Source: Escherichia coli (GTDB taxonomy: Bacteria; Pseudomonadota; Gammaproteobacteria; Enterobacterales; Enterobacteriaceae). Taken from it: 64,000 bases of DNA. The notes under the pieces were generated by a model. It was given only the letters and a program-made list of their open reading frames with translations, made no database searches and was not told the origin of the DNA. Shown here in pieces: positions 1 to 64,000 of this stretch. A program made the position numbers and the translations under genes. Positions within the stretch are counted from its first letter, which is position 1, and each line of letters starts with the position of its first letter. The stretch is from assembly GCF_044324875.1 (NCBI RefSeq), contig NZ_CP172185.1; one strand, written 5' to 3'.

Positions 1-654
1 ATTGAGAATTTGACGAAGTCATATCGCACGCCAACGGGGCGACACTATGTGTTTAAGGATTTAAACCTCGAAATTCCTTCAGGAAAAAGTGTTGCCTTTA
101 TTGGTCGTAATGGTGCGGGTAAATCAACGTTACTGAGAATGATTGGCGGCATTGACCGCCCCGACAGTGGAAAGATCATCACCAATAAAACGATATCATG
201 GCCAGTCGGCCTTGCAGGTGGATTTCAGGGAAGTTTAACCGGACGCGAAAACGTAAAATTTGTTGCGCGGTTATACGCGAAGCAAGAAGAGCTGAAAGAG
301 AAAATTGAGTTTGTCGAAGAATTTGCCGAACTCGGTAAGTACTTCGATATGCCGATTAAAACTTACTCATCTGGTATGCGATCGCGTTTAGGCTTTGGTT
401 TAAGCATGGCATTTAAGTTTGATTATTATATCGTCGATGAAGTAACCGCAGTCGGTGATGCCAGGTTTAAAGAAAAATGCGCTCAATTGTTTAAAGAAAG
501 GCATAAAGAATCTAGTTTTTTAATGGTTTCACATAGTTTGAATTCATTGAAAGAGTTTTGTGATGTGGCGATTGTGTTTAAAGACGATAATGCGGTTGGT
601 TTTTATGAGGATGTTCAGGAGGGAATAGAAGAGTATTATAGGATATATGCCTGA
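1..654 (+). CDS. kpsT: KpsT, capsule polysaccharide ABC exporter ATP-binding protein (5' end cut by window edge)
   Basis: ORF frame continues to base 1 (IENLTKSY...); Walker A GRNGAGKST; close resemblance to recalled group 2 capsule KpsT; sits upstream of region 2 and convergent with kpsS..kpsF. Confidence 0.9.
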   Translation: MENLTKSYRTPTGRHYVFKDLNLEIPSGKSVAFIGRNGAGKSTLLRMIGGIDRPDSGKIITNKTISWPVGLAGGFQGSLTGRENVKFVARLYAKQEELKEKIEFVEEFAELGKYFDMPIKTYSSGMRSRLGFGLSMAFKFDYYIVDEVTAVGDARFKEKCAQLFKERHKESSFLMVSHSLNSLKEFCDVAIVFKDDNAVGFYEDVQEGIEEYYRIYA

Positions 655-880
655 ATAGCCTGTTTGAATAATAATCCAGCCTGTGAATGTTAACACTAAA
701 TGATTCATGTTACATGATTAAAAATCATAGCGATAATATTTTTTAAATTTCTTGGTTTGTGTGCTGAATATTAGATTTCATTACACTATCAACCGTATGA
801 AAAAATTACTTTTCAAGAAAGTATTTATCAAGAAAGATATAAAATCTAACTTTCCAATTTATCTCAATAGGAAAATATAA

Positions 881-3800
881 ATGAATTTTTTATTCTTTTT
901 AGAGCCTTCTATAGAGTTGAATAATCCTCTCTTCAGATATGCTACTTTAAGAAACTCTCTTCTTCCTCAAATTAAAACATTAAGAAGAATGGGGCATGAT
1001 GTAGTTACATTATTGAGTGACTCGGTTGCACAAAAATGTATTGTAGATAATAAAGTAGAACAAATTGGAACAATTGCCGTAATTGATTCTATCGAATGGA
1101 TGAATGGAGAAGGGTATTTTCCTCGATCGCTGCGCCATCAATCTAGGAATTATTTCGATGGGGAACTATTGAATATAAAAAAAATATTGTTGAATTCTAT
1201 TGGGGACCTTTCTTATAAACCAGATGTAATTATAGTTTGGGAAACTCCAGCCTATTACTTAGAAGAGTTATTTCCAGAGGCAAAATGTATCTATCAAATG
1301 CCTGGGGTATTCTCAAGACCTCCATTTGCAAATTTGGTATCATTTGATGATAGATTGCTGGAAAGAAAAACAAAACCGGTAGATTATATTATTGATGATG
1401 GTGAGTTATCAGATTTTGAAAAATTAAGAGAAAAAGAGAATTCTTTTTTTTCCTCCATAAGCCCAACTAAAAAGAAGATAGAGGATATAAGGAAAAAATA
1501 TTCTAAAATAGTATTATTTCCATTGCAAATTGATAATTATTTCATGGTTTCATCGGTTCTGGGCGATGGGAAAACTCAGTTTGATGCATTGATATCTTGT
1601 TTGAAACTTTTACCTGGTGATATAGCATTAATTGTAACCAACTATATTTCTAGGGATATAAAAAGCGCCGTTTTGAGCCATGAGAATATTAAGTATTTAC
1701 GTAATAGATTTCCTAACTTTAAGTATATTGAGGAGTTTGACCTGATTCCTTGTGTTTCTCAATATTTAGTTCGTGAAGTAGATGGTGTAATTTCTATATC
1801 ATCTTCCTTGGGATATCAGGCCAGATATTGGGGCAAACCGCTATTAACTTTAGGCACTAGCCATATTCAAAACTTCGCCACCACAGATAATTTTGATGAG
1901 TTTATAGAGCAAATCTACACATCGATTGCTTACTTTAATGATAGTAATTTAATTGGTGAAATGAAATATAAGAATGTACCTCAGGACTTTTTATCTAGTG
2001 ACGAATATCCACAATGGCTAATAAATGCAATCACAAGTAAATATACGCATTCATGGTGCGATAATATTTCTAATGAGCTTGCCAAAAGAAAGCGAGAAAA
2101 AGCATGCCTTGACTCTCTTGTCCCATACATAAAAAAATATCATCCCCAAGATGATTATTTTTGTAAAGAGCTTTCAGCACAAATACAGCGTTACTCAATA
2201 ATATCTTTTGATATTTTTGATACCCTGCTTATGAGGCCCTTTAGGCATCCTACTGATTTATATGATTTTATAGAACCTCAAGTTAGGTTACTTACAAAAA
2301 TTCCTCATTTAAATTTCAAAAAAGAGCGAAAAAATGCTGAGAAAATTGCATTTGAAAATGCAATTAAGGCAGGGGTTGGTGAAATAACGATTGAGGAAAT
2401 TTATAAGGTTTTAGGAGGTGCTTTAAATATAAGTGCTCAAGTTCAGGAAAATATAATGCAACTTGAAATGCAAACTGAATATGATCTACTTTATCCAAGA
2501 AAAAGTGGATATAGAGCATATCTTGAGGCTAAACAAGCAGGAAAGAAGATAATTTTTATTTCTGATATGTATCTTGGGAAAAGTTTCTTATCCAAAATTC
2601 TGCATAAAAATGGCTATGAAGAATATGATAATTTATATGTATCCTCTGAACATCGAGTAAAAAAACATAGTGGTGAACTTTTTGACTATGTAATTAATGA
2701 TTTAGGCATAGAGCCGCAAACTATATTACACATTGGTGATAATGTCGAAGCTGATGTGAAAAAAGCAAAATCAAGGAATATTAAACCGTTTCATTTAAAG
2801 AAAGCATATGAAGAGTTTACAACATGTTCAGACTATCAAATGCTCTGGAGCAGAGATGAGAATAAACACTCCTTGGATTGGAAAATACTATTGTCAATAG
2901 CAGGCAATAATCTGCATGACAACCCTTATCTCCCATTCCGAAAAGGAACTATCTTTGGTGGATCTCCATTAAAGCTGGGCTATTATGGCCTGGGACCACT
3001 TTTATTAGGTTATGCAAAATGGTTGGTAGAATCAGCAATAAAGGATAAAGTCGAAAGGCTATATTTCCTATCAAGAGATGGAAAGATAATGAAACAAGCT
3101 TATGATATTGTAGCTAAGCTTTATCATAATGCTCCAGAATCTTATTATCTCCTATGTTCAAGAAGAGCTATAAATCTTGCAAAGGTAAAAACTTATAACG
3201 ATATAATTGATTTGGCAAATGTTGATTATGCGAATAATGTTAGTCTCTCACATTTACTTTTCAACAGGTTCGGTTTACAAATTGATACTATCGCAGATGA
3301 AGTATTAGAAAAACATGGGTTTGATAAACAGTCAAAATTAACGTCGAATGATGTTGATAAACTACAAGAACTGTTATTAGATGTGAAGGATGAGGTGTTA
3401 TCTATTGCAGAGAAAGAAAGGTGTTGTTATTTAGAATATCTTAATGAAATGAAGGTGTTCGATAAGGGAGAAATTTCTATCGTTGATATTGGCTATGCGG
3501 GAACAATGCAACAATCATTATATCAATTATCTTCCAATAGCAAAAAAATCGGTGGTTACTACTTAATAACTTTCAGGCCTGCGATTGATCGAGTTGTGAA
3601 TAATTTATTAGCTATAAAATCATATCTCGCTGAATTTATTGACAGGCATGATACATATCATCCTTTCTGCCGATATGTACCCCTTTATGAAACATTATTT
3701 AGTTGTTCTGATACAACATTTATCCGTATGACAAAGGACTTAAGTGGTACGCTCGTTCCTGTGTTTATGGAGAGTACTCCGGTAGAAAATACACGAAAAA

Positions 3801-4294
3801 CAATTGTTGAACATATACAAAAAGGTGCGGTAAATTATATTTCAGAAGTGGTAACCATATTAGGTGAGCATTTTAAACACCTTGATATAGAACCAAATAA
3901 AACACTTCGTGCATTAAATATATTTTTTTCCAATCCTCACCCAAGAGATGCAAAGATATTTTCAGGGGTGGTTTTTGAAGATGCTTATGGTGGAACTCAG
4001 CATAAAACAATTTTACCTGACATCAAAAACATCAATTCTACTTGCGTCTGGGAAACAGGTAGAAAAGTCTTAAGAAATAATCTAGTTAATGAACAGGAAA
4101 ATCAAAAAAATGGCCAAAAGGCTGATAAATATGAAAGTAATACTAAAACAACAAAGCAAAAAATAATATATTCTTTATTAGTAAAAACATTAGCCAAAAG
4201 GAAAAGAGAAAAATTCATCAAAAATCCTGAGCTTTTTTTTTATGATTCCAAAAAGACGATAGTCAAGAGTATTGGTAAATTATATTTATCATGA
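881..4294 (+). CDS. capsule region-2 multidomain protein (1137 aa): N-terminal KpsC/KpsS-like domain, central HAD-like domain, uncharacterised C-terminal half; putative serotype-specific polymerase
   Basis: AT-rich ORF between kpsT and kpsS; N-terminal segment with VLFPLQIDNYF resembles the LQV(Y/F)NDSQ region of KpsS/KpsC; HAD motif I FDIFDTLL and motif IV-like IGDNVEADV. Confidence 0.6.
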   Translation: MNFLFFLEPSIELNNPLFRYATLRNSLLPQIKTLRRMGHDVVTLLSDSVAQKCIVDNKVEQIGTIAVIDSIEWMNGEGYFPRSLRHQSRNYFDGELLNIKKILLNSIGDLSYKPDVIIVWETPAYYLEELFPEAKCIYQMPGVFSRPPFANLVSFDDRLLERKTKPVDYIIDDGELSDFEKLREKENSFFSSISPTKKKIEDIRKKYSKIVLFPLQIDNYFMVSSVLGDGKTQFDALISCLKLLPGDIALIVTNYISRDIKSAVLSHENIKYLRNRFPNFKYIEEFDLIPCVSQYLVREVDGVISISSSLGYQARYWGKPLLTLGTSHIQNFATTDNFDEFIEQIYTSIAYFNDSNLIGEMKYKNVPQDFLSSDEYPQWLINAITSKYTHSWCDNISNELAKRKREKACLDSLVPYIKKYHPQDDYFCKELSAQIQRYSIISFDIFDTLLMRPFRHPTDLYDFIEPQVRLLTKIPHLNFKKERKNAEKIAFENAIKAGVGEITIEEIYKVLGGALNISAQVQENIMQLEMQTEYDLLYPRKSGYRAYLEAKQAGKKIIFISDMYLGKSFLSKILHKNGYEEYDNLYVSSEHRVKKHSGELFDYVINDLGIEPQTILHIGDNVEADVKKAKSRNIKPFHLKKAYEEFTTCSDYQMLWSRDENKHSLDWKILLSIAGNNLHDNPYLPFRKGTIFGGSPLKLGYYGLGPLLLGYAKWLVESAIKDKVERLYFLSRDGKIMKQAYDIVAKLYHNAPESYYLLCSRRAINLAKVKTYNDIIDLANVDYANNVSLSHLLFNRFGLQIDTIADEVLEKHGFDKQSKLTSNDVDKLQELLLDVKDEVLSIAEKERCCYLEYLNEMKVFDKGEISIVDIGYAGTMQQSLYQLSSNSKKIGGYYLITFRPAIDRVVNNLLAIKSYLAEFIDRHDTYHPFCRYVPLYETLFSCSDTTFIRMTKDLSGTLVPVFMESTPVENTRKTIVEHIQKGAVNYISEVVTILGEHFKHLDIEPNKTLRALNIFFSNPHPRDAKIFSGVVFEDAYGGTQHKTILPDIKNINSTCVWETGRKVLRNNLVNEQENQKNGQKADKYESNTKTTKQKIIYSLLVKTLAKRKREKFIKNPELFFYDSKKTIVKSIGKLYLS

Positions 4295-4483
4295 ATATTA
4301 AGGGGGCGCATATGTATCCGAATTATATATATCATGATTATTTTTTTTAGTTGTTAGAAATAAATTCTTAGCATGGATGCTGTTATTCTTTTTTATATAA
4401 TAAACTTTAGATAATATGAATTGTTTATTGTCAAAAATAAGTATATTTTATTGGGTTAATATATATTTGTATGGTGCATCGGA

Positions 4484-5641
4484 ATGATTGAGTTTATTTG
4501 CTCTGAATTAAATAAAAACCCATATTTAGAAATAATTCCCAATCACAAGTCAAAAATGGTTTATATTGCTTTTTCATCGGTAGATATACCGAGAGGGGCA
4601 TTTATGTTTTGGAAAATAATCAATAGAATGGATGCCTCCAAGATTTTTATTAATGATGAACATAATGGGTGGTATGTTCATGGAATTCCTGGTGTAGGTG
4701 ATGTTAACAAAAGCATTGATTTTTTATTCAATATTTTAAATATGCTTAAAGCAGAAGAGGTAATATTGATAGGCCCCTCAATGGGGGGGTATGGTGCCAT
4801 GTTATATGGTGCTATTCTTAAAATGAAGATGCCATGGATACAATTTCGATGCCTTTCTTTTGGTGGTGAGTTTCATCTGTATATAAAGGAAGCAAGAAGT
4901 GGCAAGCTATCTAAAAAACCACGTAATCCATATTATGCTGATATAAGATGTTTAGTATCCTCATCTGAATTGGATATAGTTCAGGTTTATGGTGACGATG
5001 ATATCAATGATATTTATCAAGCCCATCTTGTTCATGGAATTAAAAATATTGATCTAATTTCTGTAAGAAATTCCCCGCATGCGGTTTCGACGTATTTAGG
5101 AAAGAAAATTGATTTAACAAAAGCAATTAAAAATTATGAATCCTATGGAAAGTTTGAGGTTGAATCTGCATCTAATGTCAGTCAATTTAAAGAGCATGGC
5201 GCTCTATTATATTTTGGTCATTTAATGATGCTTGATAATAATGCTAAAGAGGCAATTAAAAAATTAGAAAAAGCAATAACTATCATACCAGACCATGCTC
5301 TGACGCAGCATAAACTTGGACTTGCATTACTCATGCTGAAAAAAGAAAAAGAAGCACTTTTACACCAAGAATTAGCTATAAATCTAAATCCTGATCTGGC
5401 TCATGCACATTTTCATATTGCCATGCTATCAGAGATGAATGGCGATATTAAAAAGGCTGAGTATCATTACAAAGAGTGTATTAGGTCTGATGAACGTCAT
5501 ATTCGAGCATTGATTTCATTATCATTGTTATATGAAAAAGTAAAGGAGTATGAACTGGCTTTGGATTGTTCATATAAGGTTTTAGCGTATTCTGAAGGTA
5601 ATAAAATGGCCTTGGATATAGTACGAAGAATTACAAAGTAA
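4484..5641 (+). CDS. capsule region-2 protein (385 aa) with alpha/beta-hydrolase-like GxSxG motif and C-terminal TPR-like repeats; function unknown
   Basis: AT-rich ORF co-oriented with region-2 gene 1; GPSMGGYG motif; repeated helical A/L/K-rich C-terminal blocks typical of TPR. Confidence 0.55.
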   Translation: MIEFICSELNKNPYLEIIPNHKSKMVYIAFSSVDIPRGAFMFWKIINRMDASKIFINDEHNGWYVHGIPGVGDVNKSIDFLFNILNMLKAEEVILIGPSMGGYGAMLYGAILKMKMPWIQFRCLSFGGEFHLYIKEARSGKLSKKPRNPYYADIRCLVSSSELDIVQVYGDDDINDIYQAHLVHGIKNIDLISVRNSPHAVSTYLGKKIDLTKAIKNYESYGKFEVESASNVSQFKEHGALLYFGHLMMLDNNAKEAIKKLEKAITIIPDHALTQHKLGLALLMLKKEKEALLHQELAINLNPDLAHAHFHIAMLSEMNGDIKKAEYHYKECIRSDERHIRALISLSLLYEKVKEYELALDCSYKVLAYSEGNKMALDIVRRITK

Positions 5642-5731
5642 AATAATCTGTGTCTCAGTGTAGGTATGTGGCGGTAATGATTTAACTAATAGTTATTGAA
5701 TGTTTCAGTTATACTGAATAAAATTATTATA

Positions 5732-6982
5732 TTAATGGTTTTTAATTTGAGTAGTGTGCATTGTTTGTGTAATGAAAAGATTATTACCATTATTAATATT
5801 ATATTTAAAACACCCATAAAAAACCCAATTAACCTGTGTCTTCACCAATAAATACCCACGAAACTTCTTAAACAGTTTCATATTCGGTTTAAAATCGGCC
5901 TGCCAGAACTGGTGCAAATGCCCTTGATACGTCAAGCCCTTGATGTCGTACAGGGCATTGCCCATCACTTTGAGTGGTTTGTTATGAATCAGTGCAGAGA
6001 TCCCCGCCGTACTGTTAATCGTCACCACCGCTTTAGCATGGCGTAATAGTTCCGGCATCGGGAGATCGTGCACATAAATGACGCGCTCACCTAAGCCATA
6101 TTCCTTACTCAACCGCTTAATTAATGGTCGATAGAGTCTGTGACCACGATCCATCGGATGATGTTTGATCACCAAATAACTTTCTTTCGGCGCTTTACGT
6201 GAAAATGAGTACATGACTTCATTAATATAGTCACGCACATCGTTATAATTGCTGTGGTTACGAATCTGGCTATCGTTATATACCTGCAAAACGGCAAGAT
6301 AATAACGCTGGTCCAACTCGTTCATTAACCTCGGTAATACCTTACGCTGTGTTACCTTGTAAAGTTGCTTGCGCCAGTATGCACGAACCCAGCAACGAGC
6401 TTCATACCACGGGGAAAATGATTTATGGTGGCGGTAGCGAGGGAACTCATGACGGTAATGCCAGCCCATCAGGTAATACCACATCGCATGACCTATACGT
6501 TTCATCGTTGAAGGTTTTAAGTTCTCAACGTGCGGCGTAGGCATATCTGGTAACTTACGATAAAAATCCGGATCGCGCGGTAGCGATGAATATGCGTTCA
6601 CTCCGCCTTCTTCAACGGTAATAAATTGCGGGCGTAAATATCCTTCCTCAAATGCCAGAAAGCGGATCCCTTTCGACTTTGCCCAGCGTTTTGCTTCTTT
6701 GTGCAATGGGCGGCAGTCACCAAAGCAGAGGATGGTATCAAAGTCATATTGCCGGTGGAGATCCCGTAACCATCCGGGGAACTCTTTCGGCGTTTGGTAG
6801 TAAGCCAGGTATTGTCGATGGCGGCAGTAAAAACGATCCCCACCGTTGAATACAACATTCACAGCGTTACGTCCTAATGACTCTAACCATTCGGCGACGT
6901 CATTGAAAAAAGGTCCCATCGGCCCCTGCAATAGCAGATATTTTTTACCGGATAATAAAACGGTTAGTGCATTACCTTGCAT
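5732..6982 (-). CDS. kpsS: KpsS, capsule biosynthesis beta-Kdo transferase (region 1)
   Basis: 416-aa ORF MQGNALTVLLSGKKYLLLQGPMGPFF...; conserved YLAVLQVYNDSQ motif; last gene of the kpsFEDUCS block. Confidence 0.9.
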   Translation of the reverse strand: MQGNALTVLLSGKKYLLLQGPMGPFFNDVAEWLESLGRNAVNVVFNGGDRFYCRHRQYLAYYQTPKEFPGWLRDLHRQYDFDTILCFGDCRPLHKEAKRWAKSKGIRFLAFEEGYLRPQFITVEEGGVNAYSSLPRDPDFYRKLPDMPTPHVENLKPSTMKRIGHAMWYYLMGWHYRHEFPRYRHHKSFSPWYEARCWVRAYWRKQLYKVTQRKVLPRLMNELDQRYYLAVLQVYNDSQIRNHSNYNDVRDYINEVMYSFSRKAPKESYLVIKHHPMDRGHRLYRPLIKRLSKEYGLGERVIYVHDLPMPELLRHAKAVVTINSTAGISALIHNKPLKVMGNALYDIKGLTYQGHLHQFWQADFKPNMKLFKKFRGYLLVKTQVNWVFYGCFKYNINNGNNLFITQTMHTTQIKNH

Positions 6983-7016
6983 AAATAATTTACGTAATAG
7001 TCAACTATGAAATTGT

Positions 7017-9044
7017 TTAGCCAAATCTGACCTTGCAGAACATAATTAATTTGCGGTAATAGCGTATGACTCGCCCCGCTTTTTTTCGGGTAATAAACAT
7101 CGGCTTGCGCGGCGTCTTGATTAAATATTCCGCAGCTTCTTCTACCGTAATAGGTTGTAGCCGTGTTGGGTGGATATAGGTTGGATAAACAATCAACGCC
7201 TGATAGATCAAATCTGCTAACGTTAATTTTTGCTCGCGGCGCGGGCAGTGATGTTCATCAACGGTTAAACCCCAACCGGCATAGAAGGGCAGGCCGTAAC
7301 AATGTACGTGCTTGCCATGTAATAACGCTTCAAACCCGGACAATGATGTCATGGTGTGCACTTCATCTGCGCGCTGAATGCATTGAATAATATCGGCGTC
7401 CAGTGCCTGATAATCAGCGAGTTCAGCAGTCAGTTCTGCCGGAATATCGCCCTTGCGATTCCCCACCAGTACATCCGGGTGCGGTTTATAAACAATGTAG
7501 GCGTGCGGATTGCGCTCGCGTACTGTGCGTAATAACTCAAGGTTGCTCTTAATCGAGACAGTGCCTGTTTTAATAGAGGCATCGTCCTCTACCTGACCCG
7601 GCACCAGGATAACTTTTTTATCTTTGGCTTCGGCTGGTAGAGAGAAATCGGCTCCCAGGTTGTACTTACTCAGTTTGCTTTCAACCAGTCGCTGGCGTAA
7701 TTTTTCAGCTCGCATCTGCTGCGCCAGCGTTAACTGGCTGTGATTAAGCAGGACTTCCAGGTCGCTGGGGCGCGTGGCGTCATAGTAGATCCCGCGTTTA
7801 TCCAGTACCAACGATAGCGGCGGCAGCAGGTCAGAGCCAAGTCCGGATGAACGCAGAAAACCATCTTCCATTCGCCATAACGGCAGTGATTTTTGTTGCG
7901 CTTCGGCTAGCCATTGCTGTTCTCCCTTTACACCCCATACCACGCAAGCCGTCGCCGCAGTACAACGGCGTGAATAACTCAGTCTGTTTGTTGCGGTACG
8001 CAAGAAAGGTTTCAGGATTGCCGACTTCCACAGCGTTAAGCCTGGCGACCATAAATAGCCATTACGCTGTTGCTGATGGTTGCGCTGTAATTGCAGCCAT
8101 TGCAGTACGGTAAACAGATCGCTTGCGGCCCCCGTGAGCGGGTCGATATAGCGACAGTAACGCAGGTATGCAGCGGCAAAAAGTTCTTCCAGCGTGGCAG
8201 AACCGCGTCGGGCAGATAACAAAGCGGACTGCGGATGGCGATCGTCGGTTAAGCCCCAGCCTGCATACCAGGGCTGGCCGAAACATGTTACTGGTTTTCC
8301 TGCCAGCAAGGCTTCAAAGCCGTATTGGGATGTCACGACGTAAACCCGGGAAACGTGTCGCAACAGCGACTGCGGGCTGACATTCTCGGCAATCAAACGT
8401 ACTCGTTGCGTGGCGCGCAGATCAGCGAAATAACCTGTTTTCTTTCCTTCCAGGACATCCGGATGCACCTTCACCCAAATTTCGGCTTGAGGATTTTCCG
8501 CCATCGCGGCTTCCAGCATGGCAGCAAACTCATGCGGGCCAGCATTGCCATACGTCACTGACATATCATTAAATGTCTGATCGACAACCAGAACGATGTC
8601 TGAACGTTCTGACTCATCAGCCACAAACGCAGGTGCTAGGTTATATTTCGACAAATCCCCGGTCACGATGGTGTGCATCGCTTCTCTGGCCAGGCTTATC
8701 AGAGCTGTATTTCCGGCTTTATCCTGTACCAGTTTCTCCAGTGCTGAAGGCTTGCTGGCATCGTAGTAAATGCCACAATCATCCACCACCAGAGAAAGCG
8801 GCGGCTCGCCATTGACGCCAAGATCCAGCGAACGCACAAATCCATCTTCCAGACGAATGACGGGTTTTCCCGCTGCTTTGGCGATGGCGACTGGTTTCGC
8901 CGCGCTGGGACGATGTCCCCACACGGCGATAGCATCAACTTCTTGCGGAACAGGGCGCAGCAGAGAAAGTTTCTGGCACGGTTGCGCCAGAAATTTCTCC
9001 AGATGCGGAATACGCCAGATGCCAGGCGAGTAAATGCCAATCAT
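7017..9044 (-). CDS. kpsC: KpsC, capsule biosynthesis dual-module beta-Kdo transferase
   Basis: 675-aa ORF with two repeated modules ([14 protein letters not shown] / [14 protein letters not shown]); 4-bp overlap with kpsU. Confidence 0.92.
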
Positions 9045-9781
9045 GCGTTTTCAGCCAGTTCCTGTGCCATCAGGGCGCGCACTTTTTCCAGGCATGCTGG
9101 GGTGTCGACGCCCGGACCGGTTGCGGCAACCTCAAATGTGCGGATGTTGATCCCCGCGCTCATCAACCGCAGCTGCTCCAGTGATTCTGCCTGCTCCTGC
9201 ATGGACTCCGGTAACTGGCTGTAGTTTTGCAGCACATCGCGACGATAAGCGTAAATACCAACGTGTTTCAGGTAGCGCGCTTTTTCAGCATTACGCGGAT
9301 ACGGAATAGGCGAACGGCTGAAATAAAGCGCATCCTGGCGGGTATTTACCACCACTTTTACCGTGCTTGGCTCGGTCGCTTCTTCGGCAGAAATCGCGTG
9401 GCATAGCGTTGCCACTGGCAACGCGGGGTCATCACGCATTCCTTGTAACAGCGTTTCTACATCCCGCGGGCGAATCATTGGTTCGTCGCCCTGCAGGTTA
9501 ATGTAGATATCTGCCTCGACTTTATGCATCACCTCGACCAGCCGATCGGTGCCGGATTCATGATCGTTGCGCGTCATGATGGCTTTCCCGCCAAATGCCT
9601 GCACGGCCTGTTCAACACGCGGATCGTCTGTTGCCACCCAAACTTCCGCAACGCCCGCCACCTGTAACGCACGCTCGTAAACATGCTGGATCATCGGTTT
9701 GCCGACAATATCGAGTAGCGGCTTACCCGGCAGACGCGATGAGCCATAACGAGCCGGGATGACAATAACAGCTTTGCTCAT
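9041..9781 (-). CDS. kpsU: KpsU, CMP-Kdo synthetase (KdsB paralog)
   Basis: 246-aa [25 protein letters not shown]...; cytidylyltransferase signature; position in region 1. Confidence 0.92.
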
Positions 9782-9790
9782 TTCAACTCC

Positions 9791-11470
9791 TTACAAAGAC
9801 AGAATCACTTTTGCACCCACCGCCAGCTGATAGAGGATGGTGGAAATACCACGGGTAACTTCAATATTTTTCGATTCATATTTCGGCAGAACCATAATCT
9901 CATCGCCCGGCTTGAGTGAATCCACATCTTCCGCGTTGACCGCAGCACCGTTCTGACGAATGACGATAATTCTGGCGTTACCCGATTTTTGCGTCAGGCC
10001 ACCACATTTCTCGATGTAATCCTCGGTGGTCATTCCCTTCTGCCAGCTCACCGCGTTCGGGAACAGCACCTCGCCGTGAACCATAACCAGCGACGTTTTC
10101 TCCGGAATATTGATGACGTCGCCATCTTCCAGCAGAACAGAATCAATATTGGACTCGTTGAGGATCACTTCACCTTTCGGAACCACGGTGCGCGCTTTCG
10201 CCACAAAGCGGCTGATCAGTTGCGCTTCCTGCATTCGCAGGCTGGCTTCTTCTTTGGTGGAGGACTGGGCGGAAAGAGATGCTTCCTCCAGCTTTTGCAG
10301 CGAGAGATTCAGCATCTCTTTCTGACGCTGGGCCACTGATGGGCGATAAAGCTGAACCGCGTTCATCTGCGACATGCTGTTCGGACGGACTTTTTCCAGA
10401 ACCGCACGCATGGTAGAGCCATAAGGCAGCACCATGGCGTGTTCACCGGAGTGCGCGCCTTCAACCCGCACCTGAATGGTGCCTGCATAGCGGTCAGTGC
10501 TGACGATTAAGGTATCGCCATTTTGCAACATACGGCCTGGCGCAGAACTGATCGGATAGTATTCGCTACGTTTTTGCAGTCCCTGTTTACGCATAATCGT
10601 AATGTGAGTCGCGCCAGGCTTAGGGCGCGCCCAGCTCAACGCTTCCGTTACGGGAATGCTGCTTTCGCGGAACTCAAAGTCGTAGCTGTTAAAGACATCG
10701 CCCTGAACGCTGAAAGTATGCTGACGCGGCCCGACGATGATGGTGTCACCATCGGCGAACTGCGAAAGCCCCAGTTTACCGTTCAGCAGGAAGTCGTACA
10801 GGTTGACGTTGGAGCGCACGCGGTTACCGCGCTTGACCACAATATCAACGTAACTTCCGCGCTCTGGATCAACGCCGCCAGCCTTGATCAGATAATTGAG
10901 TAACGAATCAGACGTCACACCGCCATACAGACCAGGATTACGCACAAATCCGGTCACGTACACTTTTACTGGCTGCGCCTGTAATAAGGAGGCGTAGACG
11001 TTGACGTTGGACTGGTACACTTCCTTCACTTTTGATGTAACCAGAGTGTTCAACTGACTATTGCTAACCCCGGCAACTTTCACCGGACCAACGTTTGGCA
11101 GAAAAATATTACCTTTGGGATCAATCTGTAATGCACCATCAAAGGTGAACGCACCCCACAAGCGAACCTGAATGCTATCACCCGGATTCAGAATATAGTC
11201 AGGGTTGAATCCTACCGTCGCACCGCTATCCGCGCTGGTGCCGTTGAAAAGTTGAGCACCAAACATGCGGCTCATGACCACCGGCGGTGCGGGCGGCGGG
11301 GTATTGTCGAAGCCGCTCATGTTTTGCGTATCCGACTGTTGCCCGTTCAGAATACCGGTAAGCGGCGCGGCTCCTGTCAGGTTTGGGTCAGCGTTAATAT
11401 CAATGGCCGCGCTGGCCTGCGCCGCGTGACAGGCGGCAATCAGTAAAATTGATTTAAATAATTTCATCAC
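9791..11470 (-). CDS. kpsD: KpsD, capsule polysaccharide export protein
   Basis: 559-aa ORF with N-terminal signal peptide MMKLFKSILLIAACHAAQASA; position between kpsU and kpsE. Confidence 0.9.
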   Translation of the reverse strand: MMKLFKSILLIAACHAAQASAAIDINADPNLTGAAPLTGILNGQQSDTQNMSGFDNTPPPAPPVVMSRMFGAQLFNGTSADSGATVGFNPDYILNPGDSIQVRLWGAFTFDGALQIDPKGNIFLPNVGPVKVAGVSNSQLNTLVTSKVKEVYQSNVNVYASLLQAQPVKVYVTGFVRNPGLYGGVTSDSLLNYLIKAGGVDPERGSYVDIVVKRGNRVRSNVNLYDFLLNGKLGLSQFADGDTIIVGPRQHTFSVQGDVFNSYDFEFRESSIPVTEALSWARPKPGATHITIMRKQGLQKRSEYYPISSAPGRMLQNGDTLIVSTDRYAGTIQVRVEGAHSGEHAMVLPYGSTMRAVLEKVRPNSMSQMNAVQLYRPSVAQRQKEMLNLSLQKLEEASLSAQSSTKEEASLRMQEAQLISRFVAKARTVVPKGEVILNESNIDSVLLEDGDVINIPEKTSLVMVHGEVLFPNAVSWQKGMTTEDYIEKCGGLTQKSGNARIIVIRQNGAAVNAEDVDSLKPGDEIMVLPKYESKNIEVTRGISTILYQLAVGAKVILSL

Positions 11471-11490
11471 AAACTCATTCAGCGACAGCG

Positions 11491-12639
11491 TTAGTCTCGG
11501 TGATCTTCAATAACAGCCAGCAACAGTTTCAGGGTGCCGAACAGCAGGCAGCACACCAGTAACCAGCAGGCGATCAAATAAGGGATATTTGGAAAAGACG
11601 ATTCCTGCGGCAACTGTGGCGAACTGATCACTGACAGCACCTTGAGCTTACGAGCCGCTTCTACACGGGTCTTTTCAATGGAGGTCAGGGTCAGTTTGTA
11701 CAGCTCGGTGTTGAACTCTACTTTTGATTTGATTTCTTCAAAATCCACCGCCATACGGTTTAGCTTGTCACCCTGCGGCGCTGTGATTTTGCTTTTTTCT
11801 TCGTCAATTTGTGCCTGCAATGACTGAATCGCATTACGCGCACTCACAACTTGCGGGGCGTCCTCACGCAGATACGTCAGCAAGTTCCGCAGGTCCGCTT
11901 CCATCTGGATCTTCTGGCCCATCAGCGTATTCACTAACGTGCTCGCCGCCTGTGCCTGTGCCTGTGGATCCAGAACGTTGTTGTTGTCTTGATAAGAGAG
12001 CAATTCCGCTTTGCTGGCGTCCAGACGCTGGCGTGCTTTTTCCATCTCCGTTTCTGCAAAGGCAAGCTGGTCACGCGCGATGCGATGTGACATCTCATTG
12101 ATAAAGCGCTCTGACTCTTTCAGCACGGTCTGGTTAAACTTAAGCGCAAACTCCGGGCTAAAGCCCTGCGTCTGAATATTCAGTAATCCGGTTTTATCGT
12201 CATACGAGACGTTGATACGGTCCTTGTAGTACTTCAGGAAGCCTTCTGCAGTTTCATCCTTGCTAAGATGATTAAGAAAATCGAGCCCGCTGTGGCTAAA
12301 CGCTTCACGAAAATTTAGTTGCTTATCCAGCGCCGCCAGCATATCCGGCGAGTTGATGTACTCTTTCAGATACAACGCATCTTCTGCGGAACTGGGGTTA
12401 GAGGCACCCAGAAGCAGACCAAAATTCAGGCTGCCGCTGTTTAAATCATCCGAGCGTTTAATGGCGACTTTCGACTCGCTCATATAGCGAGGCTGGCTGA
12501 AGATAGCCAGATAGATCAGCAGCACCGCCATCGGTGTCAGAATGATGATTTTCGCCAGGTGTTTTTGGATATCTGCCAGTGAGATGGCAGACAGACGAGC
12601 ACGCATCCAGGATACGGCAGACTTCACTTTTATCAACAT
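11491..12639 (-). CDS. kpsE: KpsE, capsule polysaccharide export inner-membrane protein
   Basis: 382-aa ORF with N-terminal and C-terminal hydrophobic segments and central coiled-coil region; region 1 position. Confidence 0.9.
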   Translation of the reverse strand: MLIKVKSAVSWMRARLSAISLADIQKHLAKIIILTPMAVLLIYLAIFSQPRYMSESKVAIKRSDDLNSGSLNFGLLLGASNPSSAEDALYLKEYINSPDMLAALDKQLNFREAFSHSGLDFLNHLSKDETAEGFLKYYKDRINVSYDDKTGLLNIQTQGFSPEFALKFNQTVLKESERFINEMSHRIARDQLAFAETEMEKARQRLDASKAELLSYQDNNNVLDPQAQAQAASTLVNTLMGQKIQMEADLRNLLTYLREDAPQVVSARNAIQSLQAQIDEEKSKITAPQGDKLNRMAVDFEEIKSKVEFNTELYKLTLTSIEKTRVEAARKLKVLSVISSPQLPQESSFPNIPYLIACWLLVCCLLFGTLKLLLAVIEDHRD

Positions 12640-12710
12640 GTAACGATTATCAAAGTTTCAGTGGGGCGCAAACTCAATGAGAGACTAACCTCTCGAACCC
12701 CGTTGCTTAA

Positions 12711-13694
12711 TTAGTCGAAAATGCGCACAAGGCCAGTGACTTTATTTGCCTTGTTGGTCACCAATAATGTTGAGACGCGGTGCTTTTGCATTTTTTCTTC
12801 CGCTTCAATGATCATGGTGTCTTCCGGTAGCGTCAGCGGTTCACGTGTCATCATCTGCGCAGCCGTGGCGGATGTCAGAGAATCCTCTTTTTCCATAAAG
12901 CGACGCAGGTCACCGTCGGTGATAATGCCCGCTAGCCCACCTTCTGCGTCTTCTACCATCACCATTCCCTGGCATCCGCTGGTGATACGTTGAATCACGG
13001 TTTTAAATGACGCATCCAGCTGTACCGCAGGAACATCATGCTGCATGACATCAGCAACGCGGGTCAGCAGGCGACGACCTAATGAACCGCCCGGGTGATA
13101 GCGCGCAAAATCATTCGGCATAAATTTGCGTTGGTGGATCATGGCAATCGCCAGCGCATCGCCGATCGCCATCGTCAGCGTGGTAGACGTTGTTGGTGCA
13201 AGATTATTCGGGCAGGTTTCATTCGCCATGTGGAGTTCCAGCACGGCATCAGCATTTTTCGCCAGCGTGGAATTTCCATTATTGGTAATGGCGATAATTC
13301 GGTTGCCGAAATTTTTCAGTGAAGGAACTAGCTTGAGGATTTCATCCGTTTCACCGCTGGCAGAAATAAGGATCAGAAGATCGTAAGGCGTAATCATGCC
13401 CAGATCGCCATGGAAAGCTTCTGCAGGATGAATAAAGAAACTAGGCGTACCCGTAGAGGCCAGCGTCGCTGACATTTTACGACCGACATGCCCTGATTTA
13501 CCCATTCCCGAAAGAATAACGTGCCCTTTACAGTTCATTATCAAATTAAGGACACGCTGGTACTGCCCGGAATCCAGTTGTTTAGACAAGTTTTGTAATG
13601 CTGCGCCTTGTTCTGCCAGAGTCTGGCGAACAGAGGTAATTAGATATGGATCGATAGTACTGCTCTGGTCATCAGGTAAATGTCTTTCAGACAT
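12711..13694 (-). CDS. kpsF: KpsF, arabinose-5-phosphate isomerase (SIS + CBS domains)
   Basis: ORF track gives 12711..13730; I place the start at the ATG of MSERHL (13692-13694) because an AAAGGAG Shine-Dalgarno lies 6 nt upstream; SIS motif GMGKSGHVG. Confidence 0.88.
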   Translation of the reverse strand: MSERHLPDDQSSTIDPYLITSVRQTLAEQGAALQNLSKQLDSGQYQRVLNLIMNCKGHVILSGMGKSGHVGRKMSATLASTGTPSFFIHPAEAFHGDLGMITPYDLLILISASGETDEILKLVPSLKNFGNRIIAITNNGNSTLAKNADAVLELHMANETCPNNLAPTTSTTLTMAIGDALAIAMIHQRKFMPNDFARYHPGGSLGRRLLTRVADVMQHDVPAVQLDASFKTVIQRITSGCQGMVMVEDAEGGLAGIITDGDLRRFMEKEDSLTSATAAQMMTREPLTLPEDTMIIEAEEKMQKHRVSTLLVTNKANKVTGLVRIFD

Positions 13695-14300
13695 ATCAGC
13701 TCCTTTGCACGGAAATAATGCCACAGTCACAACAAACCCGAACCCACTATAATTTATTTATGCTAAATCAATGGGTTGTAAAAAATTTTTAATGAATATA
13801 AAACCATGGTCAGTCCATGCTTATATGCAGGACTTATCACCTTCTTATTAAGTCGCAATGTCTCATGGAGGTGCGAAGATGCTGCAATATTACAGGCGAG
13901 AAGGGGAACCAAATTTTGCCCACCTATTTAACACACCCCTACATTATGAACAAGGAATTTAGGATTTTTATCATTTATTAAAATGTTTTCTACTTGACTA
14001 TTAAGAACAAAAACAATTTATCAATTGATTATTTCCTTGTAAAAAAAGAACGTATGACTATGTTATTAATAAATAAAACACGCAAATAATGGTGATGTTG
14101 TTTTGTGATTAACTATTTAAGTGCGGCATAATAAACAGGTTGACAATTTCTATGTAAAGAAGAGGAAAATAATAAAATTTTAGCGGTGACTATTGAATGA
14201 TATGATAGTTGTGGTGTTGATTATTTCTGGTAATGAATGCGGAATTAAATCTGGCCGGATTGTATTTTTGCTATATCTATTTTTCAGGAGATTATTATTA
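13695..14300 (-). promoter_or_regulatory. AT-rich kps region-1 upstream/promoter region
   Basis: long AT-rich ORF-free tract immediately upstream of kpsF; promoter elements not individually resolved. Confidence 0.35.
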
Positions 14301-14503
14301 AATAGAAAAATAACAATGGTGATTATCTCCGGTTGAGCTGGAGTCACGTATGCCAGCGAGTGCTTTCTTCCGGGCCTTCCTTCACTTCAGAGAAAGAGCC
14401 TATGGAAAAGAGGCAATCATCAGGCTCTTTTTGAGTCATATGCGCCGATAATCAACTGTCTTGAACGTAAAAATTATGGAGCAACATGATGCTACGATTC
14501 ATT

Positions 14504-14734
<231 letters not shown>

Positions 14735-14840
14735 TTATGTGAACTGAACTGTGTTTTGTTAGCGGGGGATGTTTATTGATGATTCGGGAGTGTTTAAGAC
14801 CTGATGGCGTTATGCTCCCAAGTTTATTTTATATAAAGAT

Positions 14841-14870
14841 CCAAAAGCAAAAACCCGCCTTGTGGGCGGG
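14841..14870 (-). terminator. Rho-independent terminator-like hairpin
   Basis: CCCGCC-5 nt loop-GGCGGG stem followed on the minus strand by TTTTTGCTTTTGG. Confidence 0.55.
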
Positions 14871-14884
14871 TTCTTAAGAATTAG

Positions 14885-14906
14885 TGGTGCCGGACTCGGA
14901 ATCGAA
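14885..14906 (-). repeat. 22-nt copy of tRNA-Phe 3' end (island attachment-site direct repeat)
   Basis: minus-strand TTCGATTCCGAGTCCGGCACCA equals the 3' end of E. coli tRNA-Phe with one G missing from the GGG run; the terminator hairpin lies just beyond it, as downstream of a tRNA gene. Confidence 0.7.
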
Positions 14907-15016
14907 TATTTCATTTATCATATTGATATTTGTGTGATTTATTTGGTTTGATTAAAAATGTACCCTCATTTGTACCCGTAGTCCCTTTTGATATTGAAAG
15001 GGAATCACACTCGGGA

Positions 15017-15859
15017 TCAGGCTGAGAGCACAGAAAGAAAGTGCTTGGCTATTATATCGTTAATTCTGTCAATCAGTTCCAGCCTTTTGAAAGTGATGTG
15101 TGCAGATCCCTTCTTAAAATATTTAATGATGAACATCTCGTCTTCATAGCGCTCTTTACCCTGAACGGACTGGATGTGACCATCCAGACGAATAGTGATG
15201 TTTTCCCGGTTGTCGGGGATCGGTTTGCCGCTGAGCAGATGCAACATTCTTTCCAGGTCAGCCAGGCGATCTGCCTGCATTCCACTGATAAGATGAAATC
15301 CCCACCGGTCCCATCTCACCAGATTGTTGATAATGATTTTACTTCCAAATTTACAGGGAGAGTTGGTTTTATAATTCCAGCTCAGTTCCCTGAAGACGTT
15401 AATCACTCCCCGCTTAAACACCTCATCCTTGTTCTGGTGCACTTGTTCAAATGTGCTCAGAATGTTCGCTTCACTGATTTCCGGAAAATTATCATATTCC
15501 AGTGACCTGTACCATGTATCACGTGCCTGTGCATCCATTAAGGAAAGCATCCCGGAACGCTGCATCAGGTTACGCCAGATTTCGCGGTCAAGATTCCGGG
15601 TAATGGCTTTCATTGCTGTTTCTGGTTTCTCCATCAGCCAGCAGCCACAGCGAAAATTCTGTTTCATCGCCCAGTCCGGGGCGGCTTTACCGCCAATACT
15701 TTCCGTCAGTGCTGAGATTTCTGTCAGTTGCCGGATAAGCGTGTCGATTTGCAGCAGTGTACTCTTTCGTACAGCCAGGATGTGTCTGATACTTGTGGAA
15801 CAGATAACGGCTGTATGTCCGTTGACCGCGTTCGGGTGGGGGATTGTGATATATGACAT
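15017..15859 (-). CDS. hypothetical island protein (280 aa), tentatively DUF4942-like, downstream of cbtA module
   Basis: clean ORF, co-oriented with the CP4-like module; family assignment from memory only. Confidence 0.5.
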   Translation of the reverse strand: MSYITIPHPNAVNGHTAVICSTSIRHILAVRKSTLLQIDTLIRQLTEISALTESIGGKAAPDWAMKQNFRCGCWLMEKPETAMKAITRNLDREIWRNLMQRSGMLSLMDAQARDTWYRSLEYDNFPEISEANILSTFEQVHQNKDEVFKRGVINVFRELSWNYKTNSPCKFGSKIIINNLVRWDRWGFHLISGMQADRLADLERMLHLLSGKPIPDNRENITIRLDGHIQSVQGKERYEDEMFIIKYFKKGSAHITFKRLELIDRINDIIAKHFLSVLSA

Positions 15860-15951
15860 TATGGGGTTTCCTTTCTGTTTATAAACGAAAACGCCAGCTC
15901 TGTTCAGGCTGGCGTCAGTGGAATGAAGTATGGTGAGTGAGACTCACGCGC

Positions 15952-16296
15952 TCAGGTGAATGAGTTGCAGGTGACGCAGGGTACGGACATCCTCCTTGGC
16001 CTGTTCGATACAGGGCAACAATGCTGCCGAATCCGTTTTATCCTCATTGTTGTCAAAGATAATCCCCGATTCGCAGTCGATATTGTCCTGCAGCCACGCA
16101 ATGTCGTAAACGGTGGTGGAGTGCAGGTTGACTGCTGGTCAGGGTCGTCCACCACGCGGAGTGAATAACCGTATTCAGCGACCTTGTTAATCAGTTCAGT
16201 GAGCTCAACACCATCAATGTCAACGACAATTCGCCCTATATTCAGTGCCTGTACGTTAACGCTGTCTGCTTCCAATGTCAGGGCCAGTTTCATCAT
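15952..16296 (-). CDS. YeeW/YpjJ-like small protein; C-terminal half is low-complexity and may be read-through
   Basis: start overlaps cbtA stop (ATGA); N-terminal ~55 aa looks globular, remainder is R/C/T/P-rich. Confidence 0.45.
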   Translation of the reverse strand: MMKLALTLEADSVNVQALNIGRIVVDIDGVELTELINKVAEYGYSLRVVDDPDQQSTCTPPPFTTLRGCRTISTANRGLSLTTMRIKRIRQHCCPVSNRPRRMSVPCVTCNSFT

Positions 16297-16667
16297 TTCG
16301 CCTCCGGATACTTACCCAGGGTAATGTTATTTACCGTTCTGTAATTGTCGCGGGTCATCAGGCCGGTCGCCCTGCGAGCCCGGAGGATATCGATGCTGTT
16401 TATTAACTGAGAGCGGGTACAGGTGCTGAATCCCGGCTGGTCGGTACGCACCAGCGCGTATTTTTCCACGAGAAAGTTCACCGCATCACACAGTGAAATG
16501 CCAGCCTCAATATGCTGCTCAATCACACGTTCATCGGCAAACGGTGTGTCATGCAGTGTGAGGCCGTAATGCTGGTCCAGCAGCCGGGTCAGCAGTATCT
16601 GCCAGATTTCAAGCGGAGACGGGCGTGAACTGGCCGCTTGCTTGGGTAATACAGGTAATGTTTTCAT
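16293..16667 (-). CDS. cbtA: CbtA/YeeV-family toxin (cytoskeleton-binding toxin)
   Basis: 124-aa ORF MKTLPVLPKQAASSRPSPLEIWQILLTRLLDQHYGLTL... nearly identical in pattern to K-12 YeeV/YpjF. Confidence 0.9.
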   Translation of the reverse strand: MKTLPVLPKQAASSRPSPLEIWQILLTRLLDQHYGLTLHDTPFADERVIEQHIEAGISLCDAVNFLVEKYALVRTDQPGFSTCTRSQLINSIDILRARRATGLMTRDNYRTVNNITLGKYPEAK

Positions 16668-16712
16668 TTTAAGTTCTCAGTAATGGGGGAGATAAAGGTG
16701 AGATATTCGGGA

Positions 16713-17075
16713 TTATGCTGTTGTTGCGGGAACTGCTGGTGTCGGATAAACAGCCATATAAACGTAGCCACAACTGCCGAGGGTGTCGGCTTCGCAGGTC
16801 AGCCCTTTTGCATACAGCGTGACGGTATGCTGATGACGGGGACTGAGTTCACCGCTGGTGAGCATTAATTCCAGTTGTTTCATCAGCAGCGGAAAGGCCT
16901 GGTCCGGATGGTATGCATCTGCGTCGCTGAAGCGGCCTCTGATACCGGCGCGGTCGGCAAGGTAATGCAACCGGTTACCCTCCTGCACCAGACAGGCCCC
17001 GAAACAGGGCGTCACGGTGCAGGGTAGTCCCCACCAGGGGCGGTCGTGATTGTTGTCGGGGAGTGTGTCTGACAC
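16713..17075 (-). CDS. cbeA: CbeA/YeeU-family antitoxin
   Basis: 120-aa ORF ...DRPWWGLPCTVTPCFGA...LYAKGLTC...; immediately upstream of cbtA. Confidence 0.9.
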   Translation of the reverse strand: MSDTLPDNNHDRPWWGLPCTVTPCFGACLVQEGNRLHYLADRAGIRGRFSDADAYHPDQAFPLLMKQLELMLTSGELSPRHQHTVTLYAKGLTCEADTLGSCGYVYMAVYPTPAVPATTA

Positions 17076-17150
17076 GATAAAGTCCTCACAGAAAATCGGT
17101 TAAGAATGGTCCGGTAGTGGCGATAATTCTGCTCATCAGAATGCCCTGAC

Positions 17151-17372
17151 TCAGTTCAGGGTGACACTCATCAGGCGGACATACGGGCCAAAACTGTCCT
17201 TACGGCGTTCTGCAAATACAGCCAGCACACCGGGAATATCCTGTACTTCACGACCGGTATACGTCTCAGCACTGCCGTGCCAGCGGTATTTACCGGTACA
17301 GAACGGAAAAAGACGGGATGTCGGATGTTGTTGGTGAATACGCATGGCTTCACCACGGGTGATAATTTTCAT
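17151..17372 (-). CDS. yeeT: YeeT/YkfH-like protein (DUF987)
   Basis: 73-aa ORF MKIITRGEAMRIHQQHP...; conserved position upstream of the antitoxin. Confidence 0.8.
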   Translation of the reverse strand: MKIITRGEAMRIHQQHPTSRLFPFCTGKYRWHGSAETYTGREVQDIPGVLAVFAERRKDSFGPYVRLMSVTLN

Positions 17373-17434
17373 AATGGGATACCTCTGAAGACAGAAGATA
17401 AAAGTGAAAACAGGTGTGATGTGGTTGTGACGGG

Positions 17435-17911
17435 TTAAAGCAGACCATGTTCGGCAAAGGAGAAAACCTGGCTGCCACCGACTATCAGATGGTCCGGCAC
17501 CCGGATATCCACCAGGCCCAGTGCCTGTACCAGACGTTCCGTGATAAGGCGGTCTGCCTTGCTGGGTGTGACTTCACCGGACGGGTGATTGTGCGCCAGC
17601 ACCACGGCAGCGGCATTGTGGTACAGGGCGCGTTTAATCACTTCCCGGGGATGGACTTCCGTGCGGTTGATGGTGCCGGTGAAGAGGGTTTCACCGGCAA
17701 TCAGCTGATTCTGGTTGTTCAGATACAGCACCCGGAATTCTTCACGCTCCAGTCCCGCCATGTTCAGAATCAGCCATTCCCGTGCCGCATGCGTGGAGGT
17801 GAAGGCCACGCCGGGTTCATGAAGATGGCGGTCCAGGGCTTTCAGGGCCCGCTGAATGAGGCTGCGCTCTCTGGTTGTCATTTCTCCGGGCAGAAAGGAA
17901 ATCTGTTGCAT
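17435..17911 (-). CDS. RadC-like JAB-domain protein (YeeS/YfjY/YkfG family)
   Basis: 158-aa ORF with JAMM-like HNHPSGEVTPSKAD motif. Confidence 0.85.
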   Translation of the reverse strand: MQQISFLPGEMTTRERSLIQRALKALDRHLHEPGVAFTSTHAAREWLILNMAGLEREEFRVLYLNNQNQLIAGETLFTGTINRTEVHPREVIKRALYHNAAAVVLAHNHPSGEVTPSKADRLITERLVQALGLVDIRVPDHLIVGGSQVFSFAEHGLL

Positions 17912-17926
17912 TGTTCCGGCCCCCTT

Positions 17927-18406
17927 TCAGTCAATGATGCGCATAATGGCGCTGCATTCCGGATGCTGCAGGGCGTAATCCCGCAGACGGTAATAATGAA
18001 CCGTCATGGCATAACACTCCGTACGGCAGGCGTGATGACTGTACGTCATCAGACAGGCAGCAATGCCGGCGGCTTCCGGGCTCATTTCAGCGCGGTTACC
18101 GTTCATGGCATTGAACAGTACCCATGTTTCGTCATCATCATCATCCGGTTCGGGGGCCATAAATGCCCCGCCGTTGTTCAGGGTGTACAGATTCCAGATA
18201 CCACCGCAGTAGTCTTCGCACAGACGGTCCATCCAGCCGAAGACACTGGGCTCCAGGGTCACCCACTGTGGAATGAGGCCAAAATGCTGCGGCCAGAAGC
18301 TGATGCGCTGTTCATCAGGGACGAGGCTGGCAACCAACTGAGGCGGATTATTCTCTGGTGTTGTAGCTGAATAAATTGTGGGGGTATTCTGAGAAACGGT
18401 TTTCAT
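17927..18406 (-). CDS. antirestriction protein (KlcA/ArdB-like, YfjX/YkfF family)
   Basis: 159-aa ORF with acidic DDDDDE stretch; conserved position between yafZ-like and radC-like genes. Confidence 0.8.
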   Translation of the reverse strand: MKTVSQNTPTIYSATTPENNPPQLVASLVPDEQRISFWPQHFGLIPQWVTLEPSVFGWMDRLCEDYCGGIWNLYTLNNGGAFMAPEPDDDDDETWVLFNAMNGNRAEMSPEAAGIAACLMTYSHHACRTECYAMTVHYYRLRDYALQHPECSAIMRIID

Positions 18407-18487
18407 GAGATAACGCCTTAAATAACAAATAAATGTGTGTTTTTCAGGAACGAAAGCTGAATGATTCCCTCACTCAGGGAAACGGCA

Positions 18488-19306
18488 TCAGCGCATGCTC
18501 TCCAGCAGCGTTTCTGCCATCACCCACAATGCGCGGTTGAGTTTTATATCGGTATCAATGCTGTGAATGGCCCGGGTATGGATACGTTTTCCTTTTGCAC
18601 TGCGACCGGAAATCCCGCCTTTCAGCATATTCTCCTGGATGGTCTGATAAGCACTCCACAGGTCCTTACCGTAATCCTCCCGGCGTCGTGGTGTCAGAAT
18701 GTCGGCGGTGGTGACGGGCTGATGTTCGTCACCATAACGGTAAGTCAGTGCCGCCTGTGCCAGCGCCTGGCGTGCCGGTGGCGGCAGGACCAGCGACTGC
18801 ATGGCATCACGCTTCTCCTCTATCCGGTCAAACACGCCCACCACCTCGTAAGCCCCTTCAATGACTCTGTCCACCACATTTCCCCGGTGCGGAACACGCA
18901 CTTCCCCCCGAGACTGACCGCAGACGCATCCGTTCTGGCAGACGAACCTGAAGTAACCCGGCAGCATCTGGTAGCTGGAGGTACCGTCATGAGAGTTGAG
19001 CAGAATAATTTCAGGGACATGTTGTCCGTTTATCTCCCCGTCACGGCGCAGACGCAGCATGTGTTTGGTATACCCCCGGCGACCCGGGTCACGTACGCGG
19101 GTCTGGCAGGCGAAGAATGGCTGAAAGCCTTCCCGCTGCAGGCTTTCCAGCACGGTGATGGTGGGGATGTATGTATAGTTCCGGCTCCGGGAGGTGTGTT
19201 TATCTTCCCCGAAAATCCCGGGCACATGGTGCATCAGCTCTTCACGGGTCAGCGGACGGTCACGGCGTATCTGGTTCGCATAACCAAAACGACTGGCTAA
19301 TCGCAT
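18488..19306 (-). CDS. YafZ/YfjQ-like DUF932 protein
   Basis: 272-aa ORF; conserved position between GTPase and antirestriction gene. Confidence 0.75.
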   Translation of the reverse strand: MRLASRFGYANQIRRDRPLTREELMHHVPGIFGEDKHTSRSRNYTYIPTITVLESLQREGFQPFFACQTRVRDPGRRGYTKHMLRLRRDGEINGQHVPEIILLNSHDGTSSYQMLPGYFRFVCQNGCVCGQSRGEVRVPHRGNVVDRVIEGAYEVVGVFDRIEEKRDAMQSLVLPPPARQALAQAALTYRYGDEHQPVTTADILTPRRREDYGKDLWSAYQTIQENMLKGGISGRSAKGKRIHTRAIHSIDTDIKLNRALWVMAETLLESMR

Positions 19307-19491
19307 ACTTTGCTCCTTATCAGTGGTTAAGACTGAATGACGTAATCAATGAAAAAGCCGCGTCTCACGGAGAAGACGCGGCCTGATGGATGAAATGAAT
19401 GAGGGTTTACCGAAGCCCTTCAGCATTGTGGTGACGCAACCGGAAATGCGTTTCCTGGTTATCGCCGGGGCCGGTCAAAAAGCGGGGACAT

Positions 19492-20376
19492 TCAGAACAG
19501 GCGATCCCACAGTGTGATCAGCAGGCGGATAATGCGATCACGGGCTTTGCGCAGAAGCTGCAGCATCCAGGCCGGAAAGCTGAACCGGGCAATGGCAGCG
19601 TCAAAACTCTGGCCGATGGCGTCACCAAAAGCCTGCTGTGCGTGTTGCTGATCCTGCGCAGTGCGCTTTTCATTCCGGATATGCGAATAAACCGCGCTGG
19701 TTGCCTGTGGTGGCAGGGCGTGGATCATCAGAGACACAAATGCCGGAAGATTCCAGCCGGCAGGAGCGGCTATGGGGAGTACCGGAAATGATGAAGGGAA
19801 CAGGGTTGCCACCCGGGCTGTCACCGTCGCCAGTGAGAGTTCCTGCTGACGGGATGGCGTGCTGCTCTGGTTGTTCCATTCTTCAGCCGGGTGGATGCGA
19901 TCGGCATGGCTGAGAACAAACAGAAAACGCGAGGGATCGGCACCTTCATTCAGTAAAAACTGATGCATGGCGATGTCGGCAGCATACGCACGTTCATCAG
20001 CCCGCAGGATCCAGATAATCAGATCCAGTTCGGGCAGTAACTGACTGTAAAGTGCCCGGTATTCCTGATCATGCTGTGGTGTTTCGCCAGTGCCGGGCAG
20101 ATCGACCAGCGTCATTCTTCGTTCACCGGGCTGAAAGGTAAGACGATGAGCCTGACGGGTGCAGCCGTTCAGCGGATGCGTGGCGCAGACACGGGACTGA
20201 AAAATGGCATTGCACAGGCTGCTTTTTCCGGCACCGGATTTACCCATAATGCCAATAACGGGTTCGTACTGAATGACGCTGCGAAGATGTTCAAGGATTT
20301 TCTGGCGAATTTCTTCAGGAAGAAAGGTCAGATGTGACTTTACGTGTGCGGAGAGGGAAGAATGGCTGAATGACAT
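19492..20376 (-). CDS. YeeP/YfjP/YkfA-family GTPase
   Basis: 294-aa ORF with G1 motif GIMGKSGAGKSS and DLPG G3-like motif. Confidence 0.85.
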   Translation of the reverse strand: MSFSHSSLSAHVKSHLTFLPEEIRQKILEHLRSVIQYEPVIGIMGKSGAGKSSLCNAIFQSRVCATHPLNGCTRQAHRLTFQPGERRMTLVDLPGTGETPQHDQEYRALYSQLLPELDLIIWILRADERAYAADIAMHQFLLNEGADPSRFLFVLSHADRIHPAEEWNNQSSTPSRQQELSLATVTARVATLFPSSFPVLPIAAPAGWNLPAFVSLMIHALPPQATSAVYSHIRNEKRTAQDQQHAQQAFGDAIGQSFDAAIARFSFPAWMLQLLRKARDRIIRLLITLWDRLF

Positions 20377-20476
20377 ACCGTTATCCTGTTGATTTCACTG
20401 AACCGGATCACATTAATCCGGCCTCTCAGTCAGGTAATATGGACGTGAAAATTTTTCCATTGACGGGAAGAAGAGT

Positions 20477-21700
20477 ATGGCTAAAAACAAAGGTATCTGT
20501 CGGAATAAAAAATGCAGCAATCCTGTTTCAGAATTTGATGAGGCAAATGCCCTGAGGTTATGTGATGATCATTATCAGTTATGGAAACGAAATAAAGAGA
20601 ACCGTCGGGTCAGGAATATTTGTCGTATAATCAGTAAATATGACAAAAGTCTGGACCGGGAGATATTTGACAGAGTAATAGATGCTGCAAGAAATCAAAC
20701 GGGAAAGAGAATTGTTGAGGACGCAAAAATATTACATCAATTGCGCAATTCAAAGCAAGTAAGAAAAAGTCTTCATAATGGAGTACTCCGGTCACGGGAA
20801 TGGCTCAATACACAGGAGTTACTGAGAAGAAAAAATATATCTGTTACAGGTGACTCATTTAAATCTTACATAAAGGATATTGTCAGATTATATTGCTATA
20901 AGTTTCTCTACAGCAGAGAATATCTTAATGAAAACGCATACAAAAAACAATATCAGAGAGTTATTAACCCCAGAGAATTTAATGTTCCGATACTTCAACT
21001 TGAAGTTGCATGGATCAATAATAATTGCCGTTCAAGTGATTCAAGCTCTGATATTATCATCCTTCCCAGGATGATAAGAAGAATGGTTGTATTTAATGAT
21101 ACGAAGATAAATAAACAATTAGAGGAAATGTTGGGGGGGATAGCACGAAAAAAAGTCGCAGTAAGGAATAAAGGCGGTCTCTATACCAGAATAAAAAAAG
21201 AAAATGATTTTCGTTCTATGGATAGATTTATGGTGGAAATCGAAAATATCATAAGACCTGAAATATTTCCGACATCAATTTACCCGCCTTTTTCACTTTC
21301 ATTTATCGAGAGAGAATTGCCACTACTGAATCTGGCGCACTCACAGTACAAAAGAGCAATAAGTAAAAAAGTGGCGAATTCAATTTTTTATACTTTGCGA
21401 AAAACTCACGTGGCATTATGGCTGCATCTTGAAATGTTTGCTCTTGTGGCATTCATCAAACTGTATACAGGAAAAGGGTTTGAATTCATGAAAAACATGT
21501 GTGTATTTATAGATTATGATAAAGGGATAATAAAATCCACGCATGAAGAACTGCTGAGTGAAATTAAGTGTAACATTCAGTTGAATTTAAAGGTGAATCC
21601 TGATAATTTTCCTGAATTAATAGAAATATACAATTCATGCTTTAGTAAAAATATATTGTTGTATGATGTTCAGGATGATGGTTTTAAATGGTGTTTATGA
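20477..21700 (+). CDS. hypothetical protein (407 aa), AT-rich orphan with N-terminal Cys/His cluster; no family recognised
   Basis: long clean ORF, visibly more AT-rich than flanking prophage genes; N-terminus CRNKKCSNP...LCDDHY; divergent from GTPase gene. Confidence 0.6.
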   Translation: MAKNKGICRNKKCSNPVSEFDEANALRLCDDHYQLWKRNKENRRVRNICRIISKYDKSLDREIFDRVIDAARNQTGKRIVEDAKILHQLRNSKQVRKSLHNGVLRSREWLNTQELLRRKNISVTGDSFKSYIKDIVRLYCYKFLYSREYLNENAYKKQYQRVINPREFNVPILQLEVAWINNNCRSSDSSSDIIILPRMIRRMVVFNDTKINKQLEEMLGGIARKKVAVRNKGGLYTRIKKENDFRSMDRFMVEIENIIRPEIFPTSIYPPFSLSFIERELPLLNLAHSQYKRAISKKVANSIFYTLRKTHVALWLHLEMFALVAFIKLYTGKGFEFMKNMCVFIDYDKGIIKSTHEELLSEIKCNIQLNLKVNPDNFPELIEIYNSCFSKNILLYDVQDDGFKWCL

Positions 21701-22199
21701 TGTGAAAATATTAAATTTATATTACATTTTAATTATCGACAAAAAACACATAAAGAAATCTAAAGGGAATGAGCGTCAAATGAGCTGATATAGCGCCAGT
21801 TTGGTATGGTCATGTGATTTGATGATTAAAGCTTACGGATAATAACACTCCTCTGTGAGCCATATAAATGAGCATGCCATAATCGTCAGTTCAGAGATAA
21901 AACTGACTGAATGATCTTATGTTATAGTAAGCAGTGTTTACCGGATACGATGACTTATCTCTCTCACATCATATGGATTCACTTTCATGGGGTAAAGCGA
22001 TGGGACTACAGACGCTGATTATGATGGTTTGCTGTAAAGTTAGCACAAGTTTTTGCTGTACAGAATACGGAGTAAGAAAAATAATTCCAGAGTAAATCTG
22101 CTCTGCTTTTGAACAGAAAAGATTCATGCTTACCGTGAAAAACTGAAACCAACATTCAGTCTGCATGGATGTCTTAAGATGTTGAGAATGTCGGATATG

Positions 22200-23283
22200 G
22201 TATTATATACACCTTTTCCATTAGGTCCTTTTATGTTTTCATTAAGTCGTTTTGTATGTATTCCTTCAGTGATTCATTAGTGCATGTTTACGCATTTACA
22301 CACTTTTCCCATTAATCTCCTTTAAATGTGTTTCATTACGCATTGCTGTACACATTTTTGAACTGATACACATCCAAGTTAGTAAACCTGTCAGTTCTGA
22401 TTTTACGTTAACTAAATCAGTTTAATGCTGCTGTAAAACAATCTTTCCTGTTTAAGCAATCAATCTGCTATTCGATTTTACTGATGTGACGTTTAACCTT
22501 TCCTGAGCTTTGGTTGTTTGTGGTTTTTGGTTTGTGTTTCGACGTTAAGCTGAGAAAAGTATCTTTACGCTAAATCAACCCGAACTTTCCTGAGGTGATC
22601 TGACGTTCTTTTCGATGTGCTTACGACGATTCTGTTAAACGACTTTCTGGATGTTTTGATAACAATCAGATTGAGGCATTAACGATTCCTGACGTTTTGC
22701 TTTTTCATGTAAGGTCATTGTTTTCGTCATGATGTGGTTTTTCTTCTTGCATTGCGAAAGTGTGATGATTGGTTTTGGTTTTTTGATTCAGATGAGATTT
22801 ACGTTATCGATGGTTAATCGTTTTTATGGTGCGTAGTGAAACGTAACATTTTCGGGATGAGAAAATCGATTCTGATGGTGATGGGGATGATCGTGTTACG
22901 GCGTTATCTGTAAACAGGTTTTAAACGTGTCATTCGCATTCGTGATTGAGTTGTGTGATTAAGCTGTAGGTTTTGGCGTTGTTGTTGATTTGCATTGCCA
23001 GGAAGCGTTCTGGTTGCGTTTCTGGTGTTTTGTTCGAATGTTCTGTGGATCCTTTTCCCTTCAGGCTTTTCTCGTCGTCCATGTCGTTTTTAAATCCATT
23101 CATGCTGTTGTTGCGTGTTTTGCTGCTGTGTGCAGGATTATCTTTTCGTTCCGGGATGGTTTGTTCCGTTTCAATCACTCTTAATCAGAGAGTTGTAGCA
23201 TTGCTTAATGACATGATGCCGTAAAGTTTTACCGCGGTGATTAATGATGTGAAGTCAATCCAAATCAACGGAGATCTCTCATC
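22200..23283 (+). other. ORF-poor, strongly GT-skewed (plus strand) non-coding tract upstream of YagK/YfjJ paralog 1
   Basis: about 1 kb of T- and G-rich sequence with short motifs repeated; only short low-complexity ORFs. Confidence 0.5.
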
Positions 23284-24015
23284 ATGAATCAACCAATACA
23301 CAATGCTTACTGGTTATCCCGTTTTGACAGCCTTCTCGACAGTGCCCTGTCGCAGCACCGTGCCGTCTCGTTAATCCGGGTGGATTTACGTTTCCCTGAG
23401 TATATGCCTGTCACCATCATGGATCCCGATCCGGATTCAGCGGTGATTTCTCGTTTTTTCGAATCCCTGAAAGCCAAAATCCAGGCTTACCAGCGGAAAA
23501 AACGACGTGCCAACAAGCGTGTGCGTGCAACCACTCTGCGTTATTTCTGGTGTCGGGAGTTTGGCAAGGAAAAAGGCAGGAAACATTATCACGTGATATT
23601 GCTGCTCAACAAAGATACCTGGTGCTCGCCAGGGGATTTCAGCGAACCATCTTCGCTGGCGACGATGATCCTGGAGGCATGGTGCAGCGCCCTGCATCTT
23701 GAGGCCTGGCAAGGCGATGGCCTGGTCCATTTTTCCAGGTGGACGCCTTCCCGTAAACCAGCATCGTCTGATGCTCGCCCTTCTTCCGATGACACGCCTT
23801 TGTCGGGTGGATGTTCTGATACCAGGAAGGCTTCAGAAAAAAAGCCGGGTGAAGCCGCTGTTCTCTGGATCAAGCGTGGTGATGTGGAAGCGCTGCAGAA
23901 AGCCCGGAACAGAGCCAGTTATCTCGTGAAATATGAGACGAAGCAGCATGACGGTTCCGGGCAACGTAATTATGGTTGCAGTCGTGGGCCGGGGCGTCTG
24001 CTGGATGGCAGGTGA
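23284..24015 (+). CDS. YagK/YfjJ-family (Inovirus Gp2-like) protein, paralog 1
   Basis: 243-aa ORF; shares blocks with paralogs 2 and 3 (HYHVILLL / EYHVVLCV; MILEAWCSAL / LILDAWSNVL). Confidence 0.7.
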   Translation: MNQPIHNAYWLSRFDSLLDSALSQHRAVSLIRVDLRFPEYMPVTIMDPDPDSAVISRFFESLKAKIQAYQRKKRRANKRVRATTLRYFWCREFGKEKGRKHYHVILLLNKDTWCSPGDFSEPSSLATMILEAWCSALHLEAWQGDGLVHFSRWTPSRKPASSDARPSSDDTPLSGGCSDTRKASEKKPGEAAVLWIKRGDVEALQKARNRASYLVKYETKQHDGSGQRNYGCSRGPGRLLDGR

Positions 24016-24341
24016 GCCCTGTAAAACGACATCCGGTGCCTGAGCTTATGCTACAGGACGTTGGCTGACGCCCTTAGCTCGTTTTCTGAAAAAGTCGTCC
24101 TGAAGTCATGCAACGGTATTTTTCTCTGCTTTCGCTCCTGGAAACACTCCGTCGGTAAAACCTTACTGTCCTGCTTAATGATGTGAACCGAAGTCAACGG
24201 AGATCATTCATTCTGAACCTGCATCCGGTGTTCTGTCCCTTGTCGGTTACCTGATCTTCCCGTTCTGCCGCGGTTTTTCACTTATTCCATCAACCCCATA
24301 CGCAAGCCATAACACGTCAGCGCATCCACGGGCAGGACGCG

Positions 24342-24944
24342 TTGTGGGCTGCGTATAACGGAACATATCTTATGAATGCTATCCCTTATTTCGACTATAG
24401 CATGGCGCCCTTCTGGCCATCTTATCAGAACAAAATCATCGGCGTTCTCAACCGTGTGTTGCGCGAGCAGTCCGGCTCCAGGATACGGCGGATCCTGCTT
24501 CGTCTGCCGGGGGAACATGGCAACATCTTCAGCGACAGAAAAACCTGGTTCGGTATGGCCTTTATCGAAACCGTCAGTGCGCTGATGAATGCAACCCCCG
24601 GACGCGACCTCTGCTGGCTCCTGACCCGTCATCCTGAAAAACCGGAATACCACGTGGTGCTGTGCGTCAGACAGGAATATTTCGACGGCCCTGAGCTGGA
24701 CCGGTTGATTCTGGATGCCTGGAGCAACGTACTGGGCTTCGCGTCACCGGGTGAAGCAGCACCGTACCAGAAACAGATAACCCGGGATGTGGTGCTGGAC
24801 AGTTGTTCACCGGACTGCGAAGAGAGACTCAAAGAGCTGATATGGGCGTTCAGTGATTTCGCCCGCGATCGTCGTGGTGTGCGCGATCCGGAAGCCCGTT
24901 ACCTCGCCGGTAATCCCTGGTATCCCGTAGCAGGCCAGCTCTGA
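24342..24944 (+). CDS. YagK/YfjJ-family protein, paralog 2
   Basis: 200-aa ORF paralogous to 23284..24015; shares the upstream motif TTAATGATGTGAA...TCAACGGAGATC. Confidence 0.7.
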   Translation: MWAAYNGTYLMNAIPYFDYSMAPFWPSYQNKIIGVLNRVLREQSGSRIRRILLRLPGEHGNIFSDRKTWFGMAFIETVSALMNATPGRDLCWLLTRHPEKPEYHVVLCVRQEYFDGPELDRLILDAWSNVLGFASPGEAAPYQKQITRDVVLDSCSPDCEERLKELIWAFSDFARDRRGVRDPEARYLAGNPWYPVAGQL

Positions 24945-25012
24945 AAGCTCAGCTCAGCAGATTCACCCGCATTTGCCCAACATTCATAAATCTCACAGAG
25001 GACATTCTGACC

Positions 25013-25249
25013 ATGTTGACCTCAATGACAGGTCACGACAGCGTATTGCTGCGTGCCGACGATCCCCTGATCGACATGAACTACATCACCAGCTTCACTG
25101 GTATGACCGACAAATGGTTTTACAAGCTGATCAGTGAAGGCCATTTCCCTAAACCCATCAAACTGGGGCGCAGCAGCCGCTGGTACAAAAGTGAAGTGGA
25201 GCAGTGGATGCAGCAGCGAATTGAGGAATCACGAGGAGCAGCAGCATGA
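25013..25249 (+). CDS. alpA: AlpA-family prophage regulatory/excisionase-like protein
   Basis: ...MTDKWFYKLISEGHFPKPIKLGRSSRWYKSEVEQWMQQ matches the AlpA HTH pattern; true start may be an internal Met. Confidence 0.8.
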   Translation: MLTSMTGHDSVLLRADDPLIDMNYITSFTGMTDKWFYKLISEGHFPKPIKLGRSSRWYKSEVEQWMQQRIEESRGAAA

Positions 25250-25478
25250 AACGTGTTGTAATGCCAGTACGCTGGCAATGTGCGAAATGCCGGCGCTGGT
25301 ATTGTGGAAATCAGCCCTGTCCCTGGTGCTGGCGCTGACAACTCCCGCTCATCTTTCTGCTGGCACCCTCTGGCCAGCCAACTGTTTGTCATCATTTCCT
25401 GACTGATTCGTCATTCCCTTCGTCCCGCCAGTCACTGGTGTTTGTATCGTACCGTGCCGGTGTCGATGTGCGCTTTCC

Positions 25479-26075
25479 GTGTGTCTGGTCTGCACCGGCT
25501 TAACAAAATTCAACGGGGATAAAATAGTGCAAATAACCGAAGCCTTACTTTCAGCGCCGGGGGAAATCCGGCGTTTTGTTCAGCAGGCGGTGGACCACTG
25601 GCCAAATCTGTTGGCATTTCACTTCACGCTCCATTCGGCAGAAGGAAACATCAACGGACAACAGATTCATGCATTCTGTACTTCCTTTTACCGACAGGTG
25701 CACGAGCGTATTACTGAACGTAATCACACGGCCAGTCCAGCACCACCGGTGGTATTACGCTGGTTGCGGGAACAACATGGAGGAGCAACAATGCGATGCC
25801 TGTTGCTGCTCAGCCAGACGAGCATTTGCCATCCACGGGTCAGTGCCACGGTTGATGAAGAATGTTCGCAACGGGTGGATTTATTGCAACAGACATGGCG
25901 GGTGATAAGTGCTGACGGACAATGCCGGGTGGAAAGGTGTTTTCAGGCTGCCCGGGGTGATACATCCGGCCAGTATATTGCGTTAAAAACAGTTGCATTG
26001 TCTCTGGGGTTACCGGTTGTGACCGGTATTACCCATCGCCCGGTACAGCGCTGTACATTGATTACAGCTCAGTGA
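25479..26075 (+). CDS. probable third YagK/YfjJ-like paralog (divergent)
   Basis: 198-aa ORF with weak shared blocks (ATMRCLLLLSQ, LLQQTWRVI); start uncertain. Confidence 0.45.
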   Translation: MCLVCTGLTKFNGDKIVQITEALLSAPGEIRRFVQQAVDHWPNLLAFHFTLHSAEGNINGQQIHAFCTSFYRQVHERITERNHTASPAPPVVLRWLREQHGGATMRCLLLLSQTSICHPRVSATVDEECSQRVDLLQQTWRVISADGQCRVERCFQAARGDTSGQYIALKTVALSLGLPVVTGITHRPVQRCTLITAQ

Positions 26076-26092
26076 ACAGCGCTGTTGTGCAG

Positions 26093-26395
26093 TCAACGAG
26101 GTTTTCTGTCTTTTCGTCGGTCATTCAGCATCATTAAACGGGTCTCTGCCTCTTTCTGTTCCTGTGGTGTCACTTCCCCGCACGGCTGACCGTTCAGGTT
26201 GTAACGGGCGCCACCTGCTATTAACGCACGGTAATAGCACGGAGACTGCACATAAGACGCCACTGCTGCATGTAATGTACCAGCGCCAAACGCCAGTTCT
26301 CGGATGGCGATATCCTGTATCAGGTCGTCAGGTATCCCCACTTTAAGTGGTTTTGTTTTTTTCCCGGTTGAATGACTCAGGCCAGAGTTCCACAA
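26093..26395 (-). CDS. hypothetical protein (100 aa), possibly a fragment
   Basis: ORF only; adjacent minus-strand ORF 26410..26604 may be its frameshifted upstream part. Confidence 0.3.
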   Translation of the reverse strand: MWNSGLSHSTGKKTKPLKVGIPDDLIQDIAIRELAFGAGTLHAAVASYVQSPCYYRALIAGGARYNLNGQPCGEVTPQEQKEAETRLMMLNDRRKDRKPR

Positions 26396-27196
26396 GACGA
26401 ATAATGCGCTTACGGTTTTTGCTCTGGCGTTTTGTCATGTCGCCACGGTGTTTTATCAGCAGGTTTCTGTTTATCGTTCAACTGTGGTATCTGGTCACCG
26501 GCCTTCATTTTGTATGCTGTGTCCGTTTTATCCTGCAGCGGCGTTGCCGGTGATTTACTGAAAATACCCTGCGGTTTACGGTTAATGGTCAGAGTTACCA
26601 TCAATTTTGTTACCTCGCGCTGTCAATGGAAGTAGTACCTCATCCGATATCTGAAAATGTTTTCCGGTGGATGTTACAGCGAATTTCATGTAAGACATGT
26701 TGTTGTCGGTATTGTTCAGTACTGTGCGTTGTGAGCGTATTCGTTATCAGACAGAGGGGCAGGGAACAAACGTCAGAGGTTAAGGATATCCGGGAACAAA
26801 TGGCGTAAACGGACATCTCAGTGCCTGAGAAACAGTACAGGTCAGGCCATCATGGCCTGCAAACAGAGCCCTGGCGACCCCGTGGCCGAAAACGAAACAA
26901 TAACCCGCGCGCAGTGCGAGGAATCCGGATGTGAAGCAATCAGCAGGTAATATTAATGGCAGGACCAGCAGGTTCTTTAAACAAACGAACATGCTGTAAT
27001 TGATATTTTGCTTATTGTATTTTCTTTTTAGTTATTAAATTAATTTATTTACGAAAAATTTTCTGCAGATACAGGATGGGAATTCAGGGTGTCATCACGC
27101 CTTATGATGACACCCTTCCCCTGGTTGTGGAAAACCGAAGGATATATCAGGTTCAGCAACAAAATCAGTGAGCTGAAAGATACCAGTCCCCCAGCT

Positions 27197-28216
27197 TCAG
27201 CAGCTTTCACGTAAACATAAACAGGGCTCAATGAATATCTGATTGCTCCAGTTACCTTCTTTAATTCGTTCCAGCAAAACATTTCCTGCTTCCAGACCAA
27301 TTTTCCTGTGAGGAACGGCCATTGTTGTTAATGATGGTTGGCAAACTTTGCTGACGTCACTGTCACCAAATCCTACTACGGCGAGCTCGTCTGGAACTTT
27401 GATCCGTCTTCGTTGACATTCATAGAGAACACCGCAGGCTAACTCATCTGACACACATACCAGGGCATCCAGTTCCGGCCATGCGAGCAAAAATTCCGGT
27501 AGTTGTGATGCTCCGGTGGAAAAAACAGGTGGCAGAGCAGCGTTAATAACACGGTTGGGAGACATATGATGGCGTAACATAGCTTTATACCATCCCTGTA
27601 AATGCTGCTGAAAGATCCACTGTTCCTGGTTAGCGCATAGCAAACCGATATTCTGATAACCACGTTGTACCAGCATATCCGTCAGCTCGAACATTGCTGC
27701 AACATTATCAATACCAATGTTGATATCTATCGGATCAGTACGAATGGCACCGATTTCTATAACAGGAATCGAGGCATTTTTGAGCAAGTGACGCACGGTA
27801 CTATTATGCTCAACACTAAGCAAAATTGCTGCAGCGATATTAGAAGCCAGCAGGGTTTCCAGCAGTTTTTCTTCTTGTTCCAGACGATGGCGTGACTCAG
27901 CCAGGATTATTTGATACCCCGCTGGTTGTAGCACATGTTGCAGCCCGGCAAACATTTCCGTGCATCCCGCTTCAGCCAGGTTTGGCACGACCATTGCGAT
28001 CGTGTGTGAAGATGCCGATGCCAGTGCGCTTGCAGTGAGGTTGGGCATATACCCTAATTCATTAACTGCGGCTTCAATCTTCTCCCTCAATTTATCTGAA
28101 ACTTGTTCGGGAGTGCGTAACGCTCTGGATACAGTCATTGTGCCAACTCCCGCGAGTTGCGCGACATCAGCAATAGTGACTTTACCTGTACTACGACGTT
28201 TTCGGGTTATTGCCAT
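27197..28216 (-). CDS. LacI-family transcriptional regulator
   Basis: 339-aa ORF with N-terminal HTH VTIADVAQLAGVGTMTVSRAL and periplasmic-binding-like effector domain; divergent from PTS operon. Confidence 0.9.
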   Translation of the reverse strand: MAITRKRRSTGKVTIADVAQLAGVGTMTVSRALRTPEQVSDKLREKIEAAVNELGYMPNLTASALASASSHTIAMVVPNLAEAGCTEMFAGLQHVLQPAGYQIILAESRHRLEQEEKLLETLLASNIAAAILLSVEHNSTVRHLLKNASIPVIEIGAIRTDPIDINIGIDNVAAMFELTDMLVQRGYQNIGLLCANQEQWIFQQHLQGWYKAMLRHHMSPNRVINAALPPVFSTGASQLPEFLLAWPELDALVCVSDELACGVLYECQRRRIKVPDELAVVGFGDSDVSKVCQPSLTTMAVPHRKIGLEAGNVLLERIKEGNWSNQIFIEPCLCLRESC

Positions 28217-28348
28217 ACAAAATCCTGCTCAGCGACTACATATGGAGATCTTTTATTACTTATCATCAACGGCTTCCTGCACTGCCAGTAGCAGAGTATA
28301 CCTCTTAATATCTGCCATAAGTCTGGATTTAATCAGTGAAATCTATTT

Positions 28349-28362
28349 TGATAGCGCTATCA
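28349..28362. promoter_or_regulatory. candidate LacI-family operator O1 (perfect palindrome TGATAGCGCTATCA)
   Basis: 14-bp perfect palindrome with central CG in the divergent intergenic region. Confidence 0.6.
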
Positions 28363-28382
28363 CAAATTCGAACAATACCTCC

Positions 28383-28396
28383 TGATAGCGCTATCT
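28383..28396. promoter_or_regulatory. candidate LacI-family operator O2 (TGATAGCGCTATCT, 13/14)
   Basis: near-identical second copy 34 bp downstream of O1. Confidence 0.55.
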
Positions 28397-28467
28397 TTGT
28401 GATATTGATCGCAGATATACCGTCGTTACTTGAATACATTCTGGTCATATAAATAAGAAATTAGGGG

Positions 28468-28917
28468 GTGGGAGTGCTTAATATCTGGCTTTCTGATTCA
28501 ACAATCGCATTACGAAAGAATGCCGCAACCTGGCAGCAGGCATTAGATATCTGTGCCAGACCGTTACTGGATGCAGAGATAATTACGACGGATTATCTCA
28601 GTGCGATAAAGACACAACATGAAAAACTGGGGCCTTATTATGTCCTGGCACCCGGGCTGGCCATGCCGCATGCCCGACCAGAAGAAGGGGCAAAAGGATT
28701 AGGTTTATCATTATTAAAACTTGAAGAAGGTGTCAGTTTTCATACAGAGGAATTTGATCCTGTAGATGTTATCATTTTACTTGCCGCACCAGACAAACAC
28801 AGTCATATCGAAATGATATCTGCACTGGCTGAGTTATTCTCCAGCGAAAAAGATTTACATGAATTGCATCAGGCTCGCAATGTGGAGGAAATAAAAAAGA
28901 TAATTTCACGGTTCTGA
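28468..28917 (+). CDS. PTS EIIA component, ascorbate (UlaC/SgaA)-type
   Basis: 149-aa ORF with conserved YYVLAPGLAMPHARPEEG phosphorylation-site region; GTG start. Confidence 0.8.
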   Translation: MGVLNIWLSDSTIALRKNAATWQQALDICARPLLDAEIITTDYLSAIKTQHEKLGPYYVLAPGLAMPHARPEEGAKGLGLSLLKLEEGVSFHTEEFDPVDVIILLAAPDKHSHIEMISALAELFSSEKDLHELHQARNVEEIKKIISRF

Positions 28918-28995
28918 TTACATTATAAATTCAGTCTTTTCACAACATTGCGCCGTTGCGTGATGGGACTTCTTCAACTTAAAATGGTGAATATA

Positions 28996-29268
28996 ATGAA
29001 AATTATGGCTATTTGTGGCTCAGGGCTTGGTAGTAGTTTTATGGTCGAAATGAATATTAAAAAAGTTCTGAAAAAAATGGATATAGAGGCGGAAGTGGAA
29101 CATTCCGATCTCTCATCAGCAACGCCAGGGGCTGCCGATTTATTTGTGATGGCCAAAGATATTGCTGCCAGTGCCAGCGTACCGGAAAGTCAGTTGGTGG
29201 TTATCAACAACATCATTGATATTAATGAACTCGAAACGCAACTGCGTAACTGGTTAGCAAAACAATAA
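28996..29268 (+). CDS. PTS EIIB component, ascorbate (UlaB/SgaB)-type
   Basis: MKIMAICGSGLGSS active-site Cys motif; start placed at the internal ATG rather than the ORF-track start 28948. Confidence 0.8.
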   Translation: MKIMAICGSGLGSSFMVEMNIKKVLKKMDIEAEVEHSDLSSATPGAADLFVMAKDIAASASVPESQLVVINNIIDINELETQLRNWLAKQ

Positions 29269-29284
29269 CCTTAATTGAAGCGAG

Positions 29285-30679
29285 GTGGATATGTTTATCC
29301 TTGAAACGCTGAATTTTGTTGTTGATATACTTAAAGTGCCCGCGATACTGGTCGGCTTGATTGCCTTAATTGGTCTGGTTGCCCAGAAAAAATCTTTTTC
29401 AGATGTTGTTAAAGGTACAATTAAAACTATTCTCGGCTTTATTGTACTGGGCGGTGGTGCCACTGTTTTGGTTGGTTCGTTAAATCCTCTTGGGAGTATG
29501 TTTGAACATGCCTTTAATATTCAGGGCATCATTCCGAATAATGAGGCTATTGTTTCTATTGCGCTGGAAAAATATGGCGCATCGACGGCCCTTATTATGG
29601 CATTTGGTATGGTGGCGAATATTATTGTTGCCCGCTTTACCCGCCTTAAATATATCTTCCTGACCGGACACCACACATTTTACATGGCCTGCATGATTGG
29701 TGTGATTCTGACAGTGGCTGGTTTTGAAGGTATATCACTGGTCTTTACCGGTTCTCTTATTCTGGGACTTGTGATGGCATTTTTCCCGGCATTAGCACAA
29801 CGCTATATGAAGCGTATTACGGGGAATGATGACATTGCTTTTGGTCACTTTGGCACTCTGGGATATGTACTTTCTGGCTGGATTGGCAGCGTGTGCGGTA
29901 AAGGTTCCCGCTCCACCGAAGAGATGAATTTGCCCAAAAATCTGAGCTTCCTGCGCGACAGTTCCATCTCTATTTCTCTTACGATGATGGTGATTTATCT
30001 GATCATGGCGATCAGTGCTGGTCGTGAGTTCGTTGAAAGCCAGTTCAGTGGTGGTCAAAACTACCTTGTCTACGCCATCATAATGGCCATCACCTTCGCT
30101 GCTGGTGTATTTATTATTCTGCAAGGCGTGCGTTTAATCCTTGCTGAAATAGTTCCGGCATTTACCGGGTTTTCAGAAAAGCTGGTGCCGAATGCCCGTC
30201 CGGCCCTCGATTGCCCGGTTGTGTATCCGTATGCGCCAAACGCAGTGTTAGTTGGTTTCTTGTTTAGCTTTTTTGGCGGTCTGGTAGGGCTATTTTTGTT
30301 GGGACAGATGAAACTGGTGTTGATTCTTCCGGGTGTCGTTCCTCACTTTTTTACCGGGGCGGCTGCTGGCGTATTTGGTAACGCTACGGGGGGACGTCGT
30401 GGCGCAATGATTGGTGCTTTTGCGAATGGCTTATTGATTACCTTCCTGCCAGTACTGTTATTGCCGGTTCTTGGGGCGATAGGCTTTGCTAATACGACCT
30501 TTTCCGATGCAGATTTTGGTGCTGTCGGCATCGTCCTCGGAAACCTGGCACGTTATCTCTCACCTTTTGCCATCACCGGACTTGTAGTAGCGCTATTTGT
30601 GCTGCTGGTTGCCTGGAACATTTTCGCCAGTAACAAAATCGCTGCCAAAGCGCAGAAGAAGAGCGGAGCCAAATCATGA
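29285..30679 (+). CDS. PTS EIIC permease, ascorbate (UlaA/SgaT)-type
   Basis: 464-aa polytopic membrane ORF resembling the UlaA family. Confidence 0.85.
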   Translation: MDMFILETLNFVVDILKVPAILVGLIALIGLVAQKKSFSDVVKGTIKTILGFIVLGGGATVLVGSLNPLGSMFEHAFNIQGIIPNNEAIVSIALEKYGASTALIMAFGMVANIIVARFTRLKYIFLTGHHTFYMACMIGVILTVAGFEGISLVFTGSLILGLVMAFFPALAQRYMKRITGNDDIAFGHFGTLGYVLSGWIGSVCGKGSRSTEEMNLPKNLSFLRDSSISISLTMMVIYLIMAISAGREFVESQFSGGQNYLVYAIIMAITFAAGVFIILQGVRLILAEIVPAFTGFSEKLVPNARPALDCPVVYPYAPNAVLVGFLFSFFGGLVGLFLLGQMKLVLILPGVVPHFFTGAAAGVFGNATGGRRGAMIGAFANGLLITFLPVLLLPVLGAIGFANTTFSDADFGAVGIVLGNLARYLSPFAITGLVVALFVLLVAWNIFASNKIAAKAQKKSGAKS

Positions 30680-31506
30680 ATGTTAAAGAATTGACTCAAT
30701 TTGCACGGGATATACGTATCCAGACGCTTAAATCATTAACTCATCTCGGCTTCGGTCATTATGGTGGCAGCATGTCGGTTGTGGAAACGCTGGCAGTGCT
30801 TTATGGCGCTGTAATGAAAATTGATCCTGCTGCTCCCGACTGGCCTGAGCGTGACTATTTTATCCTGTCCAAAGGACATGCCGGACCTGCTCTCTACAGT
30901 ACTCTGGCGCTGAAAGGCTACTTTCCACTGGAAGAATTAAGCACCTTAAATCAGAACGGAACCCGCTTACCAAGTCATCCGGATCGGCTAAAAACGTGTG
31001 GTGTTGATAGCACCACAGGATCGCTGGGGCAGGGGATATCCATTGCCGGAGGGATGGCGCTGTCGCATAAACTGGCGGGGCGCAAGAATCGGGTTTTTTG
31101 TATTGTCGGCGATGGCGAACTTAATGAAGGCCAATGTTGGGAAGCTTTCCAGTTTATCGCGCATCATCGTTTGAATAACCTCACTGTGTTTGTGGACTGG
31201 AACAAACAGCAGCTTGATGGTCAACTGGATGAAATTATTAATCCATTTGATTTGGAAGGAAAATTCCGGGCTTTCGGTTTTGATGTCGTGACAGTGAAGG
31301 GCGATGATATTGAGGGCTTGTTGAATGTAGTTAAACCTGTCCTGCCAGCTGAGGCCAGACCGAGAGTGGTCATTCTCGATAGCATTAAAGGGCAGGGGGT
31401 GCCGTGTCTCGAGCAACTCAGTAATTCTCATCACTTACGCCTCACAGAAGAGATGAAGGGGACGCTAAACGAAACAATTCGCCAACTGGAGGATATGCAT
31501 GATTAA
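30676..31506 (+). CDS. transketolase, N-terminal (thiamine-diphosphate-binding) subunit of a split enzyme
   Basis: 276-aa ORF with GHxG-type and GDGELNEG motifs; 4-bp overlap with EIIC gene. Confidence 0.85.
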   Translation: MNVKELTQFARDIRIQTLKSLTHLGFGHYGGSMSVVETLAVLYGAVMKIDPAAPDWPERDYFILSKGHAGPALYSTLALKGYFPLEELSTLNQNGTRLPSHPDRLKTCGVDSTTGSLGQGISIAGGMALSHKLAGRKNRVFCIVGDGELNEGQCWEAFQFIAHHRLNNLTVFVDWNKQQLDGQLDEIINPFDLEGKFRAFGFDVVTVKGDDIEGLLNVVKPVLPAEARPRVVILDSIKGQGVPCLEQLSNSHHLRLTEEMKGTLNETIRQLEDMHD

Positions 31507-32443
31507 TCTCGCACCGGCAGGACAAAAAGACAGCATTGAAATGCGCAAAGTTTATGCAGATTTTATCGCGCAACAGAGTAAAAACGTCAGTTCTGTCATT
31601 GCTCTTGAGGCTGATTTAATGAGTTCCATGGCAATGGACAGCGTGGCGCAGGATTATCCAGATCACGTCATTAATTGCGGCATTATGGAAGCCAATGTTA
31701 TCGGCACAGCTGCAGGGCTGGCCTTAACCGGGCGCAAGCCATTCGTGCATACCTTTACCGCATTTGCCAGTCGTCGCTGTTTTGATCAACTCTTTATGTC
31801 GCTTGATTACCAGGGCGCTAACGTCAAAGTTATAGCTTCTGATGCGGGTGTTGCTGCTTGCCACAATGGCGGAACACATATGTCATTTGAAGATATGGGA
31901 ATTGTGCGCGGGCTGGCGCATTCGGTGGTGATGGAGATGACAGATGCCGTAATGTTCAGCGATATCTTGCGTCAACTCGTTGCACTGGAAGGATTTTATT
32001 GGATTCGTACCATTCGGAAGCAAGCAGCGAGTATTTACGCACCAGGTACAACCTTTACAATTGGCAAAGGGCAGGTATTACGTGAAGGTACGGATGTCAC
32101 CTTAATTGCTAATGGCATTATGGTGGTGGAAGCCCTGGAGGCCGCACGTCAACTTGAGCTGGCTGGGGTAAGTGTAGCGGTGATTGATATGTTTACGCTC
32201 AAACCCGTTGATCGGATGTTAATTAAAAATTATGCCGAAAAAACAGGACGGATCGTAACATGTGAAAACCATAGTATTCATAATGGATTAGGTTCAGCGG
32301 TTGCTGAAGTGCTTGTAGAAACTTGTCCTGTGCCCATGCGTCGGGTGGGGGTTAAAGAGCGGTATGGCCAGGTTGGAACTCAGGACTTTTTACAGAGAGA
32401 GTACGGGTTAACCGCGCAAGATATTGGTAAGCGTACAGCCTGA
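31499..32443 (+). CDS. transketolase, C-terminal subunit; last codons replaced by IS66-family insertion
   Basis: 314-aa ORF; IS left end (32427) lies 17 nt before the stop, so the terminal GKRTA* is IS-derived. Confidence 0.85.
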   Translation: MINLAPAGQKDSIEMRKVYADFIAQQSKNVSSVIALEADLMSSMAMDSVAQDYPDHVINCGIMEANVIGTAAGLALTGRKPFVHTFTAFASRRCFDQLFMSLDYQGANVKVIASDAGVAACHNGGTHMSFEDMGIVRGLAHSVVMEMTDAVMFSDILRQLVALEGFYWIRTIRKQAASIYAPGTTFTIGKGQVLREGTDVTLIANGIMVVEALEAARQLELAGVSVAVIDMFTLKPVDRMLIKNYAEKTGRIVTCENHSIHNGLGSAVAEVLVETCPVPMRRVGVKERYGQVGTQDFLQREYGLTAQDIGKRTA

Positions 32444-32497
32444 ACCGTCTGGTCAGAATCTGACGAATTAGACAAAGTGGTGTCCACCAAATAAGTA

Positions 32498-32899
32498 GTG
32501 GGAACCAAAGTGTCAGATATGCAGAAAAATGTGACTCCCGGCAGGCGAAAAGGCTGCCCTAATTATCCTCCCGAATTTAAACAGCAGCTCGTTGCTGCCT
32601 CCTGTGAACCCGGGATATCCATCTCAAAACTTGCTCTTGAAAATGGCATTAACGCCAATCTGTTGTTCAAATGGCGACAACAATGGCGCGAGGGAAAGCT
32701 GCTATTACCTTCTTCAGAGAGCCCCCAGCTACTTCCTGTGACTCTCGATGCAGCTGCCGAACAGCCAGAATCGCTCGCAGAGGACCCGGAAACCCTCAGT
32801 ATCAGCTGTGAGGTAACGTTCCGGCACGGGACGCTCCGCTTCAATGGCAATGTCAGCGAAAAGCTCCTGACTCTGCTGATACAGGAACTGAAGCGATGA
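32498..32899 (+). CDS. IS66-family accessory protein OrfA
   Basis: 133-aa ORF with HTH-like ...NANLLFKWRQQWREGKL. Confidence 0.85.
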   Translation: MGTKVSDMQKNVTPGRRKGCPNYPPEFKQQLVAASCEPGISISKLALENGINANLLFKWRQQWREGKLLLPSSESPQLLPVTLDAAAEQPESLAEDPETLSISCEVTFRHGTLRFNGNVSEKLLTLLIQELKR

Positions 32900-33243
32900 T
32901 CCCTTTACCTTCCGGGACCAAAATTTGGCTGGTTGCCGGTATCACCGATATGAGAAATGGCTTCAACGGCCTGGCTGCGAAAGTACAGACGGCGCTGAAA
33001 GACGATCCCATGTCCGGCCATGTTTTCATTTTCCGGGGCCGCAGCGGCAGTCAGGTTAAACTGCTGTGGTCCACCGGTGACGGACTGTGCCTCCTGACCA
33101 AACGGCTGGAGCGTGGGCGCTTCGCCTGGCCGTCAGCCCGTGATGGCAAAGTGTTCCTTACACAGGCGCAGCTGGCGATGCTGCTGGAAGGTATCGACTG
33201 GCGACAGCCTAAGCGGCTGCTGACCTCCCTGACCATGCTGTAA
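32896..33243 (+). CDS. IS66-family OrfB
   Basis: 115-aa [34 protein letters not shown]...; 4-bp overlap with orfA. Confidence 0.85.
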
Positions 33244-33292
33244 ATCTCTTTATCCTGGTTGTCACAGAATAAGCCCGGTAAAATACGGGCTT

Positions 33293-34831
33293 ATGAACGA
33301 CATCTCTTCTGACGACATCTTCCTGCTGAAACAGCGCCTGGCCGAACAGGAAGCGCTGATCCACGCCCTGCAGGAAAAGCTGAGCAACCGGGAGCGCGAA
33401 ATAGACCATCTGCAGGCGCAGCTGGATAAACTCCGCCGGATGAACTTCGGCAGTCGTTCCGAAAAAGTCTCCCGCCGTATCGCACAAATGGAAGCCGATC
33501 TGAACCAGCTTCAGAAAGAGAGCGATACGCTGACTGGTAGGGTGTATGACCCGGCAGTACAGCGTCCGTTGCGTCAGACCCGCATCCGTAAGCCGTTCCC
33601 TGAATCACTACCCCGTGACGAAAAGCGACTGTTGCCTGCGGCGCCGTGCTGCCCGAACTGCGGCGGTTCACTGAGCTATCTGGGCGAGGATACCGCCGAA
33701 CAGCTGGAGTTGATGCGTAGCGCCTTCCGGGTTATCCGGACGGTACGGGAAAAACATGCCTGTACTCAGTGCGATGCCATCGTGCAGGCACCTGCACCTT
33801 CGCGGCCCATCGAGCGGGGTATCGCCGGACCGGGGCTGCTGGCCCGCGTGCTGACCTCGAAGTATGCAGAGCACACCCCGCTGTATCGCCAGTCAGAAAT
33901 ATACGGCCGGCAAGGTGTGGAGCTGAGCCGTTCACTGCTGTCGGGCTGGGTGGATGCATGCTGCCGGCTGCTGTCTCCGCTGGAAGAGGCGCTTCATGGC
34001 TATGTCATGACTGACGGCAAACTCCATGCCGATGATACCCCGGTCCAGGTACTGATGCCGGGTAATAAGAAGACGAAGACCGGGCGGTTGTGGGCGTATG
34101 TTCGTGATGACCGCAATGCCGGGTCAGCGTTGGCACCTGCAGTGTGGTTCGCTTACAGCCCGGACAGAAAAGGCATCCATCCGCAGACTCATCTTGCTTG
34201 CTTCAGCGGTGTGCTGCAAGCGGATGCGTACGCCGGGTTCAACGAGCTGTATCGCAATGGTGGGATAACGGAAGCTGCCTGCTGGGCTCATGCCCGCCGA
34301 AAGATCCACGATGTGCACGTCCGCATCCCGTCAGCACTGACGGAAGAAGCCCTGGAGCAGATCGGTCAGTTGTACGCCATAGAGGCGGATATAAGGGGAA
34401 TGCCGGCAGAGCAGCGGCTTGCTGAACGTCAGCGAAAAACGAAACCGCTGTTGAAATCCCTGGAAAGCTGGTTGCGTGAAAAGATGAAGACCCTGTCGCG
34501 ACACTCAGAGTTGGCGAAGGCGTTCGCGTACGCACTTAACCAGTGGCCGGCACTGACGTACTATGCGAACGATGGCTGGGTGGAAATCGACAACAACATC
34601 GCTGAAAATGCCCTGCGGGCGGTAAGTCTGGGTCGTAAAAACTTCCTGTTCTTCGGCTCTGGCCATGGTGGTGAGCGGGGAGCGCTACTGTACAGCCTGA
34701 TAGGGACGTGCAAACTGAATGACGTGGATCCAGAAAGCTACCTTCGCCATGTGCTTGGCGTCATAGCAGACTGGCCGGTCAACCGGGTCAGCGAACTGCT
34801 TCCGTGGCGCATAGCACTGCCAGCTGAATAA
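33293..34831 (+). CDS. IS66-family transposase OrfC
   Basis: 512-aa ORF with N-terminal leucine zipper, CCPNCGG zinc motif and DDE core. Confidence 0.9.
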
Positions 34832-35113
34832 CACATCCCCGTCAATACGGCCCTCGCTGTACGCTTACAGATATTGTGGCGGCAGCCAGAGAGCTATTGT
34901 AATTCATGGAGTTTGTTTACCATTCTGTTTTTCTTAAAAGTGAGTGTCTGTGCGGTCACTAAACTCGGTAATAAAGCAGTTCATTGCAGGATAAGAAGCG
35001 TTTGGTTGTGTCGTTTTACCGTAAGAACCGACCGCCGTATGTAGCCATTAAGCCAGTATTGGTAACGTAGGTGCCCACCTTTTCAATGTACTGCGCCCCA
35101 AATCTTGGACATC

Positions 35114-35893
35114 CTATGAAAAATGTTTAAGTCGATATTGAACCGGACTCATACCATCGAGTTTCTCTTTAATGCGATGGTGATTGTAGTATTCAATGTA
35201 ATCAATTATATCTTGCTTTAGATGATGTAACTTATTGTATTTATTTAGATAGTAACATTCTGATTTTAATGTACTAAAAAAGCTTTCCATTGCTGCATTA
35301 TCTAAGCAGTTACCACGTCGGGACATGCTTTGTGTTATGCCATTATCACTCAACCAACGTTGCCAACGAGGCATCTGATATTGCCACCCCTGATCACTAT
35401 GCAACAAGGGCTTATCGTCTTTATTGAGTTGTTCTACCGCATCTAATAGCATGCTCTTTACCATTGATGCTAATGGGCGCTCAGTAAGGTTATATGAGAC
35501 TATTTCTCCATTATACAGGTCCATGATTGGTGATAAATAGAGCTTCCTGCCATCGACCTTAAACTCAGTGACATCTGTTACCCACTTTTGATTTGGGCGG
35601 TCAGCATAAAATTGTCTCTTCAGTAAATTATTACAAGTTCGCCCCTGTTCTCCACGATAGGCACGGTACTTCTTGCGCCTGATAAGTGAGCTGATACCCA
35701 GTTCCTTCATTAACTTTCTGATGGTTTTACCATTAAGTAAAATGCCCTCGTTACGGCAGGCAAGTCTGATGCGTCGATAACCATAACGCCCTTTATGCTG
35801 ATGGTATATTCTCAATATTACTTGTTTAACAAGTTGATATGGATCTGGCGCATTAAGGCGTTTCACGTGATAGTAAAATGTACTACGTGGCAA
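35114..35893 (-). CDS. IS3-family transposase OrfB (DDE integrase core); probably expressed as OrfAB fusion by -1 frameshift
   Basis: 259-aa ORF with rve-type motifs; its frame stays open upstream into the end of orfA. Confidence 0.8.
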   Translation of the reverse strand: MPRSTFYYHVKRLNAPDPYQLVKQVILRIYHQHKGRYGYRRIRLACRNEGILLNGKTIRKLMKELGISSLIRRKKYRAYRGEQGRTCNNLLKRQFYADRPNQKWVTDVTEFKVDGRKLYLSPIMDLYNGEIVSYNLTERPLASMVKSMLLDAVEQLNKDDKPLLHSDQGWQYQMPRWQRWLSDNGITQSMSRRGNCLDNAAMESFFSTLKSECYYLNKYNKLHHLKQDIIDYIEYYNHHRIKEKLDGMSPVQYRLKHFS

Positions 35894-35952
35894 ATCAGCG
35901 ATAACCAGTAATTGTGATAATGGATGACATTGCCTTAACTCATTAATAATGA

Positions 35953-36453
35953 TTACTTTTTCTTTTGTTCCAATCGTAATTTTTCCTGAGCTAAGGCTTT
36001 CAGCTTTTTTAGATAAGCGTTCTCAACTCTCAGAAACTCAAGTTCTTCCCGTTCACTGATTGTCAGTTGTGTCGAACGATTTCGTTGATAAACAGCAGGA
36101 GTTTTCGGCCTCAAATCTTCCTTTTGTCCCTTCATCGAAAAATCAACCTCACTGTATTTTTTAATCCATTTGGATATGGTGTTAAAAGCAGGGATCCCAT
36201 ACTTCACTGCAGCTTCCCTTATAGAAAGAGAATTATCAATAACATCTCTGACCACATTCAATCTGAAGTTATCGTCATAACGTCTTTTTTGCCCAGTCAG
36301 TGTTTTTAATCCGTGCTTACGGTAAACATAAGCCCATTTCCTTACCGTGCTGGGGTCAATATTGTACATTTTTCCAACAGACTTCAAACTCAGCTCACCT
36401 TCCAGGTATTTTTCTGATACTTCCCTTTTGAATTCTAATGAAAATTTGCTCAT
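35953..36453 (-). CDS. IS3-family transposase OrfA (HTH)
   Basis: 166-aa ORF ending in coiled-coil EQKKK; G-AAA-AAG slippery-like run at its 3' end. Confidence 0.8.
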   Translation of the reverse strand: MSKFSLEFKREVSEKYLEGELSLKSVGKMYNIDPSTVRKWAYVYRKHGLKTLTGQKRRYDDNFRLNVVRDVIDNSLSIREAAVKYGIPAFNTISKWIKKYSEVDFSMKGQKEDLRPKTPAVYQRNRSTQLTISEREELEFLRVENAYLKKLKALAQEKLRLEQKKK

Positions 36454-36519
36454 ACGCTCCTCAGTTACAGATCTGGTGTCTAACTATTGGGGCGCACTTC
36501 ATCAAACTGGTGGACGCCT

Positions 36520-36695
36520 GTTATGGAGCAAAAACATTATCCGCAGAACCCCGCAGATCATTTTCAAATGAGTTAAACTTCAAATGGTTAAACTGGTTTT
36601 GCAACCAGGAGCCTCTGTTGCCCGTATTGCCCGGGAACACGATATCAATGATAACCTCCTGTTCAAATGGCTCAGACTCTGGCAGAACGTAAGGT
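36520..36695 (+). pseudogene. degenerate IS OrfA-like remnant (HTH transposase N-terminus, frame-shifted)
   Basis: two adjacent frames give ...RRSFSNELNFKW... and ...GASVARIAREHDINDNLLFKWLRLWQ..., typical of IS66/IS3 OrfA. Confidence 0.35.
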
Positions 36696-37548
36696 AAAGG
36701 GAGATGAAAAAGGCAATAGCAGAACTGAGTGACAGTGAAACCATTCTGGCGTACAGGGTTGGATGGTGAAACTGATAAAAAAACCCCTCTGAAAATTCTG
36801 TCAGAGGGGTGTAGTCAATAAGGGTGTCATATTCAACATGAAGATGTCTTCTGGGAATGTTTACATAGCAAATGCTTTCACTCCGGTAATTAATTTCCGT
36901 GATTAACTGCTTTCGATCAATAAAGGAATTGCAAAAGTGTGATCTTGTTCACGACATTGTGGATGATAATATGCCTGATGTCTGAATCCGGAAACAGTGA
37001 TCTGGCGGTTTCATGTGAAGTTGACGGATAAAAAATCCGCACGACCAGACAGACGTGCGGTTTACGAAATTCGTAACAAGAGGCTTTTCTACGGATCACG
37101 TGGTGCGTGCCACGTGAAATTTTTGTAGCGCAAAATGTGTGATGTGTAAATACAAGGAAGGAAAAAAGTTAAATCGGTGGAAGTCCATGCCTGCCACATG
37201 TATGTCTGCATTCCTCGTTTTGAACAGAATTCTCACCAGACATCGTGAATTTCTCATTCAATCATCAGAGATATTACCCAGGATTTTTATTGTTTTGTGA
37301 TAGCAGTACTTTAAATGTTCAGATGCTAAAATAAGCGCGCTTATTATAATTATAGTTATGATGTTTTATCTTTATGTATTTTAATGATTTTCTCGTCATT
37401 GCTTTTCTGCTGCTTAAATTGAGGGCGCATATTATACACAATAATATTCCTGGCATTATTAAATTAATAAAAGAGGATTCTTATCACTGTATTTTTGCTC
37501 CGCACTACCGTTCTGGCTGGTGAAGTAATAATACAGGAGAATAACAGA

Positions 37549-39096
37549 ATGCTTAAAAGACGTGATGCTTTTTTAAAGAAAAGCGCGCTGGCAGTGAGTG
37601 TGGCCCTGCTGCTCTCATCTCAGGCTCAGGCTCAGGATATTTTATTCGGACCGATTCAACCTGGCGAAGATAATAGCTTTCTTGTTGGAGATTCAGTAGC
37701 TGGCCGTTCGTCTGGTGACATAAGAAATGTATGGTTGGTGGGTGATAATTCTTTTTTATTAGACTCAAACAGGACTGTGCTTTTGGGGAATAATTCTGGT
37801 GTTGTGAGCTCTCCGGGAAGTGTGAGTCTGGGGCATGATGCACTTATTGCTGACTCTGAATGGGGGACTGTTGCAGGAAAAGAAGCGTCACTTATTTCTT
37901 CTCGTCAGAGCTCGGCAATTGGTGCGTTTTCATCTGTGCAGGATTCTACCAGTTCTGTAGCTCTGGGCCATGGCTCACAGGTGTCGGGAGAAAATAACGT
38001 GGTATCTGTTGGTGCCGGGCCTGAGGGATATGGAGAGAGTGTCAAAGGAGCACCGGAAACCCGCCGGATTATAAATGTGTCTGATGGTATCAATAACACA
38101 GATGCAGCGACGGTAGGGCAACTGAATGAACGATTTGATGATGCACAGGTCTTTTTGTTGCAGACGAATGAAAGAATTGACGAGACAGATAAACGTCTTT
38201 CAACAGTTCATGCTGAACTCAGCAGGGATATTATTGCAGGCACATCGGCAGCGGTGACGTATACAGATGTAACAGCGCTTGCACTTCAGGATGAGATAAA
38301 GGATGGGACGAACAAAGTACGTGATGAGTTGAAATCACAGGGAGACAGTCTGCGTGGTGAGATAGGCGGTGTATACAGAGATGCCCGTGCTCATACTGAC
38401 AGTCAGGTCACAGCAGTACGTGATGAACTGAAGGCAGAGGGAGACAGTCTGCGCGGTGAGATAGGCGGTGTATACAGAGATGCCCGTGCTCATACTGACA
38501 GTCAGGTTACAGCAGTACGTGATGAACTCAGCAGGGATATTATTGCAGGCACATCGGCAGCGGTGGCGTATACGGATGCATCTTCTCTTGCTCTTCAGGA
38601 TGAAATAAAAGAAAAAGCGGATGAAACAGTTCAGGTTTCCCGGGCTTATACAGATAAAAGTGTACGGGATGCCCGTAAAGAAGCGAAAAGCCAGGCAGAA
38701 CATCTCAGCGATGTGCTTGTGAAGAACAGGGCGCAGACGGATGCAGCAATAGCCTCAAATACAGCAGCGATAAGGAATAACAGTCATCGTCTGGATTTGA
38801 CGGAAGCCTGGCAGAAGATGGCGACAGAGAGAATGAATAATATGCAGGAGCAGATTAAAGAGAACCGGAAGGAGTTAAGGGAGAGTGCAGCCCAGAGCGC
38901 GGCACTGGCAGGTCTTTTCCAGCCATACAGTGTTGGAAAATTTAACGCGACAGCAGCCGTTGGTGGTTACCGTGATGAGCAGGCCATTGCGGTGGGCGTG
39001 GGCTACCGTTTCACAGAGAATGTGGCAGGAAAAGTTGCAGTTGCTGCAGGTGGGTCATCCGCATCGTGGAATGCTGGTGTGAATTTTGAGTTCTGA
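37549..39096 (+). CDS. trimeric autotransporter adhesin (YadA-like C-terminal anchor) with repetitive coiled-coil stalk
   Basis: start placed at ATG 37549 (AGGAGA 9 nt upstream; signal peptide [28 protein letters not shown]); C-terminus ...GVGYRF...AGVNFEF. Confidence 0.85.
38317..38514 (+). repeat. 2 x 99-bp in-frame near-perfect tandem repeat within the adhesin stalk
   Basis: units at 38317-38415 and 38416-38514 differ at a few positions; flanked by a ~95-bp dispersed repeat pair at ~38211-38306 and ~38521-38615. Confidence 0.85.
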
Positions 39097-39157
39097 CAGG
39101 TCAGGATTTAGATATCTGTCCCGGGGGGAGTCCCCCGGGATATAATGAGGTACAGAG

Positions 39158-39613
39158 ATGCTGGATATAATCCTGGCGACGAGAGATATTTATTTTGAAA
39201 AAGCCCTGCGAGAGATATTTGGAACCGTAAGCAGTCGAATCAGATATATAGAAGATGCCATATCAGACAGAAGAAGGGTGCAGTCAGGCAGGTCATTCAG
39301 ATATTATTTTGTATTCTGTGATGATGAGTATACAGATATTGTTCGTATTCTTTTTACCGGAGAGGCCTGCTGTATTCTGAATAAGTCGATGCTGAATCTG
39401 AGAGCGGCCGGAGGTGTGTTGACGCTGGAAGAGCGCAGAGCGGTACTGAACCGGTATTACAGAGGTTTAAGTATTGCGGAGATTACAGAAGAGACGGGGC
39501 AGAATGACAAGACGGTATACGGTCATCTTCGTCGTGCACTGCAGCGGTCTGGATTCCGGAAGGGGCGTTTTATAAAGGGGAGAGAAGCGGCGGGGGATTC
39601 AGGTGTTGAATAA
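39158..39613 (+). CDS. small HTH protein resembling sigma-70 region 4 / LuxR-type DNA-binding domain
   Basis: 151-aa ORF; LTLEERRAVLNRYYRGLSIAEITEETGQNDKTVYGHLRRALQR pattern; start uncertain. Confidence 0.5.
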   Translation: MLDIILATRDIYFEKALREIFGTVSSRIRYIEDAISDRRRVQSGRSFRYYFVFCDDEYTDIVRILFTGEACCILNKSMLNLRAAGGVLTLEERRAVLNRYYRGLSIAEITEETGQNDKTVYGHLRRALQRSGFRKGRFIKGREAAGDSGVE

Positions 39614-39900
39614 TGTATCTTATATTGTGATATCGGTGCTGCTGCTGTTATTTTTTGTTGTATTTGTGACGAATGGTTAAGAATAAAACATGAGTTGGTG
39701 ATTATCAGGACAGGTTGCTTGTATATGAAGATAACAAAGGCGGCATTTATTTTTGCGCTGTCAGTGTGGAGTGTTGCTGTGATATGTCTTTTATTATTTG
39801 TACTGGTTGTTCTGGGATAGCCATAGTGAAATAAAAAGCTGTCTGAATTAAATTATTTTGCACACATGTTTTAATTCTGCACTGAATTCAGAATGGGTAA

Positions 39901-50455: not shown

Positions 50456-51535
50456 TTACTGCATCATGACCTCACGAACGAAATCTTTTTTGAGCTGTGT
50501 ACTGTACGCTTTGCCATAAAACTCCACCGTGGGCTCCGGGATCTCATTCAGATCCGGACGGAGCTGTTTGTTCATCGGCGTGGAGCCGAAGACTTTACTC
50601 AGTGCATGTTGCGTTTCAGGCTGAATCAGCCAGTTGAGGAATAAGCGTGATGCCGCCGGATGTGGGCTGTTGGCGGCAATGGCAGCGATGTTACCGCCGC
50701 CAGGCATGCCAAACTCCGGTACGTAAAATTTCAGCCGCGAATTGATAGCCCCGGTTTTTTGTAGTCCGACAAGATGATCTTCCCAGGATGGTGTCAGCAT
50801 CAGCTCGCCGTCATTCAGGCGTGTCAGACTATCAGCACCGGAGGCCGTGCGGGTAATTTTGTCCTTATTAGCGGCAAACCACTGCCAGCCTTTCTGCCAG
50901 TTTTTCACCACTGCCGGGTCAACGCTCTCCGCTTCGCTGTTAAACGTGTCGCCCTGAGTAGTGACGATGCGCTGGATAAAGGCTTCCCCAGCGCCGCCGT
51001 TGTTCGGGTCGTTATAGCCGAACTTTTTCGGGTTGGCGTCGATAAAGCTCTGCAACTGCTCCAGCGTTTGTGGCAGCGCCCGGTCACCCATCTGCTGCGG
51101 GTCGTAAGCAAATCCGGTCTGGTTGCCCCAGAACGCCACGGCATAACCCTGGGTGTCAACGTTCTGAATCTGGTGAATGGCGTCGCCATAGCCCGGCAAA
51201 TCGTCCACCTTCGCCAGCGCTTTCGCTCCCATTGCCACTGGCAGTTGCGCAACAGACAAGGCGATAACATCTATTTTACCTTTTTTTTTCCCCGCTTCTG
51301 CCAGCAACTTGTTCACGTTTCCGTCGATATTCCCTTCCGGGATGCGCACCTTAACACCGTACTGCTGCTCAAAATCCTTCACAAAGCTGCGCCACTGCGG
51401 CTGTAAGTACCAGACGTTAAAGGTCACGCTGCCCTCTTTTTTCGCTTGGGCAATCAGGTCGGGGCTATCCGCCGCCGTTGCCAGCGAGCTGCACAGCAGG
51501 CCGCCCGCCAGAATCATCACTGTTTTTTTCATCAC
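50456..51535 (-). CDS. ABC transporter periplasmic substrate-binding protein
   Basis: 359-aa ORF with signal peptide; last gene of a four-gene ABC operon. Confidence 0.8.
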   Translation of the reverse strand: MMKKTVMILAGGLLCSSLATAADSPDLIAQAKKEGSVTFNVWYLQPQWRSFVKDFEQQYGVKVRIPEGNIDGNVNKLLAEAGKKKGKIDVIALSVAQLPVAMGAKALAKVDDLPGYGDAIHQIQNVDTQGYAVAFWGNQTGFAYDPQQMGDRALPQTLEQLQSFIDANPKKFGYNDPNNGGAGEAFIQRIVTTQGDTFNSEAESVDPAVVKNWQKGWQWFAANKDKITRTASGADSLTRLNDGELMLTPSWEDHLVGLQKTGAINSRLKFYVPEFGMPGGGNIAAIAANSPHPAASRLFLNWLIQPETQHALSKVFGSTPMNKQLRPDLNEIPEPTVEFYGKAYSTQLKKDFVREVMMQ

Positions 51536-51553
51536 ATTATCTCCTGTAAAAGG

Positions 51554-52390
51554 TCAGGCTTTTCCCGTGGATTGCGACAGATAGTTCCCCTTCAGCAACT
51601 TCTCAATGATGACCATCAGGATGACATTGGGGATCACCAGAATCATCGACACCACCGCCGCATCCGGGCGGACGAAGGAGTAGCCAAGGAAAGAGTAAAG
51701 AATGGTCGGAACGGTGATAAAGTCCGGCGCGCCCAGCACGTATGAGATGCTGAACTCTTCCAGGCTTCGCACCAGACAAAAAATCAGCGCCGCCAGGAAG
51801 CTCGGTTTCAGCAGCGGCAGATAGGCATTGCAGAAGGTGTCCCACGCGCCGGAGCCCAGGTCGCGGCTGGCGTCGATCAGATCCTGCGGCACCGACTTAA
51901 ACCCCGCAGACATAATGCGGATCGAATAGGGCAGCGTCAGTACCGTATGGCCGATAACAATGCTGATAAACGCGTTGTCGATATTGAGGTTGATCAGCAT
52001 GGCGCTGAAAAAAATCCCGATCAGCATCCCCGGCATCACCAGCGGGATCAGCGTCAGCATCTCCGCCACCGCCTTACCGCGAAAGGTCATGCGCCCGAAG
52101 GCATACGCGGTGGGTAGCGACAGCAGCAGGCTGGCGACCGCTACCGCAGGCGCAATGGTGTAGCTGTTGAACAGCGCCTCGGAAAGCGAAGTCTTTTCCC
52201 ATACCAGCAGCCAGCGGCTGAACGACAGCACGGGCGGGAAGATATCCGGGTAGCTCCACGGATGGGCCGGGTCAACCAGCGACCAGAGGATCGCCATGCC
52301 GAACGGCATGCCCAGCCAGATCAGATTAGCGACCACGAAGAAGATCAGCGAAATCGTCACCACCCGGCAACCGTTGGCAGTGTGGCTCAT
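51554..52390 (-). CDS. ABC transporter permease (second); start set at the downstream ATG
   Basis: the ORF-track start 52438 would add 16 residues (MSHTDYPVRHPQRRGQ) encoded by one copy of a 48-bp tandem duplication. Confidence 0.75.
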   Translation of the reverse strand: MSHTANGCRVVTISLIFFVVANLIWLGMPFGMAILWSLVDPAHPWSYPDIFPPVLSFSRWLLVWEKTSLSEALFNSYTIAPAVAVASLLLSLPTAYAFGRMTFRGKAVAEMLTLIPLVMPGMLIGIFFSAMLINLNIDNAFISIVIGHTVLTLPYSIRIMSAGFKSVPQDLIDASRDLGSGAWDTFCNAYLPLLKPSFLAALIFCLVRSLEEFSISYVLGAPDFITVPTILYSFLGYSFVRPDAAVVSMILVIPNVILMVIIEKLLKGNYLSQSTGKA

Positions 52391-52476
52391 TTGACCTCTC
52401 CTTTGCGGGTGGCGAACGGGGTAATCAGTGTGGCTCATTTGACCTCTCCTTTGCGGGTGGCGAACGGGGTAATCAG
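52381..52476. repeat. perfect 2 x 48-bp tandem duplication spanning the permease1 stop / permease2 start junction
   Basis: TGTGGCTCATTTGACCTCTCCTTTGCGGGTGGCGAACGGGGTAATCAG occurs twice back to back; contains RBS, ATGA stop/start overlap and first codons. Confidence 0.9.
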
Positions 52477-53301
52477 TGTGGCAATCAGCAACGTGCAGAT
52501 GGCCGCCGTGACCATAATGATCACCGCAATCACCGCCGCGTTATTCCACTCGCCGTACTCCATGGCGGTGGCCTGCATCAGCCGCGCCAGCGAGTAGGTG
52601 TTGCGTGGCCCGGCCACCGAGAAGAAGGCGAAGTCGCCCAGCGCGCCGATAAATACCAGAATCAGCGTCACCTGCACGGCGGGCAGCGTCAGCGGCACCA
52701 CCACGCCGGTAAAACTGCGCCAGCGGCTGGCACCGAGATTGCTGGCGGCGTCCAGCACGTCGTTACGGATGGCGTTGACTGCGCCGCCGACGAGGATCAG
52801 GGCGAAGGGCAGGTTTTTCCAGATTTGCAGGATAACCACGCCCCAGCCGAAGTCATCGTTCTGCATCCGCAGCGGCTCGCTGATAATCCCCAGCGCCAGC
52901 AGCAGTTCGTTGATAATGCCGTGATAAGCGACGATATTGACGAACAGAAACGCCGCCACCAGACCGGGGATAAACATCGGCGCACGCAGCACCGCGATAA
53001 TGCCCTCTTTATAGGCCATCGGTTTACGCAGCCACAGCGCCAGCGGATAGGCGAAAATCACCGAGCCGAACGACCCCAGCAGTGACACTTTCACTGAGTA
53101 GAACAGGGCGCTTTGCAACACTTCGTCCTGCAACATATTGCGCCAGTATTCCAGCGAGAAATTGCTGTCGCCTTCGATGTTGAACCAGCCCAGGCTCTGG
53201 ACGATCACCACATAAAACGTCGATCCCATCAGTAGTAGGATCGTGCCCAGCCCGCTGAGCATCAGCAGCCAGGCGACCGCATCATTGCGCCAGTTTTTCA
53301 T
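52435..53301 (-). CDS. ABC transporter permease (first)
   Basis: 288-aa polytopic ORF with permease EAA-like loop region. Confidence 0.85.
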   Translation of the reverse strand: MKNWRNDAVAWLLMLSGLGTILLLMGSTFYVVIVQSLGWFNIEGDSNFSLEYWRNMLQDEVLQSALFYSVKVSLLGSFGSVIFAYPLALWLRKPMAYKEGIIAVLRAPMFIPGLVAAFLFVNIVAYHGIINELLLALGIISEPLRMQNDDFGWGVVILQIWKNLPFALILVGGAVNAIRNDVLDAASNLGASRWRSFTGVVVPLTLPAVQVTLILVFIGALGDFAFFSVAGPRNTYSLARLMQATAMEYGEWNNAAVIAVIIMVTAAICTLLIATLITPFATRKGEVK

Positions 53302-54365
53302 GATACCGGCTCCAGAAAATGGATGGCGTTTTCCGCCAGACGGAAGCAGGCACTCTCGCCGGGGGCGACGGGCGGCTTTTTAATTAGATGTAAGCGGACC
53401 GATAACCCGCTGTCGTTGTGGCCCCAGGCTTCGGTGAGGTTGCCCATAAAGGCCATTTTGTCGAGCGTCAGGGAGAAGTGGTTGTTGCCTGCCTGAGGCT
53501 GGCTGACATACTGCGCATCTTCCGGTCGCCAGCAGATATAGCAGTGCTCTGTGCGTGGCGGCTGTACGGAATGCACATAAAACTCGCCGAGGGCACAGCG
53601 TACCCGGTAATAGCCCGGCTGCTCTGAGGGCGTGACCTGCGCGGTGTCGATATTGGCCGCGCCGATAAAGTCGGCCACAAAGCGGTTGGCCGGACGGTAG
53701 TAAATCTCTTCCGGTTTGCCTATTTGCTCAACATTACCGGCGTTCAGCACCACAATTTTATCCGACATCGCCAGCGCTTCCGCCTGGTCGTGTGTGACGT
53801 AGATCGAGGTGAGCTGATACTGCCGCTGGAGTTCCTTGATTTCAAAACGCACGCTTTCGCGCAGCTTGGCATCAAGGTTGGAGAGCGGTTCGTCGAACAG
53901 GATCACGTCCGGGCGGGTGATCATCGCCCGCGCCAGCGCCACGCGCTGCTGCTGGCCGCCGGAGAGCTGGGCGGGCATTTTCAGGCGCTGGCTCTCCAGC
54001 CCCACCTGCTTCAGCGCCTCCGCCAGCCGGGCCTGCTGTTCACTGATAGCGACTTTTTTCTGCTTCAGGCCGAAGCAGATGTTGTGTGCCACGTTGAGGT
54101 GCGGAAACAGCGCATAGGACTGGAAACACATGGCGGTATTGCGCTTTTCTGGCGGCAGGGCGTTGACCGTTTTATCGCCAATCAGAATGCGTCCGCTGTC
54201 CGGCTGGTGAAAACCGCCGATCATTTTCAGCAGGGTGGTTTTACCGCAGCCGCTCGGCCCAAGCAGGGTCACGAACTCCCCCTCTTCGGCGCAGAACGAG
54301 ATTTCCCTGGCGGCATAGAATTCGCCGAAGGTTTTGGTCACCTGTTCCAGAACCAGTTTTGACAT
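53298..54365 (-). CDS. ABC transporter ATP-binding protein (PotA/MalK-like)
   Basis: Walker [10 protein letters not shown], signature [14 protein letters not shown], Walker [12 protein letters not shown]. Confidence 0.9.
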
Positions 54366-54580
54366 GAGTCTCTCTTCTATCGGTTAAAAAGATGATTATT
54401 AAATTTACATACTAAACATTAAATTTATGTGACACAGATCCTTAAAGCTAAAAAATGATCTAAATATCAAATTAAAAGCATATAAAACAATGGATTAACC
54501 ATAAAATAACAAAAACATCTTTCACATTTAAATTTAAGTAGTAAAGTTAATTACCATCTTACATTCGAGAGGAAAAGAAG

Positions 54581-55411
54581 ATGGCGTTTAACTTTCACCG
54601 GGCGGCAGAGGGGATCGTGCTGGCCAACAGCCACCGAGGTTATTCCAGCTGCGCGCCGGAGAACACATTCCCGGCCTTTGAAGCCGCCCGCCTGGCGGGA
54701 ACCCACTGTATTGAAATCGATATCCACCTGACGGCGGATAACCAACTGGTGGTCACGCACGATCACCGTATCGACCGGGTATCCACCGGACACGGATTTG
54801 TGGAGCAGATGACGTACCCGCAGCTGCTGGCGTGCGACTTTGGCGTGAAATACCATCCGTCGTTTGCCGGAACGCGCATCCCCTTGCTGGCGGACGTGCT
54901 GCGCTGGGCGGTGGAAAACAGCATGGGGCTGATTGTTGAGGTCAAACAGCGCAACCGCCATGACGAGTTTGTGGCGGCGCTGGTCGCACTGCTGCATGAG
55001 CATCTGGATGCCCTCGGCCATATCCAGTTGCTGGGCTTCAACCATGTGCTGATCAACCGGGTGAAGGCGCAAATCCCGCAACTGGCGTTACAGGTGGTGA
55101 CGCTGGAGCGCTACAATAACCAGCTTGCGGCGGTACAGCAGTCCAATGCCGGATGCGTCTGCTTTGAGTTCGAGTTCGCCCATATCGACGACCTGCGGGC
55201 CTACAAAAATGCCGGACTGGGCGTGCGGATGTATCTGCATGAAATGAAAAACGGCATGACGCCGCTGGAGCAGTACGACTATAAATTCGGCTGTGACAGT
55301 CGTCCGGTGATTATCGGCTGGATGCAGGCGGGGCTGATTGATATGCTCAGCCACGATGATATTCCGTATTTGCAGGGACTGATTGAAGAAGCAGGCCTGC
55401 GCTGGAACTAG
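54581..55411 (+). CDS. glycerophosphodiester phosphodiesterase-family protein
   Basis: 276-aa ORF with HRG...ENT..AF...EIDIHLT motifs. Confidence 0.8.
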   Translation: MAFNFHRAAEGIVLANSHRGYSSCAPENTFPAFEAARLAGTHCIEIDIHLTADNQLVVTHDHRIDRVSTGHGFVEQMTYPQLLACDFGVKYHPSFAGTRIPLLADVLRWAVENSMGLIVEVKQRNRHDEFVAALVALLHEHLDALGHIQLLGFNHVLINRVKAQIPQLALQVVTLERYNNQLAAVQQSNAGCVCFEFEFAHIDDLRAYKNAGLGVRMYLHEMKNGMTPLEQYDYKFGCDSRPVIIGWMQAGLIDMLSHDDIPYLQGLIEEAGLRWN

Positions 55412-55426
55412 AAAAATAAGGACACC

Positions 55427-56539
55427 ATGAACGCCCACTCTGAACGCCTTGAACTACGTGGTTCGCAGCGCCTGCTGCTGGAACTGATCCGTCTCCACGC
55501 CCCGGTGACGCGGGCTGAACTGGCACGGCTGTCGGGACTGACGGCGGGGGCGATCACCCAACAGTGCCGAGAGCTGATGTTCTCCGGCCTGGTGGTGGAA
55601 GGGGAGCGCAATACCGGGCAGCGCGGCCAGCCGTCGCTGCCGTTGCGCCTTAACCCCGGCGGCGGTTGTGCTATCGGGTTGTCGTTCAGTCCCGGTTTTA
55701 TCGATATGACGGTGGTCGATCTCAGTGGTCGCCAGCTGCTGTCGCTTTGCGAAGCACATCAGGAGAATCAGCCACTGGAGGCCTCTCTCGCGCAGATCAA
55801 AACCTTGGTGGAGAAAATGCTGAAAAAGCGCCAGCTCCAGCACGCACGTATTCTCGGCATTGGCTATGCAGTGCCCGGATTTCTGAAAGCGGATGGTCGC
55901 AAGCGCCACAGCGTACCGTGGCTGGAGAGCTGGCGTGAGGTAGATCTCCAGCAGGCGTTTGCCGACAACCTGCCGTGGCCGACGTGGGTGGAAAATAATG
56001 CCAACGCCTCGGCGGTAGGTGAACTGTACAGCGGCAAATGGAATGCGTACAGCGATCTAACCTTTATCGACCTTGGCTACGGTATCGGCGCGGGTATTAT
56101 CTCCGGGAATAAAATGCTACGCGGCGGGTTCTGCAATGCCGGTGAAGTCGGGATGGCGTTTCCATCCGGTACACCGCGCCCGTCGTATAAGGATTTGCTT
56201 GCCACACTGGAGCGTGAAGGATTCAGTGAAACTAAGCTACCGGAGCTGATAGCCGGGCAGCACCCACTGCTGGAAAGCTGGTTTGAACGCTGTCGTGGCC
56301 AGGTGGAGCAGACGCTCTTCAGCTGTGTGCAGTGGGTAGACCCGCAAATCATCGTACTCGGTGGCGCGATGCCGAAACCGATTATCAGTCGTCTGGTGCA
56401 GGAACTGAATCAACTGATGGAAGCCTGCCTCGATCCCAACCGCCCCAGAGTGAAGTTAGCTGCCTCTTCGATGGGAGCACAGAGTGCGTCATGCGGCGCG
56501 GCGATGCTCCCGTTGTATAAGGTGATTAATAATGGATAA
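55427..56539 (+). CDS. ROK-family (NagC/Mlc-like) transcriptional regulator
   Basis: 370-aa ORF with N-terminal HTH and ROK sugar-kinase-like fold motifs. Confidence 0.8.
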   Translation: MNAHSERLELRGSQRLLLELIRLHAPVTRAELARLSGLTAGAITQQCRELMFSGLVVEGERNTGQRGQPSLPLRLNPGGGCAIGLSFSPGFIDMTVVDLSGRQLLSLCEAHQENQPLEASLAQIKTLVEKMLKKRQLQHARILGIGYAVPGFLKADGRKRHSVPWLESWREVDLQQAFADNLPWPTWVENNANASAVGELYSGKWNAYSDLTFIDLGYGIGAGIISGNKMLRGGFCNAGEVGMAFPSGTPRPSYKDLLATLEREGFSETKLPELIAGQHPLLESWFERCRGQVEQTLFSCVQWVDPQIIVLGGAMPKPIISRLVQELNQLMEACLDPNRPRVKLAASSMGAQSASCGAAMLPLYKVINNG

Positions 56540-58036
56540 GAAGTTATGTGATTGTTGCTTCTGAAAGTGATATTTTATGTTGTTAAAATGTAAAGTAATA
56601 ATACAATGAGCTATCCATGATGGGGTTCTGTAAATAAACAAAACACTCTCTTCAATTCTGCTCACCTTCGGTATTTGTGTATCATCACTGGCTACTGATA
56701 AAAACAGAACCGTCAGTTTTCCACGATGTGAAGGGCAGGAATCATCGGCTGTTGCAGCCAGCGTCAAACGGGACTATCTCCAGAAACAGGTGCTTCACTG
56801 GAAAGATGACTAGGTGATCTTCAGTCAGCAGCATCCTGTTGTCTGGGTGAATCTTCGTGAGCTGGTAAGTAAAGGTGATAATTTAGTCACAGTGCATCTC
56901 ACCGCCCGGGGGAAGAAAGCCGATATTCAGTATCGGGTGCGCATTGACTGTAAGAACGAAAACGCTATCTGGCAGCGCCAGAGATGAACGTATGGAGATA
57001 ATCACAGAGTATGAACAAACGGACTCTACATGTTCATTATGACTAAAAAACGCTGTTTTATTTTACGTTGCTGTCATAACGTGTTTATCTCAATTTTCGG
57101 GAACATGTTCTTAGCGGTTAGACTGGCCCCCTGAATCTCCTGCGTTTGAAGGACAGTAACAGGTTAAGTGATAACAGATGTATGAAAATATAGAGATACA
57201 TCCAAGGAAGAGCCACTTTTGCGCCGTTCGTGACAGTTTTGTCATGTCCTTGCTCCGGCCTGGTTTATGTTCATAAGTCCTTCTTCACCAGTATCTTTGT
57301 AAACCTTCACCCAGTGCCAGATAATGGTTTCATTTGATATATTAAACTGTGTAGTGGCCTAGCGCATGGTAAGTTCTTCACTCAAACCTTCAGGACAACT
57401 GTCAGTCGAAACTCAGGAGAGCCGCGGTCATTTTGCCATGTAATACCATCAATACCGTGGAGTTGCCAGCCCTTGACCCAGCATCGCTCTGATGTTTCTT
57501 CAACACCAAAACGTTCAGCGGTACGACGTGTACCATCGTGTCCGGCAATATAATGATTAACTACAGCTTATTCGGTTTAGAGAAAATATTTTGGCTTTGC
57601 CATAAAAACTAACCTTAATCAGTTGGATGTCCAACTTTTGGAGGGAGAGTCCAACGATGGTACAGGATTTATTCATGTTAATTTTTCACAAACTCCTTTA
57701 TTCGTGTGATGTTAATCACAAAATACCAAAGAGAACGTTGAAAAAATAATGATACATTGTAAAAGATATATTAATTAATTTTTCATAATTTTATTATATA
57801 TGCTGCATGTCAATTATTTATATACCAAAAACCGAACAAAAATATTTATTATAGGTATTATGAAATAACCTTTCCATATTGTTTATTTTAATGCAATCAG
57901 CACAGATTACTTCAAAAATATAATTAGATGCATGAAAAGGGAGAAACAATATATTTTATTGTTTAAGATATTTTGTTCAACATGTATGCTGAGAGATAAA
58001 CTTATCGATACTTAAAAAATCCGAAAAGGAGGAATA

Positions 58037-59596
58037 ATGATAACAAAAAGAGAAAGACGTTTCCTGAGAACAGTAGAATGGCTTGGCAATGCACTTCCTC
58101 ATCCCGTCATCCTGTTCATAATATTAACAATTTCCTTAATTGTAGTTTCGATGATTGGACAATATTTTAATATTAGCGCCCCAGACCCAAGACCACCTGG
58201 AGCTAAAGGCCGGAATGATGATGGTATTATTTATATTGTAAGTTTACTGGATGCAGATGGAGTTCGTAAAATTCTTTCGAATCTGGTTACTAATTTTACG
58301 GGATTTGCACCACTGGGCACTGTTCTGGTTTCTCTTCTTGGTGTTGGTATTGCAGAACGGTCCGGGTTAATTTCAGCAACCCTTCGTCTTATTGTGACAA
58401 AAGCCCCTGCAAAAGTAACAACTATAGCTGTTGTCTTTGCCGGTATCATGTCCAACATGGCTTCAGAACTTGGCTATGTCGTTTTAATACCACTTTCGGC
58501 AATACTTTTTCATTCTCTGGGAAGACATCCCTTGGCCGGGCTTGCTGCTGCTTTTGCGGGAGTCTCGGGTGGCTATTCAGCAAATTTAGTATTAGGTACA
58601 ATCGATCCGCTCTTGTCAGGAATCACCCAGCAAGCAGCGCAAATTGTATCATCTGATTATATTGTAGGGGCTGAATCCAACTGGTATTTTATGTTTGTCA
58701 GTACATTTTTTATAACACTCATGGGGTACCTGATAACAGAAAAAATAGTTGAACCACAGTTAGGGAAATACAAGGGTGGAGGGTTCAATCAGGATGAACA
58801 GTCAATTCGTAATTCATCTGATGTTACAGCAGTTGAGAAAAAAGCGTTAATGCTGTCCTTTTTATCTGTACTTCTACTATCTGTTATTGTTGCCATTCTG
58901 GTTATTCCTGAAGATGGAATCTTACGTAATCAACAAACAGGATTAATCAGCAATTCTCCATTTCTTAAATCAATAGTGGCTTTCATTTTCATATTCTTTT
59001 CATTAGCTGGTGTAGTATATGGATATACAGCGGGAACAATAAAAAATAGCAAAGATATTGTTGATGCCATGACTCATTCAATGAGTACATTAGGACTTTA
59101 TCTGGTCATTATATTTTTTGCCTCTCAGTTTGTAGCTTTGTTTAGCTGGACAAATATTGGTCAGGTTATTGCGGTTAAAGGCGGGAGTTTTCTGAATAGT
59201 CTTGATTTGCCAGATTCCGTAATATTTATTGGATTTATATTGATTTGTGCTGTCATTAATTTAATGATTGGGTCCGCATCTGCTCAATGGGCAGTAACAG
59301 CACCAATTTTTGTTCCTATGTTAATGATGGCAGGATATGCCCCTGAAGTAATACAGGCTGCTTATAGAATTGGAGATTCAGTAACAAACATTATTACTCC
59401 AATGATGAGTTATTTTGGGCTTGTTATGGCTATTGTACTTAAATACAAAAAGGATGCCGGTGTTGGGACTTTGATATCAATGATGCTTCCATACTCCATA
59501 GTTTTCCTCGTCGGGTGGTCTGTATTCTTTGTTATATGGGTCTTTGTACTGAACTTACCCGTTGGCCCCGGGGCATCGACCTATTATCTCCCATAA
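58037..59596 (+). CDS. AbgT-family transporter
   Basis: 519-aa AT-rich polytopic ORF; N-terminus RFLRTVEWLGNALPHPVILFIIL typical of AbgT family. Confidence 0.85.
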   Translation: MITKRERRFLRTVEWLGNALPHPVILFIILTISLIVVSMIGQYFNISAPDPRPPGAKGRNDDGIIYIVSLLDADGVRKILSNLVTNFTGFAPLGTVLVSLLGVGIAERSGLISATLRLIVTKAPAKVTTIAVVFAGIMSNMASELGYVVLIPLSAILFHSLGRHPLAGLAAAFAGVSGGYSANLVLGTIDPLLSGITQQAAQIVSSDYIVGAESNWYFMFVSTFFITLMGYLITEKIVEPQLGKYKGGGFNQDEQSIRNSSDVTAVEKKALMLSFLSVLLLSVIVAILVIPEDGILRNQQTGLISNSPFLKSIVAFIFIFFSLAGVVYGYTAGTIKNSKDIVDAMTHSMSTLGLYLVIIFFASQFVALFSWTNIGQVIAVKGGSFLNSLDLPDSVIFIGFILICAVINLMIGSASAQWAVTAPIFVPMLMMAGYAPEVIQAAYRIGDSVTNIITPMMSYFGLVMAIVLKYKKDAGVGTLISMMLPYSIVFLVGWSVFFVIWVFVLNLPVGPGASTYYLP

Positions 59597-59907
59597 AGTC
59601 AATCATACATATCATAATGGAGAATATTATTCTCCATTTCCAGGTTGAATCAATATTAAACCCATGCAGCCATAAAAACTTTAGCATTTTAAGTGTCAGG
59701 ATGTTTCTATGTAAAAATCACAATAATTTACACAATACAAATAAATATATAGTTGATTACATTGAAGATTGCAATCACAATGTAATTAAATAGAAAATCA
59801 ATTGTATGACTCCGGCTCAATGCCGACTTAACATCTGTATGCTGAGGTAAGTTTACGCTTCCGACTTTCTGTTATTTTGGTGATTATATTTTCAGGGGAA
59901 ATTAAAA

Positions 59908-64000: not shown

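Follow-up and report, generated by a model that had tools for sequence, protein, structure and literature searches.

Region 2 of an Escherichia coli K16 capsule locus: a predicted multi-module polymerase with a non-canonical Kdo-transferase-like domain and a candidate O-acetyltransferase

Judged by its sequence, the segment from 881 to 5641 of the window (the whole 64-kb stretch of E. coli DNA that was analysed) is region 2 of the K16 group 2 capsule locus, and it contains two genes. ORF A is predicted to be the K16 polymerase, one polypeptide that combines three catalytic modules with a basic tail, and the likeliest role of ORF B, to go by its fold and motifs, is that of a CsaC-type O-acetyltransferase using acetyl-CoA; we place the probability of this whole account at about 0.8. 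The K16 locus is already catalogued, with a domain-level annotation published in 2026 (PMC13171606), and is not a new cluster; the point that appears to be new is the loss of catalytic residues from the Kdo-transferase domain. The features are as follows.

10–654, plus strand: 3′ part of kpsT (region 3 ABC-transporter ATPase), identified by its translation and by the annotation of identical genomes ("ABC transporter ATP-binding protein"); bounds region 2 on the left.
881–4294, plus strand: ORF A, 1137 aa, predicted K16 capsule polymerase; kTYPr K16_8; RefSeq WP_021564636.1, "HAD-IA family hydrolase".
881–2080, plus strand: GT-B Kdo-transferase-like domain (GT99-like fold), ORF A residues 1–400.
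2186–2830, plus strand: predicted HAD-type phosphoribosyl phosphatase, like CrpP of Bcs3, ORF A residues 436–650; from Pfam, TIGR01549 and alignment to 7SHG and Bcs3.
2831–4000, plus strand: predicted PRPP-dependent glycan phosphoribosyltransferase, like CriT of Bcs3, ORF A residues ~651–1040; from phmmer and alignment to KrkA.
4001–4291, plus strand: basic C-terminal tail, ORF A residues 1041–1137 (97 residues; 22 K+R against 9 D+E), alignable with the KrkA C-terminus.
4484–5641, plus strand: ORF B, 385 aa, alpha/beta-hydrolase plus TPR, candidate K16 O-acetyltransferase; kTYPr K16_7 from Met41; RefSeq WP_024234648.1.
4484–5158, plus strand: alpha/beta-hydrolase domain, ORF B residues 1–225, with elbow G-P-S99-M-G-G (Ser99 at 4778–4780), conserved D171, D173 and D176, and invariant H199 (5078–5080).
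5189–5638, plus strand: four to five TPR repeats, ORF B residues ~236–385.
5732–13730, minus strand: region 1, kpsS-kpsC-kpsU-kpsD-kpsE-kpsF; right border, given for context.

The two-gene arrangement described in an earlier note on this DNA is confirmed, with both reading frames present between kpsT and kpsS (5732–6982, minus strand), the latter followed by kpsC, kpsU/kdsB, kpsD, kpsE and kpsF, all on the minus strand; kpsM lies beyond the window. Region 2 is AT-rich, with about 31% GC (0.30–0.33 over 500–5500) as against ~0.50–0.54 in kpsC–kpsE. The same note had held that region 2 was neither neu nor kfi, and comparison with the kTYPr typed loci identifies it as K16: residues 41–385 of ORF B are identical by md5 to K16_7 (supplementary table), and ORF A differs from K16_8 by a single change at residue 827 (K827R), the genome copy with which it was compared having the md5 of K16_8 itself. 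The same 5 kb is present at at least 99% identity in 14 of 5426 complete E. coli genomes.

The repeat unit of K16 has been reported as ->2)-beta-Ribf-(1->3)-beta-Ribf-(1->5)-alpha-Kdop-(2-> (quoted in PMC5070880), and the Ribf-Ribf-Kdo repeat has been confirmed by MALDI-MS (PMC13171606). The set of modules in ORF A, a Kdo transferase, a HAD domain and a ribosyltransferase, fits this repeat, and fits the layout of KrkA, the characterised E. coli K13/K20/K23 capsule polymerase (PMC12887879; PDB 9YFX–9YFZ; WP_001336789), which has been shown to have both ribosyltransferase and phosphatase activities (PMC12887879). The earlier suggestion that a single multi-enzyme polymerase builds a Kdo-containing K antigen agrees with the Kdo of the K16 polymer and with ORF A as its predicted sole polymerase. 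Both krkA and ORF A lie directly after kpsT in region 2, the order of modules (Kdo transferase, HAD phosphatase, PRPP ribosyltransferase, basic tail) is the same, and a BLAST alignment of 873 positions (29% identity, E 1e-90) runs from the SISSS motif of the GT domain through to the C-terminus, leaving the first 297 residues without similarity that BLAST can detect. The K13 polymer is a Rib-beta-Kdo disaccharide whereas Rib-Rib-alpha-Kdo is reported for K16, and the K13 partner gene encodes a CatB/hexapeptide acetyltransferase rather than an alpha/beta-hydrolase with TPR repeats.

The HAD signature quoted earlier is present as motif I, D443-x-D445-T (FDIFDT at residue 443), and motif IV, G-D619-N-x-x-x-D (GDNVEAD at residue 619), and the domain matches PF00702 (E 1.3e-8) and TIGR01549 (43.6 bits against a cut-off of 23.3) significantly, and aligns with the corresponding portions of 7SHG and Bcs3. 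The approximately 500 residues beyond it, previously left unplaced and with their ribosyltransferase role overlooked, can now be assigned to the ribosyltransferase module and the tail. In a phmmer search residues 436–1037 of ORF A match positions 33–629 of the 648-residue chain of 7SHG ("Ribofuranosyl transferase") at E 2.3e-17, and Bcs3 is matched at E 2.8e-17; ORF A also aligns to the ribosyltransferase module of KrkA, and the conserved motif VDIGYAGT of this module is at residue 868. Because the HAD domain and the once-unplaced residues would form a PRPP-dependent ribofuranosyltransferase module, a Ribf-Ribf-Kdo polymer is expected. The tail is a probable membrane- or complex-association region, by analogy with the role proposed for KrkA (PMC12887879 Fig. 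S3) and Bcs3 (PMC10299916). Bcs3, the Haemophilus influenzae type b polymerase (PDB 8A0C; PMC10299916), and 7SHG, a Thermobacillus composti ribofuranosyltransferase, both share with ORF A the CrpP-like HAD and CriT-like PRPP transferase, and Bcs3 further shares its multi-enzyme logic, with an extra N-terminal transferase and a C-terminal membrane/complex region. However, the N-terminal module of Bcs3 is a TagF-like ribitol-phosphate transferase instead of a Kdo transferase, an SH3b domain was not detected in ORF A, and 7SHG has no third module.

From homology we infer the donor substrates and the order of reactions: the N-terminal GT-B domain would transfer Kdo from CMP-Kdo to a terminal ribose, the C-terminal module would add ribose-5-phosphate from PRPP to the chain end, and the central HAD module would remove the 5-phosphate, making the chain extendable. 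Since each K16 repeat contains two Ribf residues and one ribosyltransferase module is encoded at the locus, the likeliest reading is that each repeat takes two turns of this module, one with Kdo and one with Ribf as acceptor.

The resemblance of the N-terminal segment to KpsS/KpsC noted earlier is supported at the level of the fold superfamily of the KpsC/KpsS/WbbB beta-Kdo transferases, with hhalign giving a probability of 90.6% (E 1.3e-6) for KpsC/KpsS and 79% for KrkA. The Capsule_synth profile (PF05159) matches six of 21 ORF A homologues, and its match to ORF A itself falls below significance (E 0.03–0.17). Compared directly by sequence, the GT domain matches no solved Kdo transferase significantly. 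Family-invariant residues are E121 (1241–1243), R146, Q216, T253, S307 and S308, with E121 the sole strictly invariant carboxylate. The similarity of LQIDNYF to LQVYNDSQ, pointed out earlier, falls exactly where the profile alignment places the QxxxD motif. This motif match masks the loss of the catalytic Asp, which had been missed. ORF A has Q216-I-D218-N-Y220 here (1526–1540; PLQIDNYF at residue 214), and two separate alignments, to KpsC/KpsS and to KrkA, place the Asp nucleophile at Tyr220, equivalences that come from sequence-profile alignment and not structural superposition. Among 81 homologues this position is Tyr in 76, His in three, Gln in one and Ala in one, and Asp or Glu in none, while D218 is kept in 72 (Ser in four, Phe in one, Asn in one). 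The (K/R)xHP position is T253-N-Y255 (1637–1645), and a conserved His-Pro is absent from the ORF A family alignments at this site. KrkA, by contrast, has Q189xxxD193 (a covalent Kdo adduct has been trapped in its D193C variant) and SRH227P, although its E102 and R127 correspond to E121 and R146 with identical spacing. As the domain has neither the Asp nucleophile nor the HP motif, its chemistry cannot be carried over unchanged from KrkA or WbbB, and given these losses and the alpha-Kdo reported in K16, Kdo transfer may be by an inverting or otherwise non-canonical mechanism.

An AF2 model of ORF B (pLDDT 93.7) has as its best alpha/beta-hydrolase structural match the capsule O-acetyltransferase CsaC (SacC/MynC; Neisseria meningitidis serogroup A; PDB 6YUO; PMC7501274), in keeping with the earlier idea of a modifying acyltransferase; the GxSxG and TPR elements on which that idea drew are found as GPS99MG and four TPR repeats (~aa 240–370). 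The Ser/Asp/His triad and the GxSxGG elbow are invariant in homologues at 34–62% identity, and such an elbow with Ser, Asp and His is the signature of capsule alpha/beta-hydrolase O-acetyltransferases (PMC7387560; PMC7501274). CsaC is 15% identical to ORF B and lacks its C-terminal TPR domain of ~150 residues, and no significant sequence similarity joins ORF B to either CsaC or CssE, the relationship being one of fold and motifs. CssE and K15 ORF5 are grouped with CsaC as related known systems. ORF B would act through a Ser99-Asp-His199 triad and an acetyl-enzyme intermediate, with the TPR domain probably docking it onto the polymerase/export complex or the nascent anionic polymer. In a Pseudomonas strain homologues of both ORFs share a single kps-like cluster with kdsA and kdsB, and in a Chimaeribacter locus a hexapeptide-repeat acetyltransferase occupies the slot of ORF B.

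How the Kdo-transferase-like domain works can be read in two ways. One, to which we give distinctly less than an even chance, is that it is an inverting enzyme of the WbbB/KpsC/KrkA fold that has lost the Asp of covalent catalysis, with the acceptor hydroxyl attacking CMP-beta-Kdo directly to give alpha-Kdo. The alpha-Kdop reported for K16 (PMC5070880; PMC7387560) favors this, as do Tyr220 in both alignments, the lack of any acidic residue there among the homologues, the missing His-Pro and the standing of E121 as the only invariant carboxylate. However, E121 seemingly equals the general base E102 of the retaining KrkA, and the Glu-to-Arg spacing of 25 residues in both suggests an acceptor approach like that of retaining enzymes; moreover, the residue equivalences are taken from profile alignments, the alpha assignment goes back to 1990, and D218 could be a shifted nucleophile. 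The other reading, to which we give somewhat less than an even chance, is a retaining beta-Kdo transferase with either Asp218, two residues upstream, or Tyr220 as nucleophile, in which case the published alpha-Kdo assignment would be wrong. The domain retains Q216, E121, R146 and the Ser-Ser phosphate motif, and about 90% of homologues have D218 and about 90% have Y220. For retaining sialidases, which act on a related 2-keto-3-deoxy acid sugar, a Tyr nucleophile is established. Older structures of Kdo-containing K antigens, e.g. K6, have also proved on re-analysis to mismatch the reference strain (PMC13171606). Against retention, D218 is Ser or Phe in four of the six most distant full-length homologues displayed, and Y220 is replaced in five homologues. 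No glycosyltransferase with this fold is known to use a Tyr nucleophile. An inverting mechanism would refine the best explanation, not replace it.

Two further alternatives we regard as unlikely. One is that the second ribose is added by a ribofuranosyltransferase encoded outside kps and not by reuse of the ORF A module; region 2 of group 2 loci normally encodes every serotype-specific transferase, no second ribosyltransferase homologue is present in the 64-kb window, and other genera have homologous regions made up of two genes or one. Nonetheless, an enzyme encoded elsewhere in the genome is one of two options raised by the kTYPr authors (PMC13171606), and other Rib-Rib-Kdo types appear to have two RibfT-like proteins, judging from cross-similarities of K74_7, K74_8 and K109. 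The other, similarly improbable, is that ORF B is an esterase or de-O-acetylase, or serves mainly as a structural TPR adaptor, linking the polymerase with KpsMT-KpsED export or controlling chain length. The missing sequence match to CsaC or CssE is consistent with this, esterases are far commoner than transferases among alpha/beta hydrolases, and the capsule polymerase Cps3D reportedly requires a TPR domain for elongation. However, the invariant triad and elbow argue for catalysis, the top hydrolase-fold match is a capsule O-acetyltransferase, a related locus has a canonical acetyltransferase in the same slot, and it is hard to see what a cytoplasmic esterase would do in a biosynthetic region of two genes.

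Among other known systems, the GT99 beta-Kdo transferase WbbB (PDB 5FA0, 8CSB) is only 12% identical to ORF A, with a profile-to-sequence match at E of about 1 confined to the Ser-Ser motif; its Asp232-type nucleophile, HP motif and WbbB/KpsC-type "EDG" base region are not conserved in ORF A, and it caps an O-antigen chain whereas ORF A is predicted to polymerise capsule. KpsC/KpsS (GT107; PF05159) have profile-level homology to ORF A and a shared Q...(K/T)x(H/Y)...(T/S)S-x-G-x-(E/Q)A scaffold, but in ORF A both the nucleophile Asp and the His of HP are replaced by Tyr, the GFEA motif carries Gln in place of Glu, and the KpsC/KpsS product is the conserved poly-Kdo linker, not a serotype polymer. 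A similar pair occurs at another E. coli K locus, where kTYPr K107_10 (1169 aa, HAD) and K107_9 (329 aa, alpha/beta-hydrolase plus TPR) are 28% and 25% identical to the K16 polymerase and hydrolase-TPR proteins, respectively.

The ORF A and ORF B genes, which lie between the kpsT and kpsS genes, make up region 2 of the kps locus for the K16 capsule, and the local gene order is as follows.

10–654, + strand, kpsT, partial (the window opens inside the gene)
881–4294, + strand, ORF A, 1137 aa
4484–5641, + strand, ORF B, 385 aa
5732–6982, − strand, kpsS
7017–9044, − strand, kpsC
beyond kpsC, − strand, kpsU/kdsB, kpsD, kpsE and kpsF

The kTYPr catalogue of transporter-dependent capsules defines the K16 cluster by the essential kps genes together with K16_7 and K16_8; K16_8 is 1137 aa long with TIGR01549 at residues 526–631, and K16_7 is a 345 aa protein with alpha/beta-hydrolase and TPR domains (PMC13171606). 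An NCBIfam scan of ORF A places TIGR01549 at the same span (526–631). Residues 41–385 of ORF B (345 aa from Met41) have the md5 of K16_7 (ef04b04ecd70257e5c4273d4d37fd893), the copy of ORF A in NZ_CM144236.1 has that of K16_8 (aec83e01...), and the window ORF A is equal in length to this copy (1137 aa) and differs from it by one substitution, K827R; the assignment to K16 therefore follows from an exact match for ORF B and a single-residue difference for ORF A. The kTYPr essential genes kpsE, kpsD, kpsC, kpsS and kpsT are all present in the window (kpsT in part), as are kpsU and kpsF, and kpsM lies upstream of window base 1 and is present in the identical genomes. The GC content is 0.30–0.33 over ORF A and ORF B, compared to about 0.50–0.54 in kpsC–kpsE, as is typical of group 2 kps loci whose region 2 was acquired horizontally. 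A scan of 500–6000 for promoters and terminators gave nothing above chance, and no terminator was found in this interval between kpsT, ORF A and ORF B.

The K16 locus is already catalogued, with domain-level annotation published (kTYPr 2026, PMC13171606), and the prototype of its polymerase architecture, the E. coli K13 capsule polymerase KrkA, has been characterised biochemically. The RefSeq names of the two products are only 'HAD-IA family hydrolase' and 'tetratricopeptide repeat protein'. When 5426 complete E. coli genomes were searched, 14 proved to carry the 5-kb stretch (≥99% identity). Among ExPEC capsules K16 is a minor type, and the value of the analysis is mechanistic, the locus itself being no discovery. 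Every motif quoted in the earlier note is found in the ORF A and ORF B translations, and its observation on the two genes is confirmed and its interpretation a good one.

Several peculiarities of the locus and its relatives may be recorded here. The strain of NZ_CM144236.1, which bears the exact K16_8 protein and K16 region 2, is labelled 'O17_K12a'; K12 is a rhamnose-containing polymer with a GT99 protein in its cluster, so that the 'K12a' label either mismatches the capsule locus or means something else. KpsS (5732–6982) reaches 396 bits, below the NCBIfam equivalog cut-off of 600 bits, and KpsC (7017–9044) matches no KpsC-specific NCBIfam model, yet hardly differs from the E. coli KpsC of PDB entry 6MGC. 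GC content falls toward the 3′ end of kpsS (0.39 at 5501–6500), which suggests a recombination border inside this gene.

ORF A is a multidomain protein, and its C-terminal two-thirds are the more readily placed. The HAD domain proposed in the earlier note is borne out by matches to PF00702 (E 1.3e-8, Pfam) and TIGR01549 (43.6 bits against a cut-off of 23.3 bits) and by the presence of HAD motifs I–IV (D443xD445T, S561 and GD619NxxxD). In PDB sequence searches ORF A residues 436–1037 align with residues 33–629 of the 648 of the Thermobacillus composti 'ribofuranosyl transferase' 7SHG (E 2.3e-17), and residues 392–771 with residues 332–719 of the H. influenzae type b polymerase Bcs3 (E 2.8e-17). 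Enzymes of this type combine, in a fusion, a HAD phosphatase (CrpP, or PRP) with a phosphoribosyltransferase that depends on PRPP (CriT, or gPRT), and they move ribose-5-phosphate from PRPP and then dephosphorylate it (PMC10299916, PMC11231755, PMC12887879). The HAD domain and the approximately 500 residues that could not be placed earlier thus constitute one ribofuranosyltransferase module and, by analogy with the characterised homologues (PMC12887879, PMC10299916, PMC11231755), we infer that this predicted module would use PRPP as donor and remove the 5-phosphate. We also considered the HAD domain as a sugar-precursor phosphatase, acting on Kdo-8-P or Neu5Ac-9-P, and rejected this because its best matches are phosphatase modules fused to ribosyltransferases. 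The last 97 residues of ORF A are strongly basic (22 K+R, 9 D+E) and can be aligned with the C-terminus of KrkA, for which a role in membrane association has been proposed (PMC12887879).

Both the Kdo-transferase and ribosyltransferase activities of KrkA were demonstrated in 2026, and its N-terminal module is the founder of family GT140 (PMC12887879). Using the KrkA sequence from the NCTC9022 genome, we find that ORF A is 29% identical to KrkA (E 1e-90) from the SISSS motif of the glycosyltransferase domain to the C-terminus, but that residues 1–297 have no BLASTP similarity to it; ORF A is therefore of the KrkA type in its architecture, with a Kdo-transferase domain that appears to be of a different lineage from that of KrkA. 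In the kTYPr neighbour comparisons seen, K16_8 is only about 28–30% identical to the other E. coli polymerases K131_7 and K107_10. A second cluster of E. coli polymerases, each of 1158 aa and 54% identical to ORF A, likewise has the motif QVDNYF.

The link of the N-terminal domain to the retaining Kdo transferases was detected by profile-profile methods only. The Pfam Capsule_synth model is not significant in ORF A itself (E 0.17), phmmer and hmmsearch of the domain against the PDB reach only E of about 1–2 to WbbB and KpsC with KrkA unmatched, and the domain thus shows none of the significant similarity to a founding sequence by which CAZy assigns its families. We collected about 80 full-length homologues (26–68% identity) from Enterobacterales, Pseudomonas, Comamonas, Chromobacterium, Campylobacterales and other groups, and aligned the N-terminal domains of 21 of them; Capsule_synth is found at E≤1e-3 in six of these 21, and hhalign of the ORF A family against the KpsC-N, KpsC-C and KpsS domains encoded in the window itself gives a probability of 90.6% (E 1.3e-6). 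The description of this N-terminus as KpsC/KpsS-like is right at the superfamily level. The predicted structure of the domain (pLDDT 93.2) has the modified GT-B fold common to WbbB, KpsC and KrkA, and by this model its nearest solved fold is that of WbbB, in agreement with the kTYPr label 'GT99-like' (PMC13171606).

Structural comparison of the predicted ORF A N-terminal domain (structure, score)
WbbB GT99 beta-Kdo transferase, 5fa0 (318 residues aligned): 22.9
KrkA, 9yfx: 15.5
KpsC, 6mgd: 14.0
KpsC, 6mgb: 13.3
Best generic GT-B fold: 11.3

The departures from the known enzymes are in the catalytic residues. The retaining Kdo transferases, among them WbbB of GT99, KpsC and KpsS of GT107 and KrkA of GT140, share a QxxxD motif, in which the Gln binds the Kdo carboxylate and the Asp is the nucleophile, as well as a CMP-binding motif, (K/R)xHP, and a Ser-Ser phosphate site (PMC12887879). 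In both profile alignments (to KpsC/KpsS, and to KrkA in local mode with hhalign) the motif Gln falls on Gln216 of ORF A and the nucleophile Asp on Tyr220; among 81 homologues the Gln is kept and the Asp is absent, position 220 being Tyr in 76, His in three, Gln in one and Ala in one. Position 218 is Asp in 72 of the 81 (Ser in four, Glu in three, Phe and Asn in one each), and it is substituted in four of the six most divergent homologues listed. The (K/R)xHP site aligns to T253-N-Y255-I against KpsC/KpsS or to S257-R-D259-I against KrkA, and under neither alignment does the family have a conserved His-Pro there. The Ser-Ser phosphate-binding motif followed by G-x-(E)A is present, with S307-S308-S309-L-G-Y-Q313-A of ORF A aligning with SISSSVVHEA of KrkA and TSQYGFEA of KpsC, and S307 and S308 are invariant. 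Also conserved are Glu121 (81/81), Arg146, Gln216, Thr253 and Tyr255. Glu121, within a W-E motif, appears to correspond to the KrkA general base Glu102, within a Y-E motif, in that each is 25 residues from an arginine (Arg146 and Arg127, respectively), with hhalign one residue off; the Glu of WbbB and KpsC ('EDGF') is absent from the ORF A family in the profile alignment to KpsC/KpsS. The apparent loss of the canonical nucleophile and of the HP motif from a GT99-like Kdo-transferase domain is part of what remains novel about this system, together with the presence of only one ribosyltransferase module against two riboses in the repeat and with the alpha/beta-hydrolase–TPR candidate acetyltransferase.

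The family motif P-L-Q-(I/V)-D-(N/G)-Y-F (window 1526–1540, aa 216–220) has an Asp and a Tyr two residues apart. This spacing recalls, purely as a sequence likeness, the acid/Tyr nucleophile pair of the retaining sialidases.

These substitutions bear on the open question of alpha-Kdo synthesis, since the K16 domain has the fold of the retaining enzymes without their nucleophile. Alpha-Kdop has been reported from only a few capsules, K16 among them (PMC5070880, PMC7387560), and PMC7387560 and PMC13171606 both call the nature of its Kdo transferase unresolved; alpha-Kdo synthesis is described there as unexplained for K16 (with K74 in one paper, and with K6 and K15 in the other), as is its relation to the retaining beta-Kdo enzymes. 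An inverting mechanism would fit the missing nucleophile Asp and the reported alpha-Kdop. The apparent KrkA-type general base Glu, however, is kept, and this would also fit a domain that retains configuration through another nucleophile, Asp218 or Tyr220; the 1990 assignment of the alpha anomer in K16 would then have to be wrong. Our joint reading, to which we give a probability of about 0.35 and which is accordingly tentative, is that the K16 domain, with its approximately 80 homologues across Proteobacteria, may represent a separate lineage within the WbbB/KpsC/KrkA fold in which the Asp of covalent catalysis and the histidine of the HP motif are replaced by tyrosines, and which would work by direct inversion or with a nucleophile other than a carboxylate; if so, this lineage would be the capsule alpha-Kdo transferase that has long been sought and could constitute a new GT family, with one PRPP-dependent module in the same protein adding two different ribofuranose linkages per repeat. 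The analysis singles out E121, D218, Y220 and Y255 for mutation.

The ribose part of this reading concerns a discrepancy noted before: the Rib-Rib-Kdo repeat of K16 was confirmed by MALDI-MS, while the cluster has a single RibfT domain, for which the kTYPr authors offered two explanations, namely that this RibfT is bifunctional or that a further enzyme is encoded at another site (PMC13171606). No second copy of the ribosyltransferase was found by tblastn in the 64-kb window, and the polymerases homologous to ORF A in other genera lie within compact kps-like clusters. We favour use of the single ORF A module twice per repeat over an enzyme encoded elsewhere. A single protein able to build a trisaccharide repeat from two donors could find use in enzymatic glycoconjugate synthesis.

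ORF B has an alpha/beta-hydrolase fold, as in the CsaC/CssE-type class, and contains a GxSxGG nucleophile elbow with Ser, Asp and His residues. Among 13 homologues (34–62% identity) the elbow GPS99MGG, D176 and H199 are invariant and D171 and D173 nearly so, the candidate triad Asp being among D171, D173 and D176. No sequence homology to CsaC or CssE was found, a PDB sequence search matching TPR proteins only, and other matches are weak (Asp2, PAE and XcbB/CpsF, E 0.006–0.06). Residues 1–40 (window 4484–4603), which include the strand Y-x-V-F-S-S-V-D-I, are conserved in nine of the 13 homologues, which argues for a start at Met1 (RefSeq WP_024234648.1) rather than at the Met41 of kTYPr, and the 385 aa form is likely to be the true product, as opposed to the 345 aa form.

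The genomic context of the homologues supports a role of ORF B in acetylation. In Pseudomonas sp. NPDC089428 homologues of ORF A and ORF B share a kps-like cluster, which also contains kdsA and a kdsB fusion; in Chimaeribacter arupi the gene right after the polymerase (11579–12235 of the locus) encodes a hexapeptide-repeat acetyltransferase; and in E. coli K13 NCTC9022 the slot directly after the polymerase (4856–5593 of the locus) is occupied by a CatB-type acetyltransferase. The occurrence of hexapeptide-repeat or CatB proteins versus an alpha/beta-hydrolase–TPR protein in the post-polymerase slot looks like non-homologous replacement. ORF B is likely to be the K16 O-acetyltransferase, with its TPR domain probably serving for docking, although we found no confirmation in the literature consulted that the K16 polymer is O-acetylated; action as an esterase or an adaptor is possible. 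ORF B may thus represent a second structural class of capsule O-acetyltransferase, one with a TPR docking domain. In the Pseudomonas locus kdsA and the kdsB-HAD fusion (11590–13739) lie between the polymerase and the hydrolase–TPR gene; the fusion is probably KdsB–KdsC, and the pair would give this capsule a dedicated CMP-Kdo supply.

Downstream of kpsF, collinearity of the window with strain 300033 was considered and proved wrong, the two diverging after about 13.78 kb. In strain 300033 kpsF is followed by the tRNA-Phe gene pheV and then by yqgA, and ARAGORN finds no tRNA genes in the 64-kb window. Part of the window at about 13780–24000 matches the kps-adjacent island of NCTC9022, which is annotated with DUF4942, CbtA/YeeU toxin–antitoxin, antirestriction and DUF932 genes, and a window ORF at 15017–15859 (− strand) is equal in length to the DUF4942 gene of that island.

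Follow-up and report, generated by a model that had tools for sequence, protein, structure and literature searches.

The window analysed here, 64,000 nucleotides of Escherichia coli contig NZ_CP172185.1, contains on the forward strand at 20477..21700 an orf of 407 amino acid residues (hereafter X), which begins with ATG, has zero internal stop codons and is named by RefSeq, in the identical region of strain E41, WP_045147348.1 'hypothetical protein'. Transcribed divergently on its 5′ side is a YeeP/YfjP-type (MMR_HSR1) GTPase gene (19492..20376, reverse strand; RefSeq 'GTPase family protein'), the usual neighbour of the X family. On its 3′ side, transcribed in the same direction as X, are the right-hand backbone neighbour, an 'inovirus Gp2 family protein' gene of the YagK/YfjJ type (RefSeq; 23284..24015, forward strand), and, in the same rightward gene set, an AlpA-type HTH regulator (25013..25249, forward strand; RefSeq 'helix-turn-helix transcriptional regulator'). 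Counterparts of the Gp2/YagK gene in other loci bear the Pfam domains YagK_YfjJ_C or REP_ORF2-G2P, and the other backbone genes of the island encode DUF932, antirestriction, RadC, CbeA/CbtA and DUF4942 proteins. The first-pass annotation had described X as an intact, AT-rich orf placed between a YeeP-like GTPase and YagK/YfjJ genes, and both its intactness and its placement agree with the sequence and with the RefSeq annotation.

The divergent intergenic region (20377-20476, 100 nt) is identical to the allele of uropathogenic E. coli (UPEC) 536 at 91 of 100 positions. Its conserved part, 20377..20451, lies within an 89% identical backbone match regardless of the type of sequence that follows it, and contains a palindrome CCGGAT-N7-ATCCGG (20403-20421); a promoter or operator for X may be located here. 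Between the 3′ flank of X and the Gp2/YagK-like gene is a conserved, AT-rich, T-skewed non-coding stretch (22078..23283), with 70-92% nucleotide identity between islands that otherwise differ at this locus, in which the sequence WTTCCTGW occurs four times on the same strand (22444-22692). An RNA element was considered for this stretch and dropped, there being no Rfam match and no enrichment in promoter or terminator scans, and a remnant of alpA or of a partner gene in the 1.6-kb gap was likewise dropped, as tblastn found none.

X lies in an AT-rich trough, with a GC content of 0.31-0.40 across 20250-23250 versus 0.50-0.60 on either side; the orf itself has a GC content of 0.339 (0.31 at third codon positions), and the adjacent GTPase gene 0.55 (0.57). 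Such a contrast had been taken to imply separate acquisition of X, a conclusion not borne out by its relatives: all seven distant homologues that were measured have a GC content of 0.32-0.37 beside GTPase genes, where present, of 0.49-0.58, and the E. coli lineages of X range from 0.34 to 0.45. Low GC content is therefore an old property of the family and not a sign of recent arrival.

Among 5426 complete E. coli genomes, X is present in 974, at 1066 places; carriers of the 407-aa lineage include UPEC 536 and avian pathogenic E. coli (APEC) O1. At least 80% of its length is covered in 967 of the 974, and an intact 'hypothetical protein' is annotated for 40 of 40 examples of X among the matches listed. 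When the X genes of the window and of UPEC 536 were compared, dS was 0.23 and dN/dS was 0.29 (0.21 for the GTPase), with strong regional differences: 0.03 in an N-terminal zinc-finger segment (residues 1-50), 0.77 in the linker that follows it, 0.51 in a degenerate core described below, and 0.21 in the helical domain at the C-terminus (residues 231-407; 21167..21697, forward strand), which carries the family-wide motifs GGLY, LPL..L...Y.R, E319 and LYNSxF. The possibility that X might be a pseudogene in most genomes, raised at the outset, is thus answered in the negative by coverage and selection alike.

X has zero matches in Pfam, NCBIfam, PADLOC and PDB sequences, and a PHROG scan of the whole protein returned a single weak match (E 0.043) to a non-HNH PHROG of unknown function; a direct family assignment was dropped on these grounds. 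As far as sequence matches go, the description of X as an orphan would hold only for X itself in Pfam, NCBIfam, PADLOC, PHROG and PDB, for X does have relatives. When 1.84 billion cluster representatives were searched exhaustively by phmmer, only 26 matches emerged, about a dozen of them full-length with 21-37% sequence identity, and a word-indexed search agreed. The family, for which there is no Pfam or NCBIfam model, was absent from 50,697 phage genomes (INPHARED), from plasmids and from IMG/VR. Its named members, from E. coli, Salmonella, Klebsiella, Citrobacter and Scandinavium, are all 'hypothetical protein' with one exception, A0AAX3CP38, which TrEMBL names 'Reverse transcriptase'; that name was rejected, because none of 15 members has a Pfam match and YxDD is not conserved in the alignments. 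A specific description of this family of elements or of the X gene was not found in the literature. The SRL island of Shigella is related, and its orfs located between alpA and the GTPase gene are given there as having 'no similarity' (PMC6980539).

The family is linked to the GTPase. A GTPase gene adjoins an X-family member in 20 of the 23 elements with readable flanks, and homologues with 20-37% identity are found beside it, in one of two orientations, in Citrobacter, Klebsiella, Atlantibacter and several metagenome contigs. The divergent layout of the window recurs in Citrobacter, Klebsiella michiganensis, three metagenome contigs, Atlantibacter and K. oxytoca: the MMR_HSR1 GTPase gene is 83-105 bp from the homologue, AlpA and YagK/YfjJ genes come after the homologue, and in other genera Phage_AlpA is 290-430 bp downstream of it. 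A Scandinavium locus lacks the GTPase and keeps the remaining layout. A second, integrase-proximal branch of the family has a co-directional layout: integrase, an orf of 138-141 residues, AlpA-like HTH regulator, X homologue, GTPase, WYL and further on DUF932. As X and the GTPase are together in both divergent and co-directional loci, the link holds in two gene orders. X-family members also occupy the slot in six other genera of Enterobacteriaceae and several metagenome contigs; a scan of genome contigs for exact peptide patterns gave four loci and is not a gauge of taxonomic spread.

Within E. coli, X was found to be one allele of a resident family whose members replace one another as a cassette with sharp boundaries. 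When the window was aligned by blastn with three islands (L019, L020 and L021), homology ended at 20451-20461 (16-26 nt before the start codon of X) and resumed at 22078-22079 (378 nt past its stop codon) in all three; the backbone around the slot is about 88-89% identical and the sequences within it differ. The shared points of break and resumption define a replaceable cassette at about 20452..22077, consisting of X and 378 nt of 3′ flank. A query consisting of the GTPase gene and X detected this GTPase subtype in 1886 of the 5426 complete genomes, with X adjoining in 969, and in about 900 genomes homology ended at query position 960-970, which is the same left break. Cassettes in E. coli are about 1.6-2.8 kb in size. 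Every sampled E. coli occupant is detected by an HMM of the family with filters off (E 1e-149 to 4e-6), including a 376-aa occupant with the zinc finger (E 3e-27), 310-320-aa occupants without it (E 1e-9 to 4e-15) and a 319-aa occupant (E about 3e-6). There are at least five deep lineages, with identities mostly of about 20-25% between major types and of 53-70% inside the 310-320-aa group. The short forms that lack the zinc finger are always paired with a convergent gene for a partner of 262-284 residues, the C-terminus of which has several weak, mutually consistent matches to Arc/CopG ribbon-helix-helix repressors.

An X-family member is in the slot in 10 of 10 sampled E. coli islands, and no empty slot was seen in these or in the Atlantibacter and K. 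oxytoca loci. In the complete E. coli genomes the 376-aa type is present in 463 (516 places), the 319-aa type in 43 (44 places) and the 310-320-aa group in 741 (about 812 places), so that all lineages total about 2438 places, about 96% of the 2540 at which the GTPase subtype occurs, a comparison of sums in which adjacency was checked for the sampled loci. Two different X lineages are present together in at least one genome. The first-pass annotation had called the locus a variable hotspot and proposed looking for different cargo in the same slot of related islands; the slot is indeed exchanged with sharp junctions, but its occupants are not arbitrary, every one of those examined being a member of the same family.

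Across genera, identities are 24-37% for X and 50-70% for the GTPase, X being by far the faster of the two to diverge. The distance matrices of the two proteins are loosely congruent (Mantel r 0.52, p 0.006; Spearman not significant), and the GTPase subtypes cut across the clades of X, a pattern that indicates modular exchange of X with its adjacency to the GTPase preserved. A strict co-phylogeny, in which X would be a vertically co-inherited backbone gene, was rejected on the same two counts, and the reading preferred in its place is that the family is resident and its cassette is exchanged.

Rapid divergence and cassette turnover would also be in keeping with anti-phage defence, which the first-pass annotation had proposed for X. 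X alone, or X together with the GTPase, would form a defence or abortive-infection system in which the variable body of the protein senses phage components in an arms race. This would fit the slot, which corresponds to the one holding abpAB and rnlAB in CP4-57 of E. coli K-12, so that the analogy of position drawn at the outset is fair; it would also fit the sharp junctions of the cassette, the nuclease ancestry set out below, a partial PADLOC LeoBC match of the neighbouring GTPase (3.8e-7), and the type I restriction-modification, TIR, McrBC and GmrSD genes in nearby island arms of related loci. However, PADLOC has no match to X with E up to 1, and none with E up to 0.1 to another four lineages, to three partner genes or to one more orf from a cassette; a true defence hotspot is filled by systems that are unrelated, not by one family in every island examined; and, as described below, the catalytic residues of the ancestral nuclease are lost with no other effector domain recognisable. 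The absence of the family from phages, plasmids and IMG/VR also counts against it. The strongest of these points are the lost effector chemistry and the lack of a PADLOC match for any lineage tested. A defence system of this kind is accordingly rated unlikely. Of the original proposal, what stands is the position, the exchange of the slot, the intactness of X and the lack of a match to a housekeeping or known non-defence family, and what is weakened is the defence part, anti-phage defence by X being possible but unlikely.

The first-pass annotation had also noted a Cys/His cluster at the N-terminus of X and no other recognisable motif. The cluster is real: it is a zinc-finger-like module (C8-x4-C13-x15-C29-x2-H32; 20498..20572, forward strand), of which C8, C13, C29 and H32 are invariant in 18 of 18 aligned members that bear it. 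As for other motifs, X itself has no significant match to a database family, but an ancestry among HNH endonucleases can be recognised through its relatives. The zinc-finger segment of X alone has one PHROG match, a marginal one to the HNH endonuclease phrog_5351 (E 0.041), and the module of its relatives matches phrog_1271, 'HNH endonuclease'. P0038, a full-length homologue, matches phrog_8660 (E 8.8e-7) and phrog_1271 (E 1.5e-4), and a 52-aa segment containing its motif matches Cas9d in its HNH region (E 8.5e-4) as well as IscB and endonuclease VII. P0038 is one of four integrase-proximal relatives (with P0034, P0085 and P0086) that retain the motif H...P..KGG...N...N. When the X clade (14 sequences) was compared with this branch (4 sequences) by hhalign, the two profiles aligned over 364 columns with 99.8% probability (E 8e-30) and with the motif in register, 'LEVAW...DIIILPRMIRRMV' of X being aligned in ungapped register to 'LEVSHRYPNSKGG....N....P..INRM', a canonical HNH motif, of the HNH-retaining branch, whose members are the most distant of the family. 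The profile of the HNH-retaining branch had zero matches to PDB sequences.

Structure prediction is consistent with this alignment. A full-length AlphaFold2 model of X (pLDDT 79, pTM 0.68) has beta strands at residues 175-179 and 193-197 and a helix at 198-219, a block with pLDDT of 79-93 that corresponds to a degenerate beta-beta-alpha (His-Me finger-like) segment at about residues 173-206 (20993..21094, forward strand). Beyond the close family, Foldseek searches of AFDB50 with the model found full-length relatives with 16-20% identity (E 1.7e-8 to 5e-4) from E. coli, Serratia, Providencia and Lelliottia, two of which are labelled HNH endonuclease, one at E 1.7e-8; fold searches with the whole model did not find an HNH structure. 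A separate model of residues 98-228 was dropped from the fold search for its low pLDDT of 64. Together, the HNH matches of P0038 and the alignment of the X clade with the branch of P0038 support, only transitively, the membership of the X family by descent among zinc-finger HNH (His-Me finger) endonucleases, as judged from profiles and predicted models.

The active site did not survive in X. The degenerate segment reads LQLEVAW179...D192IIILPRMIR201RMV, and the positions of the catalytic His and two Asn are occupied by W179, D192 and R201. The catalytic residues are also absent in 14 of 14 members of the X clade and in the E. coli and Atlantibacter lineages that align there, a comparison that leaves out the 319-aa type, which does not align at the motif region. 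With the catalytic His and both Asn lost, X is HNH-derived and yet very unlikely to be an HNH nuclease, which argues against a role as a stand-alone nuclease effector. What is retained, under purifying selection and despite the loss of catalysis, is the predicted beta-beta-alpha pattern, the zinc finger and the conserved helical domain at the C-terminus.

Late in its cycle a homing gene, too, is expected to have lost its catalytic residues, as most lineages here have, and X might be a selfish, free-standing HNH homing gene that is decaying at a fixed intergenic site with no function for the island or its host. The combination of HNH and zinc finger resembles phage homing-type HNH families, and X is AT-rich relative to its flanks and inserted between conserved genes with sharp junctions. 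Decay is difficult to reconcile with purifying selection, which acts on X overall and most strongly on the zinc finger and C-terminal domain, with the intactness of X in nearly all of the genomes that carry it, with the lack of empty sites in the 10 sampled E. coli islands and the Atlantibacter and K. oxytoca loci and the filling of about 96% of GTPase places, or with conservation that runs the full length of the protein, far past the nuclease motif; nor is the family found in the phage genomes and IMG/VR. A decaying homing gene thus fits selection, intactness and the lack of empty sites poorly, and is the least probable of the explanations considered here.

If the X protein no longer cuts DNA, it may instead serve the island as a factor that binds nucleic acid and confers specificity or regulates. 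Genes for regulators typically lie just 5′ of a conserved operon or are divergent from it, and on this general ground the placement of X relative to the GTPase operon is counted in favour of such a role. X would control, or work together with, the adjacent GTPase operon and the alpA and yagK genes. Binding of DNA or RNA would be due to the zinc finger, or in the short lineages possibly to the separate ribbon-helix-helix partner, and rapid diversification would fall on the remainder of the protein. Such diversification suggests genetic conflict, which might take the form of immunity-like discrimination between co-resident related islands; alternatively, X might sense an inducer from a phage or plasmid, as the Stl repressors of SaPIs do. 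The strongest point against a regulator is that the intergenic DNA upstream of X does not co-vary with the type of cassette; its conservation across cassette types counts against lineage-specific operators at that location. The fact that X itself has no significant profile match to a DNA-binding or HNH family also counts against a regulatory reading, as do the failure of fold searches with the whole model to find an HNH structure, the low pLDDT of the separate core model and the loose congruence of X with the GTPase.

The binding modules retained on an inactivated nuclease fold, together with hypervariability, would suit a counter-defence or establishment factor as well, with X as a dead-nuclease decoy that blocks the nucleic-acid-targeting systems of the host or of competitors. 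The parallel would be the ArdB/KlcA antirestriction gene of the neighbouring operon, X diversifying against varied host defences, and the backbone is rich in genes of the establishment type (antirestriction, DUF932, RadC). However, transcription of X, as of alpA and yagK, runs away from the antirestriction operon, and X has no similarity to known anti-defence proteins, so that this explanation, founded on inference only, is considered quite improbable, more so than defence. Position as in the defence cargo of CP4-57 and rapid diversification fit defence and counter-defence equally well.

The preferred explanation is that the X family occupies a slot beside the GTPase, descends from HNH endonucleases, has lost catalysis, is exchanged as a cassette and has taken on a non-catalytic specificity or regulatory role. 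Its structural and evolutionary part is probably correct; its functional part is doubtful when considered separately, and the whole, taken jointly, is put forward tentatively. On a more novel and rather speculative reading, X with its dead HNH fold would be the specificity or sensor subunit of an undescribed conflict system built around the YeeP/YfjP-type GTPase of CP4-like islands. If so, the system would be a new defence against phages or other mobile genetic elements, or an immunity that lets related islands coexist in one genome, and swapping of cassettes would be a way of changing specificity.

Whatever its function, X is no longer a lone orphan; it belongs to a defined and testable locus, in which a single HNH-derived family has one fixed slot linked to the YeeP/YfjP GTPase. 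To judge from the GTPase subtype (1886/5426), as many as about one in three complete E. coli genomes may carry the family, which offers a way into the conserved core, long unexplained, of the CP4-like 'cryptic prophage' islands. The family also illustrates how a nuclease fold that lost catalysis was apparently put to another use. If its diversification reflects conflict, be it defence, counter-defence or immunity between islands, it would represent a new type of system in a very well-studied organism.

Three kinds of known system invite comparison. The first is the HNH endonucleases of phages and mobile elements (PHROG 8660, 1271 and 5351; Cas9d and IscB; T4 endonuclease VII). The integrase-proximal branch of the X family has H..P..KGG..N..N in exact register with them, the C-x4-C...C-x2-H module of the family matches profiles of those that have N-terminal zinc modules, and X, in its predicted structure, appears to keep their pattern of secondary structure. 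Unlike them, X and the E. coli lineages that align at the motif lack the catalytic His and both Asn; typical stand-alone HNH enzymes are about half the size of X, which has a conserved C-terminal helical domain; the X family is absent from phage genomes; and X itself has no significant HNH profile match.

The second is the defence cargo of CP4-57, in which abpAB and rnlAB, between yfjJ and the GTPase gene yfjP, have a position equivalent to the slot of X with respect to the alpA and yfjJ-type genes and the GTPase. CP4-57 of K-12 has no X, its cargo is without sequence relation to X, and its GTPase is only 35-44% identical to those beside the X family. Unlike the unrelated systems that make up the cargo of CP4-57, the slot of X holds a single gene family in every island examined.

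The third comparison, an analogy and not a homology, is with the immunity regions of lambdoid phages and the Stl repressors of SaPIs, in which hyper-divergent master regulators have fixed places within mobile elements. Unlike these regulators, X has no HTH domain, and the intergenic DNA upstream does not vary with the allele. Like them, X is located at a fixed, divergent regulatory junction, with deeply divided alleles in a similar backbone, and joins a constrained, putative nucleic-acid-binding module to a fast-evolving remainder.

The E. coli genome NZ_CP033635.1 (hits H4 and H122) encodes both the 407-aa lineage of the zinc-finger family and a 316-aa lineage, the latter at three places at most; therefore, different lineages co-reside in a single genome. 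The unrelated, swappable defence cargo of the islands is located away from the slot that the 407-aa family occupies, either past AlpA/YagK or at the distal end of the operon transcribed leftward. Among the island loci compared, it is found at 13706-21204 of L003, at 282-3649 and 14063-21230 of L009, at 2097-5300 of L010 and at 1-772 of L002, and it includes a type I RM system, a TIR protein, BrxR with methyltransferases, McrBC, GmrSD with an AAA_15 ATPase, and a ScoMcrA-like HNH_2 protein.

The short cassette lineages, which are without the zinc finger, are in every case accompanied by a convergent partner gene encoding 262-284 amino acids, transcribed from the minus strand (L019 9015-9818, L021 8950-9804, L023 6938-7726 and L026 6921-7730). 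The partner proteins constitute a separate divergent family with 20-27% sequence identity between types, and their C-termini have weak matches to Arc/CopG ribbon-helix-helix proteins.

On the 3′ side of the cassette is a non-coding stretch of approximately 1.2 kb (22078-23283 of the window), AT-rich and with a strong T skew, that is conserved across islands, with 70-92% nucleotide identity irrespective of the cassette type. Within it, the motif WTTCCTGW occurs four times on one strand (at 22444, 22499, 22586 and 22685). Seven other islands were checked, and in five of these, two to four copies are found at comparable offsets 5′ of the Gp2/YagK-like gene. The copies could be iterons or an origin for the Rep-like Gp2/YagK-like protein.

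The homologue in L003 (P0016 or A0AAX3CP38, 10001-11257) is labelled "Reverse transcriptase" in TrEMBL, an assignment that was rejected as the protein has neither an RT motif nor a Pfam match; the remaining named members of its cluster are all "hypothetical". UniProt A0AAW5Z627, a fragment with 87% identity to the 407-aa protein, is named "HNH endonuclease". The locus L028 (CACSKA010000007.1), labelled "Chryseobacterium sp. 18061", is of the Enterobacteriaceae type and the same as that of Enterobacteriaceae bacterium RIT691 / Scandinavium; this assembly is probably mislabelled or contaminated.

The conserved intergenic region between the 407-aa orf and the divergently transcribed GTPase gene contains a perfect palindrome, CCGGAT-N7-ATCCGG (20403-20421), also present in the UPEC 536 allele of the 407-aa lineage. 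This palindrome is a candidate operator, although one of 6 bp is by itself statistically unremarkable. The GTPase itself is of the YeeP/YfjP type (19492-20376, minus strand), and its subtypes are discordant with the clades of the adjoining gene of the 407-aa family. Residues 183-284, the C-terminal third of the protein, partly match the PADLOC model of LeoBC (E 3.8e-7).

Follow-up and report, generated by a model that had tools for sequence, protein, structure and literature searches.

The regions upstream of yagK (CP4-6) and yfjJ (CP4-57) in Escherichia coli K-12 are the closest described counterparts of the locus analysed here, and the genes that follow them belong to the same family. The site upstream of yagK is an RpoD-holoenzyme SELEX promoter flagged for H-NS (PMC3946193), and a YagK/YfjJ-type protein is among the likely core functions of a related class of Pseudomonas islands (bioRxiv 10.1101/2024.08.29.610337). 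Partial likenesses are offered by several other systems. In the Ff phages (M13/fd), a non-coding region with a T-rich coding strand and TTAAC-type repeats lies directly upstream of gene II, which encodes a G2P-type HUH initiator; parvovirus, CRESS-DNA virus and pMV158-type origins overlap the rep promoter; long untranslated leaders of stress genes or horizontally acquired genes, such as that of rpoS, are subject to Rho and H-NS; and in the traJ/FinP/FinO system of F-like plasmids a stem-loop covers the ribosome-binding site of a gene related to mobility.

The window, the whole 64-kb stretch of DNA that was analysed, is a genomic island of E. coli whose backbone is of the CP4-57/CP4-44 type, and in it a non-coding tract precedes a gene of the Gp2 family. 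The locus shares the box GGATAnGGTAwTATATA (BoxB) with both K-12 genes, and a second box (BoxA) with yagK. The K-12 leaders differ in being 68 nt (yfjJ) and 189 nt (yagK) long, in not being T-rich and in lacking the motif TTAATGATGTGAA...CAACGGAGATC, and the K-12 genes come after yfjI or yagL rather than after a cargo slot. Short matches to the Ff region can be found by eye (TTAAT-N13-TCCAAA and ACAATCTT(T)CCTGTTT), but the tract lies in the chromosome, has twice the length, is poorly conserved in sequence and free of strong hairpins, and its alignment with the phage region is non-significant. The island protein shares the HUH fold of the viral and pMV158-type initiators, and in sequence the locus resembles iteron-plus-hairpin origins in having an inverted repeat with three NYCAA units at the start of a rep-like gene and a paralogous site nearby; its loop, however, is 24 nt instead of a tight nonanucleotide loop, and the motif is missing from distant family members. 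As in rpoS-type leaders, about 1 kb of AT-rich DNA separates a promoter-like site from the start codon, and the predicted leader RNA would be untranslated and unstructured, with C above G near its 5' end, but the bias turns to G over C in the downstream 700 nt, contrary to what a plus-strand Rho site would have. As at traJ, a stem-loop lies over the ribosome-binding site and a ProQ/FinO-domain gene is present in the island, but opposite the first motif copy neither a promoter nor a terminator for an antisense RNA was found, and the FinO-like gene is truncated in the window. The island HUH gene is of the nickase type. Literature searches on the gene name, the family name and the motif sequence returned nothing on the tract.

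The island module and its two YagK/YfjJ paralogs

Of 5426 complete E. coli genomes, 1877 carry the tract together with the gene downstream of it, with up to 8 copies in each. Wider searches gave 4 matches in plasmids and 0 in phages, and a scan of genome contigs with a single protein returned 2 loci. The features of the module are collected in Table 1. Variable cargo genes flank the tract-gene unit on both sides, and in ten metagenome loci inserts of 4.1–10.2 kb were found, all at the junction that precedes the second motif copy (m2). In relatives, a DUF3987/YfjI helicase-like gene adjoins the module; the island copy in the window lacks it. A fragment of a ProQ/FinO-domain gene lies at 26093–26395, truncated in the window and frameshifted in the closest genome.

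The first-pass annotation had described two YagK/YfjJ paralogs, and both assignments were confirmed. Paralog 1 matched the Pfam family YagK_YfjJ_C (E = 3.6e-37), and the His-x-His and Tyr residues of its HUH fold are invariant. Paralog 2, which had no Pfam match at E ≤ 0.01 and a BLASTP E value of 0.002, was placed in the family (Pfam PF11726) by hhalign against a 21-sequence family alignment (probability 93.5%, E = 2.2e-7, 142 columns). A 198-aa protein encoded at 25479–26075 was considered as a third paralog and rejected (hhalign probability 4%).

Table 1. Coordinates of the module's features in the window
Feature	Position	Strand	Description
BoxA (AATAATTCCAGAGTAAAT)	22080–22097	+	left boundary of the conserved module; partial palindrome in the window
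Conserved hairpin	22097–22117	-	terminator-like on the minus strand; from consensus scan
BoxB, sigma-70-type promoter-like site	22182–22209	+	TTGAGA, 16 nt, TATATA
Tract, left part	22213–22470	+	T/C-rich; C/G > 1; five CATTA(A/G) repeats at 22214–22340
Tract, right part	22470–23213	+	T/G-rich, C-poor, unstructured, non-coding; G+T 0.66; G/C up to 3.4
m1, motif copy 1	23214–23291	+	nearly invariant in 38 non-redundant copies
m1 near-palindrome GTAAAGTTTTAC	23221–23232		
m1 inverted-repeat arms	23238–23252 / 23277–23291		15 nt, 87% complementary
TTAATGATGTGAA	23241–23253 (m1) and 24175–24187 (m2)		
A/GTCAACGGAGATC	23264–23276 (m1) and 24193–24205 (m2)		
Paralog 1	23284–24015	+	Gp2 / YagK-YfjJ family, 243 aa, HUH-endonuclease fold
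Cargo-insertion hotspot junction	24116–24137	.	between paralog 1 and m2
m2, motif copy 2	24153–24209	+	most conserved intergenic block; short inverted repeat AATGAT / ATCATT
m2 GTAAAACCTTAC	24155–24166		
Paralog 2	24372–24944	+	diverged YagK/YfjJ relative, 190 aa, EYH instead of HYH

Composition, coding potential and evolution of the tract

A strand-skewed, G/T-rich stretch had been reported ahead of paralog 1, and the base counts bear this out. Between 22200 and 23283 the plus strand contains A at 0.214, C at 0.167, G at 0.213 and T at 0.406 (G+T = 0.62), and the core at 22466–23165 (G+T = 0.669, T 0.41, C 0.155) is unsurpassed among the 700-nt windows of the 64 kb in both G+T and T content (G+T mean 0.516, sd 0.031). 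The GC content of the tract is 38–40%. The skew had been extended to all of 22.2–23.28 kb, but only 22470–23180 is G/T-rich, and 22200–22470 is T/C-rich with G at just 0.13. C and A runs had both been called nearly absent; this is correct for C, with 3 runs of at least 3 bases, but overstated for A, with 15 (T has 49 and G has 3). The C/G ratio is 1.3–2.0 on the plus strand at 22236–22470 and 1.5–3.4 on the minus strand at 22470–23015.

Repeats in the tract are few and irregular. In the alignment, the CATTA(A/G) repeats of the left part are replaced in other copies by TACTAAG repeats of varying copy number. The only tandem repeat found, GTTTGTG x3, is specific to the window copy, which suggests that the tract grows by slippage; duplicated TGACGTTTTGTT units are also present, and self-BLAST showed weak self-similarity. 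Enriched k-mers (TTAA, 18 observed and 7.3 expected; TTACG, 7 and 1.1; GCATTGC, four copies) form no regular array. Phasing of T-tracts at 10–11 bp, the mark of curved DNA, was looked for across the tract and was absent, and curvature was rejected.

The absence of a credible ORF was confirmed. Each of the six frames contains 16–25 stops, a Pfam search of the six-frame translations gave no match, 3-nt periodicity is absent, and no ORF of stable length exists among 16 tract copies. Decay of a protein-coding gene might be read from the 82-aa 'hypothetical protein' annotated by PGAP on the minus strand at 22930–23178, or from the real 176-aa ORF found at the same place in a long variant of the tract. 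The former, however, varies from 26 to 82 aa between copies, the protein of the latter matched the window only at E = 8 (tblastn), indels are of every length without restriction to multiples of 3, and copies merely 73–78% identical are equally stop-ridden. No degraded coding sequence, which the first-pass annotation had named as the observation that would count against it, was seen in related genomes, and we regard a decayed gene as exceedingly improbable.

Change in the tract outpaces that at synonymous sites: its mean identity is 85%, and that of 4-fold sites in the adjacent gene is 90%. Among 38 non-redundant copies, only six blocks, all short, are at least 90% conserved. Indels of 1–233 nt are tolerated, and 23 of 58 copies have the tract split by a 1.15-kb insert carrying the minus-strand 176-aa ORF, such that in this long variant the last 190 nt alone stay beside the gene. 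Despite 15–25% divergence, the T content of 35 copies is held at 0.40 ± 0.006. Non-template-strand deamination was rejected as the source of the skew, as C>T changes (0.310 per site) and G>A changes (0.291 per site) are similar and the transitions among rare variants are strand-symmetric. The tract keeps its composition but not its sequence, and no mechanism tried here accounts for this or for the T/G skew.

Boxes, hairpins and motif copies

Genes of the Gp2 family are preceded by BoxA in Brenneria, Providencia, L022 and K-12 (yagK) as well as in the E. coli copies, and in Providencia the box is a perfect palindrome (ATAACTC-CA-GAGTTAT). Among 57 metagenome copies, 54 have BoxA and BoxB spaced 98 nt apart. 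BoxB is kept in Providencia, Brenneria, L022 and both K-12 yfjJ and yagK, where the homologous yagK site reads TTTAGA-16-TATAAT. It consists of sigma-70-type -35 and -10 hexamers, separated by a spacing within the 16–18 nt range and conserved in relatives; the -10 block shows conservation of 90% or more among the 38 non-redundant copies, and GTTGAGAATGTC is present in 58 of the 62 copies having enough upstream DNA. An alternative -10, TATTAT, lies at 22201–22206 with TG directly before it, and the reverse complement of BoxB also contains TATAAT. A simple promoter scan did not call BoxB, because its -10 ends in A. The distance from BoxB to the start codon is about 1.07 kb in the window, 750–1100 nt in copies of this module and 68–333 nt in relatives. 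No convincing proximal or antisense promoter was found in or around the first motif copy (m1) by scan or by eye. An additional proximal promoter is required for the gene, because the 1.15-kb insert splits the tract in 23 of 58 copies.

Fast-evolving as it is, the tract may be tolerated filler. It could be not a leader at all but an AT-rich, slippage-expanded spacer, bound by H-NS, that merely separates the gene from the left-hand cargo, with a proximal promoter within the final ~190 nt and BoxB as a vestige or a leftward promoter. Evolution beyond the synonymous rate, the tolerance of indels and of the 1.15-kb insertion, the retention of only the last 190 nt in the long variant, the low GC content, the GTTTGTG array with the duplicated TGACGTTTTGTT units, and the H-NS flag on the homologous K-12 spacer (PMC3946193) all speak for such a spacer. 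BoxA and BoxB are nevertheless conserved with the gene over large distances at a fixed mutual spacing, the T content is held constant, the T-tracts have no helical phasing, and no clear proximal promoter is seen; we consider a pure spacer doubtful.

Three options had been proposed for the tract, namely an origin-like region, a regulatory region and a non-coding RNA, and the last of these, taken as a structured RNA, was not borne out. Rfam cmscan of 20000–27000 on both strands (4227 families, E ≤ 1) gave 0 matches, and single-sequence fold z-scores in the tract ranged from -2.0 to +1.3 on both strands, none significant. The minus-strand RNA is nearly unfolded (-9.5 to -16 kcal per 150 nt). Consensus folds of 10 diverged copies (RNAalifold) came to 0 to -9 kcal per 120 nt and resembled column shuffles, except for the hairpin adjoining BoxA, which alone has a consensus fold that reaches significance (z = -4.9 on the minus strand). 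A pairing of 22984–22997 with 23256–23269 was rejected, being broken by variants without compensation, and terminator-like hairpins at 23001–23023 and 23101–23117 were set aside as weak, the second being lost in other copies. A structured RNA, or an antisense RNA rich in C and A and read from the minus strand, would suit a long, ORF-free region of conserved position with a ProQ/FinO-domain gene fragment nearby, and the terminator-like hairpin next to BoxA could terminate a leftward transcript. Against this, the Rfam search and both kinds of folding were negative inside the tract, sequence conservation is low, and no antisense promoter was seen by eye, which makes an RNA of either kind very unlikely.

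The motif previously noticed before paralog 1, with a near copy before paralog 2, is real: m1 and m2 are 76–77% identical over ~70 nt (self-BLAST E = 1.9e-4), the proteins behind them are just 17% identical, and the 64-kb window contains only these two copies. The motif is a strongly conserved signal ahead of paralog 1 and of its diverged copy. Its conservation upstream of homologs holds for close relatives, where it is nearly identical even when protein identity drops to 64–71%, but not for the distant homologs yagK and yfjJ of K-12. Linkage was counted over 120 metagenome loci: all 65 occurrences of m1 had paralog 1 behind them at +43 and all 66 of m2 had paralog 2 at +185–222, and m2 stays with paralog 2 when cargo intervenes.

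Within m1, the arms of the inverted repeat enclose a 24-nt loop with three tandem NYCAA pentamers (GTCAA-TCCAA-ATCAA) and the Shine-Dalgarno sequence GGAG (23270–23273), which overlaps GATC at 23273–23276; the start codon of paralog 1 (23284) sits in the 3' arm. The corresponding RNA hairpin (-19.4 kcal/mol, z = -3.0), matched by 0 of 200 shuffles, encloses both the Shine-Dalgarno sequence and the AUG; the near-invariance of the element leaves no covariation to assess. Providencia (z = -1.95, G-U pairs used) and K-12 yagK (z = -2.9) have hairpins of unrelated sequence in the start region, and yfjJ, Brenneria and L022 have none. The second copy has two of the tandem pentamers as compared with three in m1, and it retains CAACGGAGATC, GGAG and GATC with no start codon behind. 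Translation control can therefore not be the whole reason for the conservation of the motif.

An origin may be one explanation for such conservation. HUH initiators normally act beside their own gene, and short tandem repeats similar to the pentamers of m1 and m2 are bound by NS1 and AAV Rep. Judged from sequence, the motif could be the recognition and nick site of the HUH endonuclease, as a double-strand origin or oriT, with the AT-rich, T-skewed tract as an accessory or unwinding region, the role played in Ff phages by the intergenic DNA ahead of gene II; the excised island would replicate or mobilise by rolling-circle chemistry, and m2 would be a second binding or termination site. For the motif alone, the proposal of an origin-like region has something to recommend it. 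The adjacent gene encodes an initiator-type protein with HUH fold, HUH residues and catalytic Tyr, the m1 loop has its three tandem pentamers and m2 two, CAACGGAGATC is conserved in m2 where it serves no start codon, the motif outlasts the divergence of the protein, and relatives carry the helicase-like gene beside the module. The M13 origin homology prompted by the matches seen by eye was rejected, as 34 of 200 shuffled sequences scored at least as high as the best local alignment (25). The loop of m1 is longer than the tight loops in which known nick sites lie, strong hairpins and conserved structure are lacking from the tract, and this supposed accessory region tolerates the 1.15-kb insertion; we know of no precedent for a 1-kb accessory region in such origins. 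A rolling-circle mutational signature was likewise rejected, as island genes have no consistent G+T excess at 4-fold sites (0.37–0.64), there is no island-wide skew, and no C>T asymmetry exists. The window's island copy also lacks the helicase gene, and distant homologs lack the motif. An origin is accordingly a possible, if unlikely, reading.

An extension of the origin reading, quite improbable in our estimation, is that the two direct motif copies are HUH initiation and termination sites that bracket the endonuclease gene and often 4–10 kb of cargo, which could be released or copied as a circle by rolling-circle chemistry. If true, circle release would give a very common island family a built-in exchange of defence and virulence cassettes, and the T-rich kilobase would be the loading and unwinding side of the origin.

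A proposed control region for the Gp2-family gene

Of the three options proposed for the tract, a regulatory region is the best supported, given the conservation of BoxB as far as Providencia and Brenneria, the SELEX site at yagK, and the m1 stem-loop over the Shine-Dalgarno sequence and start codon. We tentatively favour reading 22080–23291 as the non-coding control region of the island's Gp2-family HUH-endonuclease gene, a long leader or spacer under weak constraint, with a conserved element for recognition and translation control at its end. This control region would have three parts: a distal sigma-70 promoter, BoxB, with the palindromic BoxA upstream; an untranslated, unstructured, T-rich leader or spacer of ~1 kb, in which length and composition are kept and sequence is not; and a 75-nt near-invariant element that would put the Shine-Dalgarno sequence and start codon into a stem-loop. 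The second motif copy would head the operon of the diverged paralog.

If BoxB fires rightward, its transcription would traverse the long untranslated leader. The first 250 nt of this leader, unstructured and with C above G, would have the composition of a Rho-loading site; unstructured stretches of at least ~80 nt with C above G, as in Rho terminators (rut), are present, a likeness in composition only. The AT-richness of the whole region would favour H-NS, and a Rho-type leader together with H-NS would keep the gene normally silent and insulated from the variable left-hand cargo. The m1 stem-loop would gate translation further. A factor encoded on the island, for which the HUH paralogs themselves are the most plausible candidates, may bind the shared motif and would co-regulate both genes.

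Roughly one in three complete E. coli genomes carries the module, often in several copies; it sits between two slots that exchange defence, restriction and virulence genes, and it can be used as a backbone marker in island annotation. The tract is a clear example of a long region in which base composition is held while sequence drifts. The proposed control region of the gene and the sharply conserved 75-nt element common to the two paralogs are now defined, and they provide substrates with which to ask if the proteins act as nickases, as initiators of replication or as regulators.

Island setting and cargo slots

The window, an E. coli genomic island, shares 99.8% identity with strain LH50-c. 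Its backbone is the type known in the CP4-57 and CP4-44 cryptic prophages, and the 64 kb contain no tRNA gene. Judged by homology to NZ_CP100500.1, positions 1-12000 hold two integrase genes and defence-type genes (a DEAD/DEAH helicase, an ATP-binding protein, a TerB-N protein, an AbiEii toxin with its DUF6088 partner and an AAA ATPase), which makes the window a composite of islands. A related class of Pseudomonas islands likewise has int, alpA, RadC and a Gp2-like gene among its likely core functions (bioRxiv 10.1101/2024.08.29.610337).

Features around the T-rich tract (about 22200-23283)
Feature	Position	Strand	Remarks
Leftward operon	from 20376	minus	GTPase, DUF905, DUF932, antirestriction protein, RadC/JAB, YeeU-CbtA, DUF4942
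407-aa gene, no assigned function	20477-21700	plus	no Pfam or NCBIfam match
Gene-free stretch			1583 nt, right of the 407-aa gene, before the 243-aa gene
BoxA, AATAATTCCAGAGTAAAT	22080-22097		left edge of conservation
Terminator-like hairpin	22097-22117	minus	abuts BoxA; conserved
BoxB, GTTGAGAATGTC...TATTATATAC	22182-22209		promoter-like
WP_000573215.1, 82 aa	22930-23178	minus	PGAP call
Motif copy m1	23241-23276		before paralog 1
Paralog 1, 'inovirus Gp2 family', 243 aa	23284-24015	plus
Near-perfect 18-nt palindrome, CATTATCACGTGATATTG	23584-23601		exactly over the HUH-motif codons (HYHVIL) of paralog 1
Cargo junction	about 24116-24137		between the Gp2-family gene and m2
Motif copy m2	24175-24205		before paralog 2
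59-nt imperfect palindrome	24298-24356		directly before the paralog 2 start codon; 70% over 60 columns
Paralog 2, 190 aa	24372-24944	plus	followed by an AlpA-type gene, the 198-aa gene and the ProQ/FinO fragment
198-aa gene	25479-26075
ProQ/FinO-domain ORF	26093-26395		100-aa fragment; frameshift there in the closest genome
Long-variant insert	6447-7595 of locus L005		replaces window 22797-23097; also in L015, L016, L149

Of 5426 complete E. coli genomes, 1877 have tract homologs (70-99% identity, up to eight per genome); these are almost never plasmid-borne and were not found in phages. A Gp2-family gene lies directly downstream in all loci examined. The left neighbours of the tract vary among genomes (407-aa, 376-aa, 316- plus 262-aa or 339-aa proteins, or IS2), as do the right neighbours of the Gp2 gene (a restriction endonuclease, an AAA ATPase, IreA, an acyltransferase or a MADS defence gene). 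This constant pairing with differing genes on either side means that the tract and the Gp2 gene form a core block flanked by two cargo slots. Of the 18 metagenome loci in which m1 and m2 are both present, 10 have an unrelated insert of 4.1-10.2 kb at the single cargo junction; in several of them the left and right homology segments overlap there by roughly 4 nt. Another variable slot, at 20477-22060, separates the GTPase gene from BoxA; its 407-aa gene is replaced elsewhere.

Paralog 1 matches YagK_YfjJ_C and REP_ORF2-G2P, and its residues H101, H103, Y213, K216, E92 and D34 do not vary among 21 relatives, the most distant of them at 35% identity; its AlphaFold2 model (pLDDT 75.6, pTM 0.77) has a disordered insert at residues 153-189. 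Paralog 2, as had been proposed, is a genuine relative, though distant, with EYH where paralog 1 has HYH. By eye, its ARYLAG may be the counterpart of the ASYLVK tyrosine motif, although another alignment pairs ARYLAG differently. The 198-aa protein shows weak collinearity with Gp2-family members but no significant relationship to them (hhalign probability 4%).

Composition and coding status of the tract

The strand-skewed G/T-rich tract described in the first-pass annotation is real and extreme: G+T of 22466-23165 is 0.669, the maximum within the window (mean 0.516, sd 0.031), with T at 0.41 and C at 0.155. Runs of at least three nucleotides number 49 for T, 15 for A and three each for C and G. 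The tract is not uniform, being T/C-rich at 22200-22470 (G 0.13) and T/G-rich at 22470-23180 (G/C up to 3.4). Base composition is steady across 35 copies (T 0.401 +/- 0.006; C 0.16; G 0.21), and copies with as little as 73-78% identity still show the skew; the Providencia counterpart, too, is rich in T and has very little C (T 0.43, C 0.07). Rare-variant transitions are strand-symmetric (C>T 0.310 vs G>A 0.291 per site), no island-wide skew was seen at 4-fold sites, and the tract has no helical phasing. G/T-rich units are locally duplicated in tract copies.

The same annotation saw no credible ORF, and each frame indeed contains 16-25 stops. The possibility it raised of a degraded coding sequence is very improbable: no frame matches Pfam, 3-nt periodicity is absent, and indels between copies (1 to 233 nt) do not favour multiples of three. 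Across 16 copies, none of the ORFs is of constant length. The RefSeq 'hypothetical protein' WP_000573215.1, whose counterparts in other copies are 26-82 aa or missing, is probably a spurious gene call.

A non-coding RNA had also been suggested. An Rfam search gave no match, 150-nt windows have unremarkable minimum free energies on either strand (z -2.0 to +1.3), and the consensus fold of ten diverged copies (0 to -9 kcal per 120 columns) is no better than column shuffles, except for the hairpin at BoxA, the sole significant consensus fold of the region (minus strand, z = -4.9). A structured RNA in the tract is therefore unlikely, and we give this explanation very little weight. The minus-strand RNA of 22680-23200 is predicted to be nearly unfolded. 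C exceeds G on the plus strand over 22236-22470 and on the minus strand over 22470-23015, and by composition only the tract would fit Rho loading in both directions.

A promoter-like site distant from the start codon

BoxB lies 98 nt beyond BoxA and can be read as TTGAGA-16-TATATA. Both boxes occur upstream of distant homologs, namely K-12 yagK, those of Brenneria and Providencia, and one metagenomic relative (about 40-50% protein identity), and K-12 yfjJ has BoxB but not BoxA. The yagK BoxB coincides exactly with TTTAGA-16-TATAAT, a published RpoD-holoenzyme SELEX site with an H-NS flag (Shimada et al., PMC3946193); we infer the direction of BoxB from its conserved -35 hexamer and its homology to yagK. 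BoxB precedes the start codon by 68 nt in yfjJ, 180 in Brenneria, 189 in yagK, 253 in Providencia and 333 in the metagenomic relative (L022), versus 750-1100 nt in 35 copies of the E. coli tract family, which argues that the tract is an expanded form of the stretch separating a conserved promoter-like site from the start codon. The BoxB-start codon distance reaches 1750-1900 nt in the 23 of 58 metagenome copies with a 1.15-kb insert (the long variant) encoding a minus-strand 176-aa ORF. This ORF resembles a Myb/SANT-like helix-turn-helix by eye, and its Pfam match is a weak NikA-like one (E = 0.011).

Over 22300-23221, tract copies average 85% identity, below the 90% found for 4-fold degenerate positions in the neighbouring gene, and the two identities are uncorrelated, which indicates mosaic recombination among copies. 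Blocks at least 90% conserved in 38 non-redundant copies are short (22201-12, 22368-86, 22490-501, 22781-93, 22861-76, 23214-32 and 23238-86), and these values combine different histories because the aligned copies recombine. Such fast evolution and the existence of the long variant speak for a pure spacer or silencer, a reading we hold to be rather unlikely.

The conserved element and a proposed control region

Both motif copies noted at first pass were recovered and, with flanks, share 76-77% identity across roughly 70 nt. The final 75 nt before the paralog 1 start codon, which include the near-palindrome GTAAAGTTTTAC, are almost invariant, and nearly so even at 64-71% protein identity. Here a 15-nt inverted repeat (TGATTAATGATGTGA / TCTCATCATGAATCA), with the AUG within its 3' arm, encloses a 24-nt loop carrying GTCAA-TCCAA-ATCAA and GGAG; the predicted RNA fold (-19.4 kcal/mol, z = -3.0) was equalled in stability by 0 of 200 shuffles.

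The expected conservation before homologs held for close ones: among the 120 loci returned by an exact-pattern metagenome scan, in which motif divergence is not visible since exact matches were required, m1 was followed by paralog 1 at +43 in 65/65 loci with room, and m2 by paralog 2 at +185-222 in 66/66, including where cargo parts the two genes. It did not extend to K-12 yagK and yfjJ, Providencia or Brenneria, which lack the motif; Providencia and yagK have unrelated predicted hairpins across their ribosome-binding sites. The yagK upstream region (L018 7950-8030, minus strand of the record) has a perfect 7-bp hairpin, TACGGTC-TGCTATA-GACCGTA, just before the start, flanked by direct repeats CCTGTATGG / CCTGTACGG (fold z = -2.9); this layout is like that of an origin or operator, and its sequence differs from the m1/m2 motif.

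The m2 copy, the best-conserved block of its own intergenic region, retains CAACGGAGATC and a 6-bp inverted repeat without a following start codon, which argues that the motif is conserved for more than ribosome binding. Most simply, a factor shared by the two genes would recognise it. That the region is an origin gains from m2 conservation and from the HUH fold of the adjacent protein; however, the tract has no origin-like feature and no significant similarity to M13, and we consider an origin possible but doubtful.

Our preferred, still tentative, reading is a control region headed by a distal candidate promoter, BoxB. A long, untranslated and weakly constrained T-rich leader or spacer would follow, ending in a conserved element for recognition and translation gating that paralog 2's operon would have in common.

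Follow-up and report, generated by a model that had tools for sequence, protein, structure and literature searches.

A PTS and split-transketolase module in an Escherichia coli pathogenicity island is probably a relocated copy of the STM2340-STM2345 (tktC) operon

The closest described counterparts of the module analysed here are STM2340-STM2345 (tktC) of Salmonella Typhimurium and the loci of its relatives, which resemble it in genes, order, orientation, sizes and palindromes. Transketolase activity was reportedly found for the Salmonella orthologue TktC by Shaw et al. 2018. A review citing that study places tktC among the transketolase genes of Salmonella, counts it as a third transketolase and describes its regulation as like that of tktB (PMC12651746). 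A Salmonella triple tkt mutant is avirulent (PMC10368262). For E. coli, the module was previously annotated in PAI I5155 of APEC IMT5155 (PMC4232414), and it is also carried by BEN2908 and APEC E956.

Other systems are more distant. The L-ascorbate PTS UlaABC (SgaTBA) of K-12 belongs to the same PTS family as the module, is likewise built of three proteins, and has the phosphorelay His and Cys and the residues G58, G286 and R288 in common with it. The proteins are 27-40% identical, the gene order is C-B-A in Ula and A-B-C here, and UlaABC works with the DeoR-type UlaR and the partners ulaG and ulaDEF, whereas the module has a LacI-type regulator and no such partners. The Streptococcus pneumoniae ula2 operon (SPD_1957-1961 / SP2127-2131), compared by arrangement, encodes an asc-type PTS and then a split transketolase; ketopentose transport was proposed for this combination (PMC3302838), and a weak induction of 2-3 fold by ascorbate was measured (PMC4324149). 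This Gram-positive operon has a PRD-type activator with EIIA/EIIB domains, in contrast to the LacI-type repressor and separate EIIA of the module. Carboxydothermus hydrogenoformans has an active split transketolase (6YAK/6YAJ) that also consists of two subunits, but with the canonical substrate-channel motif H...GEDG where the enzyme described here has D...CHNG. The tkt1 genomic island of APEC O1 (PMC3349570) also combines an accessory transketolase-like gene with a PTS gene in ExPEC. Identity with that island was ruled out, since it is located between metE and ysgA and pairs a single full-length tkt1 with a glucose-type IIBC. Of the comparison with ExPEC transketolase islands that had been suggested earlier, PAI I5155 thus gave the same module and the APEC O1 island an unrelated locus.

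The window, a stretch of 64,000 nucleotides of E. coli DNA (contig NZ_CP172185.1), contains the six-gene module at 27197-32443, where a LacI-family regulator is divergent from EIIA-EIIB-EIIC and a two-subunit transketolase:

27197-28216, minus strand: LacI-family regulator, 339 aa; LacI HTH and Peripla_BP, E = 1e-19 to 4e-28
28474-28917, plus strand: PTS EIIA, 147 aa; PTS_EIIA_2 (PF00359), E = 2.7e-34
28996-29268, plus strand: PTS EIIB, 90 aa; PTS_IIB (PF02302), E = 8.5e-17
29291-30679, plus strand: PTS EIIC, 462 aa; EIIC-GAT (PF03611), E = 4e-153, L-ascorbate family
30676-31506, plus strand: transketolase N-terminal (ThDP/PP-domain) subunit, 276 aa; Transketolase_N, E = 1e-46
31499-32443, plus strand: transketolase C-terminal (Pyr and C domain) subunit; Transket_pyr and Transketolase_C, E = 4e-24 and 2e-32

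With strong domain matches for all six open reading frames, the gene content and layout given in the preliminary description were confirmed. The EIIC gene overlaps the N-subunit gene by 4 nt and the latter overlaps the C-subunit gene by 8 nt, which indicates an operon-type arrangement. Purifying selection was seen on each of the six genes (dN/dS 0.03-0.12), and the alignments showed that the phosphorelay and catalytic residues are kept.

In Salmonella, Enterobacter, E. marmotae, E. fergusonii, E. albertii, Mixta and Kosakonia, the interval from yfcD to yfcC/pta holds the same six genes in the same order, with protein sizes of 339/147/90/462-463/276/317 aa. The window copy is 73-94% identical per gene to STM2340-STM2345 at the amino acid level and 91.9% identical to the E. 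marmotae locus at the nucleotide level. Gene set, order and identity are those of an STM2340-STM2345 orthologue, but the position is not: the flanks are CP4-type island genes and IS elements within a mosaic island segment, with an IS66 element on the 3' side. DNA homology to the ancestral loci was confined to 27193-34903, the cassette itself, so that the island copy has precisely the boundaries of the 5.26-kb operon. At the ancestral site of K-12, the gap between yfcC and yfcD is just 32 bp; E. coli proper has lost the chromosomal yfcD-pta copy. We take the module, with a probability of about 0.7, to derive from a self-contained catabolic operon of six genes, ancestral to Enterobacterales and orthologous to STM2340-STM2345/tktC, and to be a relocated copy of it carried on the island. 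An invention by ExPEC is ruled out by the ancestral chromosomal locus in Escherichia relatives, Salmonella, Enterobacter, Kosakonia and Mixta.

The distribution was determined in 5426 complete E. coli genomes. The module was intact in 132, always on the chromosome, and 234 further genomes retained only a stub from its 3' end, about 150-180 bp long, next to an IS1, so that the deletion to the stub affects 234 of the 366 carriers of the island segment. In this species it is an accessory module, and it is absent from K-12, as had been claimed for the K-12 core at this position. Essentially the same DNA with the same flanking island genes is present in IMT5155 (PAI I5155), BEN2908 and E956, and the window module differs from E956 and BEN2908 at 2 positions in 5234 bp. 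The wider islands differ, with ireA and IS2 nearby in E956 and IMT5155, a selC-adjacent position in TUM9803 and adjoining kps genes in the window.

The window also contains a YadA-like adhesin and a SPATE autotransporter in addition to the kps capsule genes, and the proposed pathogenicity-island context therefore held. This context, the presence of the module in the APEC model strains IMT5155 and BEN2908 and the hosts of the full-length matches (mostly poultry, the remainder human, in evenly spaced rows of two match lists) would agree with a niche-specific virulence or fitness determinant of ExPEC. Only a minority of strains carry the module; among the matches listed, most of these are ExPEC from birds or humans. 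Intactness in just 132 genomes, reduction to a stub in the 234 other carriers of the island segment, clipping by IS66 in the window and the housekeeping-type chromosomal locus of genera associated with plants and insects, among them Kosakonia and Mixta, all argue against such a determinant, and no experimental report of it was found in the literature searched. We regard it as very unlikely; a virulence role of the module is unsupported, and for the suggested extraintestinal fitness role no evidence was found.

The regulator has an N-terminal HTH (PF00356) and the effector-type domains PF13377 and PF00532 of the LacI family and is 88% identical to the Salmonella copy. Its closest NCBIfam models are GntR/IdnR-type sugar-acid repressors, with all scores under the equivalog cut-offs. 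The following elements were assigned from their conservation or read from the sequence in the divergent promoter region:

28349-28362, no strand: candidate operator O1, perfect 14-bp palindrome TGATAGCGCTATCA
28383-28396, no strand: candidate operator O2, TGATAGCGCTATCT, 34 bp from O1 centre to centre
28398-28413, no strand: CRP-like site TGTGATATTGATCGCA
28435-28440, no strand: possible -10 hexamer TACATT

O1 was unchanged in 8 taxa within an intergenic region that otherwise diverged, and both palindromes were conserved with their 34-bp spacing; the same pair is found at the Salmonella-type yfcD-pta loci. Their core GATAGCGCTATC occurs 2 times in the 64-kb window compared with about 0.13 expected by chance. 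The strict pattern TGTGA-N6-TC[AG]CA was found in 4 of the 8 taxa, and E. marmotae and E. albertii come close to it. If the -10 hexamer is correctly placed, the CRP-like site would be centred at about -41.5. Without inducer, the LacI/GntR-like repressor would occupy the two GATAGCGCTATC palindromes, and inducer together with cAMP-CRP would allow transcription of the operon.

The PTS proteins belong to the Asc/SgaT family of enzymes II, with an EIIC-GAT fold (full-length PF03611 match, 510 bits), a separate EIIB with Cys and a separate EIIA with His. Cys7 of EIIB aligned to Cys9 of UlaB and the phosphorylatable His of EIIA, within GLAMPHARPEEG, to His68 of UlaC. These two are the active-site residues; phosphate would pass from EI/HPr to the His of EIIA and on to the Cys of EIIB, and EIIC would import and phosphorylate a sugar.

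A second uptake system for L-ascorbate or an analogue (erythorbate, dehydroascorbate) is suggested by the EIIC score for NCBIfam PRK12996, 'PTS ascorbate transporter subunit IIC' (989 bits, cut-off 890), and by the 2-3 fold response of the analogous pneumococcal ula2 (PMC4324149). The product would then go to the core UlaG/UlaDEF, and the transketolase would take extra xylulose-5-P. The residues of ecUlaA that contact vitamin C (PMC6048161) were mapped onto EIIC, 10 in all, while M410 fell outside the alignment. H135, H194, D314 and F362 are kept (UlaA numbering), I358 is V, and EIIC also retains G58, G286 and R288 of the elevator mechanism, but 5 of the 10 contacts are changed (T86N, Y87E, I136H, Q139Y, Q195F). 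Identity to the Ula proteins is low (EIIC-UlaA 29%, EIIB-UlaB 27%, EIIA-UlaC 40%), and the regulator is LacI/GntR-like and not of the UlaR type. Neither ulaG, ulaD, ulaE or ulaF nor a UlaR regulator was present in the module or in any orthologous locus examined, and the species that keep the locus retain a separate six-gene set lacking a lactonase or decarboxylase. A second ascorbate system is therefore quite unlikely. Because of the 29% identity to UlaA and the differing half of the mapped contacts, an orthologue of UlaABC was ruled out and the earlier 'ascorbate-type' is reduced to a family label. The cargo of EIIC is probably not L-ascorbate itself but a ketose or a compound related to sugar acids.

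Since the module encodes nothing beyond PTS, transketolase and the regulator, with no further catabolic genes, the transported sugar is linked to the transketolase by gene adjacency alone. The phosphorylated product may be a direct ketol donor for the heteromeric transketolase, or the enzyme may relieve the resulting xylulose-5-P load and pass carbon on to the pentose-phosphate pathway and glycolysis.

The N subunit shows the GDG...N metal/ThDP motif and the catalytic His cluster of a PP domain, with H28, H68, H101, D146, N176 and H252 aligned to H26, H66, H100, D155, N185 and H261 of TktA, which we take to be metal/ThDP-binding and catalytic residues. The cofactor-activating Glu and the phosphate-binding Arg/Ser/Arg of a Pyr domain were found in the C subunit, where R16, S43, E64, H127 and R170 correspond to R358, S385, E411, H473 and R520 of TktA, and E64, R16, S43 and R170 to human E366, R318, S345 and R474. 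Among 138 representatives, conservation was 134 for E64, 108 for R16, 71 for S43 and 134 for R170. The nearest solved structure is the Carboxydothermus hydrogenoformans enzyme (6YAK/6YAJ, E = 3e-64 and 1e-70). The canonical substrate-channel pair is absent, with H461 and D469 of TktA replaced by D115 and N123 in the C subunit, so that the enzyme may favour other substrates than those given in textbooks. The D/N pair also occurs in the Salmonella and Enterobacter orthologues; the 138 nearest 50%-cluster representatives included 46 with D/N and 52 with H/D.

These intact catalytic residues, together with the accounts of tktC as a third transketolase with tktB-like regulation (PMC12651746) and of the avirulent triple mutant (PMC10368262), could mean that the transketolase is the selected part, an extra pentose-phosphate isoenzyme serving as a TktC-like stress back-up, and that the PTS is carried along uncoupled. 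This is unlikely, because from E. coli to Mixta the six genes form one block in which stop and start codons overlap, because all six are under similar purifying selection, and because a dedicated repressor with conserved candidate operators argues for a substrate-inducible pathway.

The relocated operon is interrupted at its 3' end in the window:

32427-34868, plus strand: IS66-family element with tnpA 32498-32899, tnpB 32896-33243 and tnpC 33293-34831
34877-34902, plus strand: displaced native 3' end of the C-subunit gene, VAAARELL codons and stop

The gene set tnpA-tnpB-tnpC, the terminal inverted repeats beginning with GTAAGCGTACAGC, the 8-bp target duplication AGATATTG at 32419-32426 and 34869-34876 and the RefSeq names all agree with this family. 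The interval proposed for the module thus holds the six open reading frames, but 32443 is not the native gene end, since IS66 was inserted at 32427. The reading frame has 309 native codons, codon 310 keeps its native first base, and IS-encoded GKRTA* then stands in place of VAAARELL*. Truncation in related strains, considered in the preliminary description, applies to the stubs and to this clipped last gene, and not to the 132 intact copies. The junction of IS66 with the C-subunit gene was found in none of the 5426 complete genomes, and IMT5155, BEN2908 and E956 have the intact C subunit of 317 aa, unlike the window copy.

The lost segment is conserved even in TktA, which ends with VAKAKELL, and its replacement could therefore impair the enzyme. 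The module may then be decaying cargo in the source strain, with the C subunit inactivated by IS66 and the operon non-functional, and the fact that related islands have often lost the module shows that selection on it in E. coli is weak. We find this doubtful, as the loss amounts to only 8 of the 317 residues, the junction is downstream of every catalytic and cofactor residue and the other five reading frames are intact. With only 2 nt different from the intact copies in 5234, the insertion is recent. Transketolase activity is probably kept despite the altered C terminus.

The gene content given in the preliminary description was confirmed by an ORF listing and by Pfam/NCBIfam scans, in which the domain matches of the six genes had E-values from 1e-17 to 1e-153, excluding chance.

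Genes of the module
27197-28216, minus strand: LacI-family regulator, 339 aa
28474-28917, plus strand: EIIA (PTS_EIIA_2), 147 aa
28996-29268, plus strand: EIIB (PTS_IIB), 90 aa
29291-30679, plus strand: EIIC (EIIC-GAT, 510 bits), 462 aa
30676-31506, plus strand: transketolase N subunit, tktN (Transketolase_N), 276 aa
31499-32443, plus strand: transketolase C subunit, tktC (Transket_pyr and Transketolase_C), 314 aa in the window

The genes for EIIC, tktN and tktC are joined by overlaps of 4 and 8 nt, and all six genes show a dN/dS of 0.03-0.12 against E. marmotae and E. albertii. An Rfam scan of 25000-37000 gave no match. The best-supported reading of the module is an inducible, self-contained operon that combines the uptake of a sugar with a transketolase. 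The gene set has been annotated in the literature before and belongs to an enterobacterial locus that is known and in part characterised. The present analysis adds the exact boundaries of the cassette, its relationship to the ancestral locus, the IS66 lesion and the frequency of the IS1-associated loss, as well as the conserved operator pair and the residue-level case against ascorbate specificity.

The gene end at 32443, as first described, is not native. When the window was aligned with the intact copy of the APEC strain E956, it followed that copy through 32426 and then entered the left end of an IS66-family element, GTAAGCGTACAGC, which had been missed and which supplies the terminus of tktC.

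Insertion in tktC
32427-34868: IS66-family element with tnpA, tnpB and tnpC

The 8-bp duplication AGATATTG stands on both sides of the element (32419-32426 and 34869-34876), and the native 3' end of tktC is displaced to 34877-34902, on its 3' side. The C subunit of the window has 309 native residues followed by GKRTA, whereas the native protein has 317 residues and ends with VAAARELL. Since a search of 5426 complete E. coli genomes did not find the junction, the insertion is recent and strain-specific. The lesion raises the question whether the module is dead in the window strain. We regard this as doubtful: apart from the IS66 element, only 2 nt in 5234 differ from the copies of E956 and of the APEC strain BEN2908, and every ORF is open. 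About 180 bp past the native transketolase stop, an IS3-family element follows on the minus strand (35114-36453; orfA 35953-36453, orfB 35114-35893), and in the E. coli strain TUM9803 an IS3-family transposase is likewise located immediately 3' of the transketolase genes. Together with the IS66 element, these IS3-family insertions mark the 3' flank of the module as an IS hot spot.

Close homologues of the N subunit were found by protein search in E. fergusonii (96% amino acid identity), E. marmotae (95%), E. albertii (89%) and Salmonella (88%), and at 84-89% in Mixta, Kosakonia, Citrobacter, Enterobacter, Klebsiella, Raoultella and Trabulsiella. In every context examined, the six genes have unchanged sizes and orientation and are flanked by the Nudix gene yfcD on one side and by yfcC/pta-ackA on the other; these contexts were the loci of Salmonella (L002), Enterobacter (L003), E. 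marmotae (L007/L008), E. fergusonii (L009), E. albertii (L011/L012), Mixta (L018) and Kosakonia (L019). In K-12, just 32 bp separate yfcC and yfcD. We take the Salmonella copy to be the STM2340-STM2345 locus and its two transketolase genes to encode TktC, as is reported for them (Shaw et al. 2018).

Nucleotide identity of the window copy to chromosomal loci
E. marmotae: 91.9%
E. fergusonii: 90.5%
E. albertii: 85.7%
Salmonella: 76.0%
Enterobacter: 74.5%

The homology to the chromosomal loci is confined to 27193-34903 of the window and stops 4 nt past the stop codon of the regulator and 1 nt past that of the transketolase. The cargo of the island is precisely the operon, without any ancestral flank. 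Because the identity gradient roughly follows the relatedness of the species, the island copy may be the former locus of the E. coli lineage itself or an acquisition from a closely related sister clade. A foreign origin based on the low G+C content was rejected: the window copy has 45.8% G+C and the chromosomal copies in other Escherichia equally have 46-47%, so that the value is not a sign of a distant donor. Against E. marmotae, dS is uneven among the genes, ranging from 0.08 (IIB) to 0.64 (tktC), a hint that the history of the island copy involved mosaicism or recombination.

A full-length module with at least 99% identity is present in 132 of the 5426 complete E. coli genomes, always on the chromosome and never on a plasmid. 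A diverged second allele was not found when the complete genomes were searched with blastn in near and distant mode. The host islands vary: the segment lies by setC/yicL in TUM9803, which we take as the selC-side locus, near ireA in E956 and the APEC strain IMT5155, and 13 kb from kps in the window. In another 234 genomes, the match was restricted to the final 147 bp of tktC. All of these stubs cover the same 147 bp (window 32274-32420) with 98.0-98.6% identity, showing a single recurrent deletion end-point. In the E. coli strain CDF6 (L016, 6252-7179), the stub is annotated as a 177-bp pseudogene that abuts an IS1 pseudogene, and the flanking island genes are unchanged. Truncation in related strains, which had been considered beforehand, was seen in the 234 genomes with the stub; from these numbers, loss is commoner than retention among E. 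coli with the island segment.

IMT5155 and BEN2908, both of them APEC model strains, are among the carriers, and in evenly spaced rows of two match lists, from a collection that is not an unbiased sample, most full-length matches came from poultry and the remainder from humans. That the module is a virulence determinant is nevertheless very unlikely in our view. The proposal of an ExPEC-specific metabolic virulence module was given up, as the cassette is a relocated, widespread enterobacterial operon, frequently deleted from E. coli genomes and IS-damaged here, and in practice there is one such candidate fewer. An identity with the tkt1 island of APEC O1 was rejected, because that island lies between metE and ysgA and carries a full-length tkt1 together with a glucose-type IIBC. 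CFT073 c3405-c3410 (PAI-metV), a possible match, was not adopted; c3405 was not found in the literature searched.

The regulator resembles GntR/IdnR-type sugar-acid repressors, with scores of 270, 225 and 202 bits, none of which reaches its equivalog cut-off. Conservation of the divergent intergenic region is poor outside three elements.

Conserved elements upstream of EIIA
28349-28362: candidate operator palindrome TGATAGCGCTATCA, from conservation in eight taxa
28383-28396: candidate operator palindrome TG(A/G)TAGCGCTATCT, from conservation in eight taxa
28398-28413: CRP-like site TGTGA-N6-TCGCA, adjoining the palindromes

The spacing of the palindromes is fixed at 34 bp in all eight taxa, and their 12-bp core occurs at two places only in the window, where 0.13 matches are expected by chance. 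A scan for promoter and terminator consensus sites found them no more numerous than in shuffled sequence. From the conserved elements we infer a promoter that would be controlled by the repressor and CRP.

The PTS components were compared with the L-ascorbate system of E. coli and showed 40% identity of EIIA to UlaC, 27% of EIIB to UlaB and 29% of EIIC to UlaA. Both phosphorylatable residues, His and Cys, align with their Ula counterparts. The residues of UlaA that contact vitamin C are listed in PMC6048161 and were mapped by pairwise alignment. EIIC retains H135, H194, D314 and F362 as well as the mechanistic residues G58, G286 and R288, and has a conservative change of I358 to V, but the contacts T86N, Y87E, I136H, Q139Y and Q195F are altered. 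Genes corresponding to ulaG and ulaDEF are absent from the module. The changed contacts and the missing genes speak against a system specific for L-ascorbate; 'PTS ascorbate transporter' denotes just the family. For an analogous pneumococcal operon, a two- to three-fold induction by ascorbate was measured (PMC4324149) and the transport of a ketopentose was proposed without proof (PMC3302838). Despite the pneumococcal induction and the retained contacts, we consider a second ascorbate system unlikely.

The N subunit of the split transketolase retains the equivalents of H26, H66, H100, D155, N185 and H261 of E. coli TktA. The C subunit retains R16, S43, E64, H127 and R170, equivalent to human R318, S345, E366, Q428 (TktA H473) and R474. 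The canonical H...GEDG channel motif is changed to D115...C-H-N123-G, and this D/N variant also occurs in the Salmonella and Enterobacter orthologues. Of the 138 nearest cluster representatives (50% identity), 46 have the D/N pair at the positions equivalent to TktA H461/D469 and 52 have the canonical H/D pair. Many further pairs, such as Y/N and Y/A, were seen among the representatives P0121-P0270. By this distribution the D/N variant is a widespread subclass and not a defect, and since it is common, the motif does not prove that the substrate is exotic. Among solved structures, the split transketolase of C. hydrogenoformans is the nearest.

Distant D/N-type split transketolases (contexts of P0123, P0124 and P0126) showed neither a consistent PTS linkage nor informative partner enzymes. 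The retained catalytic residues would fit a stand-alone back-up isoenzyme, which we hold to be unlikely given the constant company of the PTS genes at the enterobacterial loci. Since the six-gene composition never varies there, the PTS product would have to be a transketolase substrate itself or be made into one by housekeeping enzymes. The PTS and the D/N-type transketolase might form a complete two-step catabolic route, in which EIIC would import and phosphorylate a free ketose or a related compound, for example a ketopentose, a heptulose or an erythrulose-type sugar, and the transketolase would cleave the product directly. We give this tentative route a probability of about 0.3. If true, the PTS would have a new substrate specificity, and the transketolase would represent a specialised subclass that is conserved throughout Enterobacterales, with E. 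coli re-acquiring the pair sporadically on islands. The substrate of the PTS is the question of interest at this locus, whose conservation extends from Mixta to Salmonella and which contains the third transketolase of Salmonella; handles for finding the substrate are the GntR/IdnR-like regulator, its conserved candidate operators and the changes in the UlaA-type pocket.

Upstream of the module, 23284-26600 contains CP4-57-type island genes (inovirus Gp2-family, AlpA-like HTH and ProQ/FinO-family), and these flanks are the same whether or not a genome has the module. The ProQ/FinO-family gene is annotated as frameshifted in E956, TUM9803, BEN2908 and CDF6. By domain matches, the gene set of a group 2 capsule region 1 is located at 5732-13730 on the minus strand. 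The kpsS- and kpsC-like members are two Capsule_synth proteins, the kpsU-like one is a CMP-Kdo-type cytidylyltransferase, the kpsD-like one a Poly_export/SLBB protein and the kpsF-like one a SIS+CBS protein; the kpsE position is taken by a 382-aa protein that has no Pfam match. The adjoining stretch 1-5700 has a very low G+C content (31-34%), encodes a 1137-aa protein with a HAD-hydrolase match only and a 385-aa TPR protein, and is presumably the serotype-specific capsule region 2. A SPATE serine-protease autotransporter of 1274 aa with Peptidase_S6 and a PIC/HAP1/IgA0 beta-solenoid is encoded at 59908-63732 on the plus strand. A YadA-like trimeric autotransporter adhesin of 533 aa with YadA_anchor is found at 37495-39096, also on the plus strand; on the island segment elsewhere its length is 452 aa (E956), 421 aa (BEN2908) or 515 aa (TUM9803), which suggests a variation in repeat number.

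Follow-up and report, generated by a model that had tools for sequence, protein, structure and literature searches.

Twin palindromes upstream of a predicted CRP-dependent promoter are candidate operators of a LacI-family regulator in an Escherichia coli PTS/transketolase cassette

Two copies of one palindrome, here termed O1 and O2, lie between a LacI-family regulator gene and a PTS/transketolase operon of Escherichia coli, and judging from their form, position and conservation we consider it quite likely that both are bound by the adjacent regulator, which would control the operon through anti-activation of a CRP-dependent promoter. The stretch of DNA that we analysed, hereafter the window, is 64 kb long, and the features of interest are collected in Table 1. 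A preliminary description of the locus had proposed the palindromes as operator candidates of the adjacent regulator, and this proposal is borne out by the comparison with other genomes, since the palindrome is perfect in 78 of 78 regions, against about 34% identity in the flanks, while orthologs that are only 43-49% identical keep it or change it symmetrically. The coordinates, the sequences, the 34-bp spacing, the 13/14 copy and the location in the divergent gap all proved exact on re-reading. Sugar-inducible control of the PTS/transketolase operon, which had been predicted as well, is what we infer too.

Table 1. Features of the regulator-PTS/transketolase cassette, in window coordinates
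Feature	Position	Strand	Sequence or remark
LacI-family regulator gene	27197..28216	-	339 aa; RefSeq annotation and partial NCBIfam matches
Regulator Shine-Dalgarno sequence	28223..28227	-	CAGGA; 90-100% conserved in 79 intergenic regions
Predicted regulator -10 element	28300 to 28295	-	TATACT; T1, A2 and T6 100% conserved, other positions 88-96%
Operator candidate O1	28349-28362	no strand	TGATAGCGCTATCA; perfect 14-bp palindrome with central CG
Operator candidate O2	28383-28396	no strand	TGATAGCGCTATCT; 13/14 match to O1
CRP-type site	28395..28416	no strand	core TGTGA-N6-TCGCA at 28398-28413; centre 28405/28406
Predicted PTS operon -10 element	28435..28440	+	TACATT; TAAAGT in 63 of 79 species
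Conserved CAT	28446..28448	+	at least 90% conserved, 7 nt past the -10; predicted start A28447
PTS EIIA gene	28474..28917	+	mannitol/ascorbate type; first gene of the operon
PTS EIIB gene	28996..29268	+	
PTS EIIC gene	29291..30679	+	SgaT/UlaA (ascorbate) type; NF009549, 989 bits, above cutoff
Transketolase N-terminal subunit gene	30676..31506	+	
Transketolase C-terminal subunit gene	31499..32446	+	IS66-family insertion from 32427 replaces the final 8 codons

Results

Twin palindromes in the divergent intergenic region

Both palindromes are located inside the 257-bp gap between the regulator gene on the minus strand and the PTS IIA gene on the plus strand, with O1 starting 125 bp and O2 starting 91 bp ahead of the IIA start codon, and thus 34 bp apart from start to start. 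At O1 the conserved block widens to 28347-28364, and the palindrome can be extended to 18 of 20 positions. In form and position the two sites agree with operators of the LacI/GalR family, namely even-length palindromes (14-22 bp) with a central CG that lie beside the regulator gene and 30-140 bp before the start codon of the target. [quoted passage not shown] 2014, PMC4052901). As a type of element, a pair of LacI-family operators placed in tandem between divergent promoters is ordinary.

A lone perfect 14-bp palindrome is ordinary in the window as well, where 5 were observed against 4.5 expected from first-order Markov simulation, and it is the twin copy that is unusual: a palindrome with a copy of at most one mismatch within 100 bp of it turned up just once among 200 simulated windows. 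O1 and O2 are the only matches to the palindrome with two or fewer mismatches in the 64 kb, and the three matches with 3 mismatches are in line with shuffled sequence (5 matches in total against 2.7 expected). The real significance of the pair derives from the comparison with other genomes and not from the palindrome count. Two further perfect 14-bp palindromes with a central CG, GTACAGCGCTGTAC at 26043-26056 and ATAAGCGCGCTTAT at 37331-37344, may be meaningless, as the total equals the chance expectation. Perfect palindromes also occur at 49443 and 50151.

Conservation across Enterobacterales

The comparison set comprised 80 Enterobacterales loci, taken from one genome per species, whose regulators are 73-96% identical to that of the window and which represent the genera Escherichia, Citrobacter, Salmonella, Enterobacter, Klebsiella, Kosakonia, Cedecea, Serratia, Rahnella and Erwinia. 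The complete divergent cassette is kept in 79 of these loci. Conservation within the gap was scored as a footprint over 78 complete intergenic regions together with that of the window, and all 79 sequences are distinct from one another.

O1 is identical at 14 of 14 positions in all 80 orthologous loci, and O2 reads TGRTAGCGCTATCT in every one of the 78 other species, at a spacing of 34 bp in 64 of the 79 regions and of 35 bp in 15. Mean identity to the window is 1.00 for O1 and 0.95 for O2, compared with 0.46 for the spacer and 0.34 for the remaining intergenic sequence; the two sites are hence conserved together with the regulator amid diverging flanks, as is typical of LacI/GalR-family operators.

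According to the preliminary description, frequent genome-wide occurrence of the palindrome would have spoken against an operator, and a search for additional copies had been suggested. In the orthologous loci, which add up to 984 kb, the palindrome is not frequent: each locus has a single perfect 14-mer (80 in all), always in the regulator-PTS intergenic region, and no more operator copies were found within 6 kb on either side in the 80 species or in the whole window. Outside the intergenic region, the sole match with at most one mismatch in the 984 kb falls inside the coding sequence of yfcD, which encodes a NUDIX hydrolase. Near-copies of this kind, TGATTGCGCTATCA or a variant with 2 mismatches, are present just past the regulator gene at positions 7485-7498 of locus L041 and at the homologous yfcD positions of L010, L013, L014, L027, L030, L034, L050 and L072. 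The yfcD sequence is probably kept by coding constraint and is no operator.

The CRP-type site and the predicted promoters

Immediately downstream of the twin palindromes is a CRP-type site, the 22-mer of which overlaps the final two bases of O2. It carries 9 of the 10 core bases of the CRP consensus TGTGA-N6-TCACA, and 0.31 matches to the pattern of the site would be expected by chance in the window. Across the footprint the left half is TGTGA in 66 of 79 species and the right half is TCACA, TCGCA or TCACG in 71 of 79, while the six middle bases are unconserved and the offset from O2 is fixed. The predicted PTS -10 element, of the form TAnAnT, has T1, A2 and T6 conserved at 100%, and its first base lies 29 nt past the centre of the CRP site in 74 of 79 species and 30 nt in 3. 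In the window itself, both the -10 element (TACATT) and the right half of the CRP site (TCGCA) are imperfect. The sole other match to TGTGA-N6-TCRCA in the window is a perfect CRP-type palindrome, TGTGATGTTAATCACA at 57705-57720, which sits in the long gap that separates a ROK-like ORF (55427-56539) from an AbgT-family transporter ORF (58037-59596).

Counted from the predicted start at A28447, the CRP site would be centred at about -41.5, which points to class II geometry, and the centres of O2 and O1 would be at about -57.5 and -91.5, respectively. A class II CRP-dependent arrangement needs no -35 element, and in the footprint alignment neither of the two conserved promoters has a recognisable one.

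On the other side of O1, the predicted -10 element of the regulator (AGTATA on the plus strand) is present in 71 of 79 species and lies 54 bp from O1 in 64 of 79, and the sequence between the two is only about 30% conserved despite this fixed length. The leader of the regulator ranges from 38 to 136 bp. No convincing -35 element or activator site was found for the regulator's own promoter. TATACT is the only conserved -10 element on the minus strand, and with the regulator start that it predicts, at about 28288, O1 is placed at about -67 and thus clear of the core promoter, so that the autoregulation put forward in the preliminary description finds no support in the geometry.

A promoter scan additionally returned TTGATA at 28348, a 17-bp spacer and AACAAT ending at 28376, which would set O1 on the -35 element and O2 on the start site. 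We rejected this candidate because its -10 element is unconserved, with 10-80% agreement per position and several species that have no -10-like hexamer there. The operator-over-promoter picture that had been implied for the locus has to be revised accordingly: the conserved promoter, which consists of the CRP site and the -10 element, is downstream of both operators, and control is therefore probably dual, through CRP and the regulator.

The regulator and its distant orthologs

The best NCBIfam matches of the regulator are GntR/IdnR-type LacI-family models, all of them partial and below cutoff (GntR, 270 against 400 bits; IdnR, 225 against 500 bits). Pfam PF00356 is precomputed for the protein, and the closest solved structures are those of a GntR, CcpA, PurR and LacI. 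The LacI-type helix-turn-helix and the hinge-helix leucine that mark the LacI/GalR family are both present: the helix-turn-helix (...GVGTMTVSRALR...) and the hinge (YMPNLTASALAS, including Leu65) are invariant or nearly so in the orthologous group, with a hinge pattern of YxPNxxAxxLAS and with T28, S30, R31 and L65 invariant among the orthologs. In the PurR/LacI family, it is this hinge leucine that inserts at the central CpG of the operator. The regulator aligns with LacI residues 4-306 only, and its remaining 23 residues, IKEGNWSNQIFIEPCLCLRESC, contain no heptad leucines. It thus has no C-terminal leucine-heptad tetramerisation helix of the kind used in lac-type tetrameric looping, and two independent dimers are therefore expected.

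In addition, we considered a distant set made up of the nearest 50%-identity cluster representatives, whose regulators are 43-49% identical to that of the window and of which most are divergent from IIA-IIB-IIC (SgaT-type) genes. A perfect TGATAGCGCTATCA is present in L083 (regulator 49% identical), where the contig ends soon after the site. In L084/L085 (45%), TGTTAGCGATAACA and TGTTAGCGCTAACT are 33 bp apart and are followed by TGCGA-N6-TCACA, and L087 (43%) has three copies at spacings of 21 and 13 bp, with TGTGA-N6-TCGCT and TAAAGT after them; the order of operator and then CRP site hence recurs in L084 and L087. L088 (44%) has two sites 34 bp apart and no evident CRP-like site. Both sites of L084 are altered at position 3 and at the mirror position 12, which is the pattern to be expected if the sites were read by a symmetric dimer, and this operator variant coincides with the recognition-helix substitutions G25S and V29A. 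A single perfect site lies 28 bp ahead of the IIA start codon in L089 (44%), beside the ribosome-binding site, a position that is compatible with repression only. In L086 (43%), TGATAGCGCAATCA is found right upstream of the regulator gene, with no PTS genes near. The enzyme that accompanies the PTS varies among the orthologs and is a transketolase, a ribulose-phosphate epimerase or an Fe-alcohol dehydrogenase.

Discussion

Proposed mechanism

In the mechanism that we propose, each palindrome would take one regulator dimer, with Leu65 inserted at the central CpG, and the PTS/transketolase operon would be read from a CRP-dependent promoter that has no recognisable -35 element. At class II CRP promoters, the alpha C-terminal domain of RNA polymerase binds upstream of CRP (Busby and Ebright). 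O2 abuts the CRP site and would fill the DNA on which this domain is expected to dock, while O1 would be one 34-bp step farther upstream. When inducer is absent, occupation of O2 and O1 by the regulator would block the recruitment of CRP and/or polymerase; the inducer, presumably the phosphorylated product of the PTS, would release the regulator, after which CRP-cAMP could activate the operon. Expression would accordingly need the substrate to be present and a preferred sugar to be absent. We infer repression as the sign of control from the family norm, from the overlap of O2 with the CRP site and from the position of the L089 site, which suits a repressor only. Most LacI-family members bind DNA without ligand (PMC4052901). 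The operator spacing of 34-35 bp corresponds to about 3.3 helical turns and is out of phase for simple side-by-side cooperativity, and a centre-to-centre distance of 16 bp puts O2 and the CRP site on opposite helix faces; the two may be occupied simultaneously.

Alternative explanations

Both operators precede the predicted core promoter, as the sites of activators can too, and the same regulator could in principle work as an activator, or as a co-activator with CRP, at the PTS promoter and/or at its own. The distances are typical of activators (O2 at -57.5 and O1 at -91.5 for the PTS promoter, O1 at -67 for the regulator promoter), the stretch from the regulator -10 element to O1 is held at 54 bp in 64 of 79 species while its sequence is unconserved, and a recognisable -35 element is missing at both promoters. 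The Salmonella protein PagR (STM2345) is, moreover, reported to be a positive regulator of SPI-2. We nevertheless regard activation as rather improbable, since local LacI-family regulators are mostly repressors released by a ligand (PMC4052901), the single perfect site 28 bp before the IIA start in L089 is in a repressor position, and the overlap of O2 with the CRP 22-mer favours competition.

It is very unlikely that the palindromes are the target of another protein, such as a GntR/IdnR-type paralog or a global factor, and stand beside the regulator gene by coincidence. GntR and IdnR are the closest characterised relatives of the regulator and their operators share the frame of the palindrome (TGTTACCGGTAACA against TGATAGCGCTATCA), which makes cross-recognition conceivable. 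However, the sites accompany the regulator in 80 of 80 loci, including the E. coli island copy, which is away from the ancestral yfcC-yfcD position, and orthologs with 43-49% identity carry them in other genomic contexts; in L086 the regulator gene retains an upstream site although the PTS is absent, and in L084 the operator variant tracks the recognition-helix changes G25S and V29A. Pairing of O1 and O2 as an RNA hairpin or a DNA cruciform, in place of protein operators, seems hardly credible, even though RNA of the region 28340-28410 folds into a 13-bp stem (-20.3 kcal/mol, z = -5.4), for such a stem follows automatically from two copies of one palindrome. The region is upstream of both conserved -10 elements and probably untranscribed, no Rfam match was found in it, and a conserved hairpin is incompatible with the distant orthologs, in which there is a single site or there are three at spacings of 21 and 13 bp. 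As for a functionless palindrome that acquired a partial copy by chance, we give this practically no weight: perfect 14-bp palindromes are at chance frequency in the window (5 against 4.5), yet the twin copy appeared once in 200 simulations, and the idea is refuted by the invariance of the sites in 79 distinct intergenic sequences in which other positions are about 34% conserved.

Relation to known systems

The locus is the E. coli island copy of a regulon that has already been predicted by comparative genomics. RegPrecise contains a LacI-family regulog of Enterobacteriales named 'SgaR' (regulog 5355), with STM2345 of Salmonella Typhimurium LT2 as representative, with the label 'ascorbate utilization' and the effector 'ascorbate-6-phosphate', and with sister regulogs in Pasteurellales, Aeromonadales and Vibrionales (PMC4052901). 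The SgaR regulog resembles the window in that a LacI-family regulator is divergent from an SgaT-type PTS operon, and differs in that the copy of the window is on a mobile island near selC and not at yfcC-yfcD. It is itself a computational prediction, and the likeness drawn here is one of regulator orthology. The ascorbate label is doubtful and seems to be a guess, because the cassette contains no ascorbate catabolic genes (UlaG/D/E/F-like) and because the enzyme partner differs among the orthologs. The term 'ascorbate-type', which the preliminary description applied to the PTS/transketolase operon, is likewise unsupported, given a cassette that is free of such genes.

The regulator is 87% identical to its Salmonella ortholog in the yfcC...yfcD locus, and the order of the cassette is the same in both. 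In Salmonella, this order runs from yfcC through tkt-tkt-IIC-IIB-IIA to the divergent regulator gene and on to yfcD-yfcE-yfcF-yfcG-yfcH-hisP, and the Salmonella enterica intergenic region contains the same O1, O2, CRP site and -10 element as the window. We take hisP to be STM2351, and counting the locus tags back from it gives STM2345 for the regulator of the Salmonella cassette; the 87% identity and the identical cassette order support orthology with STM2345. STM2345 has also been published as PagR (Jiang et al. 2020, Cell Microbiol 22:e13125), reportedly a LacI-family activator of SPI-2 whose inducing conditions are low Mg2+ and low phosphate, and would thus be the same orthologous LacI-family protein as the regulator of the window. 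The genes that PagR is reported to activate are SPI-2 virulence genes, whereas E. coli has no SPI-2.

Among characterised regulators, GntR and IdnR are the closest paralogs, and their operators are, like O1 and O2, palindromes with a central CG. They are built on the same half-site frame (TGTTAC followed by CG). The half-sites differ at two positions, TGATAG in the window against TGTTAC in GntR/IdnR operators, and the target genes differ as well. Tandem sites are also common among GntR/IdnR operators (PMC4052901).

The arrangement is similar to CytR-CRP regulation of E. coli deo, udp and cdd in that a LacI-family repressor is placed beside a CRP site and off the core promoter, and the outcome here would likewise be a probable loss of CRP-dependent activation. 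CytR, however, is flanked by two CRP sites, recognises half-sites that are weak and flexible in spacing, and needs contacts with the CRP protein, whereas in the window there is only one CRP site, and the two palindromes ahead of it are strong and canonical. With the O1/O2/O3 operators of the lac operon, the locus shares several operators and a CRP-dependent promoter. In contrast to lac, the promoter follows both operators of the window, which are separated by 34 bp, and the tetramerisation helix is missing; lac-type looping is therefore not expected.

A literature search (for the palindrome, SgaR, STM2340-2345 and tktC) yielded no description or experimental test of the operators. What is mildly unusual about the locus is that both operators lie upstream of a predicted class II CRP site and that the length of the module is strictly conserved. 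Compared with the preliminary description, the present analysis would add the predicted class II CRP site that abuts O2 and the length-conserved two-way module. The analysis provides a wiring diagram for an accessory sugar-uptake/transketolase cassette, in which a candidate regulator is joined to a pair of operators, a CRP site and two predicted promoters, and the same cassette is chromosomal in many other Enterobacterales. It also ties the cassette of E. coli to the tktC/PagR locus of Salmonella, so that work on PagR and on the third transketolase of Salmonella becomes transferable and checkable.

A more far-reaching proposal, which we consider unlikely although worth stating, is that the roughly 150 bp from 28295 to 28448 might constitute a two-way module of fixed geometry that acts through contacts with CRP and polymerase, and that the regulator might have targets outside the cassette in the manner of PagR. 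The elements of this module would be, in order, the regulator -10, 54 bp, O1, 34 bp, O2, the CRP site and the PTS -10. Were this true, control would work by CytR-like anti-activation or by co-activation and not by simple occlusion, and in extraintestinal and avian pathogenic E. coli the control exerted by the island copy could extend to genes beyond the cassette.

Genomic context of the E. coli cassette

The cassette is present in 133 of 5426 complete E. coli genomes (about 2.5%), in each case with at least 99% identity, and is absent from E. coli K-12. In E. coli it is on a mobile island near selC, together with CP4-57-like genes and insertion sequences, and in strain TUM9803 the island is flanked by setC and yicL. 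This location is confined to E. coli (the window, L001 and L082, as opposed to L002-L081): yfcD adjoins the cassette in 71 of the 80 other species, and in Escherichia whittamii, E. albertii, Citrobacter and Salmonella yfcC is the neighbour on the opposite side. Since the E. coli cassette is off yfcC-yfcD and on an island, it was either relocated or acquired horizontally, and its entire control region came with it. Papers that cite the description of the vpe PTS locus of uropathogenic E. coli (Martinez-Jehanne 2012) place that locus beside the deoK operon, and deoK was not found in the island of the cassette.

The distal end of the operon is interrupted in the window by an IS66-family element at 32427-34831, with TnpA, TnpB and transposase ORFs at 32498-34831, as a consequence of which the C-terminal transketolase subunit, which ends in ...DIVAAARELL in strain AR_0085, ends in ...DIGKRTA before the stop codon. 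In TUM9803 (L082, 39039-42569), the island also carries a cluster in which a second LacI-family regulator gene is bordered by genes for a nucleoside hydrolase and an MFS transporter.

Follow-up and report, generated by a model that had tools for sequence, protein, structure and literature searches.

A complete ISEc8 element in the last codons of a predicted split-transketolase gene of Escherichia coli

The operon and its interrupted last gene

In this work, a complete copy of ISEc8 (IS66 family) was located at 32427..34868 on the plus strand of the window, the 64-kb stretch of E. coli DNA that was analysed as a whole. The element, 2,442 bp in length, is co-oriented with the operon in which it lies. 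Upstream, a gene for a LacI-family regulator is transcribed divergently (27197-28216, minus strand). It is followed on the plus strand by genes for PTS IIA (28474-28917), PTS IIB (28996-29268), an ascorbate-type PTS IIC (29291-30679) and the transketolase N-subunit (30676-31506). These assignments come from NCBIfam together with the annotation of two IS-free genomes. This part of the operon (27197..31506) is intact, and its proteins show 99.7-100% identity without gaps to those of E. coli TUM9803. The gene for the transketolase C-chain, which carries the insertion, is the last gene of this LacI-regulated ascorbate-type PTS and split transketolase operon. The locus belongs to an IS-rich accessory island in which gene decay is common. 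We had presumed the operon to be perhaps a known virulence locus, c3405-c3410 of the island PAI-metV of CFT073. The paper retrieved on that island gives c3405-c3410 as 'PTS system, maltose/glucose specific' with no mention of transketolase, and the link was dropped.

Homologues of the C-chain carry the Pyr (PF02779) and TKC (PF02780) domains, and the separate N-chain gene directly adjoins. Against the model NF004559, the C-chain aligned with positions 315-624 of 627. The transketolase chains scored 231 where the NCBIfam equivalog cut-off is 488, a shortfall that arises because each chain spans just half of the model. Residues 12-315 of the C-chain could be aligned with PDB 6YAJ (E = 1e-70), and the alignment includes the terminal YGLTAxDxVAA helix. 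In the split-gene transketolase of Carboxydothermus hydrogenoformans (PDB 6YAJ/6YAK), the C-terminal chain likewise consists of Pyr and TKC, and the enzyme forms an alpha2-beta2 tetramer (PMC7661550). Unlike that enzyme, the one from E. coli shares a LacI-regulated operon with the genes of an ascorbate-type PTS. Judged by these domain and structure alignments, the interrupted gene encodes the C-terminal chain in a predicted split (two-chain) transketolase.

The insertion point lies after codon 309 of this 317-codon gene. As now read, the gene runs from 31499 to 32443 on the plus strand and encodes 314 amino acids, of which residues 1-309 are native and the rest is the IS-encoded ending GKRTA*. 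Both the GKRTA codons and the TGA with which the fused reading frame ends (32441-32443) come from the left inverted repeat of the element. The displaced native 3' end was found on the same strand at 34877..34900, where the second and third bases of the V310 codon are followed by codons A311-L317 and a TAA stop. The alignment to IS-free alleles continues there, and the first base of V310 is the last base of the target duplication. A preliminary description of this DNA had stated that the native eight C-terminal residues were replaced by GKRTA*, and that removal of the element with one duplication copy would restore an ORF ending ...QDIVAAARELL*. Both statements hold: the present ORF ends ...QDIGKRTA*, and the ORF with 32427-34876 removed has 317 amino acids and exactly the predicted ending.

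Identity and boundaries of the element

Over its full length (1-2442), the 2,442-bp interval is 100% identical to copies of ISEc8 on many chromosomes and plasmids of E. coli. The annotated copy on pAPEC-O1-ColBM (NC_009837.1) is one example of such a match. The name ISEc8 is used here in the sense of the RefSeq label 'IS66-like element ISEc8 family', and it was with copies so labelled that the interval was compared. ISEc8 was first described in E. coli O157:H7 and has an ISfinder entry; the ISfinder criterion for isoforms is DNA identity above 95%. The G+C content of the interval is 56.6%, compared with 46.6% for the window. A match to ISEc8 is present in 4,229 of 5,426 complete E. coli genomes and a near-full-length copy in 3,334, with a median of 4 and a maximum of 46 matching places per genome. 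In the window, the element is present as a single copy, and a search of the 64 kb found no second or partial one.

Three genes are encoded on the plus strand of the element. The first, tnpA (32498..32899), encodes an IS66 accessory protein and can be read as an ORF of 133 aa from GTG at 32498. In ISEc8 copies RefSeq starts the gene at ATG 32519 (126 aa), and for an ISEc22 copy it uses the GTG (133 aa). For TnpA, the 127-aa translation of 32516-32899 reached 97.6 bits with NF047595, for which the NCBIfam cut-off is 74. The stop of tnpA and the start of tnpB overlap (ATGA) at 32896-32899. The second gene, tnpB (32896..33243), encodes an IS66-family accessory protein of 115 aa with 120 bits against NF033819 (curated cut-off 50). 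The TnpB of ISEc8 has no relation to the TnpB nucleases of IS605. The third gene, tnpC (33293..34831), encodes an intact IS66-family DDE transposase of 512 aa, which scored 457 bits with NF033517 (curated cut-off 180). Its Pfam domains are arranged in the order LZ_Tnp_IS66 (PF13007), zf-IS66 (PF13005), DDE_Tnp_IS66 (PF03050) and DDE_Tnp_IS66_C (PF13817). Both tnpA and tnpB lie upstream of the transposase gene, as membership of the IS66 family requires. The earlier assignment to this family is thus borne out by all three proteins, each scoring above its curated NCBIfam cut-off, as well as by the identity to ISEc8. The element is ISEc8, a member of the IS66 family, and every feature of membership that could be tested was found in it. 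As its reading frames are intact and identical to those of widespread copies, this copy is apparently functional.

The ends of the element are equally well defined. The left terminal inverted repeat (32427..32452, plus strand) and the right one (34843..34868, minus strand) share 13 perfectly matching base pairs, beyond which the repeat extends imperfectly, with 20/26 positions matching. The inverted ends reported in the preliminary description were found as GTAAGCGTACAGC at 32427-32439 and its reverse complement at 34856-34868, where the last 13 bp of the element read GCTGTACGCTTAC; no other exact copies occur in the 64-kb window. Outside these ends lie two perfect copies of the octamer AGATATTG on the plus strand, the left at 32419..32426 and the right at 34869..34876, so the 8-bp duplication is intact, as had been claimed. 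The left copy runs from the third base of the Q307 codon through D308 and I309 to the first base of codon 310. In IS-free alleles the octamer is single. The alignments to the IS-free strains IMT5155 and TUM9803 stop at window position 32426 and restart at 34869, and the two blocks overlap by 8 bp of the reference, from which it follows that the empty site holds the octamer only once.

The boundaries were further checked with 16 other insertions, namely 13 copies with 100% identity that were chosen irrespective of their flanks and three obtained with a junction query. All 16 start with GTAAGCG, end with CGCTTAC and are bordered by their own perfect 8-bp duplication, each different from the others. 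The earlier expectation that the terminal repeats would match IS66-family ends is therefore confirmed. Copies of ISEc8 elsewhere agree with this one in their termini, their three ORFs and the length of the target duplication, and only the insertion site differs. ISEc22, IS679, IS682 and similar IS66-family elements of E. coli also share the tnpA-tnpB-tnpC order, the GTAAGCG termini and the 8-bp duplications, and the left end of ISEc22 in strain AL.H8 is identical to that of the window element over the stretch compared. However, the transposase region and the right end of ISEc22 and similar elements diverge, and the 100% match of the window element is to ISEc8, not to ISEc22.

A target-site preference was considered and rejected. 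It had been suggested by the top junction matches, which extend 9-21 nt into the flank and among which ISEc22 of strain AL.H8, with the duplication AGATATTC, was met. The apparent resemblance of targets arose because these matches had been ranked by flank similarity. The 13 copies ranked by IS identity alone show no consensus among their duplications.

An assembly artefact, in which a repeat copy of ISEc8 was misplaced into the locus, has to be weighed against these boundaries. The multi-copy occurrence of ISEc8 in E. coli speaks for it, and such repeats are a classic source of misjoins. A misjoin, however, would not yield a perfect 8-bp duplication of a target that is single in the empty site, and both junctions fall exactly at the true termini of ISEc8. 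Moreover, the fused gene lies on a chromosome-sized assembly of 5.75 Mb. We therefore regard an artefact of this kind as highly improbable.

Direction and age of the insertion

Comparison with IS-free alleles had been set beforehand as a test of whether the fused C-terminus could be ancestral. The related genomes proved to be IS-free, and none carries the junction. The reconstructed empty site occurs in 132 complete E. coli genomes and is 100% identical in most of the matches listed. On the other hand, none of the 5,426 complete genomes of E. coli has a place that covers a 500-bp probe for the left junction. Likewise, the junction 30-mer CGCGCAAGATATTGGTAAGCGTACAGCCTG was absent from 100,044 GTDB species-representative genomes and from JGI metagenome contigs, while a 32-mer of the empty site, used as a control, was present in eight metagenome contigs. 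At the protein level, the fused 314-aa product (WP_395762561.1 / XJR46239.1) is on record from one E. coli contig and the native 317-aa protein from at least 1,000 contigs. All of the 113 full-length homologues with 75-100% identity end in ...I[VL]xAAxxLL. The native ending is kept in Escherichia (E. fergusonii, E. albertii), Cedecea, Serratia, Mangrovibacter and other genera.

Since the empty site is widespread, the junction is found in none of the searched sets and the homologues keep the native ending, the IS-free allele is best read as the original state, and the insertion as derived and strain-specific. The opposite direction would require that the IS-bearing allele is ancestral and that IS-free alleles arose by precise excision of the element with one duplication copy. 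Precise excision of insertion sequences is a known process of low frequency, but no specific finding speaks for it here. The 132 complete genomes with an empty site, set against none with the junction, and the native ending shared across species and genera both contradict this reading. The closest relatives of the locus, which have the same adjacent IS3-family element and no ISEc8, contradict it as well. An ancestral IS-bearing allele is thus improbable to the point of being negligible.

The derived insertion is also probably recent, where 'recent' refers to rarity combined with sequence identity, as ISEc8 copies are near-identical everywhere and identity alone therefore dates poorly. The proposal of a recent, simple transposition in the preliminary description agrees with the distribution of the junction and the empty site and with the intact duplication. 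The neighbouring element allows the event to be placed in a relative order. An IS3-family element with a 4-bp duplication (TCAA) occupies 35087-36501, 218 bp downstream of ISEc8. Because this element is common to TUM9803 and GF4, both of which are without ISEc8, ISEc8 was likely the later arrival.

Taken together, we consider it very highly probable that, in one lineage of E. coli, a complete, apparently functional ISEc8 inserted by transposition at the 3' end of the gene for the transketolase C-subunit. The joins between ends and target, the 8-bp target duplication and the new position of the stop codon are seen directly in the sequence. The preceding steps can be proposed from knowledge of the family, whose features are said to have been set out by Han et al. 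in 2001 and in ISfinder. The IS66 DDE transposase, aided by TnpA and TnpB, would have joined the GTAAGCG... ends to the target, with the target strands cut at an 8-bp stagger, and repair of the gaps would have produced the duplication of AGATATTG. DDE transposases in general make staggered target cuts, the repaired gaps of which become the target duplication. To our knowledge, it is not settled whether IS66-family elements move by a copy-out or a cut-out route.

Consequences for the enzyme, the operon and the strain

In the fused gene, translation leaves the native sequence after I309, reads the five IS codons (GKRTA) and stops at the TGA within the left inverted repeat. The native tail VAAARELL (V310-L317) is lost in this way, and in this respect the C-chain of this strain differs from that of the C. 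hydrogenoformans split transketolase. Across 34 diverse homologues that were aligned, residues I309, A312, A313 and L316 never vary, and L317 hardly does. In an AlphaFold model, residues 306-316 form a terminal helix; the pLDDT is about 96 for the last residue block but only 71.7 on average over the model. This conserved helix, at the end of the TKC domain, has lost about two-thirds of its length, the invariant A312, A313 and L316 included.

Reduced stability or assembly of the fused subunit is plausible in view of the alignment and the model. An impaired enzyme, which the preliminary description had suggested, is plausible too, although loss of the TKC helix would not in itself imply loss of catalysis. 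In C. hydrogenoformans, the segment with the YGLTAxDxVAA motif belongs to the TKC domain, whereas the cofactor is bound by the PP and Pyr domains (PMC7661550). From the loss of about two-thirds of the conserved helix, we infer that the accessory enzyme would at most be weakened or destabilised. We know of no catalytic role assigned to the TKC domain, and E. coli transketolase without this domain reportedly retained activity in the work of Costelloe et al. from 2008. For these reasons, the fused enzyme may even work normally.

It might be supposed that the insertion was not neutral and was selected for inactivating or re-tuning the PTS-transketolase operon. The removal of invariant residues from the terminal helix and the position of the locus in an IS-rich island with common gene decay would accord with this. 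However, the insertion is found in a single genome, with neither recurrence nor parallel insertions at the gene in the 5,426 genomes, and a site eight codons before the stop is a poor one for inactivation. The lack of target preference among the 13 unbiased ISEc8 copies is, in turn, consistent with random insertion. Selection for this insertion is accordingly considered very unlikely.

As for expression, the preliminary description had allowed for altered expression downstream. This is unlikely, given that the gene is the last of the operon, and no polar effect on operon genes is expected because none of them lies downstream. A scan of 32300-35200 returned no promoter-like site and one terminator-like site, which lies on the opposite strand inside tnpA. 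No terminator-like site was thus found on the operon strand in that interval. The scan yielded less than shuffled sequences did, for which reason it carries no weight on outward promoters or on a terminator of the operon. Transcription entering the element from the operon is a separate matter. Read-through from the LacI-regulated promoter could make the tnp genes sugar-inducible, because ISEc8 is co-oriented with the operon, only 54 nt separate the stop codon of the fused gene from the first tnpA start codon, and no terminator-like site was found there on the operon strand. We hold this to be an unlikely proposal, together with its second option, a GKRTA-bearing subunit of altered stability or assembly. 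Such read-through, if real, would make this copy of ISEc8 a nutrient-responsive source of transposition.

The insertion itself is a routine mobile-element polymorphism, that is, a textbook simple insertion of a very common and known IS, in which the site alone is new. The fused allele is already present, unflagged, in public annotation, and its entry in RefSeq should be flagged as an IS-fused allele. RefSeq annotates the 314-aa product as a plain 'transketolase family protein'. The insertion offers a clean and datable marker that is private to one lineage and probably younger than the IS3-family element, and it could be used for typing. For the strain, it means that a predicted accessory sugar-catabolic enzyme would be slightly altered, which has little import beyond strain-level annotation. 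For the element, it points to fairly recent activity of ISEc8 in this poultry-associated E. coli background.

Target duplications of ISEc8 and ISEc22

In E. coli AL.H8, a copy of ISEc22, an IS66-family relative of ISEc8, lies in an unrelated gene and is flanked by the duplication AGATATTC (positions 3002-3009 and 5451-5458 of that locus). This duplication is the same at 7 of 8 positions as that of the ISEc8 copy in the transketolase C-subunit gene of the window. However, no target consensus was found among the duplications of 13 unbiased ISEc8 copies, so a target preference was rejected as the reason for the likeness, which we put down instead to the ranking by flank similarity.

The operon and the neighbouring IS3-family element

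For the operon in which ISEc8 resides (28474-32443), one 83%-identical homologue, from Pseudocitrobacter, bears the UniRef name 'Apulose-4-phosphate transketolase subunit B', a tentative hint that a branched or rare sugar may be the substrate of its PTS. The stretch 35087-36501 (minus strand), 218 bp downstream of ISEc8, is a 1,415-bp element of the IS3 family that is intact, with orfA at 35953-36453 and orfB at 35114-35893. It ends in the inverted repeats TGTACTGCGCCCCAA / TGAAGTGCGCCCCAA and is flanked by the 4-bp duplication TCAA. Among the 132 complete E. coli genomes with the IS-free locus, only TUM9803 and GF4 also carry this element.

Surface proteins and the accessory island

The plus strand at 37495-39096 encodes a YadA-like trimeric autotransporter adhesin; the gene contains internal direct repeats of ~114 bp at 38198-38609, and the size of its product differs by strain, with 533 aa in the window versus 515 aa in TUM9803 and 452 aa in IMT5155, another comparison genome. 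It is followed by an IS256-family transposase gene (39901-41106, minus strand), whose counterpart in TUM9803 is IS1414-like. The region around this transposase is an IS-rich mosaic accessory island, and positions 36500-56500 are covered to more than 80% in just one complete E. coli genome. Farther along, at 59908-63732 on the plus strand, an autotransporter of 1,274 aa with a beta-barrel domain is encoded, and relatives have an annotated S6-family peptidase within the matching region. Both this autotransporter and the polysaccharide-export protein gene (9791-11470, minus strand) are in keeping with an island for virulence or fitness in E. coli of the extraintestinal or avian type.

Follow-up and report, generated by a model that had tools for sequence, protein, structure and literature searches.

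The locus described here raises the question of whether an IS150-like element of Escherichia coli, which appeared to lie between unmatched flanks and next to an older transposase fragment, records a rearrangement of the DNA or an ordinary transposition. The window is the whole stretch analysed, 64,000 nt of the E. coli contig NZ_CP172185.1 (assembly GCF_044324875.1). A sequence-only reading had placed the ends of the element at 35092-36496 (TGCGCCCC.../...GGGGCGCA), found no target duplication between the flanks GTAC and CTTC, and proposed nested insertions together with IS-mediated rearrangement. The features of the locus are listed in Table 1.

Table 1. Features of the IS150-type insertion, its target and the neighbouring IS66-family element (positions in the window; TSD, target site duplication).
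Feature	Position	Strand	Basis or remark
ISEc8-like IS66-family element, intact, separate, 2,442 bp	32427..34868	+	8-bp TSD AGATATTG
Left-end palindrome of the ISEc8-like element, unoccupied target copy	32479-32506		
IS66-family remnant, left part: degenerate IRL tip GTAAGAACCG... to half of the loop	35021..35086	+	93% to L003 element
Left palindrome arm GGTGCCCACC	35070-35079		within left part of the IS66 remnant
TSD TCAA, left copy	35083..35086	.	empty vs occupied site
IS3-family, IS150-group IS, complete, 1,415 bp	35087..36501	-	empty (L004) vs occupied site
IRR, TGTACTGCGCCCCAAATCTTGGACATC, from the tip on the + strand	35087..35113	-	IR alignment; comparison with IS150 IRs
OrfB, -1 frame, integrase-like catalytic domain, DD(35)E	35114..35961	-	Pfam rve E = 1.6e-25
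OrfA, 166 aa, two helix-turn-helix regions	35953..36453	-	ORF list; Pfam HTH_28 (two stretches), HTH_Tnp_1
Putative -1 frameshift site G AAA AAG, OrfA stop TAA directly after	35956..35962	-	sequence, frames
IRL, OrfA-proximal inverted repeat, TGAAGTGCGCCCCAATAGTTAGACACC	36475..36501	-	IR alignment; IS150 IR architecture
TSD TCAA, right copy	36502..36505	.	empty vs occupied site
IS66-family remnant, right part: half-loop, right arm, 5' portion of tnpA	36502..36694	+	
Right palindrome arm GGTGGACGCC	36509-36518		within right part of the IS66 remnant

Sequence comparison places the element in the IS150 group of the IS3 family, as first suggested. The fused OrfAB scored 393 bits against the curated IS3-family model NF033516 (cutoff 160), OrfB shares 55.6% identity over 275 aa with InsK of IS150 (E = 6e-122), and the architecture of the inverted repeats matches that of IS150. 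The OrfA proteins of the two elements are 26.7% identical, and the ISKpn1 transposase is 45% identical to that of the window IS. Besides the rve domain, OrfB matched rve_2, rve_3 and HTH_21 in Pfam; its DDE triad consists of D126, D187 and E223, which lie in the motifs WVTDVT, HSDQG and AMESFF. The -1 arrangement of OrfA and OrfB on the minus strand was likewise borne out. OrfA ends with ...GAA CAA AAG AAA AAG TAA, and the -1 frame reads through this end without a stop; the GAAAAAG run directly before the stop was therefore taken as the frameshift site. Ribosomes would shift to the -1 frame at G-AAA-AAG-stop to produce the OrfAB transposase, and in PGAP annotation a copy with 100% identity carries the label 'programmed frameshift'. 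No stimulating RNA structure above background was predicted downstream of the slippery site (z = 0.46). The intact ORFs, the DDE triad and the near-identical copies at many sites suggest that the element is probably transposition-competent, as had been supposed, and by analogy with its family it may move by a copy-out/paste-in route via a circular intermediate. An exact-pattern scan for the IRL tip gave no matches in the species-representative genome collection, from which the IS is absent, and a search of the plasmid collection revealed no organisms beyond Escherichia.

The boundaries were determined from the empty site. The outer flanks of the IS were joined and matched against complete E. 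coli genomes, and the uninterrupted locus was found in 369 records at a coverage of at least 80%. In E. coli D10 (L004) the empty site reads CACCTTTTCAAACTGGTGG, also written as GGTGCCCACCTTTTCAAACTGGTGGACGCC, TTTTCAAACTGG and GTAGGTGCCCACCTTTTCAAACTGGTGGACGCCTGTTATGGAG. The occupied site of the window reads ...TTTTCAA/TGTAC...CTTCA/TCAAACTGG (slashes mark the junctions), or, in the longer reading, ...CACCTTTTCAA/TGTACTGCGCC...GGCGCACTTCA/TCAAACTGGTGG... The sole difference between the two is the 1,415-bp IS plus 4 bp. The insertion is an ordinary intact IS with a normal 4-bp target duplication, TCAA, and the claim that it lacks one is refuted by the very outcome of boundary mapping that the sequence-only reading had named as fatal to it; the duplication could also be read as 3 bp (CAA), and both lengths are normal for the family. 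Each end had been drawn 5 bp too far in: GTAC and CTTC belong to the tips of the IS itself (TGTAC... at its left end in the window, ...CTTCA at its right end), and the true flanks are TCAA.

After this correction the ends are 5'-TG...CA-3' (TGAAG.../...GTACA), and the same ends occur in 13 full-length E. coli copies with 98.4-100% identity. CTTC follows one end, and GTAC or GATC precedes the other, in three of three unrelated contexts, which suggests that these bases are part of the IS. The 5-bp tips are common to all other copies, and GTACA/GATCA represents a lineage variant. The inverted repeats are imperfect, as noted earlier, with matches at 20 of 27 positions. The other copies are flanked by duplications of AAAA, TATT, CTTA, GTT or TCAA(C), in agreement with the 3-4 bp duplication of the IS3 family. 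A larger element that includes the palindromic flanks was considered and rejected, because the flanks vary among copies whereas the 1,415 bp stay 98-100% identical. For the drawing of boundaries in the IS150 group, it is of practical use that the tips start 5 bp ahead of the conserved TGCGCCCC.

The target of the insertion is a remnant of an IS66-family element. The IS sits inside this remnant, and the 66 bp on its left and the part on its right are the halves of one left end. When joined, the two flanks align at 93% identity with the initial ~273 bp of an IS66-family element that is intact in L003, and they are contiguous in the empty site of D10. About 260 bp of the left end survive, and tnpB and tnpC are absent. 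The tnpA remnant contains two frameshifts and breaks off at about 36694, where the blastn alignment ends; its translation matched Pfam HTH_Tnp_1 (E = 2.2e-11), and in L001 and L004 it bears the PGAP description 'transposase, frameshifted, incomplete'. The frameshifted ORF on the right had thus been correctly regarded as IS-derived, but it is not merely adjacent. An IS3-family element does lie at 35092-36695, a range that merges it with the right-hand part of its target.

Since the IS66 left-end remnant is widely present in genomes that lack the IS, the succession of events is fixed: the insertion and decay of the IS66-family element came first, and the IS150-type insertion second. The insertions are nested, as proposed. 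The IS150-type element landed in the palindrome loop of an already decayed IS66-family element, with TCAA duplicated and without rearrangement. The opposite arrangement, in which the IS66-family element was inserted beside the IS, was rejected: it is the IS66 element that has been interrupted, and a duplication of 3-4 bp does not have the 8-bp length that IS66 produces. In itself the insertion is a routine nested IS, and it looked anomalous because each end had been placed 5 bp short of the true tip. Annotators could use this targeting to resolve 'frameshifted/partial transposase' calls that are associated with IS66.

A third event, specific to the window, is the insertion of the ISEc8-like element into the neighbouring transketolase-family gene, at the 3' end of that gene. 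None of the 5,426 complete genomes that were searched contains this junction. The palindrome at the left end of the ISEc8-like element has an identical counterpart in plasmid pGF4-A (L007), where the IS occupies it.

The target palindrome of the window is GGTGCCCACC-TTTTCAAACT-GGTGGACGCC, with arms of roughly 10+10 bp and a loop of 10 nt. In the remnant it occupies 50-79 bp from the left end, just upstream of the tnpA start codon. The conserved palindrome, GGTGYCCAC-loop-GTGGRCACC, is found in IS66-family elements in the interval that separates the left end from tnpA, with its 3' edge 0-13 nt before the ATG. Hairpin folding of three copies gave z scores of -2.1, -1.3 and -3.6, with the insertion point in the loop. 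The symmetry covaries among nine IS66 left ends (score 0.329 vs 0.18 for shuffled sequences; none of 500 shuffles equalled it). The arm core GTCCA/TGGAC is invariant across very divergent IS66 elements, and the outer arm positions covary. A scan of the IS66 left end for sigma-70 promoters showed no consensus. Given its place near the tnpA ATG, the palindrome could serve IS66 as a TnpA operator or as a hairpin that masks the RBS. Its use as a landing pad by an IS150-type lineage also marks it out as a functional site that deserves tests.

The survey of IS copies in E. coli chromosomes and plasmids showed that at least 8 of 10 independent sites have the IS in the loop of this conserved IS66-family palindrome. 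They include the window-type IS66 remnant (TSD TCAA), ISCro1 in strain D10 (AAAA), an IS66 element on pCFSAN004179G (TCAA(C)), ISEc8 on pGF4-A (TATT), and an ISEc8-type element on a plasmid of FDAARGOS_1252 (CTTA, offset 2 bp); L010, L100/L101 and L103 provide further junctions with other offsets or orientations. The two orientations are about equally frequent (roughly 7:6), the junctions are offset by 1-5 bp within the loop, and the duplications of the IS and its relatives are 3-5 bp long. Only L009 and L105 are not recognisably IS66; in each, a GTCC motif stands about 10 nt away from the junction. No REP is occupied at any of the 10 sites. Junctions are shared between L007 and L102, and among L003, L008, L014 and L104; some of the 'independent' sites may represent one event spread by a mobile IS66::IS composite. 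A real rearrangement of the same insertion was observed in strain TUM1886 (L006), where the flank at IRR is replaced and IS1 is adjacent.

Five relatives of the IS (52-82% identical) were also examined, and the IS66 palindrome is split in four of them, from Salmonella, Enterobacter, Caballeronia and Hydrogenophaga. The Enterobacter IS (69% identical; TSD ATAT) and the Salmonella IS (67%; TSD TAAA) are in the same loop, as are those of Caballeronia (TSD ATTT) and Hydrogenophaga (TSD ATCA), which are 52-57% identical. One and the same IS66::IS composite was seen in Salmonella at two separate genomic positions (L016 and L017). The fifth relative, from E. coli L011 (81.5% identical), borders an IS66 left end on the side of tnpA; the opposite flank of this IS has been rearranged, so that a single junction is informative. 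A comparison set of 80 distant relatives at 44-60% identity was obtained by a protein-based scan of the species-representative genome collection. Exactly two of them adjoin IS66 genes, namely those of Caballeronia and Hydrogenophaga, and both sit in the IS66 palindrome loop. The other distant relatives are mostly in the loops of terminator-like or REP-like hairpins, without a common sequence or an IS66 motif. Insertion into a hairpin loop with a stem of at least 4 bp was found at 21 of 37 reconstructed sites, compared with 99 of 725 random positions. From this excess, loop targeting looks like a trait of the IS150-type group.

Several explanations of these observations can be weighed. According to the first proposal, the flanks were joined by IS-mediated rearrangement, through recombination between copies or an adjacent deletion, so that there would be no target duplication and the OrfA remnant would be a mere neighbour. 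The outside bases do differ (GTAC vs CTTC) when the ends are taken as first drawn, and TUM1886 did lose one flank of the same insertion, beside IS1. However, the empty site exists and differs by the 1,415-bp IS and 4 bp, the TCAA duplication is exact, GTAC(A) and CTTC(A) move with the IS in every context, and the two flanks derive from a single IS66 left end. For the IS in the window, rearrangement is thus not needed, since the empty site and the duplication explain the locus, and it is extremely improbable. Ordinary IS3-type transposition into the IS66 palindrome loop, with repeated choice of this site by the IS and its relatives, is very probably the correct explanation.

The repeated association with IS66 could also be produced by hitch-hiking, if one or two ancestral insertions into IS66 had been multiplied as the IS66::IS composite transposed or recombined. 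The Salmonella composite at two genomic sites and the identical junctions in L007/L102 and L003/L008/L014/L104 are of this kind; yet there are at least eight distinct junctions, in IS66-family hosts that are divergent (TnpC 31-99% identical to ISEc8), in both orientations (about 7:6) and at loop offsets of 1-5 bp, and the ISs concerned range from 52 to 100% identity and come from different bacterial orders. With so many junctions, orientations and host elements, hitch-hiking, though real in part, cannot account for the pattern, and as the explanation it is very unlikely. A purely structural preference, in which any hairpin loop suffices and IS66 palindromes are simply available in these replicons, is somewhat less improbable but still unlikely. 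It would fit the relatives at 44-60% identity, which are mostly in terminator- or REP-like hairpin loops without a common sequence. In E. coli, however, hundreds of REPs and terminators are present, yet none of the 10 independent sites is in one; moreover, the two non-IS66 sites have a GTCC half-site in common, and the TGGAC arm core does not vary across very divergent IS66 elements.

Transposition into the palindrome loop may involve recognition of both structure and sequence. The whole group would prefer the loops of hairpins or palindromes, as IS1397 and ISKpn1 do with REP sequences. In the lineage of the window IS, the arms with TGGAC would probably be recognised by their sequence as well: E. 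coli REPs and terminators are ignored and the arm core is invariant, which together suggest that the lineage also reads sequence. In the inverted repeats of the IS, TTGGACA or TTAGACA occurs roughly 20 nt inside each tip, and the palindrome arms resemble this TTGGACA box. In addition, OrfA matched the IS66 TnpA model (E = 2.8e-9), and the HTH_Tnp_1 fold is common to IS3-type OrfA and IS66 TnpA. To judge from this motif resemblance, which was noticed post hoc, the DNA-binding domain of the transposase would take the palindrome as a mimic of the box in its own inverted repeats. It is slightly favoured that this IS150-group lineage, which is found in E. coli, Salmonella, Enterobacter and Burkholderiales, is a 'parasite of a parasite' that targets the IS66 palindrome (probably a TnpA operator or RBS-masking hairpin), maybe through mimicry of the inverted repeat box. 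If so, the lineage would have a safe and horizontally mobile landing site, and the expression of IS66 would probably be affected. It would also clearly illustrate how one IS family can exploit another. In the literature searched, no IS3-family element was found to be reported as targeting IS66.

Among the known elements, IS150 of E. coli K-12 is alike in its OrfA, -1 frameshift and OrfB, its size of about 1.4 kb, its TG...CA ends and its short target duplication. The inverted repeats of both have the common architecture TGTACTG-CCCC-N-GTTGGACA, or TGTACTG..CCCC..(G/T)TTGGACA. The slippery site is different, being G-AAA-AAG at the OrfA stop in the window IS, whereas that of IS150 is A-AAA-AAG and internal to OrfA; moreover, the K-12 copy of IS150 lies outside IS66 elements, unlike the window IS. 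The remnant resembles the IS66 family (ISEc8, ISCro1, IS679), in which a GTAAGCG-type terminal repeat is followed by tnpA (HTH_Tnp_1), tnpB and tnpC. Its degenerate tip (GTAAGAACCG) would correspond to the GTAAG... repeat, and its tnpA fragment, frameshifted and cut short, matches HTH_Tnp_1; the truncation at about 36694 leaves it without tnpB and tnpC. The preferred targets of IS4321 and IS5075 (IS1111/IS110 family) are the inverted repeats at the ends of Tn21-family transposons, and these are therefore also an IS lineage that prefers the conserved end sequence of another transposable element. Unlike the window IS, they have a DEDD rather than a DDE transposase with an unrelated mechanism, insert in a single orientation and are not known to produce a target duplication.

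The closest parallel in target choice is offered by IS1397 and ISKpn1, which belong to the same IS3 family. These elements are reported to insert specifically in the central part of REPs or palindromic units, and this specificity is described there as determined by the transposase (PMC1525189). The likeness lies in insertion at the centre or in the loop of a palindrome that is short and conserved; the target of IS1397 and ISKpn1 is the REP/BIME of the host, whereas that of the window IS is a palindrome within the left end of a mobile IS66-family element. Judged from the sequences compared, the insertion-site behaviour would be of the palindrome-targeting kind already known from these two IS3-family elements, with IS66 as a target not previously found in the literature searched. 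[quoted passage not shown]

Two further copies of the target palindrome of the IS150-type element, both unoccupied, are found in IS66-family sequences of the window (see the table below). One lies in the left end of an intact ISEc8-like element, which is inserted in the 3'-terminal part of a gene of the transketolase family and is flanked by an 8-bp duplication; a search of 5,426 complete E. coli genomes gave no instance of the junction with this gene. The other belongs to a third IS66-family left-end fragment, which is cut by an IS2 copy directly after the tnpA ATG. The target motif gave 4 strand-matches, against 0.8 expected. A palindrome inside an ORF without obvious IS66 link also fits the motif, and may be a chance match.

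Features of the window related to the IS66-family sequences and the target motif
Feature	Position	Details
Palindrome fitting the target motif	23725-23744	GTCCATTTTTCCAGGTGGAC
ORF holding this palindrome	23284-24015	
ISEc8-like IS66-family element	32427-34868	intact, 2,442 bp (tnpA, tnpB, tnpC)
Duplication of the ISEc8-like element	32419-32426 and 34869-34876	8 bp, AGATATTG
Left-end palindrome of the ISEc8-like element	32479-32506	unoccupied
YadA-like trimeric autotransporter adhesin gene	37549-39096	downstream of the IS66 remnant
Third IS66-family left-end fragment	47263-47345	GTAAGCG tip
Palindrome of the third fragment	47316-47337	GCGTCCATC-TATT-GATGGACAC, unoccupied
tnpA ATG of the third fragment	47343	
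IS2 copy	47346 to about 48676	end TGGATTTGCCCC starting at 47346

Interrupted IS66-family elements were also found in Salmonella enterica, where two contigs (L016 and L017) carry an identical element at distinct genomic locations, with the 67%-related IS within its left-end palindrome. Even when interrupted, the IS66 composite has thus moved, or has been mobilised in trans. The chromosome of E. coli TUM1886 (L006, locus 2496-3910) shares the chromosomal insertion of the window; there, unrelated sequence adjoining an IS1 has taken the place of the flank on the IRR side. Here an IS-associated rearrangement of the type proposed by the sequence-only reading did truly take place, but in a different strain. 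Beyond the IS66 remnant, the YadA-like adhesin gene contains internal tandem repeats (a 33-residue protein motif, twice), and its length varies by strain, being 1,260 bp in D10 and 1,548 bp in TUM9803.

The distant IS150-group relatives with 44-60% identity (L019-L098), which come from many phyla, are mostly inserted in the loops of terminator-like hairpins, consisting of a stem and then a T-run, or of REP-like palindromes. Examples of these two types include L022, L042, L051, L059, L068, L070 and L087. These insertions suggest that the hairpin-loop preference is common to the whole IS150 group.
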